The notes beneath the pieces are model-generated. The model saw nothing but the letters and a program-made list of their open reading frames with translations, did not search any database and was not told the origin of the DNA. The position numbers and the translations under genes are program-made. From Patescibacteria group bacterium (GTDB lineage Bacteria > Patescibacteriota > Microgenomatia > Levybacterales > UBA12049), in assembly GCA_026004395.1 (NCBI GenBank), contig BPJB01000001.1, forward strand, positions 327,343-391,342: a stretch of 64,000 nucleotides of DNA. Direction: 5' to 3'. Below are positions 1-64,000 of this stretch, one piece after another. Position 1 is the first letter of the stretch, and every line of letters begins with the position of its first letter.

Positions 1-1
1 A

Positions 2-301
2 ATGGCATTACTCCATCCTGTAACTTGGAGAGAGCCTTTTGGTCTGACATTGATTGAGGCAATGGCTTGTGGTACACCTGTCGTAGCCTTTAATAAAGGA
101 TCAATTCCTGAGATTGTCATTGATGGAAAGACAGGATTTGTAGTGAAGGATGTTGAAGAGATGATATTAGCGATCGCCAAGATTTCACAAATTGATAGAA
201 GAGAGTGTAGAAAGCATGTTCTCCAACACTTTACAGCTACAAAAATGAGTGACAATTATGAACAATTATATTTGCGTATCTTAGAAAGGAGATCTCTATG
301 A
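2..301 (+). CDS. Glycosyltransferase family 4 (GT1-type), C-terminal part; 5' end lies outside the window
   Basis: PVTWREPFGLTLIEAMACGTPVV...GKTGFVV is the conserved GT4 C-terminal motif (E-x7-E region). The ORF runs off the window start. Its stop overlaps the next start (ATGA). Confidence 0.7.
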   Translation: MALLHPVTWREPFGLTLIEAMACGTPVVAFNKGSIPEIVIDGKTGFVVKDVEEMILAIAKISQIDRRECRKHVLQHFTATKMSDNYEQLYLRILERRSL

Positions 302-1269
302 GAATTGTTTTTGTAGGTGATGTTATGTTAGGAAGACTGGTAAATGAAGTATTAAAAAAAGAACCTCCAGAGTATCCATGGGGTGATACCTTGCCTATTT
401 TTAAAAATGCTGATCTGAGGATTTGTAACTTAGAATGTGTTCTCTCTGATATTGGTGAGCCATTTCCCAGAGAAAAAGTTTTTCATTTTAGAACGGATGA
501 GAAAAATATTAAAACACTTCTTGCAGCAGATATTGGTATAGTATCTCTTGCCAACAACCACGTACTTGATTATGGATATAGTGCTTTACTTAGGATGATA
601 AAAGTCTTAGGTGAGCATGCTATTAACTATGCTGGTGCAGGATTAGATATTTTGGAAGCAAAAGAACCCGCTATTTGCAGCGTAGATTCTCAAAATGTAG
701 GTTTTATTGCATTTACCGATAATGAACCAGAGTGGGCAGCAGAAGAAAATAAGCCGGGAATATTTTATGTGACAATAAACGAGCAAGACAGAAGAGCGCA
801 ACAACTTTTTGAAATAATTCAGAAAACTCGTGATGACGTGGATCTTTTGATTGCTTCAGCACACTGGGGACCAAATTGGGGATATAGACCACCCAAGGAA
901 CATATTTCTTTTGCGCATCATTTAATTGATGTGGGGGCTGATATTGTATTTGGGCATTCACCCCACGTTTTTCGTGGAATTGAGATTTATAAAAATAAAG
1001 TTATTCTGTATTCAACAGGTGATTTCATTGATGATTATGCAGTGGATGAGATTGAGAGAAATGACGAGTCATTTATATTTTATTTTGAAACTAATAGAAA
1101 TAACATCACTCGTCTTATTTTGTATCCAACAATTATCAATTTTTTTCAAGCGCGTTGCGCAAAAGAAAGGGGAAGAGAAATTGCCAATAAAATGCAGAAT
1201 TTGTGCTTTGAATTTGCAACGAAGACAATGTGGCATGATGCGAATAATTTTTTGGAGGTTTATCTATGA
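298..1269 (+). CDS. CapA/PGA_cap-family metallophosphoesterase (poly-gamma-glutamate capsule synthesis protein-like)
   Basis: The N-terminal MRIVFVGDVMLGR and the LANNHVLDYGY and GHSPH motifs are typical of the CapA/PGA_cap calcineurin-like family. Translationally coupled to flanking genes. Confidence 0.65.
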   Translation: MRIVFVGDVMLGRLVNEVLKKEPPEYPWGDTLPIFKNADLRICNLECVLSDIGEPFPREKVFHFRTDEKNIKTLLAADIGIVSLANNHVLDYGYSALLRMIKVLGEHAINYAGAGLDILEAKEPAICSVDSQNVGFIAFTDNEPEWAAEENKPGIFYVTINEQDRRAQQLFEIIQKTRDDVDLLIASAHWGPNWGYRPPKEHISFAHHLIDVGADIVFGHSPHVFRGIEIYKNKVILYSTGDFIDDYAVDEIERNDESFIFYFETNRNNITRLILYPTIINFFQARCAKERGREIANKMQNLCFEFATKTMWHDANNFLEVYL

Positions 1270-1682
1270 AATCATATACAATTTCTCCTCATACTGCTGA
1301 TGTACGATTAAAAATCAGAGGAAAAACCTTAGAAGAAATTTTTCTCAATGCCTTGGAAGGTATGAATAGAATTTTGATTAAAAATTATGAGAAATATTTA
1401 AATGAACACGCTATTGTAAAAGAGATGACAATTTCCTCATTTGATACGACAACTCTTTTAATTGATTTTCTCTCCGAAATACTGACACTTTCTTACATAA
1501 ATAAAGCTATTTTTCATACCGTTTCATTTTTAGAGATTGGACCAAATACTCTTCACGTACGTTTAATAGGAGGAAAAGTAAAATCTTTTAAGAAAGATAT
1601 TAAAGCAATATCTTACCACGAAGCAGAGATACGACGAAATCAAAAAGGGGAGTACGAAACAACACTTGTTTTGGATATTTAA
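1266..1682 (+). CDS. Archease (RtcB activator/chaperone)
   Basis: 138 aa with the N-terminal archease signature PHTADVRLKIRGKTLEEIF. Lies immediately upstream of rtcB, the canonical arrangement. Confidence 0.8.
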   Translation: MKSYTISPHTADVRLKIRGKTLEEIFLNALEGMNRILIKNYEKYLNEHAIVKEMTISSFDTTTLLIDFLSEILTLSYINKAIFHTVSFLEIGPNTLHVRLIGGKVKSFKKDIKAISYHEAEIRRNQKGEYETTLVLDI

Positions 1683-1691
1683 GAAAATAAG

Positions 1692-3137
1692 ATGAAAACT
1701 CTAAAAGAAATAATAATCAAAATAAATAATTTTACATGGAAAATTCCCACATCGTATCGTTCTGATATGAGGGTTCCAGCGATTATTTTTGCTACAGAAT
1801 CCATGCTTGATGAGATCCTAAAGGATCGATCGCTCGAACAACTTATCAATGTAACAACACTGCCTGGTATAAGAAAAGCAGCCTTTGTGATGCCTGATGT
1901 TCATGAAGGTTATGGATTTCCTATAGGAGGAGTAGCAGCAACAAAGTATCCAGATGGAGTTATTTCTCCTGGTGGTATTGGCTATGATATCAATTGTGGG
2001 GTGAGACTTCTTCGTTCAGAACTATTCTACAATGACATACGTCACCATCTAGAAAAATTATCCAAACATCTTTTTCGTGAAATTCCATCAGGAGTAGGAC
2101 ATACTGGATCACTAAAACTGGGCGTGGAGAAATTAGATGCAATACTCCAGGAAGGAGCACATAGACTGATTAAAGAAGGATATGGAGAAGAAATAGATAC
2201 ACATTATATAGAATCATATGGGGTTTTAGATAATGCAGATCCAAGCGTTGTCTCTGATAACGCCAAAAAGAGAGGACAAGATCAGCTTGGAACAATTGGG
2301 GGAGGAAATCACTTTGTTGAAGTTGATAGGATTGATGAGATGTTTGATGAGCAAACTGCAAATGAGTTTGGTTTGCAATATAACCAAATAGTGATTCTTA
2401 TTCATACTGGATCGCGTGGATTAGGTCATCAAGTAGCTACAGATTATGTTCGTCTTATTAACCAGGCAATGATGCGTTATGGTATTTCGGTACCTGATAG
2501 AGAACTAGCGTGTGTTCCTCTTTCCACGAATGAAGGTAGAAATTACTTTAACGCTATGGCAGCATCCGCAAATTTTGCATGGGCAAATAGGCAAATGATT
2601 ACCTATGAGATTCGTCGAGTATGGAAAGATATATTTGGAGATTCGGGAGGAAGACTTTCTGTTTTCTACGATGTTGCTCACAATATTGCAAAAATTGAAG
2701 AGCATGAGATAGACGATATTCAAGAGAAGGTAATCGTTCATAGAAAAGGAGCTACTCGTGCATTTCCCCCTTTTCATCCCGAACTAGTGGGTGAGTATCA
2801 AAAGACAGGGCAGCCTGTAATTATACCAGGGAGTATGGGAACAGCATCTTATGTATTAGTAGGTACATTAAAAGGAAAAGAAGCATTTTACTCAAGTTGT
2901 CACGGTGCTGGAAGACTCATGTCACGTCATCAAGCAAGAAAGATGATGCAAGGTAGAGAGTTGCAGCGAGAACTAAAAGAAGAAGGAATATATGTTCAGT
3001 CAGATTCTGTCGCTGATCTCGCTGAAGAAGCACCATTTGCCTATAAAAATATAGATGAAGTAGTTGAGGTTGTTGATAAGCTAGGTCTTGCAACTAAAGT
3101 GGCAAAGCTCAAACCGCTCATAGTAGTAAAGGGATAA
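1692..3137 (+). CDS. rtcB: RNA-splicing ligase RtcB (3'-phosphate/5'-OH RNA ligase)
   Basis: Diagnostic RtcB motifs are all present: DINCGVRLL, GGGNHFVEV, HTGSRGLGH, HRKGATRA and SSCHGAGR. Length is 481 aa. Confidence 0.93.
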   Translation: MKTLKEIIIKINNFTWKIPTSYRSDMRVPAIIFATESMLDEILKDRSLEQLINVTTLPGIRKAAFVMPDVHEGYGFPIGGVAATKYPDGVISPGGIGYDINCGVRLLRSELFYNDIRHHLEKLSKHLFREIPSGVGHTGSLKLGVEKLDAILQEGAHRLIKEGYGEEIDTHYIESYGVLDNADPSVVSDNAKKRGQDQLGTIGGGNHFVEVDRIDEMFDEQTANEFGLQYNQIVILIHTGSRGLGHQVATDYVRLINQAMMRYGISVPDRELACVPLSTNEGRNYFNAMAASANFAWANRQMITYEIRRVWKDIFGDSGGRLSVFYDVAHNIAKIEEHEIDDIQEKVIVHRKGATRAFPPFHPELVGEYQKTGQPVIIPGSMGTASYVLVGTLKGKEAFYSSCHGAGRLMSRHQARKMMQGRELQRELKEEGIYVQSDSVADLAEEAPFAYKNIDEVVEVVDKLGLATKVAKLKPLIVVKG

Positions 3138-3138
3138 T

Positions 3139-3567
3139 ATGAAAAAGAAAGCAATTTATTCCAAAGATTTAGGTATTGATCTAACATCCAAAAAGGAATC
3201 AGAACTTTTTAAGTGGTTTCTTGCGTGTCTTCTTTTTGGAAAACCTATCCAGCAAGAAGTTGCCAAAAAGGCATATCTAGAATTTGTAAAAGAAAATCTG
3301 ACTACGCCAGATGCGATACTTTCCGCTGGGTGGGATAAACTCGTTCAAGTATTAGATAAAGGTCATTATGTTCGTTATGATTACTCTACTGCCGATAAGT
3401 TGCTTGAGATCTCAGAAGAATTGCAGAAAAGGTATGGGTCAGTGACAGAGCTTATTCGACAATCAAAAACAGTATCAGATCTCTCAAGACGTTTACAAGA
3501 ATTCAAGGGTATTGGGCCAACCACTGCTAGAATTTTCATTCGGGATATTCGTGATATTTATTATTAA
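3139..3567 (+). CDS. Truncated HhH-GPD (endonuclease III-like) domain protein lacking the catalytic segment
   Basis: Helix-hairpin-helix motif FKGIGPTTARIF lies near the C-terminus, preceded by EndoIII-like helices. The protein ends 7 aa after the HhH, so no catalytic Asp or Fe-S cysteines. Last gene of the rtcB operon. Confidence 0.45.
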   Translation: MKKKAIYSKDLGIDLTSKKESELFKWFLACLLFGKPIQQEVAKKAYLEFVKENLTTPDAILSAGWDKLVQVLDKGHYVRYDYSTADKLLEISEELQKRYGSVTELIRQSKTVSDLSRRLQEFKGIGPTTARIFIRDIRDIYY

Positions 3568-3753
3568 TTTTTTATGAAGCTTAAATTTCTCTATACTGGG
3601 TAGAGTGGTCAAACACTGGGTGTTGGAAAATCAAACAGGCTTGAAAGCTTTCTTTATATTCAAAATAGAAGCAGTATCCTGATTGATGTTACGCACAACT
3701 TTAGACAACAAGCGACAACGATTGAAAATATGGAATGACAGTAGAATTGTAAA

Positions 3754-5013
3754 TTACTTTGCAAAGGGTAGTGAGAAATAAAATGTACTTCCCTTATTCT
3801 TTTTGCTTTTTACCCAGATTTTGCCTTTATTTTTTCTTATAATCTCTCGAGCGATATATAATCCAAGTCCAAAACCTTTAATTTTGTCTTTATTTTTGTC
3901 TTTGGACCTATAAAATCTTTCGAAAATATGGGGTAAATCATAAGATGCAATACCTAATCCAAAATCTTCAACTGCAACAATTGCTTTTGTTTTATCGTTT
4001 AGAAGGTGGACGATAATTTTATCAGCATTGGGTGAGTATTTAATTGCATTTGTGAGCAAATTAACAATTACTTGTTCGATTCTATTTTTATCTGCGAGAA
4101 CTTTTTGTTCAATTTTTCCTTCTATTTCTATATGGTGTTTTTCGGTAGTGTGTTGGATATCCATGACAACTTGATGGATTAAGGTATTCAGGTCAAATAT
4201 CTCAAACTTGAACTCCATTTTTCCCGAGTCTAATCTCGCAACATGTAAAAGATCATCTATTAGCTCTATGAGTCTTTTTGTCTCTCTAATAATATTGGAT
4301 ATGAGGTGAATATTTTGTTTGTCTGATTGTTTGCTTAAGCGCTTCTCCAAGATTTGCGCATAGGCAAAAAGAGTTGTGATAGGAGTTTTTAATTCATGTG
4401 AGGCAATACCAATGAAGATGTCTTTTTGTCTTTCGATTTCCTTTATCCTTGTAATATCATGAAATATTTGTACGAAAAACTTGTTTTTGCCATTCTTTTG
4501 TATGGGAAAGTATACTGCATGTACGGGAAACTCTTCGCCGTTTTTTTTTCTATTAATAACTTTACTAGTAGTGAATGTTTTCCCTTTTAGGAGATTATTC
4601 CATAATGTTTTATGTACGTGTCGTGGAGTTTGATCACTTTTCAAAAATCTTGGGTTTTTACCTTTTACTTCCTCGAAAGTATAACCTGTTGTTTTTTCCC
4701 ATGCGGGATTGACATAATAAATTCTGCCTTTCGTATCAGTGATGAGCACAGGATCAGGCATAGCATCAGTAAATTCAGCAAAGACTATTTCATCATTTGA
4801 TGAAACTTTGATTTTTTTGATTTTTTTCTCTTGATCCAAAATAGTTCTGATGTCTTCATATTTATAACGCCGTACTCCTCTTTTTCCGATTCTAATTGCT
4901 TTTAAAAGACCTTCTCTATCCCAGTTGCGAAGAGTTGCTGGTGTGCATTTGAGGATCTTACTGACTTCATGAATAGTAAGAAGTTCTGAGAATGACTCTT
5001 GTGTTTTTTTCAT
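3754..5013 (-). CDS. Sensor histidine kinase with N-terminal MerR/excisionase-type HTH, PAS, HisKA and HATPase_c domains
   Basis: N-terminus LTIHEVSKILKCTPATLRNWDREGLL...RRY is a MerR-like HTH. Middle is a PAS-like region (FTDAMPDPVLITD...YVNPAWEK). H-box is ASHELKTPIT. C-terminus has the G-boxes FGLGLYIAREI. Confidence 0.75.
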   Translation of the reverse strand: MKKTQESFSELLTIHEVSKILKCTPATLRNWDREGLLKAIRIGKRGVRRYKYEDIRTILDQEKKIKKIKVSSNDEIVFAEFTDAMPDPVLITDTKGRIYYVNPAWEKTTGYTFEEVKGKNPRFLKSDQTPRHVHKTLWNNLLKGKTFTTSKVINRKKNGEEFPVHAVYFPIQKNGKNKFFVQIFHDITRIKEIERQKDIFIGIASHELKTPITTLFAYAQILEKRLSKQSDKQNIHLISNIIRETKRLIELIDDLLHVARLDSGKMEFKFEIFDLNTLIHQVVMDIQHTTEKHHIEIEGKIEQKVLADKNRIEQVIVNLLTNAIKYSPNADKIIVHLLNDKTKAIVAVEDFGLGIASYDLPHIFERFYRSKDKNKDKIKGFGLGLYIAREIIRKNKGKIWVKSKKNKGSTFYFSLPFAK

Positions 5014-5061
5014 GATATCAATTTACAATAAAATATAATATTTTATAAATATTTTCAACAA

Positions 5062-5104
5062 ACAAAAAAGAAACCCATTTGTACTTACTACTCATGGGTT
5101 TCTT
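5062..5104 (-). terminator. Rho-independent terminator downstream of the RRM-protein gene
   Basis: Inverted repeat AAGAAACCCA...TGGGTTTCTT (10-bp stem) is followed on the minus strand by a T-rich run (TTTTTTGTTTGTTG). Confidence 0.6.
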
Positions 5105-5122
5105 TATCGTCATCTCTGATGA

Positions 5123-5488
5123 TTAGTAATTTCTGCGTTGATTTCCGCGTTCTCTTCTCCCGTGTCGATTGCGTTCTTCTCCTCTTTTACTAAAATTACT
5201 TCCACCAGAAAATCTGTCTTCTCTTGGTTGTTGGGGTCTGGCAACATCAACTGCAATTTTGCGACCATCAAGCATCTGTCCATTGAGCTCTTGTTTGGCT
5301 TTTTCTGCTTCTTCTTCAGTAGACATCTCAACAAAACCAAATCCTTTTGATTTCCCCGACATTTTATCTGTTATTACGTTTGCAGATACAACAGTACCAA
5401 CTTGTGAGAAAAATTCCGCAAGAGTTGAATCTGTGGTTGCCCAAGCAAGACTCCCAACAAATAGTTTTTTGTTCATTATGTTTGTCAC
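5123..5488 (-). CDS. RRM-domain RNA-binding protein with Arg/Gly-rich C-terminal tail
   Basis: RNP-2 motif LFVGSL and RNP-1 motif KGFGFVEM are present. The C-terminus is RG/RN-rich. Confidence 0.85.
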   Translation of the reverse strand: MTNIMNKKLFVGSLAWATTDSTLAEFFSQVGTVVSANVITDKMSGKSKGFGFVEMSTEEEAEKAKQELNGQMLDGRKIAVDVARPQQPREDRFSGGSNFSKRGEERNRHGRRERGNQRRNY

Positions 5489-5738
5489 CTCCTTCTTTCA
5501 TTCACTCTCTGACAAACTGAACTAGTACATCATCAACTATTTGTTAGGATAGTAAGAAGCTAGCAGTTATCAAAAGAAGTTCTAATGATACCTGTATTAT
5601 ACACTATTCTTTTTCCGCAGTCTATTTAGACAACATTTCTGTATAATATCCTCAGGAAAGGTTGCGAAATGATTTTTTAAGGATCTAGAGAAAGAGAAGA
5701 TGATACTTGAATTATACTAGATCAGGTGGAAAAATTTT

Positions 5739-6287
5739 ATGAATAATAATCGTCCTCTTGTTTTTGTTGTTCATAAACATGATGCGACTACGCTACATTT
5801 TGACTTTCGGTTGCAAATTGGAGACGTGATGCCATCATGGGCAATTCCTAAAGGTCCAACACTTGATCCAGCGATTAAGCGGCTAGCTATTCAAACTACG
5901 GATCATAGTCTTGAGTATCGAAATTTTGAAGGTGTTCTGCCAGAGGGATCATATGGAGCAGGTCCTGTGATGATTTGGGATGAAGGGTATTACTTTCCGG
6001 AAGTTGAAATAGCTAAAGGTATAAGAAAAACTGTAGAAGATACTAACGAGGGTACAAAAATAATGCTTGAAGGCCTGAAAAAAGGAGAAGTCAAGTTTAA
6101 ATTATTCGGTAAAAGACTTAAAGGTTCATTTACACTTGTAAGAATAAAAAATTTCAAAAAACCAAATACTTGGCTTCTAATTAAGCATAATGATGAGTAT
6201 GTGGTAAAGAACTTTGATGCTCATGACCAAAAATTTGATAAATCAGTTGTTTCAGGAAGGACAATGGAGGAAATAAGAAGCTCATAA
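5739..6287 (+). CDS. Stand-alone LigD-type 3'-phosphoesterase (PE) domain protein
   Basis: HKHDATTLHFDFRLQ...SWAIPKGPTLDP...EGVLPEGSYGAGPVMIWDEG matches the LigD PE (LigD_N) domain signature. No ligase or polymerase module is attached. Confidence 0.8.
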   Translation: MNNNRPLVFVVHKHDATTLHFDFRLQIGDVMPSWAIPKGPTLDPAIKRLAIQTTDHSLEYRNFEGVLPEGSYGAGPVMIWDEGYYFPEVEIAKGIRKTVEDTNEGTKIMLEGLKKGEVKFKLFGKRLKGSFTLVRIKNFKKPNTWLLIKHNDEYVVKNFDAHDQKFDKSVVSGRTMEEIRSS

Positions 6288-6300
6288 GAATACCAATTAA

Positions 6301-7998
6301 CTATCTACGTTTGAAAAGTTTGTTCAACTCTAATGTGTTGAGAGTAATCTGTGTTGGCCTTCCATGAGGACATGTAGTATTGTTCTTTGTTTTTTCTAAT
6401 GTTGTTACTATTTCTTTCATTTGTTTGGTAGAGAGTTTATCACCGGATTTAACCGCTGCTCTACAGGAGATAAAAGTTAGCATTCTCTGGGTTGGGAGAT
6501 CAATATTTTTTATTTCAGATTTTTCGGATAGGTCAGAGAGAAAATCTTTTATTACTTTCTCTAAATTGCGTCCCTTAAAAATTTGAGGAATTGTTCTTAT
6601 TATGATTGAATTTCCTTGAAAGCTTTCGAATGAAAATCCCAGTTCATTAAAAATACTTTGATGTTCTTCTAAAAGTTGTTTTTCATGTAGAGAAAGATCG
6701 AGAATATATAAATCTGGTAGCTCGTAAATCAGCTTCTTTTCTTTTTCTTGGATAAAAGCATTAAAGAATTGTTCGTAAAGTATGCGTTCGTGTGCAGCAT
6801 GTTGATCTATGAGTAGAATACCGTTTTTTGTAAGAGTAAGAACATATGCGTTTTCAATTTGTATGAATGGAGCATTTTTTAAGAGATTTCCCTCTATATT
6901 TTTTTCAGGCATGAGGATCATTTGCTTTAATAATTGTCCTGTAATTGATTTGGTTTCAGTAAGTTTTGCAGAGTATTCTTCTCTAAATGCCGCAAGTCTA
7001 AATGTTAGATTATTTTCATTAAGAGTTTGCAAAATAGCATTTTTGGTAACATCAAATATGTGTTTGGGATTAATAAAAGAAATATGTTCTTTTCTAGGAT
7101 GTATATTAACGTCAACAATTTCTGCAGGAACTCTAAAATAAAGCAAGAAAGCAGGGCTGTATGATGAGGGAAGAAGGGATCCAAATGCTTCCTTGACTGC
7201 TAGTGATATCATGCGATCAGACACAGAACGATTATTTACAAAAATATATTGTTTTTGATTATATTTGGTTGCGATGTTTGGTTTTCCTATATATCCTGTG
7301 ATTTCTACATGTCCATCTGCAAATTTGAGAGGTATAAGTTGTTCAAAAAACGATATACCAAGAAGAGTTTTTATTCTTTCAGAGACATCTAATTTTTTTG
7401 ATAAATCAAAAATCGTTTTTTTATTGTGAGTGAATACAAAATGAATTGAAGGATACGCAAGCGCAAAGTTTACCATCATCTCGATAATGTGACGGAATTC
7501 TGTCTTATCGGATTTAAGAAATTTTTTTCTTACCGGAACATTGAGAAAAAGATTATCAACACTCACTATTGTTCCGGGAGGCATTCCTATAGGAGACATT
7601 GTTTCTACAATTCCATGCTTTACTCTGACAACTGTCCCTTCAGGATAATTGTGGAGACGGCTTTTTATTGTCAAAGTTGATATGGATGCGATTGATGATA
7701 ATGCTTCTCCTCTAAAACCCAGTGTCTTTATTCCAAGAAAATGATCTTCGTTATTAATCTTGCTAGTAGTGTGGGGAAGAAAGGAAAGAGCTACATCTTC
7801 TTTACTCATACCTTCTCCATTATCAATAACAGTTATCCTTTTAAGCCCTGCGTCTTCGATGTGAACTTCAACTAAAGAAGCATGTGCATCAATTGCATTT
7901 TCTACAAGTTCTTTAACAGCATATGATGGTCTCTCTATTACCTCACCAGCGGCAATTTTTGCTACTACATGTTCAGATAACTGAATTATTTTTTGCAT
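6301..7998 (-). CDS. mutL: DNA mismatch repair protein MutL
   Basis: N-terminus IQLSEHVVAKIAAGEVIERPSYAVKELVENAIDA is the GHKL ATPase of MutL. Length is 565 aa, with a C-terminal dimerisation region. Confidence 0.92.
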   Translation of the reverse strand: MQKIIQLSEHVVAKIAAGEVIERPSYAVKELVENAIDAHASLVEVHIEDAGLKRITVIDNGEGMSKEDVALSFLPHTTSKINNEDHFLGIKTLGFRGEALSSIASISTLTIKSRLHNYPEGTVVRVKHGIVETMSPIGMPPGTIVSVDNLFLNVPVRKKFLKSDKTEFRHIIEMMVNFALAYPSIHFVFTHNKKTIFDLSKKLDVSERIKTLLGISFFEQLIPLKFADGHVEITGYIGKPNIATKYNQKQYIFVNNRSVSDRMISLAVKEAFGSLLPSSYSPAFLLYFRVPAEIVDVNIHPRKEHISFINPKHIFDVTKNAILQTLNENNLTFRLAAFREEYSAKLTETKSITGQLLKQMILMPEKNIEGNLLKNAPFIQIENAYVLTLTKNGILLIDQHAAHERILYEQFFNAFIQEKEKKLIYELPDLYILDLSLHEKQLLEEHQSIFNELGFSFESFQGNSIIIRTIPQIFKGRNLEKVIKDFLSDLSEKSEIKNIDLPTQRMLTFISCRAAVKSGDKLSTKQMKEIVTTLEKTKNNTTCPHGRPTQITLNTLELNKLFKRR

Positions 7999-8055
7999 TG
8001 GGATGATGGCTCACATGATAGTATAAGCAAGCCTTATCTGCAATAATTTCGAAGT

Positions 8056-10707
8056 TTAATCAGCTTCTAAATATTTATTTGATTGCGAAAGCATTTTTAG
8101 CTTGTCTTTTATTACTGCAAGTTTATTTAGGGCTTCAAGAGGAGTCATTGTCGCCAAATCAATATTTTCAAATTCTTTATAAATAATGTGATCAAGAATT
8201 GTTTTATCTGCCATACTCGATGTGGCTTGTTCTGTTCTTTCTGTGAAATATTGTTTACCTCTTTCTGTAACTTCTCTAAATTCTAGTGTTTGGAGTATTT
8301 CATATGCTTTAGTAATTACTATATCTGGAACTCCAGCAAGTTTTGCTACAGCGACTCCAAAACTATGCGATGCTGCGCCGGGAAGAAGTGTATGGAGAAA
8401 AACAGGTTGACCTTTATCTTCAGTAACTGCCAAATGAAAGTTTTTGATTTGATTTGGATAATCTTGTTCAAGAGCTTGTAATTCATGGTAGTGTGTTGCG
8501 AAAAGTACCTTTGGTGCTGGTTTGATATGTTTTACAAGGTATTCCGCAACTGCCCAAGCAATTGAGATACCATCATATGTACTTGTTCCTCGACCTATCT
8601 CATCCATAATGATCAATGAATTACTCGTAGCATTGTTAAGAATATAAGCTGTCTCTACCATCTCAACCATAAATGTTGAAAGCCCAGCGCTAATAACATC
8701 AGAGGCTCCAGAGCGTACAAAAATTCTATCTACTATACTTATATGAGCAGATTTAGCAGGAACAAAACATCCAATCTGTGCCATAAAGACAATAAGTGCT
8801 ACTTGGCGAATGAATACAGATTTTCCTGCCATATTTGGTCCAGTGATTAAAAGAAGTGACTGACTTACATTGTCTAATGTGACATCATTTGGTACAAATG
8901 GTGTTTCTACTAATTTTTCAACGACCGGATGTCTCCCTTCCTTAATACGTATTTCACCAGAATAAATGATCTTTGGTTTAGTGTATTGTTCTTTCTCTGA
9001 AAGATAGGAAAAAGAAGATAGACAATCAATTACTGCAATACTTTCTGCTGCCTTCTGAATATATTCTGTATTCTTTAAAACAGTCTGCAAGACTTCTGAA
9101 AATATTATGTACTCAAGATTATTAATTTCTTCTTCAGCCGTGAGAATAATTTCTTCGTGTTCCTTTAATTCTTTAGTAATGAATCTTTCAGCATTTACAA
9201 GAGTCTGTTTTCTCATATAATCAGTTGGAACTAGGTGAAGGTTTGCTTTAGATATTTCAATATAAAAACCAAAAACTTTATTAAATCTTACTTTGAGTGA
9301 TCCTATTCCTGTTCTTTCTCGCTCTTTTTTCTCAAGATTTGCTATCCATTGTTTGCTTTTTTGAATACGTTCTCTTAAATTGTCAAGACTCTTGTTGACA
9401 CCTGAACGTATCATTTTCCCTTCTTTTGTAGATAGAGGAGGCTCATCAACGATAATTTTGTCTATATAGGAGATTAGTTTCTCAAGATCATCAGAAATAG
9501 ATGAGAGTTGTTTTTTTATAAGTATTGAGTTCAAAGAATGCATTAAGGTTTTGATATGGAGAATAGCTTTTAGTGCATGTTTGAGATTGACAAGATCGCG
9601 AGCATTGCCGATATTTACTGATAGACGAGAGAGGAGTCTTTCAATATCTGGAATATGTTTAAGATTTTCTCTCAGTTGATCTCTGATTTCTGCTTGCTTG
9701 CAAAACTCTTCAACAGCATCTAATCTATCTTCAATAGCTTTTTTATCAATAAGTGGCTTTTTCATCCACTGTTTCAACATTCTACCTCCCATTGCAGTGA
9801 TTGTTTGATCGAGTACACTAAGAAGTGATCCTCGTGTATCGTGTTCTCTGATTGTTGAGAAGAGTTCAAGATTGATCATAGTGGATCGATCTAGAATGAG
9901 TCCATCCTCTTTACTAAGTGGAGAAATTCGTCTGATGTGAGCAATATCCCCTTTTTGCGTCTCTTTAAGATAACCAAGTAGTACAGCAGCAGTTTCAATC
10001 GCATAAGGCTTTTCCCCCAAACCAAACCCTTCTAATGTCTTTATGCCAAAATGCTGTTGGAGATATGATTTTGCGTCAGTAGTGAAACTTTCAAATTTTG
10101 CATAAGGAAAAATATTGATTCCTTTTATTTTTTTGATGATTTTAAGTACACTTGGCTCATTGTAGAGGTCATCAGGTAAAATGCACTCAGATGGTTGAAG
10201 ATAAGAAAGTTCTTCAATAAGTATTTTTTCTAAGGATTCAAATTCTTGTTGAGTTGTTGCAAAAAAACCAGTAGAGAGATCGGCTGCTGCAATCGCAAGT
10301 ATGTTGTCAACTATTTTAATGCTTACAATATAGTTATTTTCTTTTTTATCGAGAGCTTGTTCGTCTATGAGTGTTCCTGGAGTGATAACGCGTACGACAT
10401 CGCGTTCAACTAGACCCCGTTTATTGGGAGGAGAAAGCTGTTCACAGATTGCGACTTTATAGCCAGATTTAACCAGTTTAGCAATGTAATTATCAACAGC
10501 ATGATATGGAACTCCAGCCATGGGTATTCGTCCATCTTTGCCTCCAGATTTTCCGGTAAGAGTGATATTGAGGATTTGTGATCCAATATACGCATCTTCA
10601 TTGAATAACTCATAAAAATCACCCATTCTATAAAAAAGCAGACAATCTTGATACTGCTCTTTTATCTTGCGGTATTGCCGCATCATAGGTGTTGAAAACT
10701 CATTCAT
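8056..10707 (-). CDS. mutS: DNA mismatch repair protein MutS
   Basis: N-terminus TPMMRQYRKIKEQY...FYRMGDFYELF is the mismatch-binding domain. Walker A is GPNMAGKS. Length is 883 aa. Confidence 0.95.
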   Translation of the reverse strand: MNEFSTPMMRQYRKIKEQYQDCLLFYRMGDFYELFNEDAYIGSQILNITLTGKSGGKDGRIPMAGVPYHAVDNYIAKLVKSGYKVAICEQLSPPNKRGLVERDVVRVITPGTLIDEQALDKKENNYIVSIKIVDNILAIAAADLSTGFFATTQQEFESLEKILIEELSYLQPSECILPDDLYNEPSVLKIIKKIKGINIFPYAKFESFTTDAKSYLQQHFGIKTLEGFGLGEKPYAIETAAVLLGYLKETQKGDIAHIRRISPLSKEDGLILDRSTMINLELFSTIREHDTRGSLLSVLDQTITAMGGRMLKQWMKKPLIDKKAIEDRLDAVEEFCKQAEIRDQLRENLKHIPDIERLLSRLSVNIGNARDLVNLKHALKAILHIKTLMHSLNSILIKKQLSSISDDLEKLISYIDKIIVDEPPLSTKEGKMIRSGVNKSLDNLRERIQKSKQWIANLEKKERERTGIGSLKVRFNKVFGFYIEISKANLHLVPTDYMRKQTLVNAERFITKELKEHEEIILTAEEEINNLEYIIFSEVLQTVLKNTEYIQKAAESIAVIDCLSSFSYLSEKEQYTKPKIIYSGEIRIKEGRHPVVEKLVETPFVPNDVTLDNVSQSLLLITGPNMAGKSVFIRQVALIVFMAQIGCFVPAKSAHISIVDRIFVRSGASDVISAGLSTFMVEMVETAYILNNATSNSLIIMDEIGRGTSTYDGISIAWAVAEYLVKHIKPAPKVLFATHYHELQALEQDYPNQIKNFHLAVTEDKGQPVFLHTLLPGAASHSFGVAVAKLAGVPDIVITKAYEILQTLEFREVTERGKQYFTERTEQATSSMADKTILDHIIYKEFENIDLATMTPLEALNKLAVIKDKLKMLSQSNKYLEAD

Positions 10708-10825
10708 AGGCAGGATAGTTTATTTTTTATTGAGAATACAATATAACTATACCATATTTTTATGAATAGCGAGGAAAGCTATTTTTTGCTTTCCAAAAAA
10801 TAACAGATATAGTAATAAATACCAT

Positions 10826-11377
10826 ATGAATAATCAGAAAAAGCGTCTTTTTATTGGTACACCGCTTTCTGAAGAGCTATCCTTAGACTTGATTTCTTAC
10901 ACAGAGATATTTGCATCTGATGGAAAGATTGTTCCTAAAGAAAATTTGCATCTTACGTTGTTATTTCTTGGAGTCGTGGAAGAGCCATGTATCAAAGATA
11001 TAATAATACAGGTTGAACAAGTATTTAAGAATTATCACTCAATTTTCCTCGAAGCAAAAGGAATTACTTGTGTGCCACCAAATTCACCGCGGATGGTTTG
11101 GCTTGAGTTTAAGAAAAATCAGATATTTACAAATTTGGTTCAAGATCTTGCAAATACATTATCACAATTTGTTCACCGTAAATTACAGAAAAAACAAGTC
11201 ATTCCACATGTTACTCTGGTTAGACTTAAAAAAACAACATCAGTAGTCCCTAAAAAGGCTAATCAATACAAAGGAACAAAAAATATGATCATTGATAGTG
11301 CTGGTCTCTACGAATCCAAATTTTTGCACAATGAGGTATTCTACAAAAAATTAGAATCCTTTAGCCTCAAAAAATAA
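10826..11377 (+). CDS. thpR: RNA 2',3'-cyclic phosphodiesterase / 2'-5' RNA ligase (2H family, ThpR/LigT)
   Basis: Two H-x-T-x motifs, HLTLLFLG and HVTLVRLK, in a 183-aa protein. Confidence 0.8.
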   Translation: MNNQKKRLFIGTPLSEELSLDLISYTEIFASDGKIVPKENLHLTLLFLGVVEEPCIKDIIIQVEQVFKNYHSIFLEAKGITCVPPNSPRMVWLEFKKNQIFTNLVQDLANTLSQFVHRKLQKKQVIPHVTLVRLKKTTSVVPKKANQYKGTKNMIIDSAGLYESKFLHNEVFYKKLESFSLKK

Positions 11378-11437
11378 TCTTAGAATCAATAAAATTTGCA
11401 TTTTTTACTTCTTTTGTGTATAGTAACGGCTTACTGA

Positions 11438-12241
11438 ATGCGACTAAGCGAACATAGTCTCCGTTTGGCCGTATCCTTCCTGCTCGGGGTAATGTTTATG
11501 GCTCTTCCTGTGGCTCAGACAGCGTTAGCCTCAACAAATTTTCCCATTAAACAATCTTTCTCCACACTTGCTTCAACAGATGAGTACTGTTCATATGATT
11601 ATATGGTCAAACTTTCTAAACTATCTACTTCTCTTACATTGCTTCCTTATACAAAAACAAACACTTATTTAGAAAATTCTATTGTTATTACTGAGTCAAA
11701 ATTAGAAAAGGTTACAGCAATTGCCAGCGTAAAAACTGTTCTTAAAAAATTTCAAGATAATGATAAAAATATAATTGAAGTGAACAACTTTCCTTCTAAA
11801 TCACAGACATCTCATCTTGCTTTTTTCAAACTGTCAACTGCAGCATCACCACCAGATTCCTCGGGTCTTAATGCTGATACGCTATTTGCTTTAGTGAATA
11901 CACATCGGACTAGTATAAATCTTAAAGAGTTTAAAAAGGATCCGAGAATCTGCGAACTTGCTGCTGAACGCGCTACTGAAATTCAAGACGAGATATATGG
12001 ATCAAGTTACATGCATGCAGGATTTTTTGCTCGCAATCTACCGTATTACGCTACAGAAAATATAATTCATCACTCCACAGAACAAACAGCATTAGATTGG
12101 TGGCTTAACTCTCCAGTTCATAGAGGTGCGATAGAAGGTAACTATGAATATGCTTGCGTTGCTTGTTCTGCATATAACTGTTCTATGATATTTACCAATT
12201 TTGCTCCTAAGCAAATTGAAACTTACTCTAATACTCAATGA
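11438..12241 (+). CDS. Secreted CAP/SCP/PR-1-like domain protein
   Basis: Signal-peptide-like N-terminus. C-terminal WLNSPVHRGAIEGNYEYACVACS resembles the CAP-domain signature. Confidence 0.5.
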   Translation: MRLSEHSLRLAVSFLLGVMFMALPVAQTALASTNFPIKQSFSTLASTDEYCSYDYMVKLSKLSTSLTLLPYTKTNTYLENSIVITESKLEKVTAIASVKTVLKKFQDNDKNIIEVNNFPSKSQTSHLAFFKLSTAASPPDSSGLNADTLFALVNTHRTSINLKEFKKDPRICELAAERATEIQDEIYGSSYMHAGFFARNLPYYATENIIHHSTEQTALDWWLNSPVHRGAIEGNYEYACVACSAYNCSMIFTNFAPKQIETYSNTQ

Positions 12242-13591
12242 TTATTGAAGGACTAGTAATCCCACTAAACTTCCTAGAACAATAGCTAACATACTCAAAA
12301 AGAATTTCCAAGCAAACTCCTTTGATCCTTGTAAGTAGCAATAAAGCGATTTGGATAATAAATTAATAGAGTTTGCTAAAATAAATGCAGTCACAGCAAG
12401 ATTATAATTAATTGTATTGCCTGCAAGTTCAGCAGTATTAATCATAACAACATCGAGTCCAGCAAGTGATCCAATCATTATGGTCAAAAGAAATCCGCTA
12501 TTTCCAAAAAAAACAAGAGAGATCTTTGAAAATACATTAATTGCTAAGAATATTAGGGTGAATCTGATAGCTGGTCCAATGTTAAATATCTCATGTGACT
12601 CAATTTGAAGTTTGGTTTCTCTATTTTTCTTCTCTTCAAGTTTGTGTTTGCGTATAAGAAACAGTGTAATAGCAAAAGCAATAAAAATAATACTAATAAG
12701 AGTTGGGATTAATTTAGAAAAGAATATGCTATTGACAGCGATAATGATGATTGCAATCTGAAAGAAACTCGTAAGATTTGCTATTACAGAAGCAGCTAAC
12801 AGTAAATAAGAATGAGGTGCGGTTTTGCTCTTTTGTGCAAGTGTTTGTGTAGTTGCAGTAGATGAGATAAATCCTCCTGCAATACTTGCCAGAATCCATC
12901 CTCTGCTTTGACCTAGTGTTTTTTCCAAAATATAGCCTAAAATATCCACTCCTGTAATCAGTGCTACAATAAACCACACCTTATAGGGATTGAATAACTG
13001 AATATCTGTTATCTTTTCTGCAGGAAGATGGAGATTATGTATTAAAGTTTGTATTAAAGGTATTTCAGACAACGCGTAAGTTTTATTGGGAAGAAATGGT
13101 AGGATAACAAGCGCAATAACAGCATAGCTAATAAACGCATTGATTTCTTCTTTTTTAATATCTTCGATAAATGTTTGTATTTTTTCTTTTCGCGAAAGAA
13201 GAAGAATAATGATAATAGAAAGTGCTATGGTTAAGTGTATGGGTATCACTTCAAAAATTATGAGAAGACCGAGCATAAAGCTATAGATCATTGCAAGCTC
13301 AGTTGTAATACCAAAATCTTGTGTTTTTTGGCTATCTAGAACATAGAAAGCGATCAATAACACAAGAAAAGAGCTACTTATCACAAGTGAAAGTGGAAGA
13401 AATTCAACCGAGAGAATTCCAGTTAAAGCTCCAAGTCCTGATATGAGGGCGAAACTTCGCAAGCCTAATATAGCAATAGGTTTCTTTCCTGGATCTAAAC
13501 TCTTTTTTTCATTTATCTCTCTTTCCAGGCCTATGATAGCTCCAAGAATCATCGATAGAGCAATCTTAATAGGAATACTCAATTCTTCCAT
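12242..13591 (-). CDS. MgtC/SapB-family integral membrane protein with C-terminal extension (DUF4010-like)
   Basis: N-terminal LSMILGAIIGLEREINEK matches the MgtC-family start. 449 aa, with many TM helices. Confidence 0.6.
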   Translation of the reverse strand: MEELSIPIKIALSMILGAIIGLEREINEKKSLDPGKKPIAILGLRSFALISGLGALTGILSVEFLPLSLVISSSFLVLLIAFYVLDSQKTQDFGITTELAMIYSFMLGLLIIFEVIPIHLTIALSIIIILLLSRKEKIQTFIEDIKKEEINAFISYAVIALVILPFLPNKTYALSEIPLIQTLIHNLHLPAEKITDIQLFNPYKVWFIVALITGVDILGYILEKTLGQSRGWILASIAGGFISSTATTQTLAQKSKTAPHSYLLLAASVIANLTSFFQIAIIIIAVNSIFFSKLIPTLISIIFIAFAITLFLIRKHKLEEKKNRETKLQIESHEIFNIGPAIRFTLIFLAINVFSKISLVFFGNSGFLLTIMIGSLAGLDVVMINTAELAGNTINYNLAVTAFILANSINLLSKSLYCYLQGSKEFAWKFFLSMLAIVLGSLVGLLVLQ

Positions 13592-13805
13592 ATGGGATTT
13601 ATCCCATTATATCTTACTTAACAATTAATAATAAACAAGGATAATAAATTAATTGCTTAAATTTTATAGTAATTTTGGTGAATAGTTTTTGGTTATTTAG
13701 GTTTTATAGTTTATAATGTCTCTGAAAAGTAAACGTACTTTTTTATGATAAGAGGAGAAAAATCCTCTGCCAAGTGAGTTTTCTTATAGATAAAGAGATA
13801 AAGAT

Positions 13806-15011
13806 ATGAATCTTGCAGCACGTATGAGACCACAAACACTTGATGAGTTTGTGGGTCAAGAAGAGCTTGTTGGTGAAGGAAAAATTTTAAGAAGAATGAT
13901 TGAATCTCGCCAGCTTTCCTCAATTATCCTTTGGGGTCCTCCCGGCAGCGGGAAAACAACCCTTGCCTCAATAATCGCTCATGAGACTGATGCTGATTTT
14001 TACCAACTGTCGGCTGTTTCTACAGGAAAGGAAGATCTAAACAAAATAATTAAAATAGCCAAACAGAATGCCATTTTCAAGAAAAAGACTATCCTTTTTC
14101 TTGATGAAATTCATAGATGGAATAAATCACAGCAGGATGTCTTACTACCATATGTGGAATCTGGTCTGATTACGCTTGTTGGGGCTACTACAGAAAATCC
14201 ATCGTTTGAAGTTAATAATGCTCTTCTTTCAAGATGTAAAGTTTTTGTTCTCAAAGGATTGTCTGAAAATAATTTGAAAACAATCATTAATCGAGCGCTT
14301 GTTGATAAAGAAAGAGGACTAGGAGTCTATAAAAAGAGAATCAATACTCAAGCAGAAGATTTTCTGGTCCGTATTTCAGGTGGCGATGCAAGGATTGTTC
14401 TTAATGCAGTGGAAATGGCTGTTGTCAATTATGATGACAAAACAATTACTGTTGATATCATCAAAGATATTTTCCAGAGCCGCTCAGCAGGACTTTATGA
14501 CAAAAAAGATGAGGAACATTATAATTTTATTTCAGCATTTATAAAGTCCATGCGCGGAAGTGACGTTGATGCAGCCTTATACTATCTCGCACGCATGCTT
14601 GAGTCGGGAGAGGATCCCAAATTTATCGCTAGAAGGATGATAATTTTTGCTTCAGAAGATATTGGTATTGCTGATCGTGGAGCACTGATCCAAGCCAATG
14701 CAGGATTTGAGGCAGTCCATAAGGTCGGTATGCCTGAAGCGCAATTGATTCTTGCACATATCTGTATATATCTTTCCTTAGCCAAAAAATCGCGTGCTGT
14801 ACCAAATGCTTTAGAGAAAGCAAAGTCTGCTGTTTATGAATTTCCGAATGAACCTGTGCCTTTGCATTTAAGAAATGCTCCAACCAAGATAATGAAAAAT
14901 TTTGGATATGCAAAAGACTATGTATGGTCTGAGGATTATGTTGGTCCAAAAAACAAGAAATCTTTTCTTCCAGAAAAATTAAAAGGAAAAAAATTTTTTG
15001 AGAATAATTAA
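13806..15011 (+). CDS. rarA: Replication-associated recombination protein A (RarA/MgsA AAA+ ATPase)
   Basis: LWGPPGSGKTTLA Walker A, LFLDEIHRWNK Walker B/sensor, and RISGGDARIVLNAVE typical of RarA. Length is 401 aa. Confidence 0.9.
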   Translation: MNLAARMRPQTLDEFVGQEELVGEGKILRRMIESRQLSSIILWGPPGSGKTTLASIIAHETDADFYQLSAVSTGKEDLNKIIKIAKQNAIFKKKTILFLDEIHRWNKSQQDVLLPYVESGLITLVGATTENPSFEVNNALLSRCKVFVLKGLSENNLKTIINRALVDKERGLGVYKKRINTQAEDFLVRISGGDARIVLNAVEMAVVNYDDKTITVDIIKDIFQSRSAGLYDKKDEEHYNFISAFIKSMRGSDVDAALYYLARMLESGEDPKFIARRMIIFASEDIGIADRGALIQANAGFEAVHKVGMPEAQLILAHICIYLSLAKKSRAVPNALEKAKSAVYEFPNEPVPLHLRNAPTKIMKNFGYAKDYVWSEDYVGPKNKKSFLPEKLKGKKFFENN

Positions 15012-15121
15012 TTAGTTAAAACCTAAAATTACAATAGTTTGATCGATTCAAAAGTAAAGAAGAATTTTTTTAAAGATAAATAGAGACTAACGCAAACTAA
15101 ACTTTCTCATCAAAGATAGAT

Positions 15122-15745
15122 TTATTGTGTATTTTTATTGGTGACACGAATTTCTTTAGAGGTAATTTCTCCATTTTCGATAGTATAAACATATATTTCT
15201 CCAAGTCCTATTTCGAGTTTGGCAATATCTTCATCTGAAATATTTTCGAGATACTTAACAAGTGCTCGAAGAGAGTTACCATGCGCTACAATGATCACAT
15301 TTTTACCTTCATTCAATTTGGGCAGTATTTCATTTTTATAATAGGGGACGACTCGGTTATAGACATCCTTTAATGACTCACCATTAGGTGGTGGATAGTC
15401 CCAACTTCGTCTCCATTTAAAAAATTGTTCTTCACCATATTCTTCTTTTATTTTCCATTTATTTTTTCCTGTTAGATCTCCGTAATCTCTTTCATTTAGG
15501 GCTTGATGTTTAATGATCTTAATATTGCTCGAGTTTAATTCACTTAAAATATCAGCTAATGTTTGTTGCGCACGTTTAAGAACTGAGGTATACGCAATGT
15601 CAAACGTAATATCTTTGATGAGTTGTGCAGCGTTTCGAGCCTGTGCATGTCCTTTTGGGGTTAGGGGAACATCTTTATACCCCGTCCAGAGTCCCAAAGC
15701 GTTCCATGTAGATTCGCCGTGTCTTATTAATACTAAGTATGCCAT
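15122..15745 (-). CDS. gpmA: 2,3-bisphosphoglycerate-dependent phosphoglycerate mutase
   Basis: Histidine-phosphatase signature [10 protein letters not shown]. Overlaps the eno stop by 13 nt, suggesting an eno-gpmA operon. Confidence 0.9.
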
Positions 15746-17025
15746 TTTTTGAAAATCTCTTTTCCAGGATAAATTGCCCTATCGCCAAGAATTTCTTCTA
15801 TACGTAAAAGTTCGTTGTATTTTGCAATGCGATCCGTACGTGAGAGTGATCCCGTTTTTATTTGACCTGTTGCCAATCCTACAGCAAGGTGTGATATAGT
15901 TGTATCCTCTGTTTCTCCTGATCTATGTGAAATGATAGTCGTCCATCCTGCTTTTTTAGCCATTTTAACAGCAGCTATTGTTTCAGTAAGTGTTCCTATC
16001 TGATTAACCTTGATCAAAATAGAATTTGCTTCTTTGTTTTTTATTCCTCTCTCTAATCTCTTAGTGTTAGTAACGAATAAATCATCTCCCACTAACTGAA
16101 TTTTTTGTCCCAGAGTGGATGTCAGCTTTTGCCATCCTGTGTGATCATCTTCTGCAAGAGCATCTTCAAGAGAGATAATCGGATATTCTTTTATCATCTC
16201 CTGTAAGAATGCAATCATTTCTTCTGTATTCATTTGATGATTATCTTTTTTGAGTATATACGATTTTTTACTATAAAGCTCTGAAGCTGCTATATCTAGC
16301 GCTAGGACGACATCTTCTTTGATCTTATAACCTGCTTTTTCTACAGCGGAGATAATAAGATCTAATGCTTCTTTATTGCCATTTAAATGTGGAGCATATC
16401 CCCCCTCATCTCCAACAGTTGTAGCATATCCTTTTTCATGAAGAATATCTCCTAATGTATGAAATATATTCGCACCCATTTCTAAAGCTTCTGAGAAAAA
16501 GCTTGCTCCGATTGGAAGAATCATAAATTCTTGTATATCAGTTGCTCCAGCCGCGTGTTTGCCACCATTGACAATATTCATCATTGGGACTGGCATGAGA
16601 GGAGTTAGTTCCTCAGCCAATTCTTGAAAATAAGCAAAAAGAGGGAGTTTCCTGGAGTTTGCTGCTGCATGAGCGCATGCAAGAGATACAGAAAGTATGG
16701 CATTGGCACCTATTTTAGATTTATTCTCTGTACCGTCAAGATCGATCATTAGATTGTCTAACGCTTCTTGTTTTGTAACGTCTTTTCCTTTCAATATTTT
16801 AGCAATTGCAGCATTGACATTACTTATTGCTTTTTGCACACTTTTTCCTTGATAGTAGGAGGGATCATTATCGCGTAACTCAAGTGCCTCATGAGTACCC
16901 GTTGATGCACCTGAAGGTACTGCAGCGCGTCCCAACGTGCCGTCTTCTAAGATAACATCTGTTTCAATAGTTGGGTATCCGCGAGAGTCGAGTATCTGTC
17001 GTGCGTGGATAGATGCAATATTCAT
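15733..17025 (-). CDS. eno: Enolase (phosphopyruvate hydratase)
   Basis: N-terminus [14 protein letters not shown] and internal motifs ([20 protein letters not shown]) are classic enolase. Confidence 0.95.
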
Positions 17026-17145
17026 ATAGAAGTTAGATTAATTATAGATTCTTAAGATAATTTTACAAGAGAGATTAACGTCTATTCTGTAGTTATCAGA
17101 AATACTACTTGATTTACAAATTTTGTATTGTGTATAGTAGTGTTT

Positions 17146-17622
17146 ATGGATGATATTAATAGCCAAGAGAGCAAATCAGAAAATACCTCCGATATACAGT
17201 CTTCTGTTGCAACAGAGCCTCTTGTAGGAGATGCTGCAGTTTTGCTTAATCTTGAAGAGTTGATCAGAAATCATATTCAAAGTCTTGATAAGCTTAAAGA
17301 AGAGCACAAGAAACTTAAAGAGATGTTTGAGGATGCATTTGCGAATAATCCAGTTTATAGAGAAAATGCAGAAAAGGCAAAAGAAGCTGAAAAAATAAAA
17401 GCTACTACCAGACAGCAGATTGCCAGTCAGCCCTCAGTTATTAATCTTGCAAATAAAATAAAGGAATTTTCTTTGGAGATCAAAGAGCGACAAGCTGCAC
17501 TTTCGGATTATCTTTTAGAATATCAACGACTTACTGGATCAAATGAGATTGAAGATGCTAACGGACAAATTCTTGAGATTGTTAACTCTGCAAAGCTAGT
17601 CAGGCGATCAGCAAAAAAATAA
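17146..17622 (+). CDS. Hypothetical coiled-coil protein (acidic N-terminus, K/E-rich)
   Basis: ORF track starts at 17128. The ATG at 17146 sits 7 nt after a TGnTATAGT element, so this may be a leaderless start. No recognisable domain. Confidence 0.4.
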   Translation: MDDINSQESKSENTSDIQSSVATEPLVGDAAVLLNLEELIRNHIQSLDKLKEEHKKLKEMFEDAFANNPVYRENAEKAKEAEKIKATTRQQIASQPSVINLANKIKEFSLEIKERQAALSDYLLEYQRLTGSNEIEDANGQILEIVNSAKLVRRSAKK

Positions 17623-17752
17623 AATCCCTCATTATTTCTAATCAAAATTCACAGTCTTAAGCTAATCTCTTTCTCATTCCTTACATTTCTCTACTGTATC
17701 TCTTAAGCTGGAGTATTATGATTCCAATTAATATTTGAAAGGGGGTGAGCAT

Positions 17753-17935
17753 ATGGCAGCTAAAGGAAAATCAAAACGAGGATTTGCCTCTATGCCTGCG
17801 GAGAAGCAGCGACTAATCGCAAGTAAAGGAGGAAAAGCTGCTCATGCAAAAGGTACCGCTCATGAATTCACGAGTGAGGAGGCGCGTGAGGCAGGTCGCA
17901 AAGGTGGACAAGCAAGACAAAGAAAACGAAGGTAG
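17753..17935 (+). CDS. KGG-repeat general stress protein (YciG-like)
   Basis: Repeated KGG / GG.ARQ units: ASKGGKAAHAKG...AGRKGGQARQ. A strong Shine-Dalgarno AAGGGGGTGA lies 8 nt upstream of the ATG. Locally elevated GC. Confidence 0.8.
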   Translation: MAAKGKSKRGFASMPAEKQRLIASKGGKAAHAKGTAHEFTSEEAREAGRKGGQARQRKRR

Positions 17936-17950
17936 TTCTGCTAAAAAGTG

Positions 17951-17990
17951 AGGATACTTCGTAATTATCTCGAGGTATCCTTCGTCGTAG
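17951..17990 (+). terminator. Possible hairpin terminator after the KGG gene
   Basis: AGGATAC...GTATCCT is a 7-bp inverted repeat. The following T-tract is weak. Confidence 0.3.
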
Positions 17991-18218
17991 TTATTTTCTG
18001 TGAAACTATTTTATTAATATGTCTAGATCAGAAATTTTTTTATGCATTCTTTTGTTTGTAGTTTATTAGTAGTTATTATGCAATTTTTTTATTTCATATG
18101 TAATTGATCTTAAGAGAAAGTGTATAGAATAAAAAATGTTGGTAACGATTTCGCTTCTAGCAGATCTCTTACACATTTATCTTTTATCTCTTAAAGTTGA
18201 GCAATAAAATGAATCAAT

Positions 18219-18473
18219 ATGAATATATTGTCTTGGATTCTTTTTGGACTGATTACAGGTATTATTGCTCATATGCTTGATCCGCGATCAGAAGAAAGTA
18301 GCATATTTTCGGCGATTCTCTTAGGAGTTGGAGGAGCTTTGGCAGGAGGTCTTACAGCTAATCTTTTTTTTGGATTAACTTTGTCACAGTTTAATCTCAC
18401 AGCTTTTTTAGTAGCAGTACTTGGATCCTTGCTTATTTTATTTTTGGGTAGAACAGTTAGAAAAGTACAATAA
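18219..18473 (+). CDS. GlsB/YeaQ/YmgE-family (transglycosylase-associated) small membrane protein
   Basis: 84 aa. MNILSWILFGLITGIIAHMLDP and Gly-rich TM helices are typical of the family. Confidence 0.75.
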   Translation: MNILSWILFGLITGIIAHMLDPRSEESSIFSAILLGVGGALAGGLTANLFFGLTLSQFNLTAFLVAVLGSLLILFLGRTVRKVQ

Positions 18474-18651
18474 AGAGGTCTTTGAAATACTTAGAAAGTA
18501 ATCTAAAGCATAAATTAATTAGAAACTCAATATCAGACAATAAGAATTATAAATGTAAAATGACTTTTTTTAATAAACAAATAGTTTGCAAGATAAATTT
18601 AGAGTAATGAGTCTTGGGTTACATTTTTAGTATTTTAAAGGAGAAGACAAA

Positions 18652-18939
18652 ATGAATGATAGTATAAAGAAAGTTCAGCTTATTAAAATTGTATTGATGG
18701 CAAGTGTGATTGGAGTGGCGGCAGGTGTGGTGGGTACGTTAATGACAGATAAAAAGAAAAGAGAGCAAATAGTTGATACAGTAGAAGAACTGAAAAAATG
18801 GAGCGATCAAAAAATTGATGAATTAAAGAAAAAGGTAGAGAATATAAAAATAGAAGTAGATAAAAAACTTAGAACGATTGAGGAAGAGAAAACAGAATTG
18901 CAAGATCTTAAAAATGAAAAAGAGCAAGTTCTACCATAA
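18652..18939 (+). CDS. Hypothetical membrane-anchored coiled-coil protein
   Basis: One N-terminal TM helix followed by a K/E-rich heptad-like region. Confidence 0.4.
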   Translation: MNDSIKKVQLIKIVLMASVIGVAAGVVGTLMTDKKKREQIVDTVEELKKWSDQKIDELKKKVENIKIEVDKKLRTIEEEKTELQDLKNEKEQVLP

Positions 18940-18994
18940 ATAATTTAATGGTTGTATTGTATATTTGGAAAATCTCAATAATTCGTTTCTTTTA

Positions 18995-19765
18995 TTAAAG
19001 AAGATAGGGAGGAGAAATTTCTTCCAAACCCATTGAGTGTTGCGCCTCTTCTTCAAGAAGTTTATAGTTATTAATAATCAGGAATTTTCCACTTCGCCTT
19101 ACAAATCCTTTTCTTTCTAATTTTTTCATCTCTAGCGAGGTGGTTTCACGAGTTATTCCTATCATGGTGGAGATATCTTTGTGAGTTAGGGGAATTTTTA
19201 CAATAATTTCATCTCCGTGTTGTTCTCCTAATCCTTTTGCACACATAAGTAGTGTAGTTACTACTTTAGTATATGCATTATTGAAAACAAGATACTCCAT
19301 GCGTGTTAGGAATCCATCAAATTTCAGCATAAGGGTGTTTGTTAATTCAAAAAATAATTCCGAATCTTTTTTAAGAAATTGCATAAATTGTTCTTGAGGA
19401 GCTTTCCATAGTTCAAGATGTGTGATTGCTTCTAAATAGTAATTATTCACTTCATTGTTGTTAAAACCATATGTTAGGGGAAAAAAGTCATATTCTTTAA
19501 GAATGGTAAGTGTTAATTCTTCGCCATCTTCTGAAATTCTAAATACTCTTATATATCCAGATTTGATGAAAAAGATGCTTGAGGCACTATCATTGGAATG
19601 AAGTATCATTGCTCTTTTCTTATACTGAAGCAATTTATATTGTTCGAAGAAAGAAATTAATTTGTTAATTGATGACAGTTTTAACATAGTTTTTGATTTT
19701 TTTAAATTGTAATTTACGTTACAGAACAGTGATGATAATAGCTTAAAGATAATGTAAGAAATCAT
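18995..19765 (-). CDS. Crp/Fnr-family transcriptional regulator
   Basis: cNMP-binding-like N-domain plus C-terminal HTH HKDISTMIGITRETTSLEMKKLERKGFV. Confidence 0.75.
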   Translation of the reverse strand: MISYIIFKLLSSLFCNVNYNLKKSKTMLKLSSINKLISFFEQYKLLQYKKRAMILHSNDSASSIFFIKSGYIRVFRISEDGEELTLTILKEYDFFPLTYGFNNNEVNNYYLEAITHLELWKAPQEQFMQFLKKDSELFFELTNTLMLKFDGFLTRMEYLVFNNAYTKVVTTLLMCAKGLGEQHGDEIIVKIPLTHKDISTMIGITRETTSLEMKKLERKGFVRRSGKFLIINNYKLLEEEAQHSMGLEEISPPYLL

Positions 19766-19781
19766 TAAGAATGTACATTAA

Positions 19782-20993
19782 ATGTCTATTTTACCCTTTG
19801 AAAGAATTTTATTTTTTGCTAAGATCACAAACATGGAAAATATCGTAGATAAAATCAATAAATCAGCACTTAAATTTCTCTCTCCATTAACAAGTGAAGA
19901 GACTTTTAGAATTATAGTAAATGAAGCGAAGAAAATTACTAATACCGATTACGGTACTATATTTCTTAATAAAAGCGGTAAATTACAGCGAGTCTATGCA
20001 GATGCACCATTCCTGCAAAAAATAAAGCCAAGAGCAAAAGGATTTGTTTATACGGCATTTGTAAAAAAAGAACCTTCCATAGTCAAAGTTGATCAAGTAA
20101 AAAATTTTCATAAAGTACTTTATGATGAGGGTATAAAACTTATCATCCATATCCCCCTTTCCTATAGAGGCGAATCTATCGGAGTCTTATCTTTACATAG
20201 CCGTGAATTTAGGGAGATTTCTAAGCACGATTTAAATGTTCTTACTCTTCTTGGGTCGTTAGCGAGTATGGCTATTCGTAAAACCCAGTTATATGATGAG
20301 ATGAAAAATGCTATTGATACAAGGGATCTTTTTATTTCACTTGCTTCACATGAGTTGCGAACACCATTAACATCAATTAATGGATATATTCAACTTCTTT
20401 ACAATAAGCTAGGAAAGCAGAATTCTCTTGAAGCTAAATGGGTGAAAGAGCTCTATGATGAGAGCAATAGATTGACAAATCTAGTGAAGGAGCTTTTAGA
20501 AGTTAACCGAATTAAACAAGGGCAACTGAACTATTCGCTGGAAGAGTGCAGGATTGAGAATATAATAGATGATGCGATAAAAAGATTTAATTTTATTAAG
20601 CCAGATCGAAAGATAATATATACAAAAGACCTTACTGACAAAGATATTCTGATTGTGGGTGACAAAGAAAAGCTTCTTCAGGTGATTTCTGCTCTTCTTG
20701 AGAATGCCGATAAATTTTCTTCTCCCAAAATTCCGATAGCTGTCAGCCTCAAGAATACTACCCGTCAAGTAATCATCTTAATTAAAGATCAAGGAGAAGG
20801 AATTGAAAAACAAGATCTAAAGAAAGTATTTGAAGGTTTTTATAAAGGAGATAAAAGAGAATCTGAAGGGTTAGGGGTGGGATTACTGCTTGCCAAACAT
20901 ATTATTCAGTTTCATCATGGTTCTATTTCCCTCAAATCTAAAAAAAATAAAGGTACAACAGTAGAAGTCAGAATTCCTAGATTACCGTTATGA
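19782..20993 (+). CDS. GAF-domain sensor histidine kinase
   Basis: H-box LASHELRTPLTSINGY. HATPase_c G-boxes GLGVGLLLAKHI. N-terminal GAF-like region. The true start may be the ATG at 19833 (MENIVDK...), which leaves a 67-nt promoter region. Confidence 0.8.
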   Translation: MSILPFERILFFAKITNMENIVDKINKSALKFLSPLTSEETFRIIVNEAKKITNTDYGTIFLNKSGKLQRVYADAPFLQKIKPRAKGFVYTAFVKKEPSIVKVDQVKNFHKVLYDEGIKLIIHIPLSYRGESIGVLSLHSREFREISKHDLNVLTLLGSLASMAIRKTQLYDEMKNAIDTRDLFISLASHELRTPLTSINGYIQLLYNKLGKQNSLEAKWVKELYDESNRLTNLVKELLEVNRIKQGQLNYSLEECRIENIIDDAIKRFNFIKPDRKIIYTKDLTDKDILIVGDKEKLLQVISALLENADKFSSPKIPIAVSLKNTTRQVIILIKDQGEGIEKQDLKKVFEGFYKGDKRESEGLGVGLLLAKHIIQFHHGSISLKSKKNKGTTVEVRIPRLPL

Positions 20994-21075
20994 CAAAGCT
21001 GAAAGTTACTTTGGATCACTTTCTTTACTAGGAGAGATGCGGTAGAGGCAGGAGTTTAATATTAGCGCTCATGCA

Positions 21076-22175
21076 TTGCGCAATAATGAATGGGCTCATA
21101 TTGCTGAAACACAGGAGTTAATTAGAGAAGATAGAGAATATCTTCTTGCTGCACCTACTGCTGTCCATACTAGAGTATTTGTCGGACATTCAGTGATGGG
21201 GAAGACAACTATTGCAGCTCAATGGGCTAGAGTTAATGAGAATGATGAAACATTTGCGAGAGCATTATCTCATGCGGCAGGTTCACCTCGTTGAGTTTTA
21301 GGTATTCATTTTTCTCTTTCAGAAGCATTAAAGCGGGCAACATCAGAGGAGGGTTTTCCAAAAGAAGCAGCTGATGAGAAACACAGGCAGAGGGCATCTG
21401 AGTTAATAACTCAAGGAGTGGACATAACACGCAAGCTTTTTACCGGACATCCGACTCTTACGGCAATTATTTTTGTTGATGTAGTTGGAATAACGCAAAG
21501 TCATCTAGGGACAACTGCGGTTGCTCATCTTGCAAGAGGTGAGAAACAAAGACATGAGGAAGCAGAAAAAAAGGAGAGTCAACGACTGTCCTAGTAAGAT
21601 TTTTTGCACCAGAACCAAATGAATTTGTGGAGAGAGAGGGTCTTGATTTACGAGATAAAATTAGATTAATTGCTCAACAGGAGGATTTAGGAAATGTTGA
21701 TGAAATTTTCAAAGAGAAAAGAGTGTATCCAGGAAGAAGATTTAAAGGAAAAGAAGAGTTATTTGTAAAAAGTTGTGGTATGAGAGAAGCATGGGAGCGG
21801 CACTGGAGAGATATTTATCAGCAACTTATTACTACAGGTTATATTGATCCTCGTGAGACAGATATAGCTGCATTTCTTGCAGATAGTTTTGTACAAAGGT
21901 CAAATCTGTTCTCTGCATATATTTCTTGGCTACCAGAAAGACTTGAAGAGCTGGGCGTAGAAAGTGCTAACCCTGATTACTTTCGCTTCCTACCTAATAT
22001 CTTCATTCAAGATGGAATTCATACGCATTTTACTAGGTTATATCAAGAGGAGACACAAAAAGAAAGAAGAGTGGTAAATCATCATTTTCCTCTACATCTT
22101 TTGGGAGCAGACAATAATGCAATAAAAGAAGAGGAGTTGCTAACAGAAATGGGTATAGTCGAAAATAATTTCTAA
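21076..22175 (+). pseudogene. Decayed gene of unknown function (P-loop-like GHSVMGKTT motif), split by an in-frame TGA and a frameshift
   Basis: Three collinear ORF pieces: 21076-21294, then the same frame continuing to 21594 past a TGA at 21292, then a frame shift into 21627-22175. GC content is higher than surroundings. Confidence 0.45.
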
Positions 22176-22279
22176 TTTTTAGGATTAATCTAAAATACTA
22201 AAATATTTCTTTCCCTCTCCTTACATAATTTCTATCTGAATTTTATCAATTTTTATTATTGTAAAAAGGCTTTAAATTT

Positions 22280-22771
22280 ATGAGAATTGCACAAATAGCA
22301 CCTTTGTTCAGCCATATCTTTCAAAACAGATTCAATGCTAGGTGAAGTGGATGAGGCAACCCGAAATGAACTTATGAGTAAAGCTTACTGTACTTTACAT
22401 CCTGTCACTTGGCCTGAACCGTTTGGTCTCACCATCATTGAGTCAATGGCGTGCGGAAGTCCAGTAATTGGTTTTTCCATTGGGTCAATTCCTGAGATTA
22501 TCCAAAACGGAAAAACGGGATTTGTCGTTAACTCAGTATCAGAAATGGTAGAAGCAGTAAAAAAGATTCCAACGATTGATCAACGATTGATAGAGCTTAC
22601 TGTAGATCGTATGTACTCAAACATTTTACTGTAAAGAGAATGGTTGATGAATATGAAAAAATTTATAAAATAGCTCAAAAACAGCATGCATTTTTTATCA
22701 GAGTTCCATCTATTAACCGTAACAGAGTTAAAAAACAGCTAGCTATTGATTTTCTACCTGATTTTTCATAA
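22280..22771 (+). pseudogene. Remnant GT4 glycosyltransferase (internal deletion plus frameshifts), paralog of the gene at 2-301
   Basis: Piece 1, 22280-22345: GT4-type N-terminus MRIAQIAPL then a stop. Piece 2, 22335-22634: C-terminal motif HPVTWPEPFGLTIIESMACGSPV...GKTGFVV, about 60% identical to ORF 2-301. Piece 3, 22640-22771 in another frame: MVDEYEKIY, matching MSDNYEQLY of ORF 2-301. Confidence 0.65.
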
Positions 22772-22827
22772 ACGTTTAGCTTGACACTTATTGATAAATC
22801 ACTTAGATTTTAGTTAAGAATTTATTT

Positions 22828-24156
22828 TTGCTGCCCATGGATAAACATGCGTTAAGAGAACGAATTTATAAAACTCTTCTTGAGCTAGTCACAGAAGAAG
22901 GAATTAATGCATCAGGTAAGGATGAGCTATATGGATGCATTTTTGGACGCGATAGCGCAATAACGGTTCTGAAGATCCTAAGGGTAACAAGTCTCCCAAA
23001 GGCTTCTTCGTATTTTGATATTAGAAGACTTCATGATATTTGCAAAACGACTCTTCTCACACTGGTTTCTCTGCAAGGTAAAAAGTCTGTTATTGCTAGT
23101 GGGGAAGAGCCTGGGAAATTCATTCATGAGTTTCGTAAGGATAGATATGAGCACCTCCTTAAGTCAGCAAAGCCATGGTATGTTTATCCTGATGGGTATA
23201 TTCGCAATTATGATTCACTTGATGCAACACCTCTTGCTTTGATTGCGATTTATCGTTATTGGAAACAGACGCGAGATGATTCGTTTCTTCTTCGGGTTAT
23301 CTCAGCCGTTGAGTCAGGGCTCAACTGGATAATTTCTTATGCTGATAAAGACAAAGATTATCTTGTTGAGTATGAGTTGCCTAGAGATCGTACTTATGGT
23401 GGACTCTCTGTCCAATCATGGACTGATTCTTATGAATCTATCCAAAGACCAGATGGAAAGCTGCCTCCTTATCCTATAGCACCAGTTGAAGTTCAAGGAT
23501 ATACATGGTTAGCACTTAAGCTTTGGTCTGATTATTATAGAAGGACAGATCTTACAATGGCAAGAACACAGAAATTTGCAGATAAGCTTGATAGACATGC
23601 AGAGAATATGAGAAGACAATTCAATAGACTTTTTCTTTATAAAGATCAGGGATATATTTTCCCGGCCCAAGCATTAGATGGGACAAAAAAGCAAATCCGC
23701 ACAGTTACTGGTAATTCGCTTTTACTTTTATGGGCGACTTACTCTAAAAATGGAGATAAACATTCTATACTTGATGACGCATTTGTTTCTGATCTAGTAA
23801 AACGCTCATTTCTTCCTGATCTCTTTGATAAAGATGGTGGTGTACGTACGATGAGCACTCTTTCGCCAACTTTCAACCCTGGTAGAGATTCTTATCACAA
23901 TGGTAGTTTCTGGCCAAAACTCAATGGAATGAGTTTTGAAGGATTGCAAACATGGGGATTCATAGAGGAGGCAAAATTACTTGCGGATGCATCATTGAGA
24001 CCACTATCATATTTTGGGACTCCAATTGAACTCTATATTAAAGGGGAGGATGGAAACTACTATGAGTTTTGTGGACGCAACGGCCAGAAAGGATGTCGAA
24101 AGCAGGCTTGGTCTGCAGCATCTGCCCTTGAACTTCTGACAACTAGTGTTTCATAA
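22828..24156 (+). CDS. Six-hairpin glycoside hydrolase, amylo-alpha-1,6-glucosidase (GDE_C)/GH63-like
   Basis: LYGCIFGRDSAITVL resembles the glycogen-debranching/GH63 family signature. 442 aa, with (alpha/alpha)6-type composition. Confidence 0.5.
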   Translation: MLPMDKHALRERIYKTLLELVTEEGINASGKDELYGCIFGRDSAITVLKILRVTSLPKASSYFDIRRLHDICKTTLLTLVSLQGKKSVIASGEEPGKFIHEFRKDRYEHLLKSAKPWYVYPDGYIRNYDSLDATPLALIAIYRYWKQTRDDSFLLRVISAVESGLNWIISYADKDKDYLVEYELPRDRTYGGLSVQSWTDSYESIQRPDGKLPPYPIAPVEVQGYTWLALKLWSDYYRRTDLTMARTQKFADKLDRHAENMRRQFNRLFLYKDQGYIFPAQALDGTKKQIRTVTGNSLLLLWATYSKNGDKHSILDDAFVSDLVKRSFLPDLFDKDGGVRTMSTLSPTFNPGRDSYHNGSFWPKLNGMSFEGLQTWGFIEEAKLLADASLRPLSYFGTPIELYIKGEDGNYYEFCGRNGQKGCRKQAWSAASALELLTTSVS

Positions 24157-24664
24157 TTCCAATTGGAAGAGGGAGCGTAGATGTAAGTGAGTACTCTTTT
24201 GAGAGGATGAGATTGGTTAGCTCCATTGTTTTTCGCAGAGCTTCGTTAAATACGTCTAGATCTTCTCTTGATCCATGAATAGTTATATGAAATGTCCCAC
24301 GGGGATCTCTTAGCCAATTCCAGTTAGTTACACCTTCATATACAACCTGTTCCACTCCTTGTTCAAGTTTGAGAAGACATAAGTATTCAAGGAGAATATG
24401 TTCAAATAAATGTCCTACTTCTGTCTGAAGTACTTCTTTAGAAAAGGGAAGATTATCAGAGTTATAACAGGTAGATTTAAAAATACTTGGAAGATAAATT
24501 TTAAGAATAGAGGATGTATGTGGAAAGTTTTTTGTATTCACCTCAGGAATAAGTAGCCTCATAATAATTATTGTTTTTTCACGTAAACGGTTAATAGAAA
24601 GTGTATAAAGGTTTGCAGATGAAACCTTTTCCAACAATTGATCAGACAGGGGAGGCTTTGGCAT
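24143..24664 (-). CDS. Hypothetical protein
   Basis: 173-aa ORF immediately downstream of the OmpR-type regulator on the same strand. No recognisable motif. Confidence 0.35.
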   Translation of the reverse strand: MPKPPLSDQLLEKVSSANLYTLSINRLREKTIIIMRLLIPEVNTKNFPHTSSILKIYLPSIFKSTCYNSDNLPFSKEVLQTEVGHLFEHILLEYLCLLKLEQGVEQVVYEGVTNWNWLRDPRGTFHITIHGSREDLDVFNEALRKTMELTNLILSKEYSLTSTLPLPIGIMKH

Positions 24665-24801
24665 ATAATAAATTTGAAAGAGTAAATTTACTATAAAAAG
24701 ATATCAGCAAAGTGTCAAGCGAGACAATAAAAATTAATTGTAGGATTGAGAAGTAAATGAGGATATTAAAGCTTAGTTGAAGTTTAACTGGAAATGTTTT
24801 G

Positions 24802-25515
24802 TTATTCTTTGATGATATATCCAAAACCGCGAACTGAGTGAAGAAGTTTTTTCTCGTGATTTGCATCTATTTTTTTTCTTAGATATCCCATATAGACATC
24901 AACTACACGTGTTTCAATATCACTTGAGTAGAGCCAGATTCTATTAAGGATCATCTCCCGCGTAAGGATACGTCCTTTATTATTCATCAAGTATTGAAGA
25001 AGCTTAAATTCTTGAGGAGTAAGTTGGATTGGTTTGCCTGCTCTTGATACCTCAAGAGTTTTACTGTTTAATATGAGATCAGCTACTTGGAGTACTGCGT
25101 TTGTTCCGCCTTCTTTTCTTCTCAGTCGAGCTTTAATCCTAGCAAGAAATTCATCAGCAACAAATGGTTTAGTAATATAATCATCAGCTCCTAGATTCAG
25201 TCCTTGAACAATGTCACTGATACTATCTTTTGCTGTGAGAATAATAATAGGGAGATCAGGATATTTCTTGCGGATTTCTGCGCATACAGCTTCGCCACTC
25301 ATGTTGGGTAATCCAAGATCAAGTACTACAACGTCAGGTTCTGACTTTGCAATAATATTCAAAGCGACAATTCCATCATCTGCGATTTTTACAGAATAGC
25401 CATTATCAAGAAGAAGCTCTTTTAGATATTTCTGGAGTCCTTTATCATCTTCTACAACTAAAATAGTATGTACCATAACGACCAGTAGTATAGCAATATT
25501 CTTACAAATCATCAA
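24802..25515 (-). CDS. OmpR-family two-component response regulator (REC plus winged-helix)
   Basis: ILVVEDD...DLGLPNMSG receiver domain. C-terminal trans_reg_C region LTPQEFKLLQYLMNN...RGFGY. The start may instead be the ATG at 25476 (MVHTILVVEDD). Confidence 0.85.
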   Translation of the reverse strand: MMICKNIAILLVVMVHTILVVEDDKGLQKYLKELLLDNGYSVKIADDGIVALNIIAKSEPDVVVLDLGLPNMSGEAVCAEIRKKYPDLPIIILTAKDSISDIVQGLNLGADDYITKPFVADEFLARIKARLRRKEGGTNAVLQVADLILNSKTLEVSRAGKPIQLTPQEFKLLQYLMNNKGRILTREMILNRIWLYSSDIETRVVDVYMGYLRKKIDANHEKKLLHSVRGFGYIIKE

Positions 25516-25769
25516 TGGATTCTATGCATTTTCTTGCCTAGTTCTTACAATTCTTAGTGTTTCTTATCCTCTACTGCAAGAGAAGTAGAAATTTTCTGAT
25601 CTACTACTTTAGAGACATTAAAAAATCATAGAGGCTATAAAAGTCAGTATAAAAAAAATTTTCTTACATTTCTCTTTTTGCTGAGTAAATTGGCTTATTA
25701 TTTCAACATCATCATTTTTTGAATTATTTCCTATTTCTTACAGGTTTTTATTTTTTTCTTAAATTTCTC

Positions 25770-25797
25770 TTGACAGTAAAAAAACTTTTGTTATAAT
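25770..25797 (+). promoter_or_regulatory. Near-consensus sigma70-type promoter upstream of the GH18 gene
   Basis: TTGACA (25770-25775), 16-nt spacer, TGtTATAAT extended -10 (25789-25797). About 50 nt upstream of the 25851 start. Confidence 0.5.
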
Positions 25798-25850
25798 GCC
25801 TAACTCCAGTAGAGATAAGACTCATCTGGAGAAAATCATTACCTATTTGT

Positions 25851-27218
25851 ATGATTTTTACCCTGCCGAAAAGAACTGCCCAAAAAAAATTTTTTCTAAA
25901 AAAGACTTCTAACTCAAATCCCCATATTTTTTCATTTATTTCAGAAAAACATTGGTCATATATTATTCTACTTATTGCTTCTTTCTGCCTAATGCTTGTT
26001 TTTATTATCAGTTCTCAGGAAGGTCAGAAACTTATTGCTCCATTTATTTCACCTTTGCATTCTCTTAGTGAAGAGGAAACAAGAAAAGGACATGAAGTTT
26101 TTGGTTTTGCTCCCTACTGGACAATTGATAAACTTGACAATGTGGATTTTAGTATTTTGACTACATTAGCTTATTTTGGTGTACCAGTAAATTTTGATGG
26201 ATCATTGGATAAAAGTGATTATGGTTATTCGGTTTTTGAAAGTAAGAAAGCTACAGAGCTTTTTAAAAAAGCTCATGCACATGGAACGCGGGTTGTTCTT
26301 ACAATCACCCAAATGGACAATGAAACAATAGAGGCATTTTTAACAAACCCACAAGCACAACAAATAGCTATAGATGAAACTGTTGCGTTGGTAAAGGAGC
26401 GCGGAATTGATGGGATTAATATTGATTTTGAATATGTGGGAAATCCTAGTTTTGCTAATAAAAATGCATTTTCGCAATTTGTTGCGCAACTGACGGAAAA
26501 AATGCATAAAGAAGTTCCCGCTTCTCGTGTAACTGTATCTGTTTATGCGTCTTCGGCATCATCCAGCAAACTTTATGACGTTAAAAAATTGGCTGAGGTA
26601 TCTGATGGGATTTTTATGATGGCTTATGATTTTGCAGTTAAAAGCTCAAAATATGCTATGCCAACAGCACCTTTATACGGTAAAAAAGAAGGACATTATG
26701 AATATGATGTATCAACAGCAGTTGAAGATTTTCTCAAAGTTATGCCGTCCCATAAGCTGATACTGGGTGTTCCTTATTATGGATACAATTATCCAGTTGA
26801 AAATGTTGCCATAAAAGCTCCAAGACATCCTGGATATTTTACCTACTACTGGTACCGCTACAGACAGTATAGGCAATATCATAGTTATCCAGCAAAAGTA
26901 CAGACTTATTCTCTTATTCAGGAGGATATTATCAAAGCGAATGTGGATGTTCAAACCGGATGGGATGAGCATGGCCGGGTAGGATATATTGCCTATCAAG
27001 AAGATGGAGTCTGGCGAATGGTATTTATGGAAGATTCTCGTTCTTTAGGTGAGAAATATGATTTTGCAAAGTTAAAAAATCTTTCAGGTATAGGTATTTG
27101 GGCATTAGGATTTGACGCTGGAAATAATGAACTTTGGAATCTTCTCAGAGAAAAATTTGGTCCAAAGAAATTTGCCGATTCTCGAATCATAACTCGTCAA
27201 ATTAATGAGAGTAATTAA
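25851..27218 (+). CDS. Glycoside hydrolase family 18 (chitinase-like) protein, membrane-anchored/secreted
   Basis: GH18 catalytic-region motif DGINIDFEY (DxxDxDxE with the second D replaced by N). N-terminal TM/signal segment. 455 aa. Confidence 0.65.
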   Translation: MIFTLPKRTAQKKFFLKKTSNSNPHIFSFISEKHWSYIILLIASFCLMLVFIISSQEGQKLIAPFISPLHSLSEEETRKGHEVFGFAPYWTIDKLDNVDFSILTTLAYFGVPVNFDGSLDKSDYGYSVFESKKATELFKKAHAHGTRVVLTITQMDNETIEAFLTNPQAQQIAIDETVALVKERGIDGINIDFEYVGNPSFANKNAFSQFVAQLTEKMHKEVPASRVTVSVYASSASSSKLYDVKKLAEVSDGIFMMAYDFAVKSSKYAMPTAPLYGKKEGHYEYDVSTAVEDFLKVMPSHKLILGVPYYGYNYPVENVAIKAPRHPGYFTYYWYRYRQYRQYHSYPAKVQTYSLIQEDIIKANVDVQTGWDEHGRVGYIAYQEDGVWRMVFMEDSRSLGEKYDFAKLKNLSGIGIWALGFDAGNNELWNLLREKFGPKKFADSRIITRQINESN

Positions 27219-27224
27219 TTTTTT

Positions 27225-28286
27225 ATGAATGAAATATTAACATTAGTCTCTCCACAGAGATTGAAAATATTTTTTACGTCATTTCTGATAACATTTATTG
27301 TTGTATCTCTTCAGCTTGTTGGGATAGATTTGCCTCATTTTACAAACTCTATTTCTAAAGAAAAACCAGATGTTTTTGAGCAAAGAATAATACCACTACT
27401 TAAGGTAAATGAGAATAATTTTTTTCTTAAACGATCATCTCAATTTATCAAAGATGTTCATGCATCTAATCCTTGGGATGAAGCTCATGCATTCCTTGTT
27501 GTTGATATGGATAATGGTAATATTATTGCTGAGAAAAATGCCAGTCAGAAATTGCCTGTTGCTTCTCTAACAAAAATTATGACAGCGCTTGTTGCTTTGG
27601 ATCTTAGCTCTCCTGATGAACTCTTTACCGTGTCAGAAAGTGCTGCTTCGCAGATTCCCACAAAAATTGGTGTTGTTGCAGGACAAAAAATGACACTTGA
27701 GGAATTATTGCATGCGGTAATGTTAACTTCTGCAAACGATGCAGCGGAGGTCATACGTGAGGGTATAGATAAAAAATACAGAACTAAGGTCTTTGTGCGT
27801 GCTATGAATAAGAAAGCAGAGTTTTTGGGATTAAGAAATACTCATTTTACAAATCCACAAGGTTTTGATGCGCCCGATCAATTTAGTACAGCTGAAGATT
27901 TAGCTAGGCTGACACAATATGCACTCACGCATTATCCATTTTTTGCTCAGATAGTTAAAAAAGAATATATTTATCTTGAAAAGAACAAATACCACAAACA
28001 GTTTGATCTTTATAACTGGAATGGGTTGATAGGTGTTTATCCTGATGTGTTAGGGGTTAAGATTGGTAATACTGATGCTGCAAAGAAAACCACAATTGTT
28101 GTTGCAAAACGTCAAGGTAAGACTATTCTTGTTGTTTTGCTTGGTGCACCTTCAATACTTGATAGGGATTTATGGGCAGCTGAACTGTTGAATATTGGTT
28201 TTAAACGAACTTTAGGTTTGGAATCTATTCCGATTACAGATGAGATGCTTCGTGAAAAGTACGCAAGATGGAACTATTGGAACTGA
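27225..28286 (+). CDS. D-alanyl-D-alanine carboxypeptidase (serine-type, PBP5/6 family)
   Basis: SxxK motif SLTKIMTA, SxN motif TSANDAA, and a KTG-like motif KIGNTDAA. N-terminal TM anchor. Confidence 0.8.
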   Translation: MNEILTLVSPQRLKIFFTSFLITFIVVSLQLVGIDLPHFTNSISKEKPDVFEQRIIPLLKVNENNFFLKRSSQFIKDVHASNPWDEAHAFLVVDMDNGNIIAEKNASQKLPVASLTKIMTALVALDLSSPDELFTVSESAASQIPTKIGVVAGQKMTLEELLHAVMLTSANDAAEVIREGIDKKYRTKVFVRAMNKKAEFLGLRNTHFTNPQGFDAPDQFSTAEDLARLTQYALTHYPFFAQIVKKEYIYLEKNKYHKQFDLYNWNGLIGVYPDVLGVKIGNTDAAKKTTIVVAKRQGKTILVVLLGAPSILDRDLWAAELLNIGFKRTLGLESIPITDEMLREKYARWNYWN

Positions 28287-28471
28287 CAGGAAATAGTGTG
28301 AATAAGAATTTTGTTTATGTTTAACAAATTTTAAAGAAACTTTTAAAGTAAGCATGGTTTCAGAATGCAGTTTTAGTAATTGTATTGATTCTAATATCCT
28401 CTCTCTAACAAAACTAGCATAATTAAAAAAAAGAATTAGTTAAGAACATCTCTATATGCTAAAATTTTAAC

Positions 28472-28822
28472 ATGTCAACTATTCTTCTTGCAGAAGATGA
28501 TTCAGCAATTATTGAAATTGTGACCTATATTCTTCAAGGATCAGGATTTTCAGTTGTTTCAATTACAACCTCAGATGAGGTATTGGCTTATCTTAAGAAA
28601 CATAAACCATCATTAATACTTCTTGATATAAGCTTGGAAGGAGAAAAGATTGCCAGAAAAATAAAGCGTGATCCATCTACTGCTAAAATTCCTCTTCTTA
28701 TACTCTCGGCAAATCCAGAGACAGAAACAATAGCCAAAGCAACTGGAGCTGATGGTTTTCTACAAAAGCCATTTGATATGGAAGAACTTATTGCAACTGT
28801 TTCACGTTACGTTGTTTCCTAA
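28472..28822 (+). CDS. Single-domain CheY-like response regulator
   Basis: 116 aa. ILLAEDD...LLDISLEG...KIPLLILSA receiver-domain pattern. Confidence 0.75.
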   Translation: MSTILLAEDDSAIIEIVTYILQGSGFSVVSITTSDEVLAYLKKHKPSLILLDISLEGEKIARKIKRDPSTAKIPLLILSANPETETIAKATGADGFLQKPFDMEELIATVSRYVVS

Positions 28823-28891
28823 GTAAATTTTCTTCTTGAGAGCCTAAAGGGAGTATAGAGATTAATTACAAATTTTAATTATTAATTAATA

Positions 28892-29899
28892 TCATAGCCA
28901 ATCTTTTCTAAAGAAAATAATAACTAAAATTAATGCAATAAAAATTGTGATCGCAACTATTGCATGAAAAGCCAACGGTGATTGGGAAAAAGGAAGTCGA
29001 ACATTCATACCATAAAACGTACCAATTATTGTGGGGATTGTAAGAATAACAGTTAAAGAAGTGAATAATTTAATAATCCTGTTTAAGTTATTGGTCAAAA
29101 TAGTTGAGTATGCCTCTCGAATATTGACTATTGTGCGTAAATTTTCCTTTGTAATTTGAACTAGTTGATTACATGCTAAAGCTACATCCTCCAGCAAATC
29201 CCGTTCCACATCGGTGAGATGAAATATTTTTCTATTTAATAAACTGTTATATACGGCTTCCATTCTCACAAGTGAGGTATTAAAGTCATAGAGAACATTC
29301 TCTATATTTACAAATTGTACGATATCTCTGTTTCTTACGTTTTCAAAGCTCATTGTGAAGGTACGAAGTTTCTTAGTAAGGTTTTTTAGATATTGATTAT
29401 ATGTCTCGTTAATTTGGCTAAAAATGCGAAAAAGTAGGAGAATTTTATGGGTAGTACTAAAGTCAATTTTTCCGCTTAAAAAAAGCTCTAGCCGTTGAAA
29501 AGGAATTTGTGTAATGGTGATAATGCAGTTGTCTTTTAAAATAAGTAGTATAGGAGTCGTGTCAATTTGATCATTACTTACGTACGCAAAGCGCAAAAAT
29601 ACGTAAAGAATATTGTCTTCAATATCAAAACGAGGAACTTCATGTATATCTTCAGCATCGTGAAGATGACCTGCATCTAATCCAAATTCATTAATTAACC
29701 TCTCTACGTCTTCAGAGGTAGGGTTTTCCACATAGACCCATGAATTGTTCTTGAACTTATCAAGTATTGTTACCTTTTTGTCTTTGGAAGTCTTATAAAA
29801 AAATTTAATCATATATAGGATACTTATTTTAGCACTACTTGCCTTAAGAGTGAAGATAGAGCACTGGAAACCTATATCAGTAAGACAAATTACATGCAA
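28892..29899 (-). CDS. corA: CorA-family magnesium/cobalt transporter
   Basis: C-terminal two TM helices with the YGMN motif (TFYGMNVRLPF). Length is 335 aa. Confidence 0.8.
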   Translation of the reverse strand: MHVICLTDIGFQCSIFTLKASSAKISILYMIKFFYKTSKDKKVTILDKFKNNSWVYVENPTSEDVERLINEFGLDAGHLHDAEDIHEVPRFDIEDNILYVFLRFAYVSNDQIDTTPILLILKDNCIITITQIPFQRLELFLSGKIDFSTTHKILLLFRIFSQINETYNQYLKNLTKKLRTFTMSFENVRNRDIVQFVNIENVLYDFNTSLVRMEAVYNSLLNRKIFHLTDVERDLLEDVALACNQLVQITKENLRTIVNIREAYSTILTNNLNRIIKLFTSLTVILTIPTIIGTFYGMNVRLPFSQSPLAFHAIVAITIFIALILVIIFFRKDWL

Positions 29900-30008
29900 A
29901 GCGATTCATTTTTTATAGGATAAACATAACACGAATGCTAGATCAGGTAAAAGAAATTAGGTAACTTTGTCTTTGCATAAAGACAAAGGAATGCAATAAT
30001 TTTGAGGG

Positions 30009-30042
30009 TTGACATCTAGCACTATCTATGATAGAGTGCTAA
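30009..30042 (+). promoter_or_regulatory. -35 box plus CIRCE-like inverted repeat (HrcA-operator type) upstream of lon
   Basis: TTGACA at 30009-30014. CTAGCACTA-N9-GAGTGCTAA at 30016-30042, against CIRCE consensus TTAGCACTC-N9-GAGTGCTAA (7/9 and 9/9 matches, exactly 9-nt spacer). About 23 nt upstream of the lon ATG. Confidence 0.6.
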
Positions 30043-30064
30043 TACTTAGAAAAACTGTAAAAAT

Positions 30065-32467
30065 ATGGATACAAAAATAGAGAAAGTAGTACCAGTTATT
30101 CCCATTAGAGACGGAATTATCTTTCCGAACACAGATTCCGTACTCACCTTCGGAAGACCCAAAAGCTTAGCTGCTCTTGAGTCATCATATACACAAGAGA
30201 GAATAGTTTGTTTTGTTCTCCAGAAGAACTCTAGAATCAATGACCCCTCACCAGAAGATTTATACACAGTTGGCACCCTCTCACGAATCGAACGAATGAT
30301 CCGTGCAGATGGAGAAATAAATGCACAAGTGAGAGGTCTATCACGTGTAAAAATTCTTTCTTACGAAAAACAAGATGCATTTTTTGTAGCACGAGTTGTT
30401 GAACTGGAAGAAGAGGTTGAGAATAGTCCTGAAGTAACTGCTCTTTGCAACCACCTTACAAATGAATTCAGACGAGCGATGAATTTTGGTAAGTCAGCAG
30501 ATTTTCTTGTTTTTATGAATATTATGTCTGAGAATTCTCCCTCTGAGTTGTCAGATTTGATAGCTTCAGCACTTGATCTCAAGCCCCAGGAGCGTCAAGA
30601 ACTTCTTGAAATGACCAATGTTAAAGAAAGACTGCAAAAATTAGTTGAGCTTCTTGCCAAGGAAATCAAGGTACTTGAGCTTGAGAGAAGAATTGCATCC
30701 AAGACACAGGAAAGATTTGAGAAAGGCGCAAGAGAAGCAATATTACGCGAAAGACTCAAAACTATAGAAAAAGAACTTGGAGAAGATGAAGGAGCAAGTG
30801 AAATTAAAGAACTTCTTAAGAAAATAAAAGAGGCGAAGATGCCTGAAGATGTTGAGGAAAAAGCCGAGAAGGAAGTAAAAAAACTTCAGAATATGAATCA
30901 GTTCAATCCTGAAGCAGGTTATATCCGCAATTATATTGATTGGCTTGTCAGCCTACCTTGGAGTATTGAGAGTAAAAGTGAGATAGATATTAAAACAGCA
31001 GAGAACATTCTTAATGAGGATCATTATGGACTTCCTAAAGTAAAAGAGCGAATTTTGGAGTATCTTGCAGTTCAGAAGCTTGCCGGTAAAATGAAAAGTC
31101 CAATTCTTTGTTTTGTTGGACCACCTGGTGTTGGAAAGACATCACTAGGTAAATCAATTGCTCGAGCTCTAGGTAGAAAGTTTATCCGTGTATCACTTGG
31201 TGGTATTCGTGATGAAGCTGAGATCAGAGGACATAGAAGAACATATGTGGGAGCTCTGCCAGGAAGAATTATCCAAGGTATTAAAGATGCTGGAACAAAA
31301 AATCCTGTTTTTATGCTCGATGAAATTGATAAAGTAGGTGCAGACTTCAGAGGTGATCCATCAAGCGCTCTTTTGGAGGCACTGGATCCTGAACAGAACT
31401 CTGAATTTTCAGATCACTATCTAGAAGTGCCATTTGATCTCTCAAACGTTATGTTCATTACTACAGCAAATGTTTTAGATACAATTCCACCAGCTCTTCG
31501 TGATCGTTTGGAGATCATTCATTTTGCTGGATATACTCATGATGAGAAGTTTCATATCGCAAAACAGTTCTTACTAAAGAAGCAAAGGGAAGCTCATGGA
31601 CTTAAAGAAAAGAATATAACAATTACTGACGCTGCAATTAACTTTGTCATTAATCACTATACAAGAGAAGCAGGAGTTAGAAATCTTGAGAGAAGGATTG
31701 CTACTATATTTAGGAAGGTTGCAAGAAAAGTTGCAGAAGGAAAGAAAGGCAGAATCATTATTGATGAAAAGGATATTCCCAAATATCTTGGACCTATTAA
31801 ATATAGTGGGACACTAATTGAAAAAGAGGATCAGATTGGGATGTCAACAGGCCTTGCGTGGACAGAAGCAGGAGGAGATATTCTCTTCATCGAAGTTGCT
31901 CTCATGCCAGGAAAAGGCTCATTAATTCTGACAGGTCAGCTAGGAGATGTTATGAAAGAATCGTGTCAGGCAGCACTTTCCTATATCAGAGCCAGAGCAT
32001 CGCAATTTGGTATTCCTGATAAGGTATTCCAGAAAACTGATATTCATGTCCATGTACCTGAGGGAGCAGTTCCCAAGGATGGACCATCAGCTGGTCTTGC
32101 AATCACGACGGCAATTGTATCAGCTTTGACAAAAATTCCTGTTAAGCGCACAGTAGGTATGACTGGTGAAATTACACTAAGAGGTCGAGCTCTTGAAATC
32201 GGTGGGGTGAAAGAAAAAGTAATTGCCGCCCATAGAGCAGGACTAAAAACTATCATTATGCCAAAAGACAATAAAAAAGATCTTGAAGAGGTACCAAAGG
32301 AAGTTCTCAGAGACATAAAGTTCAGATTTGTCACTCATATGGATGAGGTCCTTGAGATTGCACTGGCAAAACCGCTAAAAGTTAATTACAAGAAAGCAGA
32401 TGAGGAGAGGAGAATGGAGTCTTCACATTCAGTCCTCACTATCCATCAATCATATAAATCTAACTGA
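30065..32467 (+). CDS. lon: ATP-dependent protease Lon
   Basis: LON N-domain, AAA+ motif GPPGVGKTSLGKSIA, and catalytic serine motif PKDGPSAGLA. Length is 800 aa. Confidence 0.95.
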   Translation: MDTKIEKVVPVIPIRDGIIFPNTDSVLTFGRPKSLAALESSYTQERIVCFVLQKNSRINDPSPEDLYTVGTLSRIERMIRADGEINAQVRGLSRVKILSYEKQDAFFVARVVELEEEVENSPEVTALCNHLTNEFRRAMNFGKSADFLVFMNIMSENSPSELSDLIASALDLKPQERQELLEMTNVKERLQKLVELLAKEIKVLELERRIASKTQERFEKGAREAILRERLKTIEKELGEDEGASEIKELLKKIKEAKMPEDVEEKAEKEVKKLQNMNQFNPEAGYIRNYIDWLVSLPWSIESKSEIDIKTAENILNEDHYGLPKVKERILEYLAVQKLAGKMKSPILCFVGPPGVGKTSLGKSIARALGRKFIRVSLGGIRDEAEIRGHRRTYVGALPGRIIQGIKDAGTKNPVFMLDEIDKVGADFRGDPSSALLEALDPEQNSEFSDHYLEVPFDLSNVMFITTANVLDTIPPALRDRLEIIHFAGYTHDEKFHIAKQFLLKKQREAHGLKEKNITITDAAINFVINHYTREAGVRNLERRIATIFRKVARKVAEGKKGRIIIDEKDIPKYLGPIKYSGTLIEKEDQIGMSTGLAWTEAGGDILFIEVALMPGKGSLILTGQLGDVMKESCQAALSYIRARASQFGIPDKVFQKTDIHVHVPEGAVPKDGPSAGLAITTAIVSALTKIPVKRTVGMTGEITLRGRALEIGGVKEKVIAAHRAGLKTIIMPKDNKKDLEEVPKEVLRDIKFRFVTHMDEVLEIALAKPLKVNYKKADEERRMESSHSVLTIHQSYKSN

Positions 32468-32494
32468 CCGCGTTTTATTTGTTATACTTAGTGT

Positions 32495-33052
32495 ATGATA
32501 GCGCGGCGGCAGCGAAAATTCATCTATGATTTAATAATTGTTGTCTTCAGTATTTTTCTTGCTGTTTTACTGGCTGTTACAGGAACACTGGATGCATTTA
32601 TTAAACTTTTCAATTTTTCATATCTTTTAACCGCATTTTTCGCAGGAATATTTTTTACTTCAATTTTTACGACGGCTATTGGATCAGCTGCATTTGTTGT
32701 CTTGGGAATAGATGGATACAATCCTTTGACTGTTGGGGTTGTGGGAGGTATGGGGGCACTTGTTGGTGATACGATTATTTTCAAATTTGTCAGAAACGAT
32801 TTGCAAGCTGATCTAGCCTATCTTTTCCGATTGCGCAAACAAAAATCATTGCGTAAGCTTGCGACAGCTCCTTTTATTCATTTTTTACTACCTATTCTGG
32901 GGGGATTTATCATCGCATCCCCACTACCTGATGAGCTGGGAGTGACTCTACTTGCTTTGTCTCATATTCCAACACGCTATTTTTCACTAATTTCTTTTTT
33001 ATTTAATACTTTAGGAATAGCTTTGATCGTTCGCTTTGGCAATATTCTTTAG
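32495..33052 (+). CDS. Hypothetical small integral membrane protein
   Basis: 185 aa with 4-5 predicted TM helices and Gly-rich GVVGGMGALVGD. No confident family. Confidence 0.4.
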   Translation: MIARRQRKFIYDLIIVVFSIFLAVLLAVTGTLDAFIKLFNFSYLLTAFFAGIFFTSIFTTAIGSAAFVVLGIDGYNPLTVGVVGGMGALVGDTIIFKFVRNDLQADLAYLFRLRKQKSLRKLATAPFIHFLLPILGGFIIASPLPDELGVTLLALSHIPTRYFSLISFLFNTLGIALIVRFGNIL

Positions 33053-33062
33053 ATAAAAAATT

Positions 33063-34688
33063 ATGCAATCTTGCTTTGGACTTCACAAGAAAACTGTTAA
33101 ATTATCTTTTCCAATTATTCTTATTTTTTTCTCACTGATTCTTCTTTTACCATTCTACTCAGGAAGCTTTTATCTAAATCATGACGCAGAGGTGCATTTA
33201 GTTAGATCAGTTGAATACATGAGAGCATTTCTTGATGGACAGCTCCCACCCCGCTGGGCTCCCAATCTTAACTTCGGTTTTGGGTCTCCAGTATTTATTA
33301 TATTTTACCCCTTAGCTGGATACCTAATCGCTTTATTACATTTGTTAGGGTTGTCACTTGAACATTCATTTCTGATTCTTGCAGGGATGGCATTTATTCT
33401 TGGACCGCTAGGATTTTTTTTATGGTTGAGAGAGAAATATGACGATTTCACAGCATTTCTTGCAGCTCTTTTTTATAGTGTTATTCCTTATAGATTTTTA
33501 ACGCTTTATGTGAGAGGGTCAATTGGAGAGCTTATTGCATTAAGCTTGATACCTTTTATTTTTTATTGTCTTGAATCAAGGAGATCAAAAATACTTGTTG
33601 GTGGAATTCTTTATGGATTGCTTGTTCTTTCTCACAATGGATTGAGTCTTATTTTTACTCCGATTTTTATTCTTTATTCTCTTTTTATAGCGAAAAAACA
33701 TAAAGAAATACTCTTGATGCTTGTTATTGGTTTGGGTTTGTCTTCATATTTTTGGATACCTGCACTTATTGAATCAAAATATACAAGTTTTCTTTTATAT
33801 TACAAAAATATGTATCGTGATAATTTTATATCTTTTCTATCGCTTATCTATTCTCCTTGGGGATTTGAGACGCGTATTAATGAACAAGGAGGACTTTCAG
33901 CGCAAATTGGTGTCCCCGGAATTGTTATATTAATAAGCGTGACAGTAATGATGTTTTTTAGAAGAGATAAAAAACAGACTTCATTTTTTCTTTTTTGGCT
34001 GGCAATTTTCCTAATTGGAATTTTTCTTTCCACTGCTTTGTCTTCTTCGCTTTGGGAGAAATTTGATTTCTTAAAAAAGTTTCAGTTTCCATGGAGATTT
34101 TTAGTTATTTCAAGTTTTGCAACTTCTGCGATTAGTCCAATTCTCTTTTCTAATACAAGTAAGCGTATAGCCTTAGTAATAATAGCGTTATGTATTGTGT
34201 ATTCTTTGCCTTTTATAAAAGTACAAAAATATATTACTAGAGGAGATAATTATTACTATTCTTATCAAGGCAGCAGTACTCATCGAGCAGAGGCAACTCC
34301 AATTTGGTCACCAGGAGATCCAAGCAGAAAAGCTTTGTCTCGATTGGAAATAATAGGAGGTCAAGGGATACTGAAAAATGTACACTTACAATCAACAAAA
34401 CATAGCTTCATAGTACTTTCTAGGACAGGAGTAGCAATTCTTGATAACACATTGTATTTTCCAGGATGGACACTACGAATTGATGGTCAGAAAACACCTC
34501 TAGAATTTCAAGATCCGAATCATCAAGGATTGATTACTTTTCATGTGCCTGCAGGTGAGCATACTGTAGAGGTGGCTTTTGAAAACACAAAAGTTCGTTT
34601 GGTGGGGAATATTATCTCTTTTGTTTCCATTCTCGCGGTTGTGGGATATGTATTTGCTTTAAAACTTAAAAATTTTAATATGAGATAA
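33063..34688 (+). CDS. Polytopic membrane protein, paralog family A (GT-C-like architecture; uncharacterised)
   Basis: Shares two modules with ORFs 41574, 43210 and 48607. N-terminal loop: HD..VHL.R...DGQLPPRW......GFGSP.F.FY.PL. C-terminal domain: YFPGW...DG.KTP.EFQDP....I...VP.GEH.V...FENT.VR. Confidence 0.6.
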   Translation: MQSCFGLHKKTVKLSFPIILIFFSLILLLPFYSGSFYLNHDAEVHLVRSVEYMRAFLDGQLPPRWAPNLNFGFGSPVFIIFYPLAGYLIALLHLLGLSLEHSFLILAGMAFILGPLGFFLWLREKYDDFTAFLAALFYSVIPYRFLTLYVRGSIGELIALSLIPFIFYCLESRRSKILVGGILYGLLVLSHNGLSLIFTPIFILYSLFIAKKHKEILLMLVIGLGLSSYFWIPALIESKYTSFLLYYKNMYRDNFISFLSLIYSPWGFETRINEQGGLSAQIGVPGIVILISVTVMMFFRRDKKQTSFFLFWLAIFLIGIFLSTALSSSLWEKFDFLKKFQFPWRFLVISSFATSAISPILFSNTSKRIALVIIALCIVYSLPFIKVQKYITRGDNYYYSYQGSSTHRAEATPIWSPGDPSRKALSRLEIIGGQGILKNVHLQSTKHSFIVLSRTGVAILDNTLYFPGWTLRIDGQKTPLEFQDPNHQGLITFHVPAGEHTVEVAFENTKVRLVGNIISFVSILAVVGYVFALKLKNFNMR

Positions 34689-36426
34689 TGAATTTTTCGC
34701 AAAATGTCTTTATATTAAGTTTTTCAACAAAAAGATGTGTTAAAGTAACGTCTGATATGTAATTTTTTGTTGGCATCTTATCACAAAGTACATCGTTATA
34801 AATTGCAAATGCTCCACCACTATCTTTAAGATGTGCAATAGTACGCTGAGATTTGTCTATTTTGACATCGCAAAGTGATTCGTAAATTACAGTGGCATCT
34901 TTTAACGTTTTAGGACTAGAGCATTGGACAAATGTGATATTGGGAATTTCATATATTCTTTTTTGGATTAGATTATTTATTTGGGGGATATTTTTTTTGG
35001 TGTAGATTCCTGAATAGAACAAGTATTCTCTAAAAAGTAATAAAGGATTGCTTGCATGGACTACGATTTGTTGATTTTGCGATGATGCAAGACTTACATA
35101 TCGTGCAAATACTCTATTGGGGAAGATCAAAATATTATCATTTAGTGGAAATTGGTAAAAATAAATGACTAGAAAATTTAAAAATAACAGGGAATAGATG
35201 CAAAAGATACCGATTGTAACAATTGAAGAATACCATTTGTTTTGCAAAGAGTTGATAAGAGTATATAAGCCGTATGCAATTATTATTAATAAAAGTGGAA
35301 TAAAGAGTGCTAAATGAGGAGTGAAGTTGCCATCGCCTTTGGGATTATGAAATACTTGAGGAAATGTTGATATAACAATAAGCGCTAGGAAAAATAACGA
35401 ACGTTTTTTATTACTTTGGAAAAAACTTACTATGCCAATCAGGAGAAAAAAAGCATCAAGATAATAGAATAATCCATGTCTTCCCAATGAAAAAAAGTAG
35501 TCGCCTGTTCCAAAAAGATATGTAGGAGAGGTTAAGTTGAAAATATTTGCAATTAGAGTTTGGAGATATAGCGTGTATTTATTTTCAAAAAACTTAATTA
35601 ACGGTGATGAGAGAGAAGATTGTCGTATATTATTAACTTCTTCAGCAAGATGCGTATGGTTGGGAAGAAAAATGTCTCCCATTCTTGATGCTTCAGGCTG
35701 GGCATTGAGTTGGTAAATAAATATGCCAACAATCATTATGGCTACTCCAAGAATAGCAATATAATAAGTTTTATAGCGTTTTTTGTGTATAACAAAAAAA
35801 GAGTAAACGGCACAGAGAATTATAAAAGGAAGAAATATCAGTTTCGTCCCAATATAAGAATAGAAAGCAAGGAGCATCGCAGGGATTGCAAGAAGAAGAT
35901 AGGGTCCTTTAGCTTTTAAGAGTATATACAGCGTTAAAATGTAGAAGAACGTCGCTGGCACGACTTCGTATGCAGTCCTTCCACTAAAAATAAACCAGGG
36001 ATTAATAGAACTTAACGCTGCAGCGATAATCCCAAATTTTTTATCTACAAGTTCTTTTCCGAGAAAATACATTAAGATCACAATTCCTACACTTAGGATA
36101 GCGTTGGGCAGCGCAGCTGTTGCAAGAGATAGTCCCAATGGCCCAACGCTAAGAAGAGTTAGTAAGTAAGGAAGTTCTGCTTGCATGCCTGCCCACTGAG
36201 GATAATGAAAAAGAAAAATATCCAAAAGTGTTGTATTACCACTAATATCTTTTCCTGTTTCATAAAAAGATTTTGCATCCAGAAGATAGTGCAGTTGGTC
36301 AAAACTGGTAGCGCTTGGTACATTGTTCAGCAGAAAGAATCTCGTAAAAACACTAATAAGAATAATTGCAAGAAAAAAACTATTCCTTTTTAGCAAGAGA
36401 TAAATATACACAACAATATTATACAT
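34675..36426 (-). CDS. GT-C-type (PMT/ArnT-like, GT39/83) polytopic membrane glycosyltransferase
   Basis: 583 aa with more than 12 TM helices. The extracytoplasmic first loop and overall topology resemble PMT_2-family proteins. Confidence 0.55.
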   Translation of the reverse strand: MYNIVVYIYLLLKRNSFFLAIILISVFTRFFLLNNVPSATSFDQLHYLLDAKSFYETGKDISGNTTLLDIFLFHYPQWAGMQAELPYLLTLLSVGPLGLSLATAALPNAILSVGIVILMYFLGKELVDKKFGIIAAALSSINPWFIFSGRTAYEVVPATFFYILTLYILLKAKGPYLLLAIPAMLLAFYSYIGTKLIFLPFIILCAVYSFFVIHKKRYKTYYIAILGVAIMIVGIFIYQLNAQPEASRMGDIFLPNHTHLAEEVNNIRQSSLSSPLIKFFENKYTLYLQTLIANIFNLTSPTYLFGTGDYFFSLGRHGLFYYLDAFFLLIGIVSFFQSNKKRSLFFLALIVISTFPQVFHNPKGDGNFTPHLALFIPLLLIIIAYGLYTLINSLQNKWYSSIVTIGIFCIYSLLFLNFLVIYFYQFPLNDNILIFPNRVFARYVSLASSQNQQIVVHASNPLLLFREYLFYSGIYTKKNIPQINNLIQKRIYEIPNITFVQCSSPKTLKDATVIYESLCDVKIDKSQRTIAHLKDSGGAFAIYNDVLCDKMPTKNYISDVTLTHLFVEKLNIKTFCEKFIISY

Positions 36427-36573
36427 GCAATAAACTTATTTTTAATTCCAATATTCGAAATTGAAAATAATAATATCTTAGCAGTATGAAGCGATATGAA
36501 ATTTAGTTGGAACATTTTGATATATATAGTAGTTTGTTTACATTTATGTAGGCAATAAATTGAAGTGGAAATG

Positions 36574-36646
36574 TGACCCCACGGGAATTCGAATCCCGGT
36601 TTTCAGGATGAGAACCTGATGTCCTAGACCACTAGACGATGGGGCC
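36574..36646 (-). tRNA. tRNA-Glu (anticodon CTC)
   Basis: Minus-strand sequence GGCCCCATCGTCTAGTGGTCTAGGACATCAGGTTCTCATCCTGAAAACCGGGATTCGAATTCCCGTGGGGTCA folds as a cloverleaf. 7-bp acceptor stem (one G-U pair), anticodon loop TTCTCAT, T-loop TTCGAAT. No encoded CCA. Confidence 0.85.
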
Positions 36647-36796
36647 AACAAAAAATATTGATCCAGTTTAAAAGTTACAAACTTGTAGATATTTTAGCGT
36701 AAGTATGCTTAATAAGCAAACAAATAGCAAATAGCAACTTATTGAAAAATTTTCAGTAACTATTCATGTTTGCTCATCTGGTGTATAATTTGAGTT

Positions 36797-37555
36797 GTGA
36801 ATAGTATTTTCCTTTCGGTAATAATCCCCTGTTACAACGAGATGGCTAATTTACAAAAAGGAGTCCTCGATAAAGTCAGTCATTATCTTTTAAAGCAAAA
36901 ATATTCATCAGAAGTAATCATCGTAGATGATGGATCAACAGATGGAAGTATTCAGTTTATTGAAAAATTTGTCAAAGAGAACGCAAATTTCAAACTTATC
37001 AAGAATAGACATACAGGTAAAGCAGGAGCAGTTTCAACAGGAATGTTGAATGGCAAGGGTGAATATCTACTTTTTACTGATATGGATCAAGCCACCCCAA
37101 TAGAGGAAGTTGAAAAGTTGATTCCTTATTTTAGAGAAGGTTATGATATAGTGATTGGATCGAGAAAATCTAAACGTGAGGGTGCACCCTGGACACGTAT
37201 ATTAATGGCTCGTGGAATGATGTTTTTGCGAACACTGGTTGTTGGTCTTCATGGTATTGATGATACACAATGTGGTTTTAAGATGTTTAGGAATGATGTG
37301 TCAAAAAAACTCTTTGGCACACTGCGTAAACTTCATAATGGATTTAAAGAGGTTACAGGGTCTAGTGTTACAGCGGGATTTGATGTCGAACTTTTGTATC
37401 TAGGTCAAAAAATGGGATACAAAATAAAAGAAGTTCCTGTCAGCTGGCTTTATGTTGAGACTAGAAGAGTTAATCCTCTTAAAGATTCGTTTCAAGGATT
37501 TCTAGATCTTTTGATAATTAAACAAAACGCAATCAAAGGCAAATATAATATATGA
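36797..37555 (+). CDS. GT2 polyprenyl-phosphate sugar synthase (GtrB/Dpm1/ArnC-like)
   Basis: LSVIIPCYNEMANL...VIIVDDGSTDGS...GKAGAVSTGM...LLFTDMDQATP are signature motifs of the Dpm1/GtrB/ArnC clade. Overlaps the next gene (ATGA). Confidence 0.8.
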   Translation: MNSIFLSVIIPCYNEMANLQKGVLDKVSHYLLKQKYSSEVIIVDDGSTDGSIQFIEKFVKENANFKLIKNRHTGKAGAVSTGMLNGKGEYLLFTDMDQATPIEEVEKLIPYFREGYDIVIGSRKSKREGAPWTRILMARGMMFLRTLVVGLHGIDDTQCGFKMFRNDVSKKLFGTLRKLHNGFKEVTGSSVTAGFDVELLYLGQKMGYKIKEVPVSWLYVETRRVNPLKDSFQGFLDLLIIKQNAIKGKYNI

Positions 37556-38763
37556 ATTATAGATCTCAGACTGAGAAAAAAATTGTTCCAACAAAGCTTT
37601 TTTTTGTGCTCTATCTACTTTTAACTTTTTTACTCTTTTTGTACTCCTTTACCCAAGTTGATCTTGGACTAACATTGACTAGAACATCCGCTTTGACAGC
37701 TGTCCAGCATGCATTTCAATATATTGGTTATTTCAATAGACCGCTTTCCACAAGTCTTTATCTTGCAATCATTTTTTTTCTTTTTGGACTTTATATTTGG
37801 TCAATAAAATTAGTTATTAAAAAACAAATTACCAAAAAAATGGTTTGGTTGATTATCTTTTGCGTATCTCTTATATTAGTTTTTTCCTATAATGCTTTTT
37901 CACATGATATTTTTAACTATATTTTTGATGCAAGAATAGTTACTTATTACAGGGAAAATCCTTATTTTAAGAAAGCATTGGATTATCCCAATGATCCCAT
38001 GCTTGCTTTTATGCACTGGACACATAGGACATATCCTTATGGACCAATATGGCTTCTTCTAACTATTCCTCTATCATTTTTAGGATTTTCATTTTTTATC
38101 CCGACATTTCTTCTTTTTAAGATTATGAGCGGACTATCTTATCTTGGATCAGCGTACTTGATCTCCAAAATCACCAGGTACATCAATGAAAAATATGAAT
38201 TATTAAGTCTAACATTCTTTGCTCTTAATCCTCTTGTCCTGATTGAATCGCTTGTTTCAGGACATAATGACATAGTGATGATGTTTTTATTACTTGTCAG
38301 CATTTTATTTTTGGTTAATCAAAGATTTATTTGGTCATTTTTATTTCTTTTTCTGTCAATAGGTATAAAATATGCGACGGGATTCTTATTGCCTATCTAT
38401 CTTGCCATTTGGTTTTTTAAGAAAAAAGAAAGTCGAATAGTTTGGCAAAATATTTTTCTAATCTTTGTTATTGCTATGCTCTTCGCGCTTGTAGCAGCAA
38501 TATTGAGAACGCAGTTTCAACCATGGTATCTTTTATTTGTTATACCACTTGCATCCCTTGTTACACAAAAGAAATATATTCTTGTCCCAACAATCTTTAT
38601 TTCTTTTGGCGCATTATTAAATTACGCTCCATACTTATACTGGGGCAATTGGAATGATCCTGTACCAAAAATAATTTTTTTTATTAATCTATTGGCAGCA
38701 ATGCTAGCGTCTATTTCAATTTGTTGGCTTCTTGTAAGAAAGAAATTTAATTTTTCTTTGTAG
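37552..38763 (+). CDS. Polytopic membrane protein, putative GT-C-like glycosyltransferase (uncharacterised family)
   Basis: 403 aa with about 11 TM helices. A conserved acidic loop motif HDIFNYIFDARIV lies after TM3. Translationally coupled to the upstream GtrB-like GT2. Confidence 0.45.
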   Translation: MNYRSQTEKKIVPTKLFFVLYLLLTFLLFLYSFTQVDLGLTLTRTSALTAVQHAFQYIGYFNRPLSTSLYLAIIFFLFGLYIWSIKLVIKKQITKKMVWLIIFCVSLILVFSYNAFSHDIFNYIFDARIVTYYRENPYFKKALDYPNDPMLAFMHWTHRTYPYGPIWLLLTIPLSFLGFSFFIPTFLLFKIMSGLSYLGSAYLISKITRYINEKYELLSLTFFALNPLVLIESLVSGHNDIVMMFLLLVSILFLVNQRFIWSFLFLFLSIGIKYATGFLLPIYLAIWFFKKKESRIVWQNIFLIFVIAMLFALVAAILRTQFQPWYLLFVIPLASLVTQKKYILVPTIFISFGALLNYAPYLYWGNWNDPVPKIIFFINLLAAMLASISICWLLVRKKFNFSL

Positions 38764-40024
38764 AATCTTCTGTCCAAATGACATACAAATATGATTTAAT
38801 ATCTCCTTCGTGAAAAAGGATAGGATTACCACTGCGGACTCTTTCTGCTGCCTCTTGTTTTTGTTTATCTAATCCTCCGCCTGTTGTTTTGATCCAAAAT
38901 TCTTTTGTATTGTAGTAAGCATAGAATATCCAAAGAAAAACAAGAGGCAACAAAAGGTAAGGAAATTTCTTAAGTAATTTTTGTTGCAGATAAATAAGAA
39001 CAAAGATTACTAGTGGTGCTTGTAGGAGAAAATAATAATCAGAGATAGGACCTGCATAGATAGTGAAAAAAATAACTGGAATCAAAAACCACGGTAACAT
39101 AAGAAGCCCGATAAGTTTTTTAGTTTTATCTTTTTCAAATAAAAGAACAAAGCCAAAAAGAAATGGTATTACATATTGCAAAATTTTCCCCAGAGAAAAG
39201 AATATAATCAGCTTAAACTGCACAAAAGCATCTGTAAGTCTTAGCAGGAAAAAACGTAAATGAAATCCGTGCATATAATGTTTGATAAAGTCTGAGTATT
39301 TATAAAACTCTCCGTGTGAACTTTTGAGATCAAAGATTAGGGTAGGTATGAGGAAAAACGCAGCAATAGCAAAGCTTCCACATAAGAGGAGAAAATTTTT
39401 TATATTTTTTCCGAAAGGAAAAAGAGATAAGAGTATAATTGGAGGAAGAAATACGGCAGTGAAATGAAGATGAAAAAAAAGTCCTGTTAGAATTCCAAGA
39501 AGAATATACCAGTACTTTCCACCGCCTGTTCTAATACGAAAAAGAGTATAGAATAGCAAAATTGATGTAGCAGGCACCAGTGAAACATTCCAGGGAATCT
39601 GATTTTGTTTAATAATATAATTGCTTGTGCCATAGAGAAAGACTGCAAAGATAGCTGCTTTTTCTGAAAAAAGTTTTTTAGCTACTAGATAGAGAGTAAC
39701 AAATGTAATTATATTAACAACAATCGTAAAGTATATAGAAGCAACAGGATCCAGTTTTGTAAGCGCAAAAAAAGGTGCTAGAAGGTAAAAATACAATGGT
39801 CCAAGATGCATATTACCGATACCTGTTTTGGGTCCATCAAGTACGAGCATCCCTTTGAGAATGTCGCGTACTTTCCATGCGTCTCGAGCCTGATCCCATC
39901 CAAATGCTTTATCAGGATAGGATTCAATACCATAAAATCTAAGATACAGTCCCACTGTTAGGATAAATAAAAAAGCAAAAAAATATTTATGTGGAGAAAT
40001 TAGTTTAGAATAAAATTCACTCAT
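38747..40024 (-). CDS. GT-C-type (ArnT/PMT-like) polytopic membrane glycosyltransferase
   Basis: 425 aa with many TM helices. First loop contains WDQARD. Topology resembles the ArnT/PMT_2 family. Confidence 0.5.
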   Translation of the reverse strand: MSEFYSKLISPHKYFFAFLFILTVGLYLRFYGIESYPDKAFGWDQARDAWKVRDILKGMLVLDGPKTGIGNMHLGPLYFYLLAPFFALTKLDPVASIYFTIVVNIITFVTLYLVAKKLFSEKAAIFAVFLYGTSNYIIKQNQIPWNVSLVPATSILLFYTLFRIRTGGGKYWYILLGILTGLFFHLHFTAVFLPPIILLSLFPFGKNIKNFLLLCGSFAIAAFFLIPTLIFDLKSSHGEFYKYSDFIKHYMHGFHLRFFLLRLTDAFVQFKLIIFFSLGKILQYVIPFLFGFVLLFEKDKTKKLIGLLMLPWFLIPVIFFTIYAGPISDYYFLLQAPLVIFVLIYLQQKLLKKFPYLLLPLVFLWIFYAYYNTKEFWIKTTGGGLDKQKQEAAERVRSGNPILFHEGDIKSYLYVIWTEDSTKKN

Positions 40025-40055
40025 TAATGTGAGAATCTAGTATAATCTATAGTAT

Positions 40056-41577
40056 ATGCCAATACTTAAGAAAAGAAAAGTTGAGTTGTTTTTGGTAGTT
40101 TTCCTTTTTGCTCTTTACACTTTTTCACGACTTGGGGCTTTAACAAATATACCAATCTTTACTGATGAGGCAATTTATCTGAGATGGGCGCAGATCGCAG
40201 AATCTGATGCCAATTGGCGATTTATTTCACTTACCGATGGCAAACAGCCGCTTTTTATTTGGTTGACAATGCTAGCGATGAAAATTATTCCTGATCCCTT
40301 GATAGCGGGTAGAATGATCTCTGTATTGTCTGGACTTCTAACAGCTATTGGCTTATTTTTTCTTTCCCGAGAAATATTTCAAGAAAAATGGATAGGAATT
40401 ATTGCCGCAGGATTGTATGTTATTTATCCTTTTGCTCTTATTTATGATAGATTAGCTCTTTATGATTCTCTTGTTGGAACATTTGCAGTCTGGAGTCTTT
40501 ATGGTACAGTCTGTTTGGTGAGAGCTCTTCGTTTGGATGTTGCACTTTTGTTAGGTCTTGCTATAGGAGGTGCGGTATTGAATAAAACAAGCGGTTTTTT
40601 TCAATCTCTATCTTCTCCCTTTTGCATTACTTATTTTTGACTGGAAAAAGAAAAATCTAAGAGGTAGATTGATTCGTTTTATTCTCCTTTGTGGGGTAGT
40701 AGCATTAATGAGCTACGGAATGTATTCTATTTTACGTTTATCACCGTTTTTCTATATTATCGAGGAAAAGAATGCTGTGTTTGTCTACCCTTTTAGGGAT
40801 TGGATCCAACATCCTTTTGCGTATTTTTGGCAAAACTTAAGGGCACTTGTTGATTGGTTGGTAGCATATATGGGATTACCTTTAATATTATTAGCAGTAG
40901 GGTCTCTGTTTTTGAAAAAGACACTCATAAAAGAAAAGATTCTTTTAATAGTATGGTTTGTGGTGCCATTTATTGCTCTTGCATTGTTCGGAAAGACACT
41001 TTATCCTCGCTATATTTTTTTCATGACTCTTTCTCTTCTTCCACTTATAGCATATTCTATCTACATTCTTTATCGAAGACTAAAAGAAAAACCCTACCTT
41101 AGATTATTTTTTATTGTTTTAGCAATTTTTTATTCTTTTGTTTCGTCAATACTCATTCTTGCGGATTTCAAAAATGCGCCTATACCATCAGCAGACAAAT
41201 CACAATATCTTACAGGCTGGCCATCAGGTGTAGGTATTCCTGAGACAATTAATTTTTTTCAACAAAAAGCAAAAAAGGGTGAGATCTTTATTGGCACAGA
41301 AGGTACGTTTGGTCTTTTGCCATTTGCCTATGAATTATACTTTGTCAAGAATAAAAACATAACTGTTAAAGGATACTGGCCAATTGGGCCTGAGATTGAT
41401 CCAGAACTTGTAAAAATGAGTTTATCAAAACCTACCTATATGGTGTTTTATCAAGATTGCGTTCCTTGTGAAGCAAAAGGTATCGCACCTAGTACTTGGC
41501 CGCTTAAGAAAATTATGCAAATTCCAAAAGTTGAGAAAAATACTTATTTAACAGTTTATCAAGTACTACCACAATGA
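40056..41577 (+). pseudogene. GT-C (ArnT/PMT-like, DE-motif) membrane glycosyltransferase interrupted by a frameshift in a T7 homopolymer (pseudogene or sequencing error)
   Basis: ORF 40056-40640 contains TDEAIYLRW (DE motif). ORF 40669-41577 is in a different frame. The joined reading ...LNKTSGFF/FNLYLLPFALLIFDWKKKNLRGRLIRFILL... is continuous across the T-run at 40595-40601. Confidence 0.6.
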
Positions 41578-43217
41578 GAAAAGAATTAAAACAGGTCTTT
41601 CTTTGGATTTTTGTGCTTATTGTTCTTACTTTTCCTTTAATTCTTCCTTATTTCAGAGAAGGATATTTTCCCACACATGATGGCGAGTGGGCAGTTGTTC
41701 GACTTGCTGATATGTATCGAGAGATAAAAGACGGCCAAATTCCACCTAGATTCAGTGGAAATCTCAACTTTGGTTATGGTTATCCACTATTTAATTTTGC
41801 GTATCCTATGCCTTATTATCTGGGATTAGTATTCTTTTTATTACATATTGGCCTCGTCAATAGTATAAAAGTCCTTTTTGCGTTAAGTGTGCCTCTGAGT
41901 GCGATCATGATGTTTTTTGCATCAAGATCATTATGGGGAGGATCACTTGCAGGTCTGACAAGCGCTTTACTGTATGCATATTTACCTTATAGGATGGTTG
42001 ATCTTTATGTTAGAGGATCATTAGGAGAATCATTGGCATCTGTTCTATTCCCCACGATTTTTTATCTAATTACTGTTTTGTCATCTAGGAAATCTGTTTT
42101 TTTGGTTATTGGATTAGCAGCAGCATTTGGAACACTGATTTTAACACACAATATTATGGCTGTATTGTTTTCGATTATCATTAGTGCCTACGTTATATTT
42201 ATTTTCTTTACTTCTAAGAGCAAATATTGGAGGCAAATATTGTTGGGATTATTAGGAGGAATATTCCTTTCAGCATTTTTTTGGCTTCCCGCTCTTGTTG
42301 AAAAAAAGTTTGTTTTGCTTTCACAAATTCCGATTGCCGATCGTGATCTTTACTATGTTAATCCGTGGCAGCTTATTTTTTCTCCTTGGGGCTATGGAAC
42401 ACCTACCGAACAAAATTCATTTACTTATCAGTTAGGATTACCGCACATAATACTTTCGATTATAGGTTTTTTTCATATTTTGATTGATAAAAAAAAGGAT
42501 CAGAAACGTTTTTTAGGAATATTTTTGGCAGGGATGATTCTTGCTGCTATATTTATGCTTTTCCCCTTGTCTTCACCTCTTTGGGAAAATATTCCATTAA
42601 TTTCAGAAATTAATTATCCATGGACATTACTTTTCGTAATAGGATTTTTGATGAGTCTTCTTTCAGGAGTATTAATGAAGTATGGTAAAGTGATGAAAAT
42701 ATTTACAGTACTTTTTATTCTTTCAGCTATTGTTTTGGTATTACCTTTTGCAAAACCATCTGAATATGTTAATAGAGGGGATAGCTATTATTTTACCAAC
42801 GATGCGACTACAACTTCCTCCCGTGAGTTTATGCCTCTGTGGGTCAAACAGATGCCTCTTAATCGAGCAGCAGAAAAAGTACAAATTGTAAAAGGTAAAG
42901 GCAAAATTGAAGATATCAGAGCTACTTCTGATGAGATAACTTTTAGAGCTTCTTTATCTGAAAAAAGCATTATAAGATTGAATACAATTTTTTTCCCTAA
43001 TTGGAGATGGTATGTAGGTAAGAAACAAATTGCATTTAATTACGACAATCCTCAAGGTGTGATGGAAGCGACTTTTGATAAAGGCGAGCATGCAGTAAAA
43101 GTTGTATTTGAGAATACAACTGTGCGTACTTTTGCTAATTGGCTGTCATTGATGACATTTATTATTTTTGCTGTGATACTATCTCTTATATCTTGGAGAA
43201 AAGTATTAGATGAATAA
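41574..43217 (+). CDS. Polytopic membrane protein, paralog family A
   Basis: HDGEWAVVRLADMYREIKDGQIPPRF...GYGYPLFNFAYP. C-terminal FFPNWRWYVGKKQIAFNYDNPQGVMEATFDKGEHAVKVVFENTTVR. Confidence 0.6.
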   Translation: MRKELKQVFLWIFVLIVLTFPLILPYFREGYFPTHDGEWAVVRLADMYREIKDGQIPPRFSGNLNFGYGYPLFNFAYPMPYYLGLVFFLLHIGLVNSIKVLFALSVPLSAIMMFFASRSLWGGSLAGLTSALLYAYLPYRMVDLYVRGSLGESLASVLFPTIFYLITVLSSRKSVFLVIGLAAAFGTLILTHNIMAVLFSIIISAYVIFIFFTSKSKYWRQILLGLLGGIFLSAFFWLPALVEKKFVLLSQIPIADRDLYYVNPWQLIFSPWGYGTPTEQNSFTYQLGLPHIILSIIGFFHILIDKKKDQKRFLGIFLAGMILAAIFMLFPLSSPLWENIPLISEINYPWTLLFVIGFLMSLLSGVLMKYGKVMKIFTVLFILSAIVLVLPFAKPSEYVNRGDSYYFTNDATTTSSREFMPLWVKQMPLNRAAEKVQIVKGKGKIEDIRATSDEITFRASLSEKSIIRLNTIFFPNWRWYVGKKQIAFNYDNPQGVMEATFDKGEHAVKVVFENTTVRTFANWLSLMTFIIFAVILSLISWRKVLDE

Positions 43218-44892
43218 AATTTTTTTCTTTTTACTTTCTGTTTTTTCTTTTTTTTCTATTCTGCCGCTTTTGGGAAGAGAGTATTTCCCCATGCATGATG
43301 ATACTCAGGTTGCAAGAGTAATTGCTATGTCAACAGCTCTTCGTGATGGAATGTTTCCTGTTCGCTGGGTTGATATTTTAGGGTATGGTTATGGATATCC
43401 TATATTTAATTTTTACGCACCCTTAGCCTACTACGTTGGTGGCACTTTACATCTATTGGGTATTCCTCCAGTGGCTGCAACAAAAATTATGTTTGGCATC
43501 GGGATGCTTGCTGCCGGATTGTCAATGTATTTATTAGCAAAGGAGTTTTGGGGAGAATTAGGCGGATTACTTTCTGCATTATTGTATCTCTATGCTCCTT
43601 ATCATGCTGTTAATCTTTATGTAAGAGGTGCTATTGGAGAGTTGTGGGCTTACGGACTGATACCACTTGTATTTTTGGGTTTTTACAAACTTTTCAGCGC
43701 TATACAAAGTGAAGATAAAAGAAAAATTTGGTATTGGATTGGAATATCAGGATTTGCTTATGCAGCTTTGATTTTATCTCATAATTTGACAGCGTTCATT
43801 GTGACTCCTTTTTTAGTTATATTGATTATACTTTTTTGTATAGTCCTTAAGAGGCAACATATTAGCTTTGTTCATCTAATCTACGCTTTTTGTTTTGGAC
43901 TATTGTTCTGTGCTTTCTATTGGTTGCCGGCTATTCTTGAACTATCCTATACCAACGTTGGATCAATTTTGGGTGGAGGATCAAATCCCATAGACCATTT
44001 TGTCTGTTTATCTCAACTGTGGGCGAGTAACTGGGGATTTGCTGGCTCAGCACCGGGGTGTATTGATGGAATGTCTTTCATGATTGGGAAAATGCATATA
44101 ATTCTTGCGCTAGGTAGTTTTTTTGCCGCTCTTTTTTGGAAAAAAAGAGTCAAGAAAAATATATTTTTTATCCTTTTTATAGGTTTGGTACTTTCGGTTT
44201 TTCTCATGCTTAGTATTTCAAGATCGTTTTGGGAAGGCTTTCCTCTTATGATGTACATTCAATTTCCTTGGAGATATCTCACAATGGCTTCATTTTTTAG
44301 TTCATTATTGTCAGGAGGAATACTATTTATTTTATTAAGTTCTGTAAATCTAGATTATTTTAAAAAGGTAATTTTGGGAGTTTTTATTGGCCTGCTAATA
44401 ATTTTTATTTATGGGAAGTTTTTTGTGCCACAATATAAGATTAATGATATAACTCGCTATTCAAATATAGATTTTATACGATGGAATGTTTCCAAAATTT
44501 CTGATGAGTATTTGCCTTCTGATTTTAAAAAGCCAGAAAACATCTCAGATCTTCCTCAAAGCATTTTAGAGTTTATTAAAGGCTCTGGAAAAATTTATGT
44601 TGATAGAAAAACGACTACGCATCTTCTAGCATCCATAGTCGTTTCTAATGATGCAGTAATTAGAATACAAAGAGCCTACTTTCCAGCGTGGAGAATAGTA
44701 ATCAATGGAGTAGAAAAGACACCTATAATCAAAAATGGAGTATATTATCTCAATTTGCCTTCCGGAGATTATCGCTTGGAGATGAGTTTTGTTCAAACTC
44801 CGATTGAGAGAGTTGCGAATAGCCTTACACTTCTTGGTATTTTTCTTTTTATTGCTGGTATAATATATGCTCATCGAAAGGTGTTAAAATGA
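43210..44892 (+). CDS. Polytopic membrane protein, paralog family A
   Basis: HDDTQVARVIAMSTALRDGMFPVRW...GYGYPIFNFYAP. C-terminal YFPAWRIVINGVEKTP...GDYRLEMSFVQTPIER. Overlaps the previous gene by 8 nt. Confidence 0.6.
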   Translation: MNKIFFFLLSVFSFFSILPLLGREYFPMHDDTQVARVIAMSTALRDGMFPVRWVDILGYGYGYPIFNFYAPLAYYVGGTLHLLGIPPVAATKIMFGIGMLAAGLSMYLLAKEFWGELGGLLSALLYLYAPYHAVNLYVRGAIGELWAYGLIPLVFLGFYKLFSAIQSEDKRKIWYWIGISGFAYAALILSHNLTAFIVTPFLVILIILFCIVLKRQHISFVHLIYAFCFGLLFCAFYWLPAILELSYTNVGSILGGGSNPIDHFVCLSQLWASNWGFAGSAPGCIDGMSFMIGKMHIILALGSFFAALFWKKRVKKNIFFILFIGLVLSVFLMLSISRSFWEGFPLMMYIQFPWRYLTMASFFSSLLSGGILFILLSSVNLDYFKKVILGVFIGLLIIFIYGKFFVPQYKINDITRYSNIDFIRWNVSKISDEYLPSDFKKPENISDLPQSILEFIKGSGKIYVDRKTTTHLLASIVVSNDAVIRIQRAYFPAWRIVINGVEKTPIIKNGVYYLNLPSGDYRLEMSFVQTPIERVANSLTLLGIFLFIAGIIYAHRKVLK

Positions 44893-45602
44893 ATAAAAAA
44901 TTACCTGAATTATCAATCTTTTTCCCATTTTGGAATGAGGAAAAAAATATTGAGCAAGTTGTCACCAATGCTATCGCAATTGCTCCAAGAATTGCTAAGA
45001 AATGGGAGATTATTATTGTTGATGATGGTTCATCGGATAGGACTTGGGAAAAATCTCGGGAGATAGAATCGCAATACTCCAATATTCGTATTGTTCATCA
45101 TCATGTCAACCGCGGTTATGGTGCTGCATTAAAATCAGGATTTGAGCACAGCCAATATAACTACATAGTATTTACTGATGGAGATTTGCAATTCGATTTT
45201 TCAGAAGTGACCAAATTTATTGAAGTGATTGCAGATGCGGATATTGTTATCGGCTATCGAAAAAAAAGACAGGATAACCTAATAAGAAATATTCTGATGA
45301 CATTGTTAAAGATATGGGACTTTATTTTTTTCCGTTTTTATTTCAAAGATATAGATTGCGGTTTTAAGATGTTCCGCCGTGAAGCGATTGAGGCATTAAT
45401 GCCTCTTCGATCAGAAGGAGCAATGATAACAACTGAAATACTGGCAAAAGCAAAAGCGAAGAAGATGAAAATTAAGCAGGTTGGAGTATCTCATTTTCCA
45501 CGCAAACATGGTCAGTCAAGCGGTGGCAATATTCCAGTTATTATTCGAGCGGTACTTGAAACCTTTATTCTCTATTGGGATATTAAAAATAGGCGGTTTT
45601 AA
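44889..45602 (+). CDS. GT2 polyprenyl-phosphate sugar synthase (GtrB/Dpm1/ArnC-like)
   Basis: LSIFFPFWNEEKNI...IIVDDGSSDRT...NRGYGAALKSG...VFTDGDLQFD. Overlaps the upstream stop (ATGA). Confidence 0.8.
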   Translation: MNKKLPELSIFFPFWNEEKNIEQVVTNAIAIAPRIAKKWEIIIVDDGSSDRTWEKSREIESQYSNIRIVHHHVNRGYGAALKSGFEHSQYNYIVFTDGDLQFDFSEVTKFIEVIADADIVIGYRKKRQDNLIRNILMTLLKIWDFIFFRFYFKDIDCGFKMFRREAIEALMPLRSEGAMITTEILAKAKAKKMKIKQVGVSHFPRKHGQSSGGNIPVIIRAVLETFILYWDIKNRRF

Positions 45603-45604
45603 TT

Positions 45605-47056
45605 ATGCAAGAAATTGATATTGCCACAATTACAAGGCGTTCCATTCATGGCGTTTTCGCTTTGGTCTCCAGGACGTTTCTGATACAGATAGTTATGCAG
45701 TTGGTGAGTTTTCTGCTTACGATCTATCTTCTTCCTGAGGAATATGGAATGTTTTATATTGTGTCAGCAGCAATTGCTTTTCTTGCTTATTTTTCTGATA
45801 TTGGATTGGCAGCTGCTTTAATTCAGAAAAAGGAAGAGTTAACAAAAGACGATTTAAGAACTACATTTACAATACAGCAAGCACTTGTATTAAGTGTTTC
45901 AATTATTGCTCTTATTTTTACCGATGCTGTGGGTAAATTTTATAACCTCAATAATGAGGGAAAGCTCCTTTATCAGGTACTTATCTTCTCCTTTGTTTTA
46001 TCATCGCTTAAGACAATACCTTCCATACTTCTTGAGAGAAAACTTCTTTTTCAAAAATTAGTCATTCCTGAGATTGTTGAGACAGTTGCGTTCAGTGTGA
46101 CGGTTTTAATTTTGGCAATACAAAACTTCGGAATAGCAAGTTTTACCTATGCAGTTTTCCTGCGTGGTTTACTAGGATTACTTACAATGTATCTTATTGC
46201 TCCGTGGAGACCGCAGATAGGTTTTTCACTAAATGTGGCGAAGCGTTTACTTGCATTCGGTGTTCCATTTCAGGCAAATAGCATCCTAGCTTTGTTGAAA
46301 GATCAACTTCTTGTAATTTATCTAGGTAAAGCGTTATCACTTACGCAAGTGGGATATATTGGGGTAGCCCAAAAATTAGCATACACACCCCTTAGACTTT
46401 TTATGGATAATATTATTCGTATAACCTTTCCATCTTTTTCTCGATTGGCTGAGACTAAATATCTTGGTAAAGCCATAGAAAAAACACTATTTGCAATTAG
46501 TGCATTTATTTTTCCTGCATCTGCTGGCATGGTGATTCTTATGCCTTATTTTATTCGCGTTTTTCCCAAATATGAAAAATGGGAGCCTGTTCTTCTTTCA
46601 CTAACATTTTTTTCTCTAAACGCAATTCTCTCTAGCCTATCAACGCCTTTGACCAATGCTCTCAATGCCATCGGAAAGATCAAGATAACATTGCATCTTA
46701 TGATTTTTTGGACACTAGCGACATGGATTCTGATACCCATTTTTATTGGAATTTTTGGATTTGATGGAGTGTCTATTGCCTCAGCTTTTATTTCAGTAAG
46801 CGTTGTTGCAGTGGTTTTTCTTGCGAAACAATATATTCCTTTCAGTATCCTTTCCGTAATTTATCCGCCATTTTTAGCAACAATTATTATGGCCATCTCT
46901 CTTTTTTTTATTTCAACGTATATTATCACTTCCCTGCAAACTTTGATTCTTGCTATGCTAGTGGGAGGAGGAATATATTTATTGACCCTTTTTCTGATAG
47001 CAAAGAAGCAAATTCTATCAGATTTAGAATTAATTAGAGCTAATTTAAAAAGGTAA
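45605..47056 (+). CDS. Wzx/MOP-superfamily polysaccharide/oligosaccharide flippase
   Basis: 483 aa with about 14 TM helices, typical polysaccharide-biosynthesis-protein composition. Lies inside the glycosyltransferase cluster. Confidence 0.65.
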   Translation: MQEIDIATITRRSIHGVFALVSRTFLIQIVMQLVSFLLTIYLLPEEYGMFYIVSAAIAFLAYFSDIGLAAALIQKKEELTKDDLRTTFTIQQALVLSVSIIALIFTDAVGKFYNLNNEGKLLYQVLIFSFVLSSLKTIPSILLERKLLFQKLVIPEIVETVAFSVTVLILAIQNFGIASFTYAVFLRGLLGLLTMYLIAPWRPQIGFSLNVAKRLLAFGVPFQANSILALLKDQLLVIYLGKALSLTQVGYIGVAQKLAYTPLRLFMDNIIRITFPSFSRLAETKYLGKAIEKTLFAISAFIFPASAGMVILMPYFIRVFPKYEKWEPVLLSLTFFSLNAILSSLSTPLTNALNAIGKIKITLHLMIFWTLATWILIPIFIGIFGFDGVSIASAFISVSVVAVVFLAKQYIPFSILSVIYPPFLATIIMAISLFFISTYIITSLQTLILAMLVGGGIYLLTLFLIAKKQILSDLELIRANLKR

Positions 47057-47057
47057 T

Positions 47058-47978
47058 ATGTCTAAATTATCCGTTGTAATTTCTGTACACAATGGCGAGA
47101 GAGTTTTGGAAGAGTGTTTAAGATCAGTTGTCTGGGCAGATGAGATAGTAGTAATAGATCATGATTCTGATGATGCGACAGCTTCAATTGCAAAGAAATA
47201 TACGAAAGTAGTTGTGTCAAGACCCAATGATCCTAAGAATATTGATTTGCAAAAAAATTATGGATTTGAAAAAGCTACCAATGAGTGGATTTTAAGTCTT
47301 GACGCTGATGAGCGTGTTTCAGCAGATTTGGCTCAGGAAATTAAGTCTGTTATTAACAATGCAGTATGCGAAGCATATGAAATTCCTCGCAAAAATATAA
47401 TTTTTGGTAAATGGATTCAACATTCGTTCTGGTGGCCTGATTACCAAGTCCGTCTTTTTAAAAAAGGTAAAGGAAAATATGTAGAAAAAGGCGTTCATAA
47501 GCAGCTTAAAGTGGATGGTCCAGTTGGCAAACTGCAAAACCCTCTTATCCATGAAAATTATCAGAGTATTAGCCAATATATACAAAAAATGGATGTTTAT
47601 ACTGAAAATGAAGCCTCATCACTGGTACAACAAGGTACGCATTTTAATTGGAGAGATGCGCTGCGTATGCCTGTTAGGGATTTTCTTAAAACCTTTTTCT
47701 TGCAGGAAGGATATAAAGATGGTTTTCATGGTTTAGTCTTAAGCACTTTGCAAGGTTTTTATACATTTTTGGTTATTATCAAAGTATGGGAGAAAAATGG
47801 TTTTAAGGAAGAATACAATTCTGCATTTCTAAAAACTATCTTAAAAGAATGGAGGAAACTTCAAAATGAGATTTTTTACTGGATACTTTCAACATTGATC
47901 ATATCTTCAAGAAATCCCTTTAAAAAATTTTTCTATCGTATTAAGAGAAAAATAGTGATGATGCGACTTAGAGATTAA
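47058..47978 (+). CDS. GT2 glycosyltransferase (LPS-core beta-glycosyltransferase-like) with C-terminal extension
   Basis: LSVVISVHNGERVLEECLRS...EIVVIDHDSDDAT...LSLDADERV (DxD). Paralog of ORF 53662-54411. Confidence 0.75.
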   Translation: MSKLSVVISVHNGERVLEECLRSVVWADEIVVIDHDSDDATASIAKKYTKVVVSRPNDPKNIDLQKNYGFEKATNEWILSLDADERVSADLAQEIKSVINNAVCEAYEIPRKNIIFGKWIQHSFWWPDYQVRLFKKGKGKYVEKGVHKQLKVDGPVGKLQNPLIHENYQSISQYIQKMDVYTENEASSLVQQGTHFNWRDALRMPVRDFLKTFFLQEGYKDGFHGLVLSTLQGFYTFLVIIKVWEKNGFKEEYNSAFLKTILKEWRKLQNEIFYWILSTLIISSRNPFKKFFYRIKRKIVMMRLRD

Positions 47979-48584
47979 TTAATTTTCAAAACGTGTAAGA
48001 TTTAACCAATATTTATTTTCAGTAATTCCTCTATCTAATCCATTGAAATCAAAAAAACCAACAGTTTTTTTCAGCTCCTTTTGCGATTTTAAAAATATCA
48101 ATTTATATAAATTATTTTCTCGATACAAAACTGTATCATTATCGCGGTAAATTACTGTTTTTGAATGTAGTTCTTCACTCTTAATAATTTTTGACAACTC
48201 ATGTTCTGCAACAAGAAAATCTATACTGACAAGTTTGGGAGATTTATAGATTAAAAAAGCTTTATCTGTTGGGGATAAAGAAATAGGAATATCAATGATG
48301 GCAAGAGTATTTGCTACTAAATCAGAAGGTATACCTGTTTTGGAAAATATACCTGATCCAGGAGAATAAAAATCGCGAAACTTCCAGAATTTTTGGGTAT
48401 TAAGATAATTGGTATCTTTTATATCAGTTAAAAATTCTTTTCTTAATTTTTCTCTGGCAAATGGTAATGTTAGAGTTGATATTGCTGGAACAAAAATAAG
48501 CGAAGAACAGACAAGAGTGAAGATAATAAAGATATAAATAATTAAATGAGAATAATGAGGATGATCTTTTTGTTTTTTATTCAT
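47979..48584 (-). CDS. Hypothetical N-terminally anchored extracytoplasmic protein
   Basis: 201 aa. Single N-terminal TM helix then a soluble domain. The only minus-strand gene within the plus-strand cluster 36797-53669. Confidence 0.4.
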   Translation of the reverse strand: MNKKQKDHPHYSHLIIYIFIIFTLVCSSLIFVPAISTLTLPFAREKLRKEFLTDIKDTNYLNTQKFWKFRDFYSPGSGIFSKTGIPSDLVANTLAIIDIPISLSPTDKAFLIYKSPKLVSIDFLVAEHELSKIIKSEELHSKTVIYRDNDTVLYRENNLYKLIFLKSQKELKKTVGFFDFNGLDRGITENKYWLNLTRFEN

Positions 48585-48606
48585 TCTTCTTCTATACTAT
48601 CAATAC

Positions 48607-50295
48607 ATGCAAAGCAAAAAAGAACTTTTTTTTATTTTTTGTATTTTTTTATCTTCAATTATTTTTGTCTTTGATCTGTTCCTGCATCAGGGTTTGCCGC
48701 AAACATTCGATAATCTTGCTCATGCTACTTCAATTACTCAATTTTTTTTGGCTTTGAAAGATGGCGATTTTCCTGTACGCTGGTCTGATGGCATCGGTAA
48801 TTATGGTCTTCCTCTTCCCATTGTAGCACATCAAGTTCCTAATTATCTGGGAGCGTTTCTGATGTATTTTTTAAATGATCCTGAGATAGTATTAAAGATA
48901 CTTTACTTCTTATCTATATTTCTATCAGGATTTTTCTTTTATCTATTTCTTAAATATTATTTCCCCCCGTTGTATGCTTTTTGTGGTACATTTTTTTATA
49001 TTTTTTCCTCTTACAAAATATTCAATACCTATGTCAGAGGTGCTCTACCTGAGTTATTCTCAGCAATTTGGTTGCCCATAATTCTTCTGGGTATACTGCT
49101 TTTTGTGAAAGAGAAGCAATTTAAAGGATTGTTATTAATCACAATGAGTGTTGCCAACCTTGCTTTGACTCATCCAATGATGCTTCTTATCTACTCATTT
49201 ATTTATTTGCCTTTTTTGTTTTGGATGCTAATATCTTCGCGAGATAAAAAAAATAATTTTTTACATTTATTGGTTCAAAGAAGTACTATTGCATGTATTG
49301 GAGGGATCATGTTAGCCCTTTTAATCGCAGGATATTATCTCATCCCTCTTGTTTTAGAGATAAAGTATTTTTATCTTGGTAATTCTCAACCGTTTACCCC
49401 TGGCAATTATCTTACTTGGGATAGCTTTTTTGGAATGCAATGGCCCTACTTTACCGAAAAAGATATTGTAACTCGTGGACATGTTGTAAATGTTGGTATT
49501 TTGGAAACATTAGTTTTTATTATGGGAATATTTTTATTCTTTCATTCAATAAAAAATAAAAAAAACAATGATCAACTCGGTATTTTATTTTTTGCCATCC
49601 TTAATGGACTGTTAGTGATTATTTTGATGTTGCCTTTTGCTGAAAATATTTTTTACTCTGTTAAAATATTGGGAAGTGTTCAGTTTCAGTGGAGATTTCT
49701 TTCAGCCTTTAATTTTTTCCCTCCAATTATTCTCGCATATGCTCTGACAAGATTAAATAAACAGTTTTTTGTAATTTTGGTAATTCTTACTATTGCATTT
49801 TTCTCTTTTCCGCAACTTTATGGGAAGAATTATATGCAAGTAGACAAAAAAAATTATTTTTTTACTCCTATCAATGTACATTCTGTACTCTTGAATACAA
49901 TCTGGTCAGGCAGGACAGAAGATTATCCTCTAAAAAAACAAAAAGCAGAAGTAATAGAAGGAGTTGGAAAAATAAAAGAAAAAAAGGAATCGAACTCTCA
50001 AAGAACATATTTAGTTGATGCTCAGACACCATTGAGGATGGTAGATTATACTTTTTATTTCCCCGGATGGAATGTATATATTGACGGCAAAAAAACCCCA
50101 ATTGAATTTCAAGACCCATCTTTTAGAGGAGTTATAACTTATCAGGTACCTTACGGAGAGCACTTGATTCATATTAAGTTTGAAAATACAAAAATTCGTC
50201 TCTTAGGAAATAGTCTTTCACTTTTGGGAATTGGATTGTTTGTGCTTGCTATTTTTTGTCAGAAAAGTGTTAAGAAATTTCTTAAGGTTTGTTAA
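48607..50295 (+). CDS. Polytopic membrane protein, paralog family A
   Basis: N-terminal LAHATSITQFFLALKDGDFPVRW. C-terminal YFPGWNVYIDGKKTPIEFQDPSFRGVITYQVPYGEHLIHIKFENTKIR, which closely matches the C-terminus of ORF 33063. Confidence 0.6.
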   Translation: MQSKKELFFIFCIFLSSIIFVFDLFLHQGLPQTFDNLAHATSITQFFLALKDGDFPVRWSDGIGNYGLPLPIVAHQVPNYLGAFLMYFLNDPEIVLKILYFLSIFLSGFFFYLFLKYYFPPLYAFCGTFFYIFSSYKIFNTYVRGALPELFSAIWLPIILLGILLFVKEKQFKGLLLITMSVANLALTHPMMLLIYSFIYLPFLFWMLISSRDKKNNFLHLLVQRSTIACIGGIMLALLIAGYYLIPLVLEIKYFYLGNSQPFTPGNYLTWDSFFGMQWPYFTEKDIVTRGHVVNVGILETLVFIMGIFLFFHSIKNKKNNDQLGILFFAILNGLLVIILMLPFAENIFYSVKILGSVQFQWRFLSAFNFFPPIILAYALTRLNKQFFVILVILTIAFFSFPQLYGKNYMQVDKKNYFFTPINVHSVLLNTIWSGRTEDYPLKKQKAEVIEGVGKIKEKKESNSQRTYLVDAQTPLRMVDYTFYFPGWNVYIDGKKTPIEFQDPSFRGVITYQVPYGEHLIHIKFENTKIRLLGNSLSLLGIGLFVLAIFCQKSVKKFLKVC

Positions 50296-50348
50296 TTTTA
50301 AAGTTATGTGGCTGAACATTTATTTTCTTGTTATAATAAAACCTCATA

Positions 50349-51065
50349 ATGAAATTATCAATCATCATTCCTGTATTTAATGAAGAAAAAACAATTGCGG
50401 CTGTAATCAAGAAAGTTTTAGCAGTTCAACTGGACAATGCTGACAAAGAAATAATAGTCGTTGATGATTGTTCTTCTGATAGGACAGGAGAGATATTAAA
50501 CAATCTTCGTCAAATTTATAAAGATCTTAAGATTTATACACATAAAAAAAATAAGGGTAAAGGTGCAGCTTTAAGAACAGGCTTCGCTTATGCGACCGGT
50601 GATTATTGTATTATTCAGGATGCTGATCTGGAATATGATCCAATGCAGATTGGATCTCTTTTCAAACCGATTGTAGAAGGTGAAGCCCAAGTAGTTTATG
50701 GAACACGTTTAAAAAGATTGCCTCACTTGCGGGGTGAGGAATCAACGCCGCGTTTTCTTCTCCATTATTTTGGCAATCGATTCTTAAGTTTGATAACCAG
50801 TATGCTCTATTTTCAATGGATTACTGACATGGAGACGTGTTATAAAATTTTCCCTCGTAAGTTTATTCAGAGAGTTAATTTAAAAGGAGAAGGTTTTGAA
50901 TTTGAACCTGAGATTACTGCAAAATTGATTAAGCATGGATATAAAATAAAAGAGATTCCTATTACTACCACACCTCGAGGTTATAACGAGGGTAAAAAAC
51001 TTCAAACATTTCCTGAGGGAATAAAAGCTTTTTGGACTTTGATTAAATATCGTTTTGTTGATTGA
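50349..51065 (+). CDS. GT2 polyprenyl-phosphate sugar synthase (GtrB/Dpm1/ArnC-like)
   Basis: LSIIIPVFNEEKTI...IIVVDDCSSDRTG...NKGKGAALRTG...IIQDADLEYDP. Followed 10 nt later by a family-B GT-C gene. Confidence 0.8.
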   Translation: MKLSIIIPVFNEEKTIAAVIKKVLAVQLDNADKEIIVVDDCSSDRTGEILNNLRQIYKDLKIYTHKKNKGKGAALRTGFAYATGDYCIIQDADLEYDPMQIGSLFKPIVEGEAQVVYGTRLKRLPHLRGEESTPRFLLHYFGNRFLSLITSMLYFQWITDMETCYKIFPRKFIQRVNLKGEGFEFEPEITAKLIKHGYKIKEIPITTTPRGYNEGKKLQTFPEGIKAFWTLIKYRFVD

Positions 51066-51074
51066 CAAAAGGTT

Positions 51075-52739
51075 ATGTTAAATAAATTGATACGTAATAC
51101 CGCACTTATCCTCGTTTTTCTTACTTTTGTTGGTGGATTATTGAGAGTCTATAAAATAGGAGAAATTCCTGTGGGATTTCACGCGGATGAAGCCTACTTT
51201 GGCTATAACGCATACTCTCTATTGAGAACAGGAAGAGATATTACAGGACATTTTATACCTATTCACCTGGAATCATTTCTTTATAGTCCGGGGGGGTATT
51301 CGTATCTGATTATTCCATTTCTCGTTTTTTTTGATTTAAGTCCAGTTGCAGTTAGACTTCCAGCTGCAATAATTGGTACAGCAACAATAATTCTGACATT
51401 TTTTTTAGTACGCATGATTTTTTCTCAAGAAAAATACAGTGTGCTGGTCGCATTAATCACCACTTTTCTTCTCACTATTAGTCCTTGGCATATTAATCTC
51501 TCTCGTGCTTCAGCTGAAAATGTCATTGTAGTATTCCTTATAATTCTAAGTGTGTTTTTGTATTTGAAATGGGTTGAGAATCAACGATTTTTTATTCTTT
51601 TGTTTTCCTTTATTTTTTTTGCAAGCACGTATCTTTTTTATCAAGCTCCGCGTGCTTTCCTCCCTCTTTTTATTCCTTTTTTAGTATTGTTCTTTTCTCG
51701 TCAATTGAAGCCAAAGAAATATTTTTTGATAGGCATTCTATATTTATTTTTCATAGTCTTGCCGCTAGTCATTATTGTCACCTCTGATACCCTATCCTAT
51801 AGATTAAGGATGTTGTCCGTATTTAGTTATCCGAAAACTCAAGCATTAATTGATGAGGCAATAGTAGAGGATGGTTTATCATCTCAGCCTGTTATCTTGA
51901 CACGCGTATTTCATAACAAGATTGTTGGTTATACTTCAGAGATATTTGATACTTATATGCAACATTTATCTTACGGTTTTTTATTTAAAGATGAAGGTTT
52001 GCCAGCGCGTTATCGTGTGCCAAATATGGGATTACTTTATTTATTTGAGCTTCCTTTAATTGTTGTTGGATTGTACTCTATAGTACGATTGCGCAGTAGG
52101 GGTGGATTGTTATGTATTGTGTGGGTTCTTTTGGGATTTGTTGGGTCTGCTTTAACATATGATGATGTTCCCAATCTTCAGAGGACTCTTCTTGTTTTGC
52201 CTGCACTTCAAGTTGTGGGTGGATTTGGCGCTGTGACACTTTTTAAAAATTTACCTTCAAAGGTGATTCCGATTGTGGTTTTAGTGAGCATTATCATAGT
52301 GCTTTATTTTGTTTCCTATTATCTTCATCAATATTTTATCCATCAGATTATTCATAAGCCAATTTATCGTCAGGAGGGGTATAAAGAGTTGGTCAGAGTG
52401 GTAAATAAATTGCTCCCTCAATATCAATATGCAATGATAACAACTCGTCAGGCATCTCCTCTAATTTTTTTTCTTTTTTATTCTCAGTATGATCCAGCAA
52501 AATTCCAACAAGAGATTAAAAAAGAAAAGCACAATTTCCTTATTGAGGATTTTGGAAAAGTAAGCATAGATAAATATAGATTTTTTACAGATGCGTGTTT
52601 TGATAAAGACAAATTAAAAGAATCGATTTTATATGTTGATCTTGGATCTTGCGATGTTCCTTATTCTCAAGTACATGTTCTAAAAGAAATTAAAAGAGGT
52701 GATGCAAGTATAGTATTCAGGGTGTATGATAAAAAATAA
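51075..52739 (+). CDS. GT-C glycosyltransferase, PMT/ArnT-like (GT39/83), paralog family B
   Basis: First-loop motif GFHADEAYFGYNAYSLLRTGRD...HLESF, the DE motif of PMT_2. 554 aa with a C-terminal soluble domain. Confidence 0.7.
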   Translation: MLNKLIRNTALILVFLTFVGGLLRVYKIGEIPVGFHADEAYFGYNAYSLLRTGRDITGHFIPIHLESFLYSPGGYSYLIIPFLVFFDLSPVAVRLPAAIIGTATIILTFFLVRMIFSQEKYSVLVALITTFLLTISPWHINLSRASAENVIVVFLIILSVFLYLKWVENQRFFILLFSFIFFASTYLFYQAPRAFLPLFIPFLVLFFSRQLKPKKYFLIGILYLFFIVLPLVIIVTSDTLSYRLRMLSVFSYPKTQALIDEAIVEDGLSSQPVILTRVFHNKIVGYTSEIFDTYMQHLSYGFLFKDEGLPARYRVPNMGLLYLFELPLIVVGLYSIVRLRSRGGLLCIVWVLLGFVGSALTYDDVPNLQRTLLVLPALQVVGGFGAVTLFKNLPSKVIPIVVLVSIIIVLYFVSYYLHQYFIHQIIHKPIYRQEGYKELVRVVNKLLPQYQYAMITTRQASPLIFFLFYSQYDPAKFQQEIKKEKHNFLIEDFGKVSIDKYRFFTDACFDKDKLKESILYVDLGSCDVPYSQVHVLKEIKRGDASIVFRVYDKK

Positions 52740-52745
52740 GATGAA

Positions 52746-53669
52746 GTGATTATGGAAAAAGTGATAATTTCAATTATTGATTATAATGGACGTGACGATA
52801 CAATTGCCTGTCTTCGCTCTATTGAAAAATTAGTTACGGAAAATTTCTTCTTTGAGGTAGTTGTCATTGATAATTATCCTCAAGGGTTCTTTTCTTTGGG
52901 AGATGAGAAGTTTGATATTCCAATTACGATAATTAAGACTCCCAAAGCTTTGGGATTTGCTGGAGGACAGAATAAAGGCATAGAGTATGCTTTGGAACAG
53001 AACGCAGATTATGTTCTTGTATTAAATAATGATACGCTTGTAGATAAAAATCTTTTGCGTGAGTTAGTGAGAGCTAGCAGGGAGGATAAAAAACGCGGTG
53101 CAATTGTTCCTAAAATTTATTTTGCAAAAGGTCATGAATTCCACAAAGATCGTTATACAAAAGATGAATTAGGACGGATCATCTGGTATGCAGGTGGCAG
53201 AATGGACTGGAACAATATTTATGGTATTCATATTGGAGTTGATGAAGTAGATCATGGACAGTATGACCATGAATCAGAAACAGAGCTTTTGACAGGATGT
53301 TGCGTACTATTAACAAAAGATGTTTTGAATAAAGTAAAAGGATTTGATAACAGATATTTTTTGTATTATGAAGATGCTGACCTTAATGAAAGGATAAAGA
53401 AAGCTGGTTTTCTCATTTGGTATAGGCCAAGTGCACTACTTTGGCATGTAAATGCAGCATCAACAGGAGGATCAGGATCTCCAACTCAGGATTATTATAT
53501 TAGCCGCAATAGACTCTTATTTGGTATGAAGTATGCTAGTTTAAGGACAAAAATCGCATTGATAAGAGAAAGTTTGCGTATTCTTAGATCAGGGAGGGAA
53601 TGGCAAAAAAAGGGAGTAATTGATTTTTATCTTAGACGGCTTAAAAATGGGAGGCTTTATAATGATTAA
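52746..53669 (+). CDS. GT2 glycosyltransferase, RfbF/WbbL (rhamnosyltransferase)-like
   Basis: VISIIDYNGRDDT...VIDNYPQG...LVLNNDTLV...GCCVLLTKDVLNKVKGFDNRYFLYYEDADL is the typical GT2_RfbF-like pattern. Confidence 0.75.
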   Translation: MIMEKVIISIIDYNGRDDTIACLRSIEKLVTENFFFEVVVIDNYPQGFFSLGDEKFDIPITIIKTPKALGFAGGQNKGIEYALEQNADYVLVLNNDTLVDKNLLRELVRASREDKKRGAIVPKIYFAKGHEFHKDRYTKDELGRIIWYAGGRMDWNNIYGIHIGVDEVDHGQYDHESETELLTGCCVLLTKDVLNKVKGFDNRYFLYYEDADLNERIKKAGFLIWYRPSALLWHVNAASTGGSGSPTQDYYISRNRLLFGMKYASLRTKIALIRESLRILRSGREWQKKGVIDFYLRRLKNGRLYND

Positions 53670-54411
53670 GCTGACAGGTATAGTCATAGCCAAGAATGAA
53701 GAAGAGATGATTGGAGAATGCCTTGATTCTCTTGCTTTTTGCGATCAAATAATTGTTGTGGATAACGCTTCATCTGATGGAACAAAAAAAATTGCCAAGC
53801 AAAAAGGGGCAAAAGTTATTAGTACAGAAATTAACAGTTTTTCTGAACTTAGGAATTTGGGTTTGGCAAAGGCACGATCAGAATATGTTCTTTACATAGA
53901 TGCAGATGAGCGTGTATCAGATGCACTGTATAATGAGATTTTATCCATTGTTTATAAGAATGATAAAAAAATAAGCGCGTATCGTATTCCTAGAAAAAAT
54001 TATTATTTTGGAGATCACCCTTGGCCGTATATAGAAAAACTGGAAAGGTTGTTTCGTAAAAAGAGCCTCAAAGGATGGTTGGGTGTGTTGCATGAAACAC
54101 CTCAGGTAATTGGTGAAGTAGGAGAGTTAGAGTCTCCAATTCTCCATTATACTCATCGTAATCTAGAAGAAATGGTCAATAAAACCAATGTTTGGTCTGA
54201 TGTTGAGGCTAGGCTTCGATTTGAACAACATCATCCCAAAATGACTTGGTGGAGATTTCCTAGAGTGATGTTTACTGCATTTTGGGATTCATTTGTTAAA
54301 CAAAAAGGTTTCCAAGCAGGTACAATAGGTTTACTCGAGAGCGTATATCAGGCATACAGTATGTTTATTACCTACGCGAAGCTTTGGGAGTTGCAAGAGA
54401 TAAAACAATAG
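53662..54411 (+). CDS. GT2 glycosyltransferase (paralog of 47058-47978)
   Basis: LTGIVIAKNEEEMIGECLDSL...IIVVDNASSDGT...YIDADERV. The ATG at 53662 has a GGGAGG SD 8 nt upstream and overlaps the upstream stop (ATGATTAA). The ORF track gives a longer 53620 start. Confidence 0.75.
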   Translation: MIKLTGIVIAKNEEEMIGECLDSLAFCDQIIVVDNASSDGTKKIAKQKGAKVISTEINSFSELRNLGLAKARSEYVLYIDADERVSDALYNEILSIVYKNDKKISAYRIPRKNYYFGDHPWPYIEKLERLFRKKSLKGWLGVLHETPQVIGEVGELESPILHYTHRNLEEMVNKTNVWSDVEARLRFEQHHPKMTWWRFPRVMFTAFWDSFVKQKGFQAGTIGLLESVYQAYSMFITYAKLWELQEIKQ

Positions 54412-54651
54412 CTATTTTTTGAGCATTCTAAACCAGTCACTAATTTGATCAACAGTAAGTTTATTCTTGGCAAAGCGCAAAAGGAAAATAATCTCTAAAA
54501 CACCCAAAGTATTAAGAATAAGCATAGCAATAAACCAATATTTTTGTTCTCCTTGTGCTGCTCTCCATAAAGCCAATCCTTTCCAAAGGATAGCCCATAA
54601 GAAGATAAAATAAAATATAAAAGGTGGTATATTGCCAATAGATGGGTTCAT
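54412..54651 (-). CDS. Small two-TM membrane protein (hypothetical)
   Basis: 79 aa. FIFYFIFLWAILWKGLALWRAA...WFIAMLILNTLGVLEIIFLL has two hydrophobic helices. It is antisense-embedded between a GT2 and a GT4 gene. Confidence 0.4.
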   Translation of the reverse strand: MNPSIGNIPPFIFYFIFLWAILWKGLALWRAAQGEQKYWFIAMLILNTLGVLEIIFLLRFAKNKLTVDQISDWFRMLKK

Positions 54652-54706
54652 TTTCTATATCTTAACATACATTTTGATAAATAGCAAAAATTGCTACAAT
54701 AAAAGA

Positions 54707-55780
54707 GTGAAAATTGGAATTTTTTCTCCATATCTTGATACTATGTCTGGAGGTGAGAAATATATGCTGACGCTTGCAGATTGCCTCTCTCCTGAGCATG
54801 AGGTAACGATTTTCTGGGACAAAGATAAAGAAAAAGACATTAGAGAAAAAGCCAAACACAGATTCAATTTCGATTTAGCTAATATAACATTCACATCTTC
54901 GATTTTTAGCAGCAGTATATCTTTTTTTGAGAGATTTTGGGAAAGTAAGAAATATGATCTGATCTTTTTTTTGAGTGATGGTAGTATTCCTTTTCTTGCA
55001 TGTCCGGTTATTCTCCATTTTCAATCTCCTGTTGAGTGGGTAAAAGTATCCTTAAAGACAAGAATAAAGATGTCTTTCATCCATGAAGTAATTTGCAACT
55101 CATTTTTTACCAAGTATTATATTGATCGCAAATTTCATCTACAAAGTAAGGTTGTCTATCCACCTGTAGATTTTTCTGCTGCCAAAAAAAATCTTAAAAA
55201 AGAAAAAATTATTCTTAATGTAGGCCGTTTTGGGATAAACCATGCAGGATCTAGTTTTAAAAAACAAGATATTCTTGCCGAAGCATTTGCTGATCTCATA
55301 GAAAACGGCATAAATAATTGGAAGCTTGTTTTTGTTGTGAGTTTGAGAGATGAAGATAAAAAGAGTTTTAATTCTTTTCAGAAAAGATACAACTTTCTTC
55401 CTATAAAATATGTTATCAATCCTTCCAGTGAAGAACTTTGGGAGTATTATTCTAAAGCAAGTATCTATTGGCATGCGTCAGGATATGGTGAGAATTTGGA
55501 TGAACATCCGGACCGCGCAGAACATTTTGGGATCTCAACAGTTGAAGCTATGGGATCGGGTGCAGTACCTTTAGTGTATAATGCAGGCGGGCAAAAAGAA
55601 ATTGTCACCCACCAACATACAGGATTTTTGTGGAATTCTACCCAAGAGTTAATTGCCTATACCCAAAATCTTATATCAGAACCAACTCAATTAGCAGATC
55701 TTTCTCAGGCAGCAAAACAAGCAGCATATAAATATCAAAAGGAAGAGTTTTGTAAAAATATCAAAAGTATTCTTCCATGA
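54707..55780 (+). CDS. GT4 (GT1-type) glycosyltransferase
   Basis: N-terminus VKIGIFSPYLDTMSGGEKYML. C-terminal motif EHFGISTVEAMGSGAVPLVYNAGGQKEIV...TGFLW. GTG start at 54707 is assumed; the ORF track extends to 54632. Confidence 0.75.
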   Translation: MKIGIFSPYLDTMSGGEKYMLTLADCLSPEHEVTIFWDKDKEKDIREKAKHRFNFDLANITFTSSIFSSSISFFERFWESKKYDLIFFLSDGSIPFLACPVILHFQSPVEWVKVSLKTRIKMSFIHEVICNSFFTKYYIDRKFHLQSKVVYPPVDFSAAKKNLKKEKIILNVGRFGINHAGSSFKKQDILAEAFADLIENGINNWKLVFVVSLRDEDKKSFNSFQKRYNFLPIKYVINPSSEELWEYYSKASIYWHASGYGENLDEHPDRAEHFGISTVEAMGSGAVPLVYNAGGQKEIVTHQHTGFLWNSTQELIAYTQNLISEPTQLADLSQAAKQAAYKYQKEEFCKNIKSILP

Positions 55781-58068
55781 AACAAAAATATCTTGCGCTA
55801 CTCATAGTTTTTATTGTTTCTCTATTCTTTTATCCTTTGTTTTTTCAAGGAAAGCTTCCTGTGCCTGCTGATACTATTGTTGGACTTTACCATCCTTTTA
55901 GAGACCTTTACTCTGGGGAGTATCCTAATGGTATTCCCTTTAAGAATTTTTTAATAACAGATCCTGTTCGACAGCAGATTCCTTGGAGATTTATTAGTTT
56001 GGAGATAATTAAAGAGAAAGAATTGCCACTTTGGAATCCTTACGCATTTTCAGGCTATCCACTGCTTGGTAATTTTCAGTCTGCGGTATTTAATCCTCTA
56101 AATATTTTTATTCTTTTGCTGCCGTTTTGGTTAGGATGGACTATTATTGTTTTGCTTCAGCCAATTCTTGCCGCCTTGTTTATGTTTTATTATCTTGCTT
56201 ATCTTCGGTTGACAAAAATAGCATCTTTTTTAGGAGGAGTGACGTTTGCTTTTAGTGGTTTTATGATTGCCTGGCTTGAGTGGGGGACACTGGGATATGT
56301 GATAGCATTTGTCCCTCTGATTTTATTGTCATTGGAGCAACTTATTAGGCAATGGACAAGAAGATGGGCTGTTGTTTTCACTCTTTCAGCTATGATACAA
56401 CTATTTTCCGGTCACCTGCAGGTGTGGTTTTATACATTTATTTTAATCAATCTCTATCTTCTTTTCCGTTTATATTTTTCTCTAAAAGAGCAACGGGAGA
56501 AAATCACATTTTTGTCTTTTCTAAACGCATATAAGTCCTTTCTTTTGCTTATAATTTTTGTTTTAGCAGCGACATCTATTCAATGGATACCAAGTTTAAT
56601 ATTAATTCTTCAAAGCGGTAGAGATGCAGATCAGGTATTCTGGCAAAATCAAGGCTGGTTTATCCCCTGGCAACATTTGATTCAGTTTGTTGTACCCGAT
56701 TTCTTTGGTAATCCAACAACACTTAACTATTGGGGTGTTTGGAATTATGCAGAGTTTGTAGGATATATTGGTCTTGCTCAATTGATTTTTGCGACTACTG
56801 CGATAATCAATCTTATCAGAAAAAATTATTATGTATCGTTTTTTGCGGGTGTTGTTATATTTTCACTAATTTTTTCTCTTCCTACGCCTCTTGCTGTTAT
56901 TCCATTTACTCTTGATATTCCCTTACTTTCAACATCCCAACCAACAAGACTTCTTTCTTTAATAGACTTATCTTTAGCTATTTTAAGTGCTTTCGGATTT
57001 AATTTGCTAATTGAGAAAAAACAAAAAAAAATTATTACCTCTTTTATATTGACTGGTTTAATTTTGGCATTTCTTTGGTTATTTGTGAATCAATTAATTT
57101 TTAAATTAATAAATATTGATAAAGTAAATCTTTTGGTTGCAAAGAGAAATCTTATTTTCCCAACAGTTATTTTCCTATCGGTGTCTTTTGCGTTTGTTTT
57201 ATTAAATTCAGTAAAAAGATCCTTGATTAGAAATATAGTGATTTTGGGAATTATAATAATTTCTTTGTTTGATTTATTTCGATTCTTTCACAAATTTACT
57301 TCCTTTTCTCCGAAGAATTATCTTTTCCCAACTACCAAAACAATTTCTTTTTTGCAAAATAATCTGCAATATCAGAGATTTATGACTGTAGATGATCGCA
57401 TACTTCCTCCAAATTTTTCAATTTTTTATAAACTGGAAAGTGTTAACGGTTACGATCCGCTATATTTAAGACGATATGCAGAATATATAGCGGCAAGTGA
57501 AAGGGCAAAACCTGATATTTCACCTCCATGGGGATTTAATCGTATCATTACTCCCAAAAGATTTGATTCTCGACTTATTGATATGCTGGGTACAAAATAT
57601 ATTTTGTCTCTTGTGGATCTTAATTCACCCAAAATAAAAAAAATCTTTACAGAAGGAGAGACAAGAGTCTATGAAAATAAAGCAGCGCTACCCAGAGTGA
57701 TACTCGTCAACGATCTTTTTATTGTTCCTACAAAACAAAAGGCTATTGAAAAATTATTTGAGCCATCTTTTAATCCGCAAACCCAAGCAGTAGGTGAATT
57801 TCCTAGTGAGAAACAATCACTAAAAAAACAATATGCTTCAGGAAGTGCAACAATTCTTTATTACTCACCAACAAAAATTATAATAAAGACAGTTCTTAGA
57901 GATGAAGGATTTCTTGTGCTATTTGATCCCTACTATCCAACATGGAGAGTTTTCATTTGTTCTAGTTCGTGTACACAGACTGAGATGATCAGAACAAACT
58001 TTCTTTTTAGAGGGGTTGTTGTTCCGGGTGGTGAGCATACTATAGAATTTAGAAATAATATTTTTTAA
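55777..58068 (+). CDS. Large polytopic membrane protein (about 763 aa), putative GT-C/YfhO-like glycosyltransferase
   Basis: About 14 TM helices in the N-terminal 500 aa. Extracytoplasmic loop motif PADTIVGLYHPFRDLY. C-terminal soluble domain. Overlaps the upstream GT4 stop. Confidence 0.45.
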   Translation: MKQKYLALLIVFIVSLFFYPLFFQGKLPVPADTIVGLYHPFRDLYSGEYPNGIPFKNFLITDPVRQQIPWRFISLEIIKEKELPLWNPYAFSGYPLLGNFQSAVFNPLNIFILLLPFWLGWTIIVLLQPILAALFMFYYLAYLRLTKIASFLGGVTFAFSGFMIAWLEWGTLGYVIAFVPLILLSLEQLIRQWTRRWAVVFTLSAMIQLFSGHLQVWFYTFILINLYLLFRLYFSLKEQREKITFLSFLNAYKSFLLLIIFVLAATSIQWIPSLILILQSGRDADQVFWQNQGWFIPWQHLIQFVVPDFFGNPTTLNYWGVWNYAEFVGYIGLAQLIFATTAIINLIRKNYYVSFFAGVVIFSLIFSLPTPLAVIPFTLDIPLLSTSQPTRLLSLIDLSLAILSAFGFNLLIEKKQKKIITSFILTGLILAFLWLFVNQLIFKLINIDKVNLLVAKRNLIFPTVIFLSVSFAFVLLNSVKRSLIRNIVILGIIIISLFDLFRFFHKFTSFSPKNYLFPTTKTISFLQNNLQYQRFMTVDDRILPPNFSIFYKLESVNGYDPLYLRRYAEYIAASERAKPDISPPWGFNRIITPKRFDSRLIDMLGTKYILSLVDLNSPKIKKIFTEGETRVYENKAALPRVILVNDLFIVPTKQKAIEKLFEPSFNPQTQAVGEFPSEKQSLKKQYASGSATILYYSPTKIIIKTVLRDEGFLVLFDPYYPTWRVFICSSSCTQTEMIRTNFLFRGVVVPGGEHTIEFRNNIF

Positions 58069-58071
58069 TTT

Positions 58072-59745
58072 ATGAAAAAAAACATTATTTTTTTGGCAAT
58101 TATTTTCATCGCCATTATTTTTCGTTTCTCTGCATTAGGCAAAATACCAATATCACTTTATTGGGATGAAGCTGCAGTTGGTTATAATGCCTACAGTATT
58201 TTATTAACAGGCAAAGATGAATATGGTAATTTTTTCCCTCTTCTTTTTCGTTCATTTGAAGATTACAAGATGCCTGCATATGTTTATTTGACAACAATTC
58301 CTATTGGATTTTTTGGTCTTAATGAGTTTTCTGTACGATTTGTATCGGCATTTGCGGGAGTGACTGCGGTTTTATTAACTTACTTTTTAACACGATTACT
58401 CTTTATTCAATTTTCCAGTTCTCAAAAGAATATTTTAAAAGAGAAGAGTAATGCAATTGCGCTTCTTGGATCATTCTTGCTTGCAATTTCACCTTGGCAT
58501 CTTCAGTTTTCACGAACTGGATTTGAGGCAAATGTAGCGTTAACTACATTTCTTGCAGGATTTTATTTTTTCTTTAGATCTTTTTTAAATCAGAAATATT
58601 TTCCTTTTGCTTTTTTCTTTTTTACTCTTAGTTTCTATCTTTATAGAAGTATTTTTATTTTTTTACCGGTCGTTTTAATCGGCTTATTAATTATTTTTCG
58701 TAGAGAGCTTTTTTCTTTAGAGCGCAGAGGAAAAACAATTATGACTTTGATAGTGTTTATTATTTGTATAACGCCAATAACTTATGCAGTATTTTTTGGT
58801 CCGGGAAGAGTAAGAGCCGATCAGGTCAGTGTCTTCCGACATTCTCAGGAAGCATTATCAGAAAATTTACAAAAACAACAAGAAGGTAATACTTATATTT
58901 CACGAGTGCTGTATAATCGTCGTATAACTTACGCTAGGATTACAATCCAAAATTATTTATCTCATTTTTCTCCAGCGTTTTTATTTCTTAGCGGTGATGG
59001 TAATGGAAGGCATACTGTTAAAAATATGGGAGTGCTTTATAGGTGGGAGATACCATTTCTCCTTTTGGGATTTTTTCTGATATTAAGAGAAAAGAGCAAA
59101 TTAAGACTAATTATTATACTTTGGATATTTGCAGCACCTCTAGCAGCGAGTCTAGCCACACCTTCTCCTCATGCATTGCGTTCATTAAATATGCTTCCTG
59201 TACCACAGATATTAACTGCAACTGGAATTACTTTTGTTTTCTTTAAGCTGCAAAGAAGATACAGGATAGCCTTTTTTTTGCTGATGATTTTAGTAGTGTC
59301 TCTGTTTTTTAATCAATATTGGAAGGAATATAATTATCATAATACTGTCACAGCTAGTGCTGACTGGGCTGATGGCTACAAACAGTTGGTATCTGAAGTA
59401 CAAAAAAGAGAAAAAGATTATGACAAGATAGTTATTTCTGGATATTATTGGCAGCCTTATATTTATTTTCTTTTTTACACAAGATATGATCCTTACTTAT
59501 TTCAACATTCGGGTAAAAAAGAAAGATTTGGCAAGTATGTATTTGGTGGAACTGAATGGGATAAGGACAGGGGAAGAAGCGAATTACATAATGTTGATCT
59601 TGTAAGGTTTGCAGGTTCTAGGAATATTCTTGTGGCTTTATCTCCATCAGAATATCAAGCACATTCTAATGAACTGCAAAAAATCACAGAAATTAAGAAT
59701 GCAAAAAATGATACTATTTTTATTCTTGGATCGCTGAGGAAATAA
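58072..59745 (+). CDS. GT-C glycosyltransferase, PMT/ArnT-like, paralog family B
   Basis: ISLYWDEAAVGYNAYSILLTGKDEYGNFFPLLFRSFEDYKMPAYVYLT. 557 aa. Confidence 0.7.
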   Translation: MKKNIIFLAIIFIAIIFRFSALGKIPISLYWDEAAVGYNAYSILLTGKDEYGNFFPLLFRSFEDYKMPAYVYLTTIPIGFFGLNEFSVRFVSAFAGVTAVLLTYFLTRLLFIQFSSSQKNILKEKSNAIALLGSFLLAISPWHLQFSRTGFEANVALTTFLAGFYFFFRSFLNQKYFPFAFFFFTLSFYLYRSIFIFLPVVLIGLLIIFRRELFSLERRGKTIMTLIVFIICITPITYAVFFGPGRVRADQVSVFRHSQEALSENLQKQQEGNTYISRVLYNRRITYARITIQNYLSHFSPAFLFLSGDGNGRHTVKNMGVLYRWEIPFLLLGFFLILREKSKLRLIIILWIFAAPLAASLATPSPHALRSLNMLPVPQILTATGITFVFFKLQRRYRIAFFLLMILVVSLFFNQYWKEYNYHNTVTASADWADGYKQLVSEVQKREKDYDKIVISGYYWQPYIYFLFYTRYDPYLFQHSGKKERFGKYVFGGTEWDKDRGRSELHNVDLVRFAGSRNILVALSPSEYQAHSNELQKITEIKNAKNDTIFILGSLRK

Positions 59746-59782
59746 TTTATTGGATAATATAATTAATTATACTAAAAAGAGA

Positions 59783-61423
59783 ATGTTGCAAGATACAAAA
59801 CTAAATATAGTTTTACTAATTTGTATTACTCTTCTAGCAGGAGTGCTTAGATTTTGGCAGATAACTCAAGTACCTCCAAGTCTTTACTGGGATGAAGTCT
59901 CTCAAGCTTATAATGCATATTCTATACTTGCTACAGGCAAGGATGAGCATCAAGAGTTTTTGCCTCTTGCGCGTTTTCAAGCATTTGGTGACTACAAAGC
60001 TCCTGTCAATATTTATCTAACAGTAATTAGCATGTTGATATTCGGCAGAAATGATTTTGCTATTAGGTTTCCATCCGCTTTCTTAGGAACATTGACAGTT
60101 GTGTTGACCTATTTTTTGGTGCGTGAACTTTTTGCAAAATCGTCCTTATCAAAAACCATAGCATTATTTTCAGCCTTCTTGCTCTCAATATCACCATGGC
60201 ATATCCAGTTATCAAGAGCTGCGTATGAAGGGAATATTGCCACTTTTTTTACTGTTAGTTCTTTATTTCTTTTTTTCTACGCTCTCAATAAAAGACCGTG
60301 GTTTATTTTGATAAGTGCAATTAGTTTTGTCATTGCTTTTTATGCCTTTAACGCTCATAGAGTTTTTATTCCACTTTTTGTTTTATTCCTTAGTTTAATT
60401 TTCTTTAGAAAGTTGTGGGGCATAAAAAAACAAGTAATTTTTTCTATATTAATTGGTTTAGTAATGTTGATACCATATATTATTTTCTTTCAGACTCCTG
60501 AAAGCAAACTGCGATTTCAGGAAGTAAATATTTTCTCAGATCTGGAAACAATTAAAAAAGCAAATCAATTAATTGCAGATGATGGATCTACTTTAATTGC
60601 TAAATTAATTCATAACAGGAGAGTTCTTTTCGCAAGGGAATATTTGATTAATTATTTTGATTTTTTTAATCCCAACTATCTTTTTTTTGAAGGGGATATA
60701 AATCCGAGATTTTCGCATCGCTTTAATGGACAACTTTTTCTTTGGATCCTGCCATTTATTTTGGTAGGAATTTATGGTTTGTATAGTATAAAGAATAAAA
60801 CAACTTTAGTGTTATTAGGGTGGATTCTTTTGGCTCCAATTCCTGCAGCTGTGGCGAGGGAAACCCCGCACGCTCTCAGAAGTGAGACATTTATTCCCGT
60901 ATTTGAGATTATCGCGGCTGTGGGTATATCTTTTTGGCTTATTTATTTAAATCATAAAGCAAAGCGTTTCGTGCCAATAATTTTAGTGTTGTTAGGGATG
61001 ATTAGTATCTTTTCTGTTGTGGCTTTTTGGCATAATTATACTGTGCATAACCCTAAAATATTTTCAGCAGACTGGCAGTATGGATACAAAGATGCAGTAG
61101 AGTATATAGATTCTATCGATGATAAATACGATGCAATTTATTTCACAACAGAATATGGCCGTCCCTATATTTATGTTGCCTGGTATGGGAGGATTGCTCC
61201 TGAGGAGTATTGGTCAAAAGCAAATGTAGTTAAAGACTCATTTGGTTTTTATAACGTTTTGAGTCTTGGAAAATATCAGTTTGTTGAAAATCCTCCAGCA
61301 TTTGCAAAAAATAAAGTTTTATATGTTTTTTCAGAAAACAAAATTCCCAAAAACAGTAGAATACTTAAAAAAATATATTTTCTTAATGGAAATATAGCAT
61401 TCGTTATCGCTGAAAACACCTGA
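59783..61423 (+). CDS. GT-C glycosyltransferase, PMT/ArnT-like, paralog family B
   Basis: PSLYWDEVSQAYNAYSILATGKDEHQEFLPLARFQAFGDYKAPVNIYLT. The ORF track starts at a TTG at 59750; the ATG at 59783 aligns better with paralog N-termini. Confidence 0.7.
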   Translation: MLQDTKLNIVLLICITLLAGVLRFWQITQVPPSLYWDEVSQAYNAYSILATGKDEHQEFLPLARFQAFGDYKAPVNIYLTVISMLIFGRNDFAIRFPSAFLGTLTVVLTYFLVRELFAKSSLSKTIALFSAFLLSISPWHIQLSRAAYEGNIATFFTVSSLFLFFYALNKRPWFILISAISFVIAFYAFNAHRVFIPLFVLFLSLIFFRKLWGIKKQVIFSILIGLVMLIPYIIFFQTPESKLRFQEVNIFSDLETIKKANQLIADDGSTLIAKLIHNRRVLFAREYLINYFDFFNPNYLFFEGDINPRFSHRFNGQLFLWILPFILVGIYGLYSIKNKTTLVLLGWILLAPIPAAVARETPHALRSETFIPVFEIIAAVGISFWLIYLNHKAKRFVPIILVLLGMISIFSVVAFWHNYTVHNPKIFSADWQYGYKDAVEYIDSIDDKYDAIYFTTEYGRPYIYVAWYGRIAPEEYWSKANVVKDSFGFYNVLSLGKYQFVENPPAFAKNKVLYVFSENKIPKNSRILKKIYFLNGNIAFVIAENT

Positions 61424-63027
61424 TGAAAAAATACATAATAGTTGCCGTTATTGCATTGATTGGGATAATATCTAGATTTTATGATCTAGGTGATGTTCCA
61501 CCATCTTTGAATTGGGATGAAGTATCTATAGGTTATAATGCGTACAGCGTCTTGAAAACAGGCAGAGATGAATATGGAGAATTGTTACCTCTTTCATTTA
61601 GATCATTTGGTGATTATAAACAACCATTATATGTTTATTTTGCCATTCCATCTATCTTTCTTTTTGACCTAACTCCTTTTGCGGTGAGACTTCCCTCAGC
61701 GCTTTTTGGATCTTTAAGTATAGTTTTTGTTTTTTTTCTAGTTTATGAGCTTTTTTTTACTTCAGCGAAAAAGACTACAATTGCCAGTCTTACTGCCTTA
61801 TTGTACTCAATCTCTCCGTGGTCTATACAGTTTAGCCGTTTTGCTTCTGAGGCTAATGTAGCCTTAAGCCTTACACTCGGTGGAGTATGGTTGGTACTGC
61901 GCGGTACTCGAATAAAAAGTAAATTTATGATTCTTATCTCATTGCTGTTTTTTATCCTTAGCATGTATACCTACCATAGTCACAAAATCTTTACACCGTT
62001 TATTTTGCTGTCAATACTTTGGTTGAGAAAAGATTATTTTTTAAGCAATAAACGCTTTTTGGGAATACTTATTGCTTTGTTTTTTCTTGGTAATATATTT
62101 TGGCTAGTAGATGCAAATACAACACAGCGGGGAAGGAGCGTATTATTGACCTCTGAACAAACGCAACTTCTGGAGCAACCAATAAAATATCTTATAGAAG
62201 ACAAAAAAAATGGTGATATTTTAGGTGTACTGCTTCATAACAGAAGGATAATTTACTTAAAAACATATCTTAAAAACTACCTTTCACATTTTGATCCAAA
62301 TTTTCTTTTAATGATGGGTGATAATGCAAGACATCACGCTCCTGATATGGGAGTAGTATATCTTGTATCTCTACCATTTATAATTTTTGGCTTTTTATCT
62401 TTATGGAAGAGATACAAAAAAGAGGCGGTATTTCTCTCATTGTGGTTGCTTGGTGCGCCTGCAGTATCAGCACTAGCAATCAATGCACCCAGTGCAATTA
62501 GGAGTATGATGTTTCTTCCACTATGGCAGATATTTGCTGCATTTGGGATAATTTCCTTTTTGAGTCTAATTAAACATCAAACATTTAAGTACATCGGCAT
62601 ATTTTTAATTATACTTTTTTATTTTTTGAATATTTTTTATTACTTTCATCAATATTTTGTGCATACCAATAGAGAGTATGCCAGATATTGGCAATATGGA
62701 TATAAAGAGGCAATTGAATATGCATTATCGCTTCCCAAAAACACTCCAATTATTTTTAATCAAGATATTGAGCAAGCGCAAACATTTTATCTATTTTATG
62801 CAAAAGTAGATCCATCTCAATATCTTTTGAATGGTGGATCAAAAAGGATGAGAGATAAATGTTCTAATATAGATAATATTTATTTTGGAGAATGTTTGAC
62901 AAGAATTTCTAGCGGCTTTCTGATAACAGGTAATCCTCCTTCCATTTCTGCCAAAAAAATGAAGACTATTTTGTATCCCAATGGAGAAGAGGCTCTGGCA
63001 ATTTATTTTTTTGCCAAAAAATACTAG
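61423..63027 (+). CDS. GT-C glycosyltransferase, PMT/ArnT-like, paralog family B
   Basis: PSLNWDEVSIGYNAYSVLKTGRDEYGELLPLSFRSFGDYKQPLYVYF. The start overlaps the upstream stop (TGATG). Confidence 0.7.
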   Translation: MKKYIIVAVIALIGIISRFYDLGDVPPSLNWDEVSIGYNAYSVLKTGRDEYGELLPLSFRSFGDYKQPLYVYFAIPSIFLFDLTPFAVRLPSALFGSLSIVFVFFLVYELFFTSAKKTTIASLTALLYSISPWSIQFSRFASEANVALSLTLGGVWLVLRGTRIKSKFMILISLLFFILSMYTYHSHKIFTPFILLSILWLRKDYFLSNKRFLGILIALFFLGNIFWLVDANTTQRGRSVLLTSEQTQLLEQPIKYLIEDKKNGDILGVLLHNRRIIYLKTYLKNYLSHFDPNFLLMMGDNARHHAPDMGVVYLVSLPFIIFGFLSLWKRYKKEAVFLSLWLLGAPAVSALAINAPSAIRSMMFLPLWQIFAAFGIISFLSLIKHQTFKYIGIFLIILFYFLNIFYYFHQYFVHTNREYARYWQYGYKEAIEYALSLPKNTPIIFNQDIEQAQTFYLFYAKVDPSQYLLNGGSKRMRDKCSNIDNIYFGECLTRISSGFLITGNPPSISAKKMKTILYPNGEEALAIYFFAKKY

Positions 63028-63082
63028 TTACATCAAATTGATTTGATCTGTACTATAATATGTATATTCAGTTTCAGTAATC

Positions 63083-64000
63083 ATGAGTCTAGCAAAATTA
63101 CCAAGAAAGATTTTTAGTTGGATTAATAAAAGAGAGAATTTATTTCTTGTTGTTTTCTTTTTTATTATTTTTTCAGTATTATTGATTAATACTTTTCATG
63201 AAGAATATCCAGATGAATTCGATAACATCTTGGGTGGTTGGTATATTACCCATGGTATTCCTATTTATACAGGTTTTTTTACACACCATGGACCTGTTGC
63301 TTACTTCATAGCAGCGTTAATAACATTATTGAGTGGAAATTCATTTGTTCTTTTTCGGGTAATATTCTCTCTTGTAATCTTTGTGTATCTATTATGGTCT
63401 TATTCTTATATCAAATCGAGATTTGGAAAAGAAAGAACATATTTTTATCTTATTTTTATAGCTCTTATTTCTCTTGCAGGTAACTATTATTGGTTTCATA
63501 TGTTACTGGCAGATACATTGTCTGCATACTTTTTTGCTCCTGTGATTACTTTACTTCTTCTAGTCACTATCTCTAAAACACCCTTAATAAAAAAAGATAT
63601 AATTATTATATCTATACTGACTGCATTTTCAGTTTTGAGTTCTCTTACATTTATTTATTTTTCAATAATAGTGTATGCATATGCATTATATTGGTATCTA
63701 CAATCTAATTCATTGAAGATTTTTTCGCGCAAAGTCGGAGTGGTTATTCTAATTTTTGCTGCTCCCTATCTATTGTTTTTAACATATCTTCTTGTGACTT
63801 TTAGTTTGCAGGAGTATATATATCAAGGTTGGATATTTAATCAGCGGTATTATGTCTATAACTACCCCCGCCCAGAAGGATCTCTCTCTATCAATCCAGT
63901 TCGCTTTGCAATTGTTATAGCTCATAATTTCTATAACAGCTATTTTACTCTTTTAGAGCAAGTAAAGACTTTTAATCTTAACTTCCCATTAAATATTACG
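63083..64000 (+). CDS. Polytopic membrane protein, 5' part (continues beyond the window); likely another glycosylation-island membrane enzyme
   Basis: An open frame from the ATG at 63083 to the window end has no stop (MSLAKLPRKIFSWINKRENLFLVVFFF...). The six-frame track missed it because there is no in-window stop. Multiple TM helices. Confidence 0.5.
   Translation, partial: MSLAKLPRKIFSWINKRENLFLVVFFFIIFSVLLINTFHEEYPDEFDNILGGWYITHGIPIYTGFFTHHGPVAYFIAALITLLSGNSFVLFRVIFSLVIFVYLLWSYSYIKSRFGKERTYFYLIFIALISLAGNYYWFHMLLADTLSAYFFAPVITLLLLVTISKTPLIKKDIIIISILTAFSVLSSLTFIYFSIIVYAYALYWYLQSNSLKIFSRKVGVVILIFAAPYLLFLTYLLVTFSLQEYIYQGWIFNQRYYVYNYPRPEGSLSINPVRFAIVIAHNFYNSYFTLLEQVKTFNLNFPLNIT

Follow-up and report, generated by a model that had tools for sequence, protein, structure and literature searches.

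A conserved array of GT-C glycosyltransferase paralogs in a Levybacteria-like genome

The window, the whole 64,000-nucleotide stretch of DNA analyzed here, comes from the Levybacteria-like genome (Microgenomates, Patescibacteria/CPR) of a very small, uncultured bacterium and encodes four homologous proteins, B1 to B4, on the forward strand (Table 1). Three of them lie head to tail and are similar in length, which raises the question of whether the array arose by recent tandem duplication, as the earlier note had proposed, or whether each copy has a history and a function of its own. The gene arrangement is old and conserved and does not result from recent duplication. B1-B4 are probably four anciently diverged, individually maintained and non-redundant paralogs of one GT-C (class A) subfamily that use polyprenyl-phosphate sugars. 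The GT-C class to which they belong is already well known.

Table 1. Family-B genes and other features of the glycosyltransferase cluster, with positions in the window.
Feature	Position	Strand	Length (aa)	Assignment and remarks
B5	34675-36426	-		Distant fifth paralog; FDQ replaces WDE
PMT_2-domain GT-C	38747-40024	-	425	Outside family B; PMT_2 41.4 bits (cut-off 26.1)
Further PMT_2 GT-C	40056-41577	+		Frame-split; ORFs 40056-40640 and 40669-41577
Wzx-type MOP flippase	45605-47056			
gt2a	50349-51065	+	238	Small GT2; Pfam Glycos_transf_2, E 5e-38
B1	51075-52739	+	554	PMT_2-type GT-C paralog; HADE (not WDE) in first loop (HADEAYFGYNAYS)
GT2	52746-53669	+		Pfam; intervening cytoplasmic glycosyltransferase
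GT2	53620-54411	+		Pfam; intervening cytoplasmic glycosyltransferase
Membrane ORF	54412-54651	-	79	Unclassified; counterpart called DUF5652 in related loci L001-L003
GT4	54632-55780	+		Pfam; intervening cytoplasmic glycosyltransferase
YfhO-family GT-C	55777-58068	+	763	Pfam YfhO 29.4 bits (cut-off 28.5)
B2	58072-59745	+	557	PMT_2-type GT-C paralog (YWDEAAVGYNAYS)
B3	59783-61423	+	546	GT-C paralog; PMT and PMT_2 matches (YWDEVSQAYNAYS)
B4	61423-63027	+	534	PMT_2-type GT-C paralog (NWDEVSIGYNAYS)
Next membrane protein	63083-64000	+		N-terminal part, cut by the window end; weak PMT_2 (E 1e-3, below cut-off)

B1-B4 share a common ancestry, as their mutual BLASTP similarity demonstrates (E 1e-59 to 1e-98), and all four exceed the gathering threshold of Pfam PMT_2 (PF13231; 32.1, 31.2, 45.1 and 27.8 bits for B1 to B4, respectively, against 26.1). 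The ORF of B3 opens at a TTG (59750), but the ATG at 59783 is preferred because the homologs, 537 to 550 residues long, cover 100% of the ATG-start protein. The motif string quoted earlier, WDE followed by GYNAYS..TG.DE, is complete in B2 and B4 only: B1 has ADE and TGRDITG, lacking both WDE and the second DE, and B3 carries the variants AYNAYS and DEHQE. Each protein does end in the hydrophilic tail described before (126 to 140 residues), modeled in B3 as a soluble alpha/beta domain, but these C-terminal domains are the least conserved region between paralogs (21-24% identity) and cannot be called conserved. Furthermore, the four genes do not form a complete set. The window also contains B5 (BLASTP E 1e-9 to 3e-24 and 22-27% identity to B1-B4), whose PMT_2 score of 19.6 bits (E 1e-3) falls below the gathering threshold, the two PMT_2 genes between positions 38747 and 41577, and the gene starting at 63083. 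The 425-residue protein of this group has no BLASTP match to B1-B4 at E <= 1e-3.

Structurally, the AlphaFold (AF2) model of B3 (pLDDT 91.8, pTM 0.91) has a GT-C fold; B3 is the copy that was modeled, and the fold of B1, B2 and B4, whose hydropathy layout is similar, is assigned by homology to it. Foldseek matched the model to AglB, STT3 and PglB (E 4e-8 to 6e-6), to ArnT (TM-score 0.53 both ways, the best mutual value) and to Pmt4 (E 5e-4), all with a probability of 1.00, but because the TM-scores are only ∼0.5, no specific characterized family can be singled out as the nearest relative. The Asp-Glu motif of B1-B4 lies in the first outward-facing loop, after the N-terminal transmembrane helix (D37/E38 in B3 numbering, just past TM1 at residues 5 to 24), and the N-termini are rich in Lys, which suggests that they face the cytoplasm (N-in topology). 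Along with R95, E149, R244 and R366, these two residues are conserved across all four orthogroups, which together comprise 179 sequences. The PMT_2 matches, the fold of B3 and this residue conservation together uphold the original description of B1-B4 as PMT/ArnT-type GT-C proteins with a first-loop Asp-Glu, provided that ‘PMT’ and ‘ArnT’ are taken as fold-level descriptions only.

The junctions within the array are tight. B3 and B4 overlap by 1 nt in a TGATG stop/start, as the earlier note had read, and the YfhO-family gene and B2 are separated by 3 nt; the gap between B2 and B3, which had been called near-abutting, spans 37 nt with the ATG start of B3 and 4 nt with the TTG. In 68 of the 84 related loci, the B3 ortholog has a B4-like gene directly downstream, with overlaps that are mostly 1 or 4 nt (mode, 4 nt). 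This conserved overlap is compatible with translational coupling, and to that extent with the co-translation suggested before. No intergenic terminator was detected within the array, and the promoter scan was uninformative (65 promoter-like sites vs 71 expected).

Adjacency and overlap could also reflect stoichiometric co-production of an obligate hetero-oligomer of B3 and B4, possibly joined by B2, an arrangement that is conceivable though doubtful. The catalytic motif is kept in both proteins, and there are precedents: yeast Pmt1-Pmt2 and mycobacterial EmbA-EmbB, the latter from the embCAB tandem triplet, are obligate hetero-oligomers, and both are among the fold matches of B3 (PDB 6p25 and 7bvf, respectively). 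However, compact CPR operons often have stop/start overlaps, no B3-B4 fusion occurs among the best 150 representatives, all of ∼540 residues, and a different paralog follows B3 in some lineages. The comparison with embC-embA-embB is instructive beyond this point. The genes for these mycobacterial GT-C arabinosyltransferases likewise form a head-to-tail paralogous triplet with non-redundant roles, and two of the encoded proteins heterodimerize. Unlike family B, the Emb proteins are ∼1,050-1,100 residues long, carry large carbohydrate-binding domains and belong to another GT-C family (Arabinose_trans); sequence similarity to family B is not detectable, and the EmbA/EmbB structures are weak fold matches of B3 (Foldseek E 0.06-0.13).

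B1-B4 are unlikely to be true protein O-mannosyltransferases, that is, GT39 orthologs of actinobacterial Pmt that modify Ser/Thr residues in secreted, pilin or S-layer proteins, although B3 passes Pfam PMT (PF02366, 46.7 bits), the orthologs are labeled ‘glycosyltransferase family 39 protein’ in some databases, and a weak profile alignment sets WDEVSQG on FDEVHFG of Pmt4. Family B also has in common with Ppm1/Pmt and the eukaryotic PMTs a loop-1 DE and, as predicted for family B, the pairing of a GT2 donor synthase with a GT-C and an extracytoplasmic reaction (PMC8698208). In contrast, B1, B2 and B4 pass the generic PMT_2 model only, with no Pfam PMT match reported at E <= 0.01, and neither PMT_4TMC nor MIR domains gave a Pfam match in any copy at the same threshold. 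When the PDB was searched by sequence, neither B3 nor a 52-sequence profile returned anything significant (best Pmt4, E 0.3), and the fold is no closer to Pmt than to OST and ArnT. Next to the array, no genes for mannose activation were observed, and the Pmt systems have a single pmt gene where family B has multiple paralogs. The DE motif, taken in the earlier note as a PMT/GT39 marker, is a general GT-C hallmark that is common to ArnT (PMC8698208) and therefore does not permit a GT39 assignment.

It is quite improbable that B1-B4 are ArnT-like enzymes that modify neither protein nor polysaccharide but the head group of a lipid or lipoglycan. Family B does resemble ArnC/ArnT (GT83, lipid A aminoarabinose) in its size and architecture, with ∼550 residues, a core of multiple TM segments and an outward-facing domain at the C-terminus, as well as in the mutual TM-score, the DE motif and the nearby GT2 proteins with similarity to ArnC (gt2a and gt2b), and the JGI name for the orthologs is ‘ArnT-like’. 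However, B3 reaches only 20.2 bits against the ArnT equivalog NF009784, whose cut-off is 567, and the remaining copies do not match it. The arn operon context is also missing: the cluster holds generic GT2, GT4 and GT-C genes and no ArnA/B/D-type genes. The host lineage is, to our knowledge, Gram-positive-like and without lipid A, a substrate not expected in it.

That at least one copy is non-catalytic, serving as a scaffold or in association with a flippase like archaeal Agl23, is very unlikely. The N-terminal regions of B1-B3 do weakly match TIGR03663 (Agl23), neither the Trp nor the second DE is present in B1, and B5 has DQ, but the Agl23 scores (26-42 bits) are far under the cut-off of 126, the D37/E38 and Arg/Glu set is conserved in all four orthogroups, and the motif loop is under the strongest purifying selection.

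Orthology bears on the age of the array, and selection on whether the copies have kept a function. The paralogs B1-B4 share 27-36% protein identity, and orthologs at the same position in related Levybacteria/Microgenomates contigs share 45-87% (86, 63 and 52% for B1 and 85, 46 and 45% for B2 in L001, L002 and L003, respectively). The phylogeny within and between genomes that had been proposed contradicts the idea behind it: a neighbor-joining tree resolves the orthogroups and places each copy with its positional orthologs. Across 84 related loci, within-locus paralog pairs (n=408) have a median identity of 33% and a maximum of 45%. The copies share no DNA-level repeats, so assembly collapse is irrelevant. 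The cluster core is conserved across Microgenomates, and synteny of the whole cluster reaches a named Ca. Levybacteria MAG; many of the related contigs are titled ‘uncultured Gammaproteobacteria’, an organism label that is unreliable. Since synonymous sites between paralogs are saturated at ∼33% protein identity, dN/dS was taken from the orthologs in L001 (B1 0.16, B2 0.13, B3 0.11, B4 0.15), and every one of B1-B4 is under purifying selection. The motif loops, described earlier as diverged, are instead the region that varies least between paralogs (56-62% identity for B2/B3/B4; dN/dS 0.06), and divergence is concentrated in the C-terminal domain and a mid-protein loop. A recent tandem duplication, or a repeat collapsed or expanded in assembly, with rapid loop diversification thereafter, is therefore scarcely credible despite the head-to-tail order and similar lengths, refuted as it is by the ortholog tree, the absence of repeats and the 408-pair identity survey, and opposed by the conservation of the loop.

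[quoted passage not shown] The gene gt2a lies 9 nt upstream of B1, and in most related loci its ortholog immediately precedes the family-B array. It has its best NCBIfam similarities to AglJ, PgfS, PpgS, ArnC and dolichyl-phosphate hexose transferase, though it scores far under every equivalog cut-off. This resemblance makes its product a probable polyprenyl-phosphate-sugar synthase and source of the lipid-linked donor, and the donor of family B would accordingly be a polyprenyl-phosphate sugar. At the cytoplasmic face, gt2a would use a nucleotide sugar to charge polyprenyl phosphate with a monosaccharide, and the lipid-linked sugar would then be flipped across the membrane. Three-component Gtr-type systems combine a GT2 and a GT-C with a small GtrA/GtcA-family flippase; the scanned window ORFs gave no match to that flippase family and include only a Wzx-type MOP flippase and the unclassified 79-residue membrane ORF. 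Each family-B enzyme would then pass the sugar on to an acceptor or site of its own; the loop Asp would position or activate the acceptor nucleophile, and the conserved Arg residues would hold the phosphate. On this reading, the paralogs carry out distinct, non-redundant reactions, one after another or side by side, by which a surface glycan, glycolipid or glycoprotein is assembled or decorated. Ppm1/Pmt (PMC8698208) and the streptococcal GtrB/PgtC2 and PgfS/PgfM1 pairs (bioRxiv 10.1101/2024.05.05.592596) are established examples of such a two-step GT-A and GT-C logic.

Multi-component systems of Gram-positive bacteria (CsbB/GtcA/YfhO, GtrB/PgtC2 and PgfS/PgfM1/PgfM2) encode a GT2 Und-P-sugar synthase with one or two GT-Cs and target teichoic acids or Ser/Thr-rich proteins (bioRxiv 10.1101/2024.05.05.592596; see also PMC8035078). 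The family-B locus resembles them in having a GT2 encoded beside GT-Cs and a YfhO-family gene directly upstream of B2, a position conserved in relatives. It differs in that their GT-Cs belong to the YfhO family rather than PMT_2, in having no detected GtrA/GtcA-type flippase, and in being far richer in GT-C genes, with ∼14 in ∼31 kb.

This richness stands out in its genomic setting. Patescibacteria have genomes of ∼1 Mb and a lifestyle that probably depends on cell-cell contact; in the literature, nothing specific was found on arrays of GT-C or PMT genes in Patescibacteria, CPR or Microgenomates. To spend ∼31 kb of a ∼1-Mb-class genome on ∼14 GT-C genes and partner GT2 and GT4 enzymes, in a conserved cluster, suggests that the cell surface bears a complex and conserved glycoconjugate. 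A more far-reaching and distinctly speculative reading, which we think will rather prove wrong, makes B3-B4 an obligate heterodimeric GT-C at the core of a Microgenomates-specific line of at least 10 GT-C enzymes outside the cytoplasmic membrane that builds a lineage-specific surface glycan or glycoprotein coat. If it were true, the coat might be used for attachment to host cells, and the variable upstream paralogs (0 to 5 per genome) would tune its structure. For annotation, B1-B4 are old, distinct orthogroups that merit separate names; they are neither redundant copies nor assembly artifacts.

Other parts of the cluster are also shared with relatives. The gene order from 52746 to 55780 is the same in L001-L003. 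The frame-split gene, whose first ORF matches both PMT_2 and PMT, corresponds to single proteins of 496-525 residues in 7 related loci that align to the first ORF and then to the second; the split is apparently due to a frameshift. Rfam and tRNA scans gave nothing related to the array. The GT-C-like gene cut by the window end starts directly after B4, and its position is occupied in L001-L004 by a gene encoding 576-580 residues.

The family-B array contains four homologous PMT/ArnT-like GT-C genes (B1 to B4; BLASTP E 1e-59 to 1e-98, alignments near full length) and is a real, conserved and uncharacterised representative of a known enzyme class. All four exceed the Pfam gathering score of PMT_2, and B3 also that of PMT. 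The junctions of the tandem triplet B2-B3-B4 are as the earlier note described: B3 and B4 meet in a TGATG, with one base common to stop and start, and B2 and B3 lie 37 nt apart when ATG 59783 is taken as the B3 start, which is favoured because database homologs have 537 to 550 aa and align along the entire length (100%) of the protein read from that ATG. The family extends beyond these genes to the distant paralog B5 and three further PMT_2 or GT-C-like genes.

Features of the GT-C locus and its surroundings in the window
Feature	Coordinates	Strand	Description
B1	51075-52739	+	554 aa
B2	58072-59745	+	557 aa
B3	59750/59783-61423	+	557/546 aa by start
B4	61423-63027	+	534 aa
B5	34675-36426	-	22-27% identity; FDQ at the WDE position
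PMT_2 protein	38747-40024	-	425 aa
PMT_2 gene, frameshift-split	40056-41577	+	ORFs 40056-40640 (PMT_2/PMT N-terminal part) and 40669-41577, different frames
PMT_2-type, GT-C-like, partial	starts 63083	+	immediately 3' of B4
PTPS_related/DUF6541-type paralogs	33063, 41574, 43210, 48607		24-34% mutual identity
YfhO	55777		GT-C
GT87	37552		GT-C
Small paralogous GT2	36797, 44889, 50349 (gt2a)		each adjoins a GT-C gene
Wzx-type flippase	45605-47056		
Two-helix membrane ORF	54412-54651	-	79 aa
GH18 protein	25851-27218	+	EndoS-type endo-beta-N-acetylglucosaminidase similarity
D-Ala-D-Ala carboxypeptidase	27225-28286	+	directly after GH18 gene
tRNA-Glu(CTC)	36573-36646	-	between B5 and a GT2 gene

Structurally, the AlphaFold2 model of B3, built on 52 aligned sequences, is confident (pLDDT 91.8, pTM 0.91). 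An N-terminal helix (residues 5 to 24) precedes a loop whose first helix opens with D37-E38; a long helical membrane core extends to residue ∼430, followed by an alpha/beta domain (residues 435 to 546). All significant Foldseek matches in the PDB are GT-C enzymes: archaeal AglB, eukaryotic STT3 and bacterial PglB (E 4e-8 to 6e-6; TM 0.45 to 0.53), ArnT (TM 0.53 in both directions) and fungal Pmt4 (E 5e-4), then AftA, Pmt1-Pmt2, AftD and EmbA/B. PDB sequence searches gave no significant match; the best profile match, Pmt4 (E 0.3), weakly aligns WDEVSQG with FDEVHFG. The hydropathy layout is alike in B1 to B4, and every copy ends in a hydrophilic tail of 126 to 140 aa. B1 to B4 are therefore class-A GT-C enzymes, none of the characterised families being clearly nearest. 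The copies belong to the GT-C fold and to PMT_2; for GT39 sensu stricto the only agreement is the Pfam PMT score of one copy, B3, and the copies do not fit ArnT. The subfamily comprises 2,923 clusters (50% identity) at E ≤ 1e-30, and already has a generic annotation in databases.

The WDE(A/V) motif, previously ascribed to all four copies, is present in B2, B3 and B4, while B1 carries HADEAYFGYNAYS and TGRDITG, and B3 deviates downstream with AYNAYS...DEHQE. Residues common to all four orthogroups include D37, E38, R95, S137-P138-W139, R145, E149, R244, N278, R366 and G434-Y435. Pmt and ArnT both have the DE motif, a hallmark of GT-C enzymes in general (PMC8698208), and it therefore carries no GT39 assignment.

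The earlier note took the triplet for a recent tandem duplication, which the divergence data refute. Paralogs share 27-36% protein identity, no DNA-level repeats were found between family-B copies, and the 408 within-locus paralog pairs of 84 related loci have a median identity of 33% and a maximum of 45%. In a neighbour-joining tree, each window copy clusters with the same-position copy of other genomes, identity being 45-87% for orthologs versus 24-36% for paralogs. Thus, neither the window nor the sampled relatives show any sign of recent duplication. The strong divergence, the lack of DNA-level repeats and the syntenic orthologs elsewhere likewise exclude an assembly artefact. The whole cluster (gt2a-B1-GT2-GT2-GT4-YfhO-B2-B3-B4-next GT-C) is syntenic in three other contigs, L001 (∼86% identity), L002 (∼61%) and L003 (∼58%, Candidatus Levybacteria MAG GCA_016214555.1). 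Scanning one genome per species yielded >575 relatives, and the best 80 with a specific taxon name are mostly Levy-, Chisholm-, Curtiss-, Gottesman- and Roizmanbacteria. Across the 84 loci, contiguous family-B runs contain 1 to 6 genes, and each ∼21.6-kb locus holds 1 to 7 family-B ORFs; some Microgenomates loci (L013, L033, L066 and others) have up to seven, which are always old paralogs (≤45% identity). Many syntenic contigs among L005-L084 (TPA assemblies) are titled ‘uncultured Gammaproteobacteria bacterium’, probably a placeholder or wrong label, since their gene order is syntenic with CPR (Levybacteria/Microgenomates) loci.

All four copies are maintained, with dN/dS against L001 orthologs of 0.16 (B1), 0.13 (B2), 0.11 (B3) and 0.15 (B4). 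The most constrained parts of B3 are the first loop (0.06) and the 237-319 loop region (0.05). Divergence of the first loops, as proposed earlier, is not supported: between paralogs, this loop is the most conserved segment (56-62% among B2/B3/B4), and conservation is lowest in the C-terminal domain (21-24%) and in region 237-319 (27-32%). Six positions are ≥85% conserved within the B3 and within the B4 orthogroups yet differ between the two, three of them clustering at 310-313, where B3 reads FSxQ and B4 HHxP, within a long loop without helical structure (303-319). This pattern makes functional specialisation a reasonable idea, but as an old specialisation that resides in the C-terminal domain and the loop at mid-protein and leaves the motif loop aside.

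A B4-like gene lies directly 3' of the B3 ortholog in 68 of the 84 loci, with a modal overlap of 4 nt; the top 150 representatives include no B3-B4 fusion. Pmt1-Pmt2 and EmbA-EmbB are GT-C heterodimers, and by analogy the conserved overlapping pair is a candidate heterodimer. In Curtiss- and Chisholmbacteria-type loci, a paralog of the 40056 type takes B4's place directly after B3.

Donor supply probably involves gt2a, a 238-aa GT2 encoded 9 nt upstream of B1, whose ortholog immediately precedes the family-B array in most related genomes. Its best similarities, all below curated cut-offs, are to AglJ, PgfS, PpgS, ArnC and a haloarchaeal dolichyl-phosphate hexose transferase, which load sugar onto polyprenyl phosphate. 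A two-step logic, in which a GT-A makes Pol-P-sugar inside and a GT-C transfers it outside, is documented for Ppm1/Pmt (PMC8698208) and for streptococcal GtrB/PgtC2 and PgfS/PgfM1 (bioRxiv 10.1101/2024.05.05.592596). By analogy, a gt2a-type GT-A would make Pol-P-sugar inside the cell and family-B GT-Cs would transfer the lipid-linked sugar outside, with acceptor or position differing from paralog to paralog. Among the window ORFs scanned, none matched a GtrA-type flippase; a Wzx-type flippase is encoded. The closest analogies to the array are mycobacterial embCAB (a triplet of GT-C paralogs), actinobacterial Ppm1/Pmt, ArnC/ArnT and Gram-positive multi-component glycosylation systems; no paper on such arrays in Patescibacteria was found.

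The interest of the locus lies mainly in the conserved B3-B4 pair and in GT-C density: ∼14 genes within 31 kb (33063-64000) of a very small genome, namely eight PMT_2-type (B1 to B5 and the genes at 38747, 40056 and 63083), four PTPS_related/DUF6541-type, one YfhO and one GT87. In seven other Microgenomates loci the split PMT_2 gene has an undivided counterpart, a GT-C of 496-525 aa, which in at least four of them directly follows the B3 ortholog. The frame split in the window may stem from a sequencing error, from pseudogene formation or from a gene that is truly divided. The YfhO-B2 interval holds a 316-aa GT2 in L003 (7344-8294), a 54-aa GT2 remnant in L002 (8101-8265) and a 3-nt gap in the window (58068-58072), as if the window's lineage had lost a donor-synthase gene step by step. 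Two ORFs starting at TTG 53620 and TTG 54632 overlap their neighbours by 50 and 20 nt (53620-53669, 54632-54651); in L001 the orthologous gene calls have fewer residues (249 and 369), which probably puts the true starts further downstream. The 79-aa ORF, on the opposite strand of an otherwise co-directional cluster, is conserved at the equivalent site of L001, L003 and L004 under the name DUF5652. The tRNA is the sole RNA gene detected in the window, and the GH18 and carboxypeptidase genes (25851-28286), both of the envelope-remodelling kind, lie upstream of the glycan locus.
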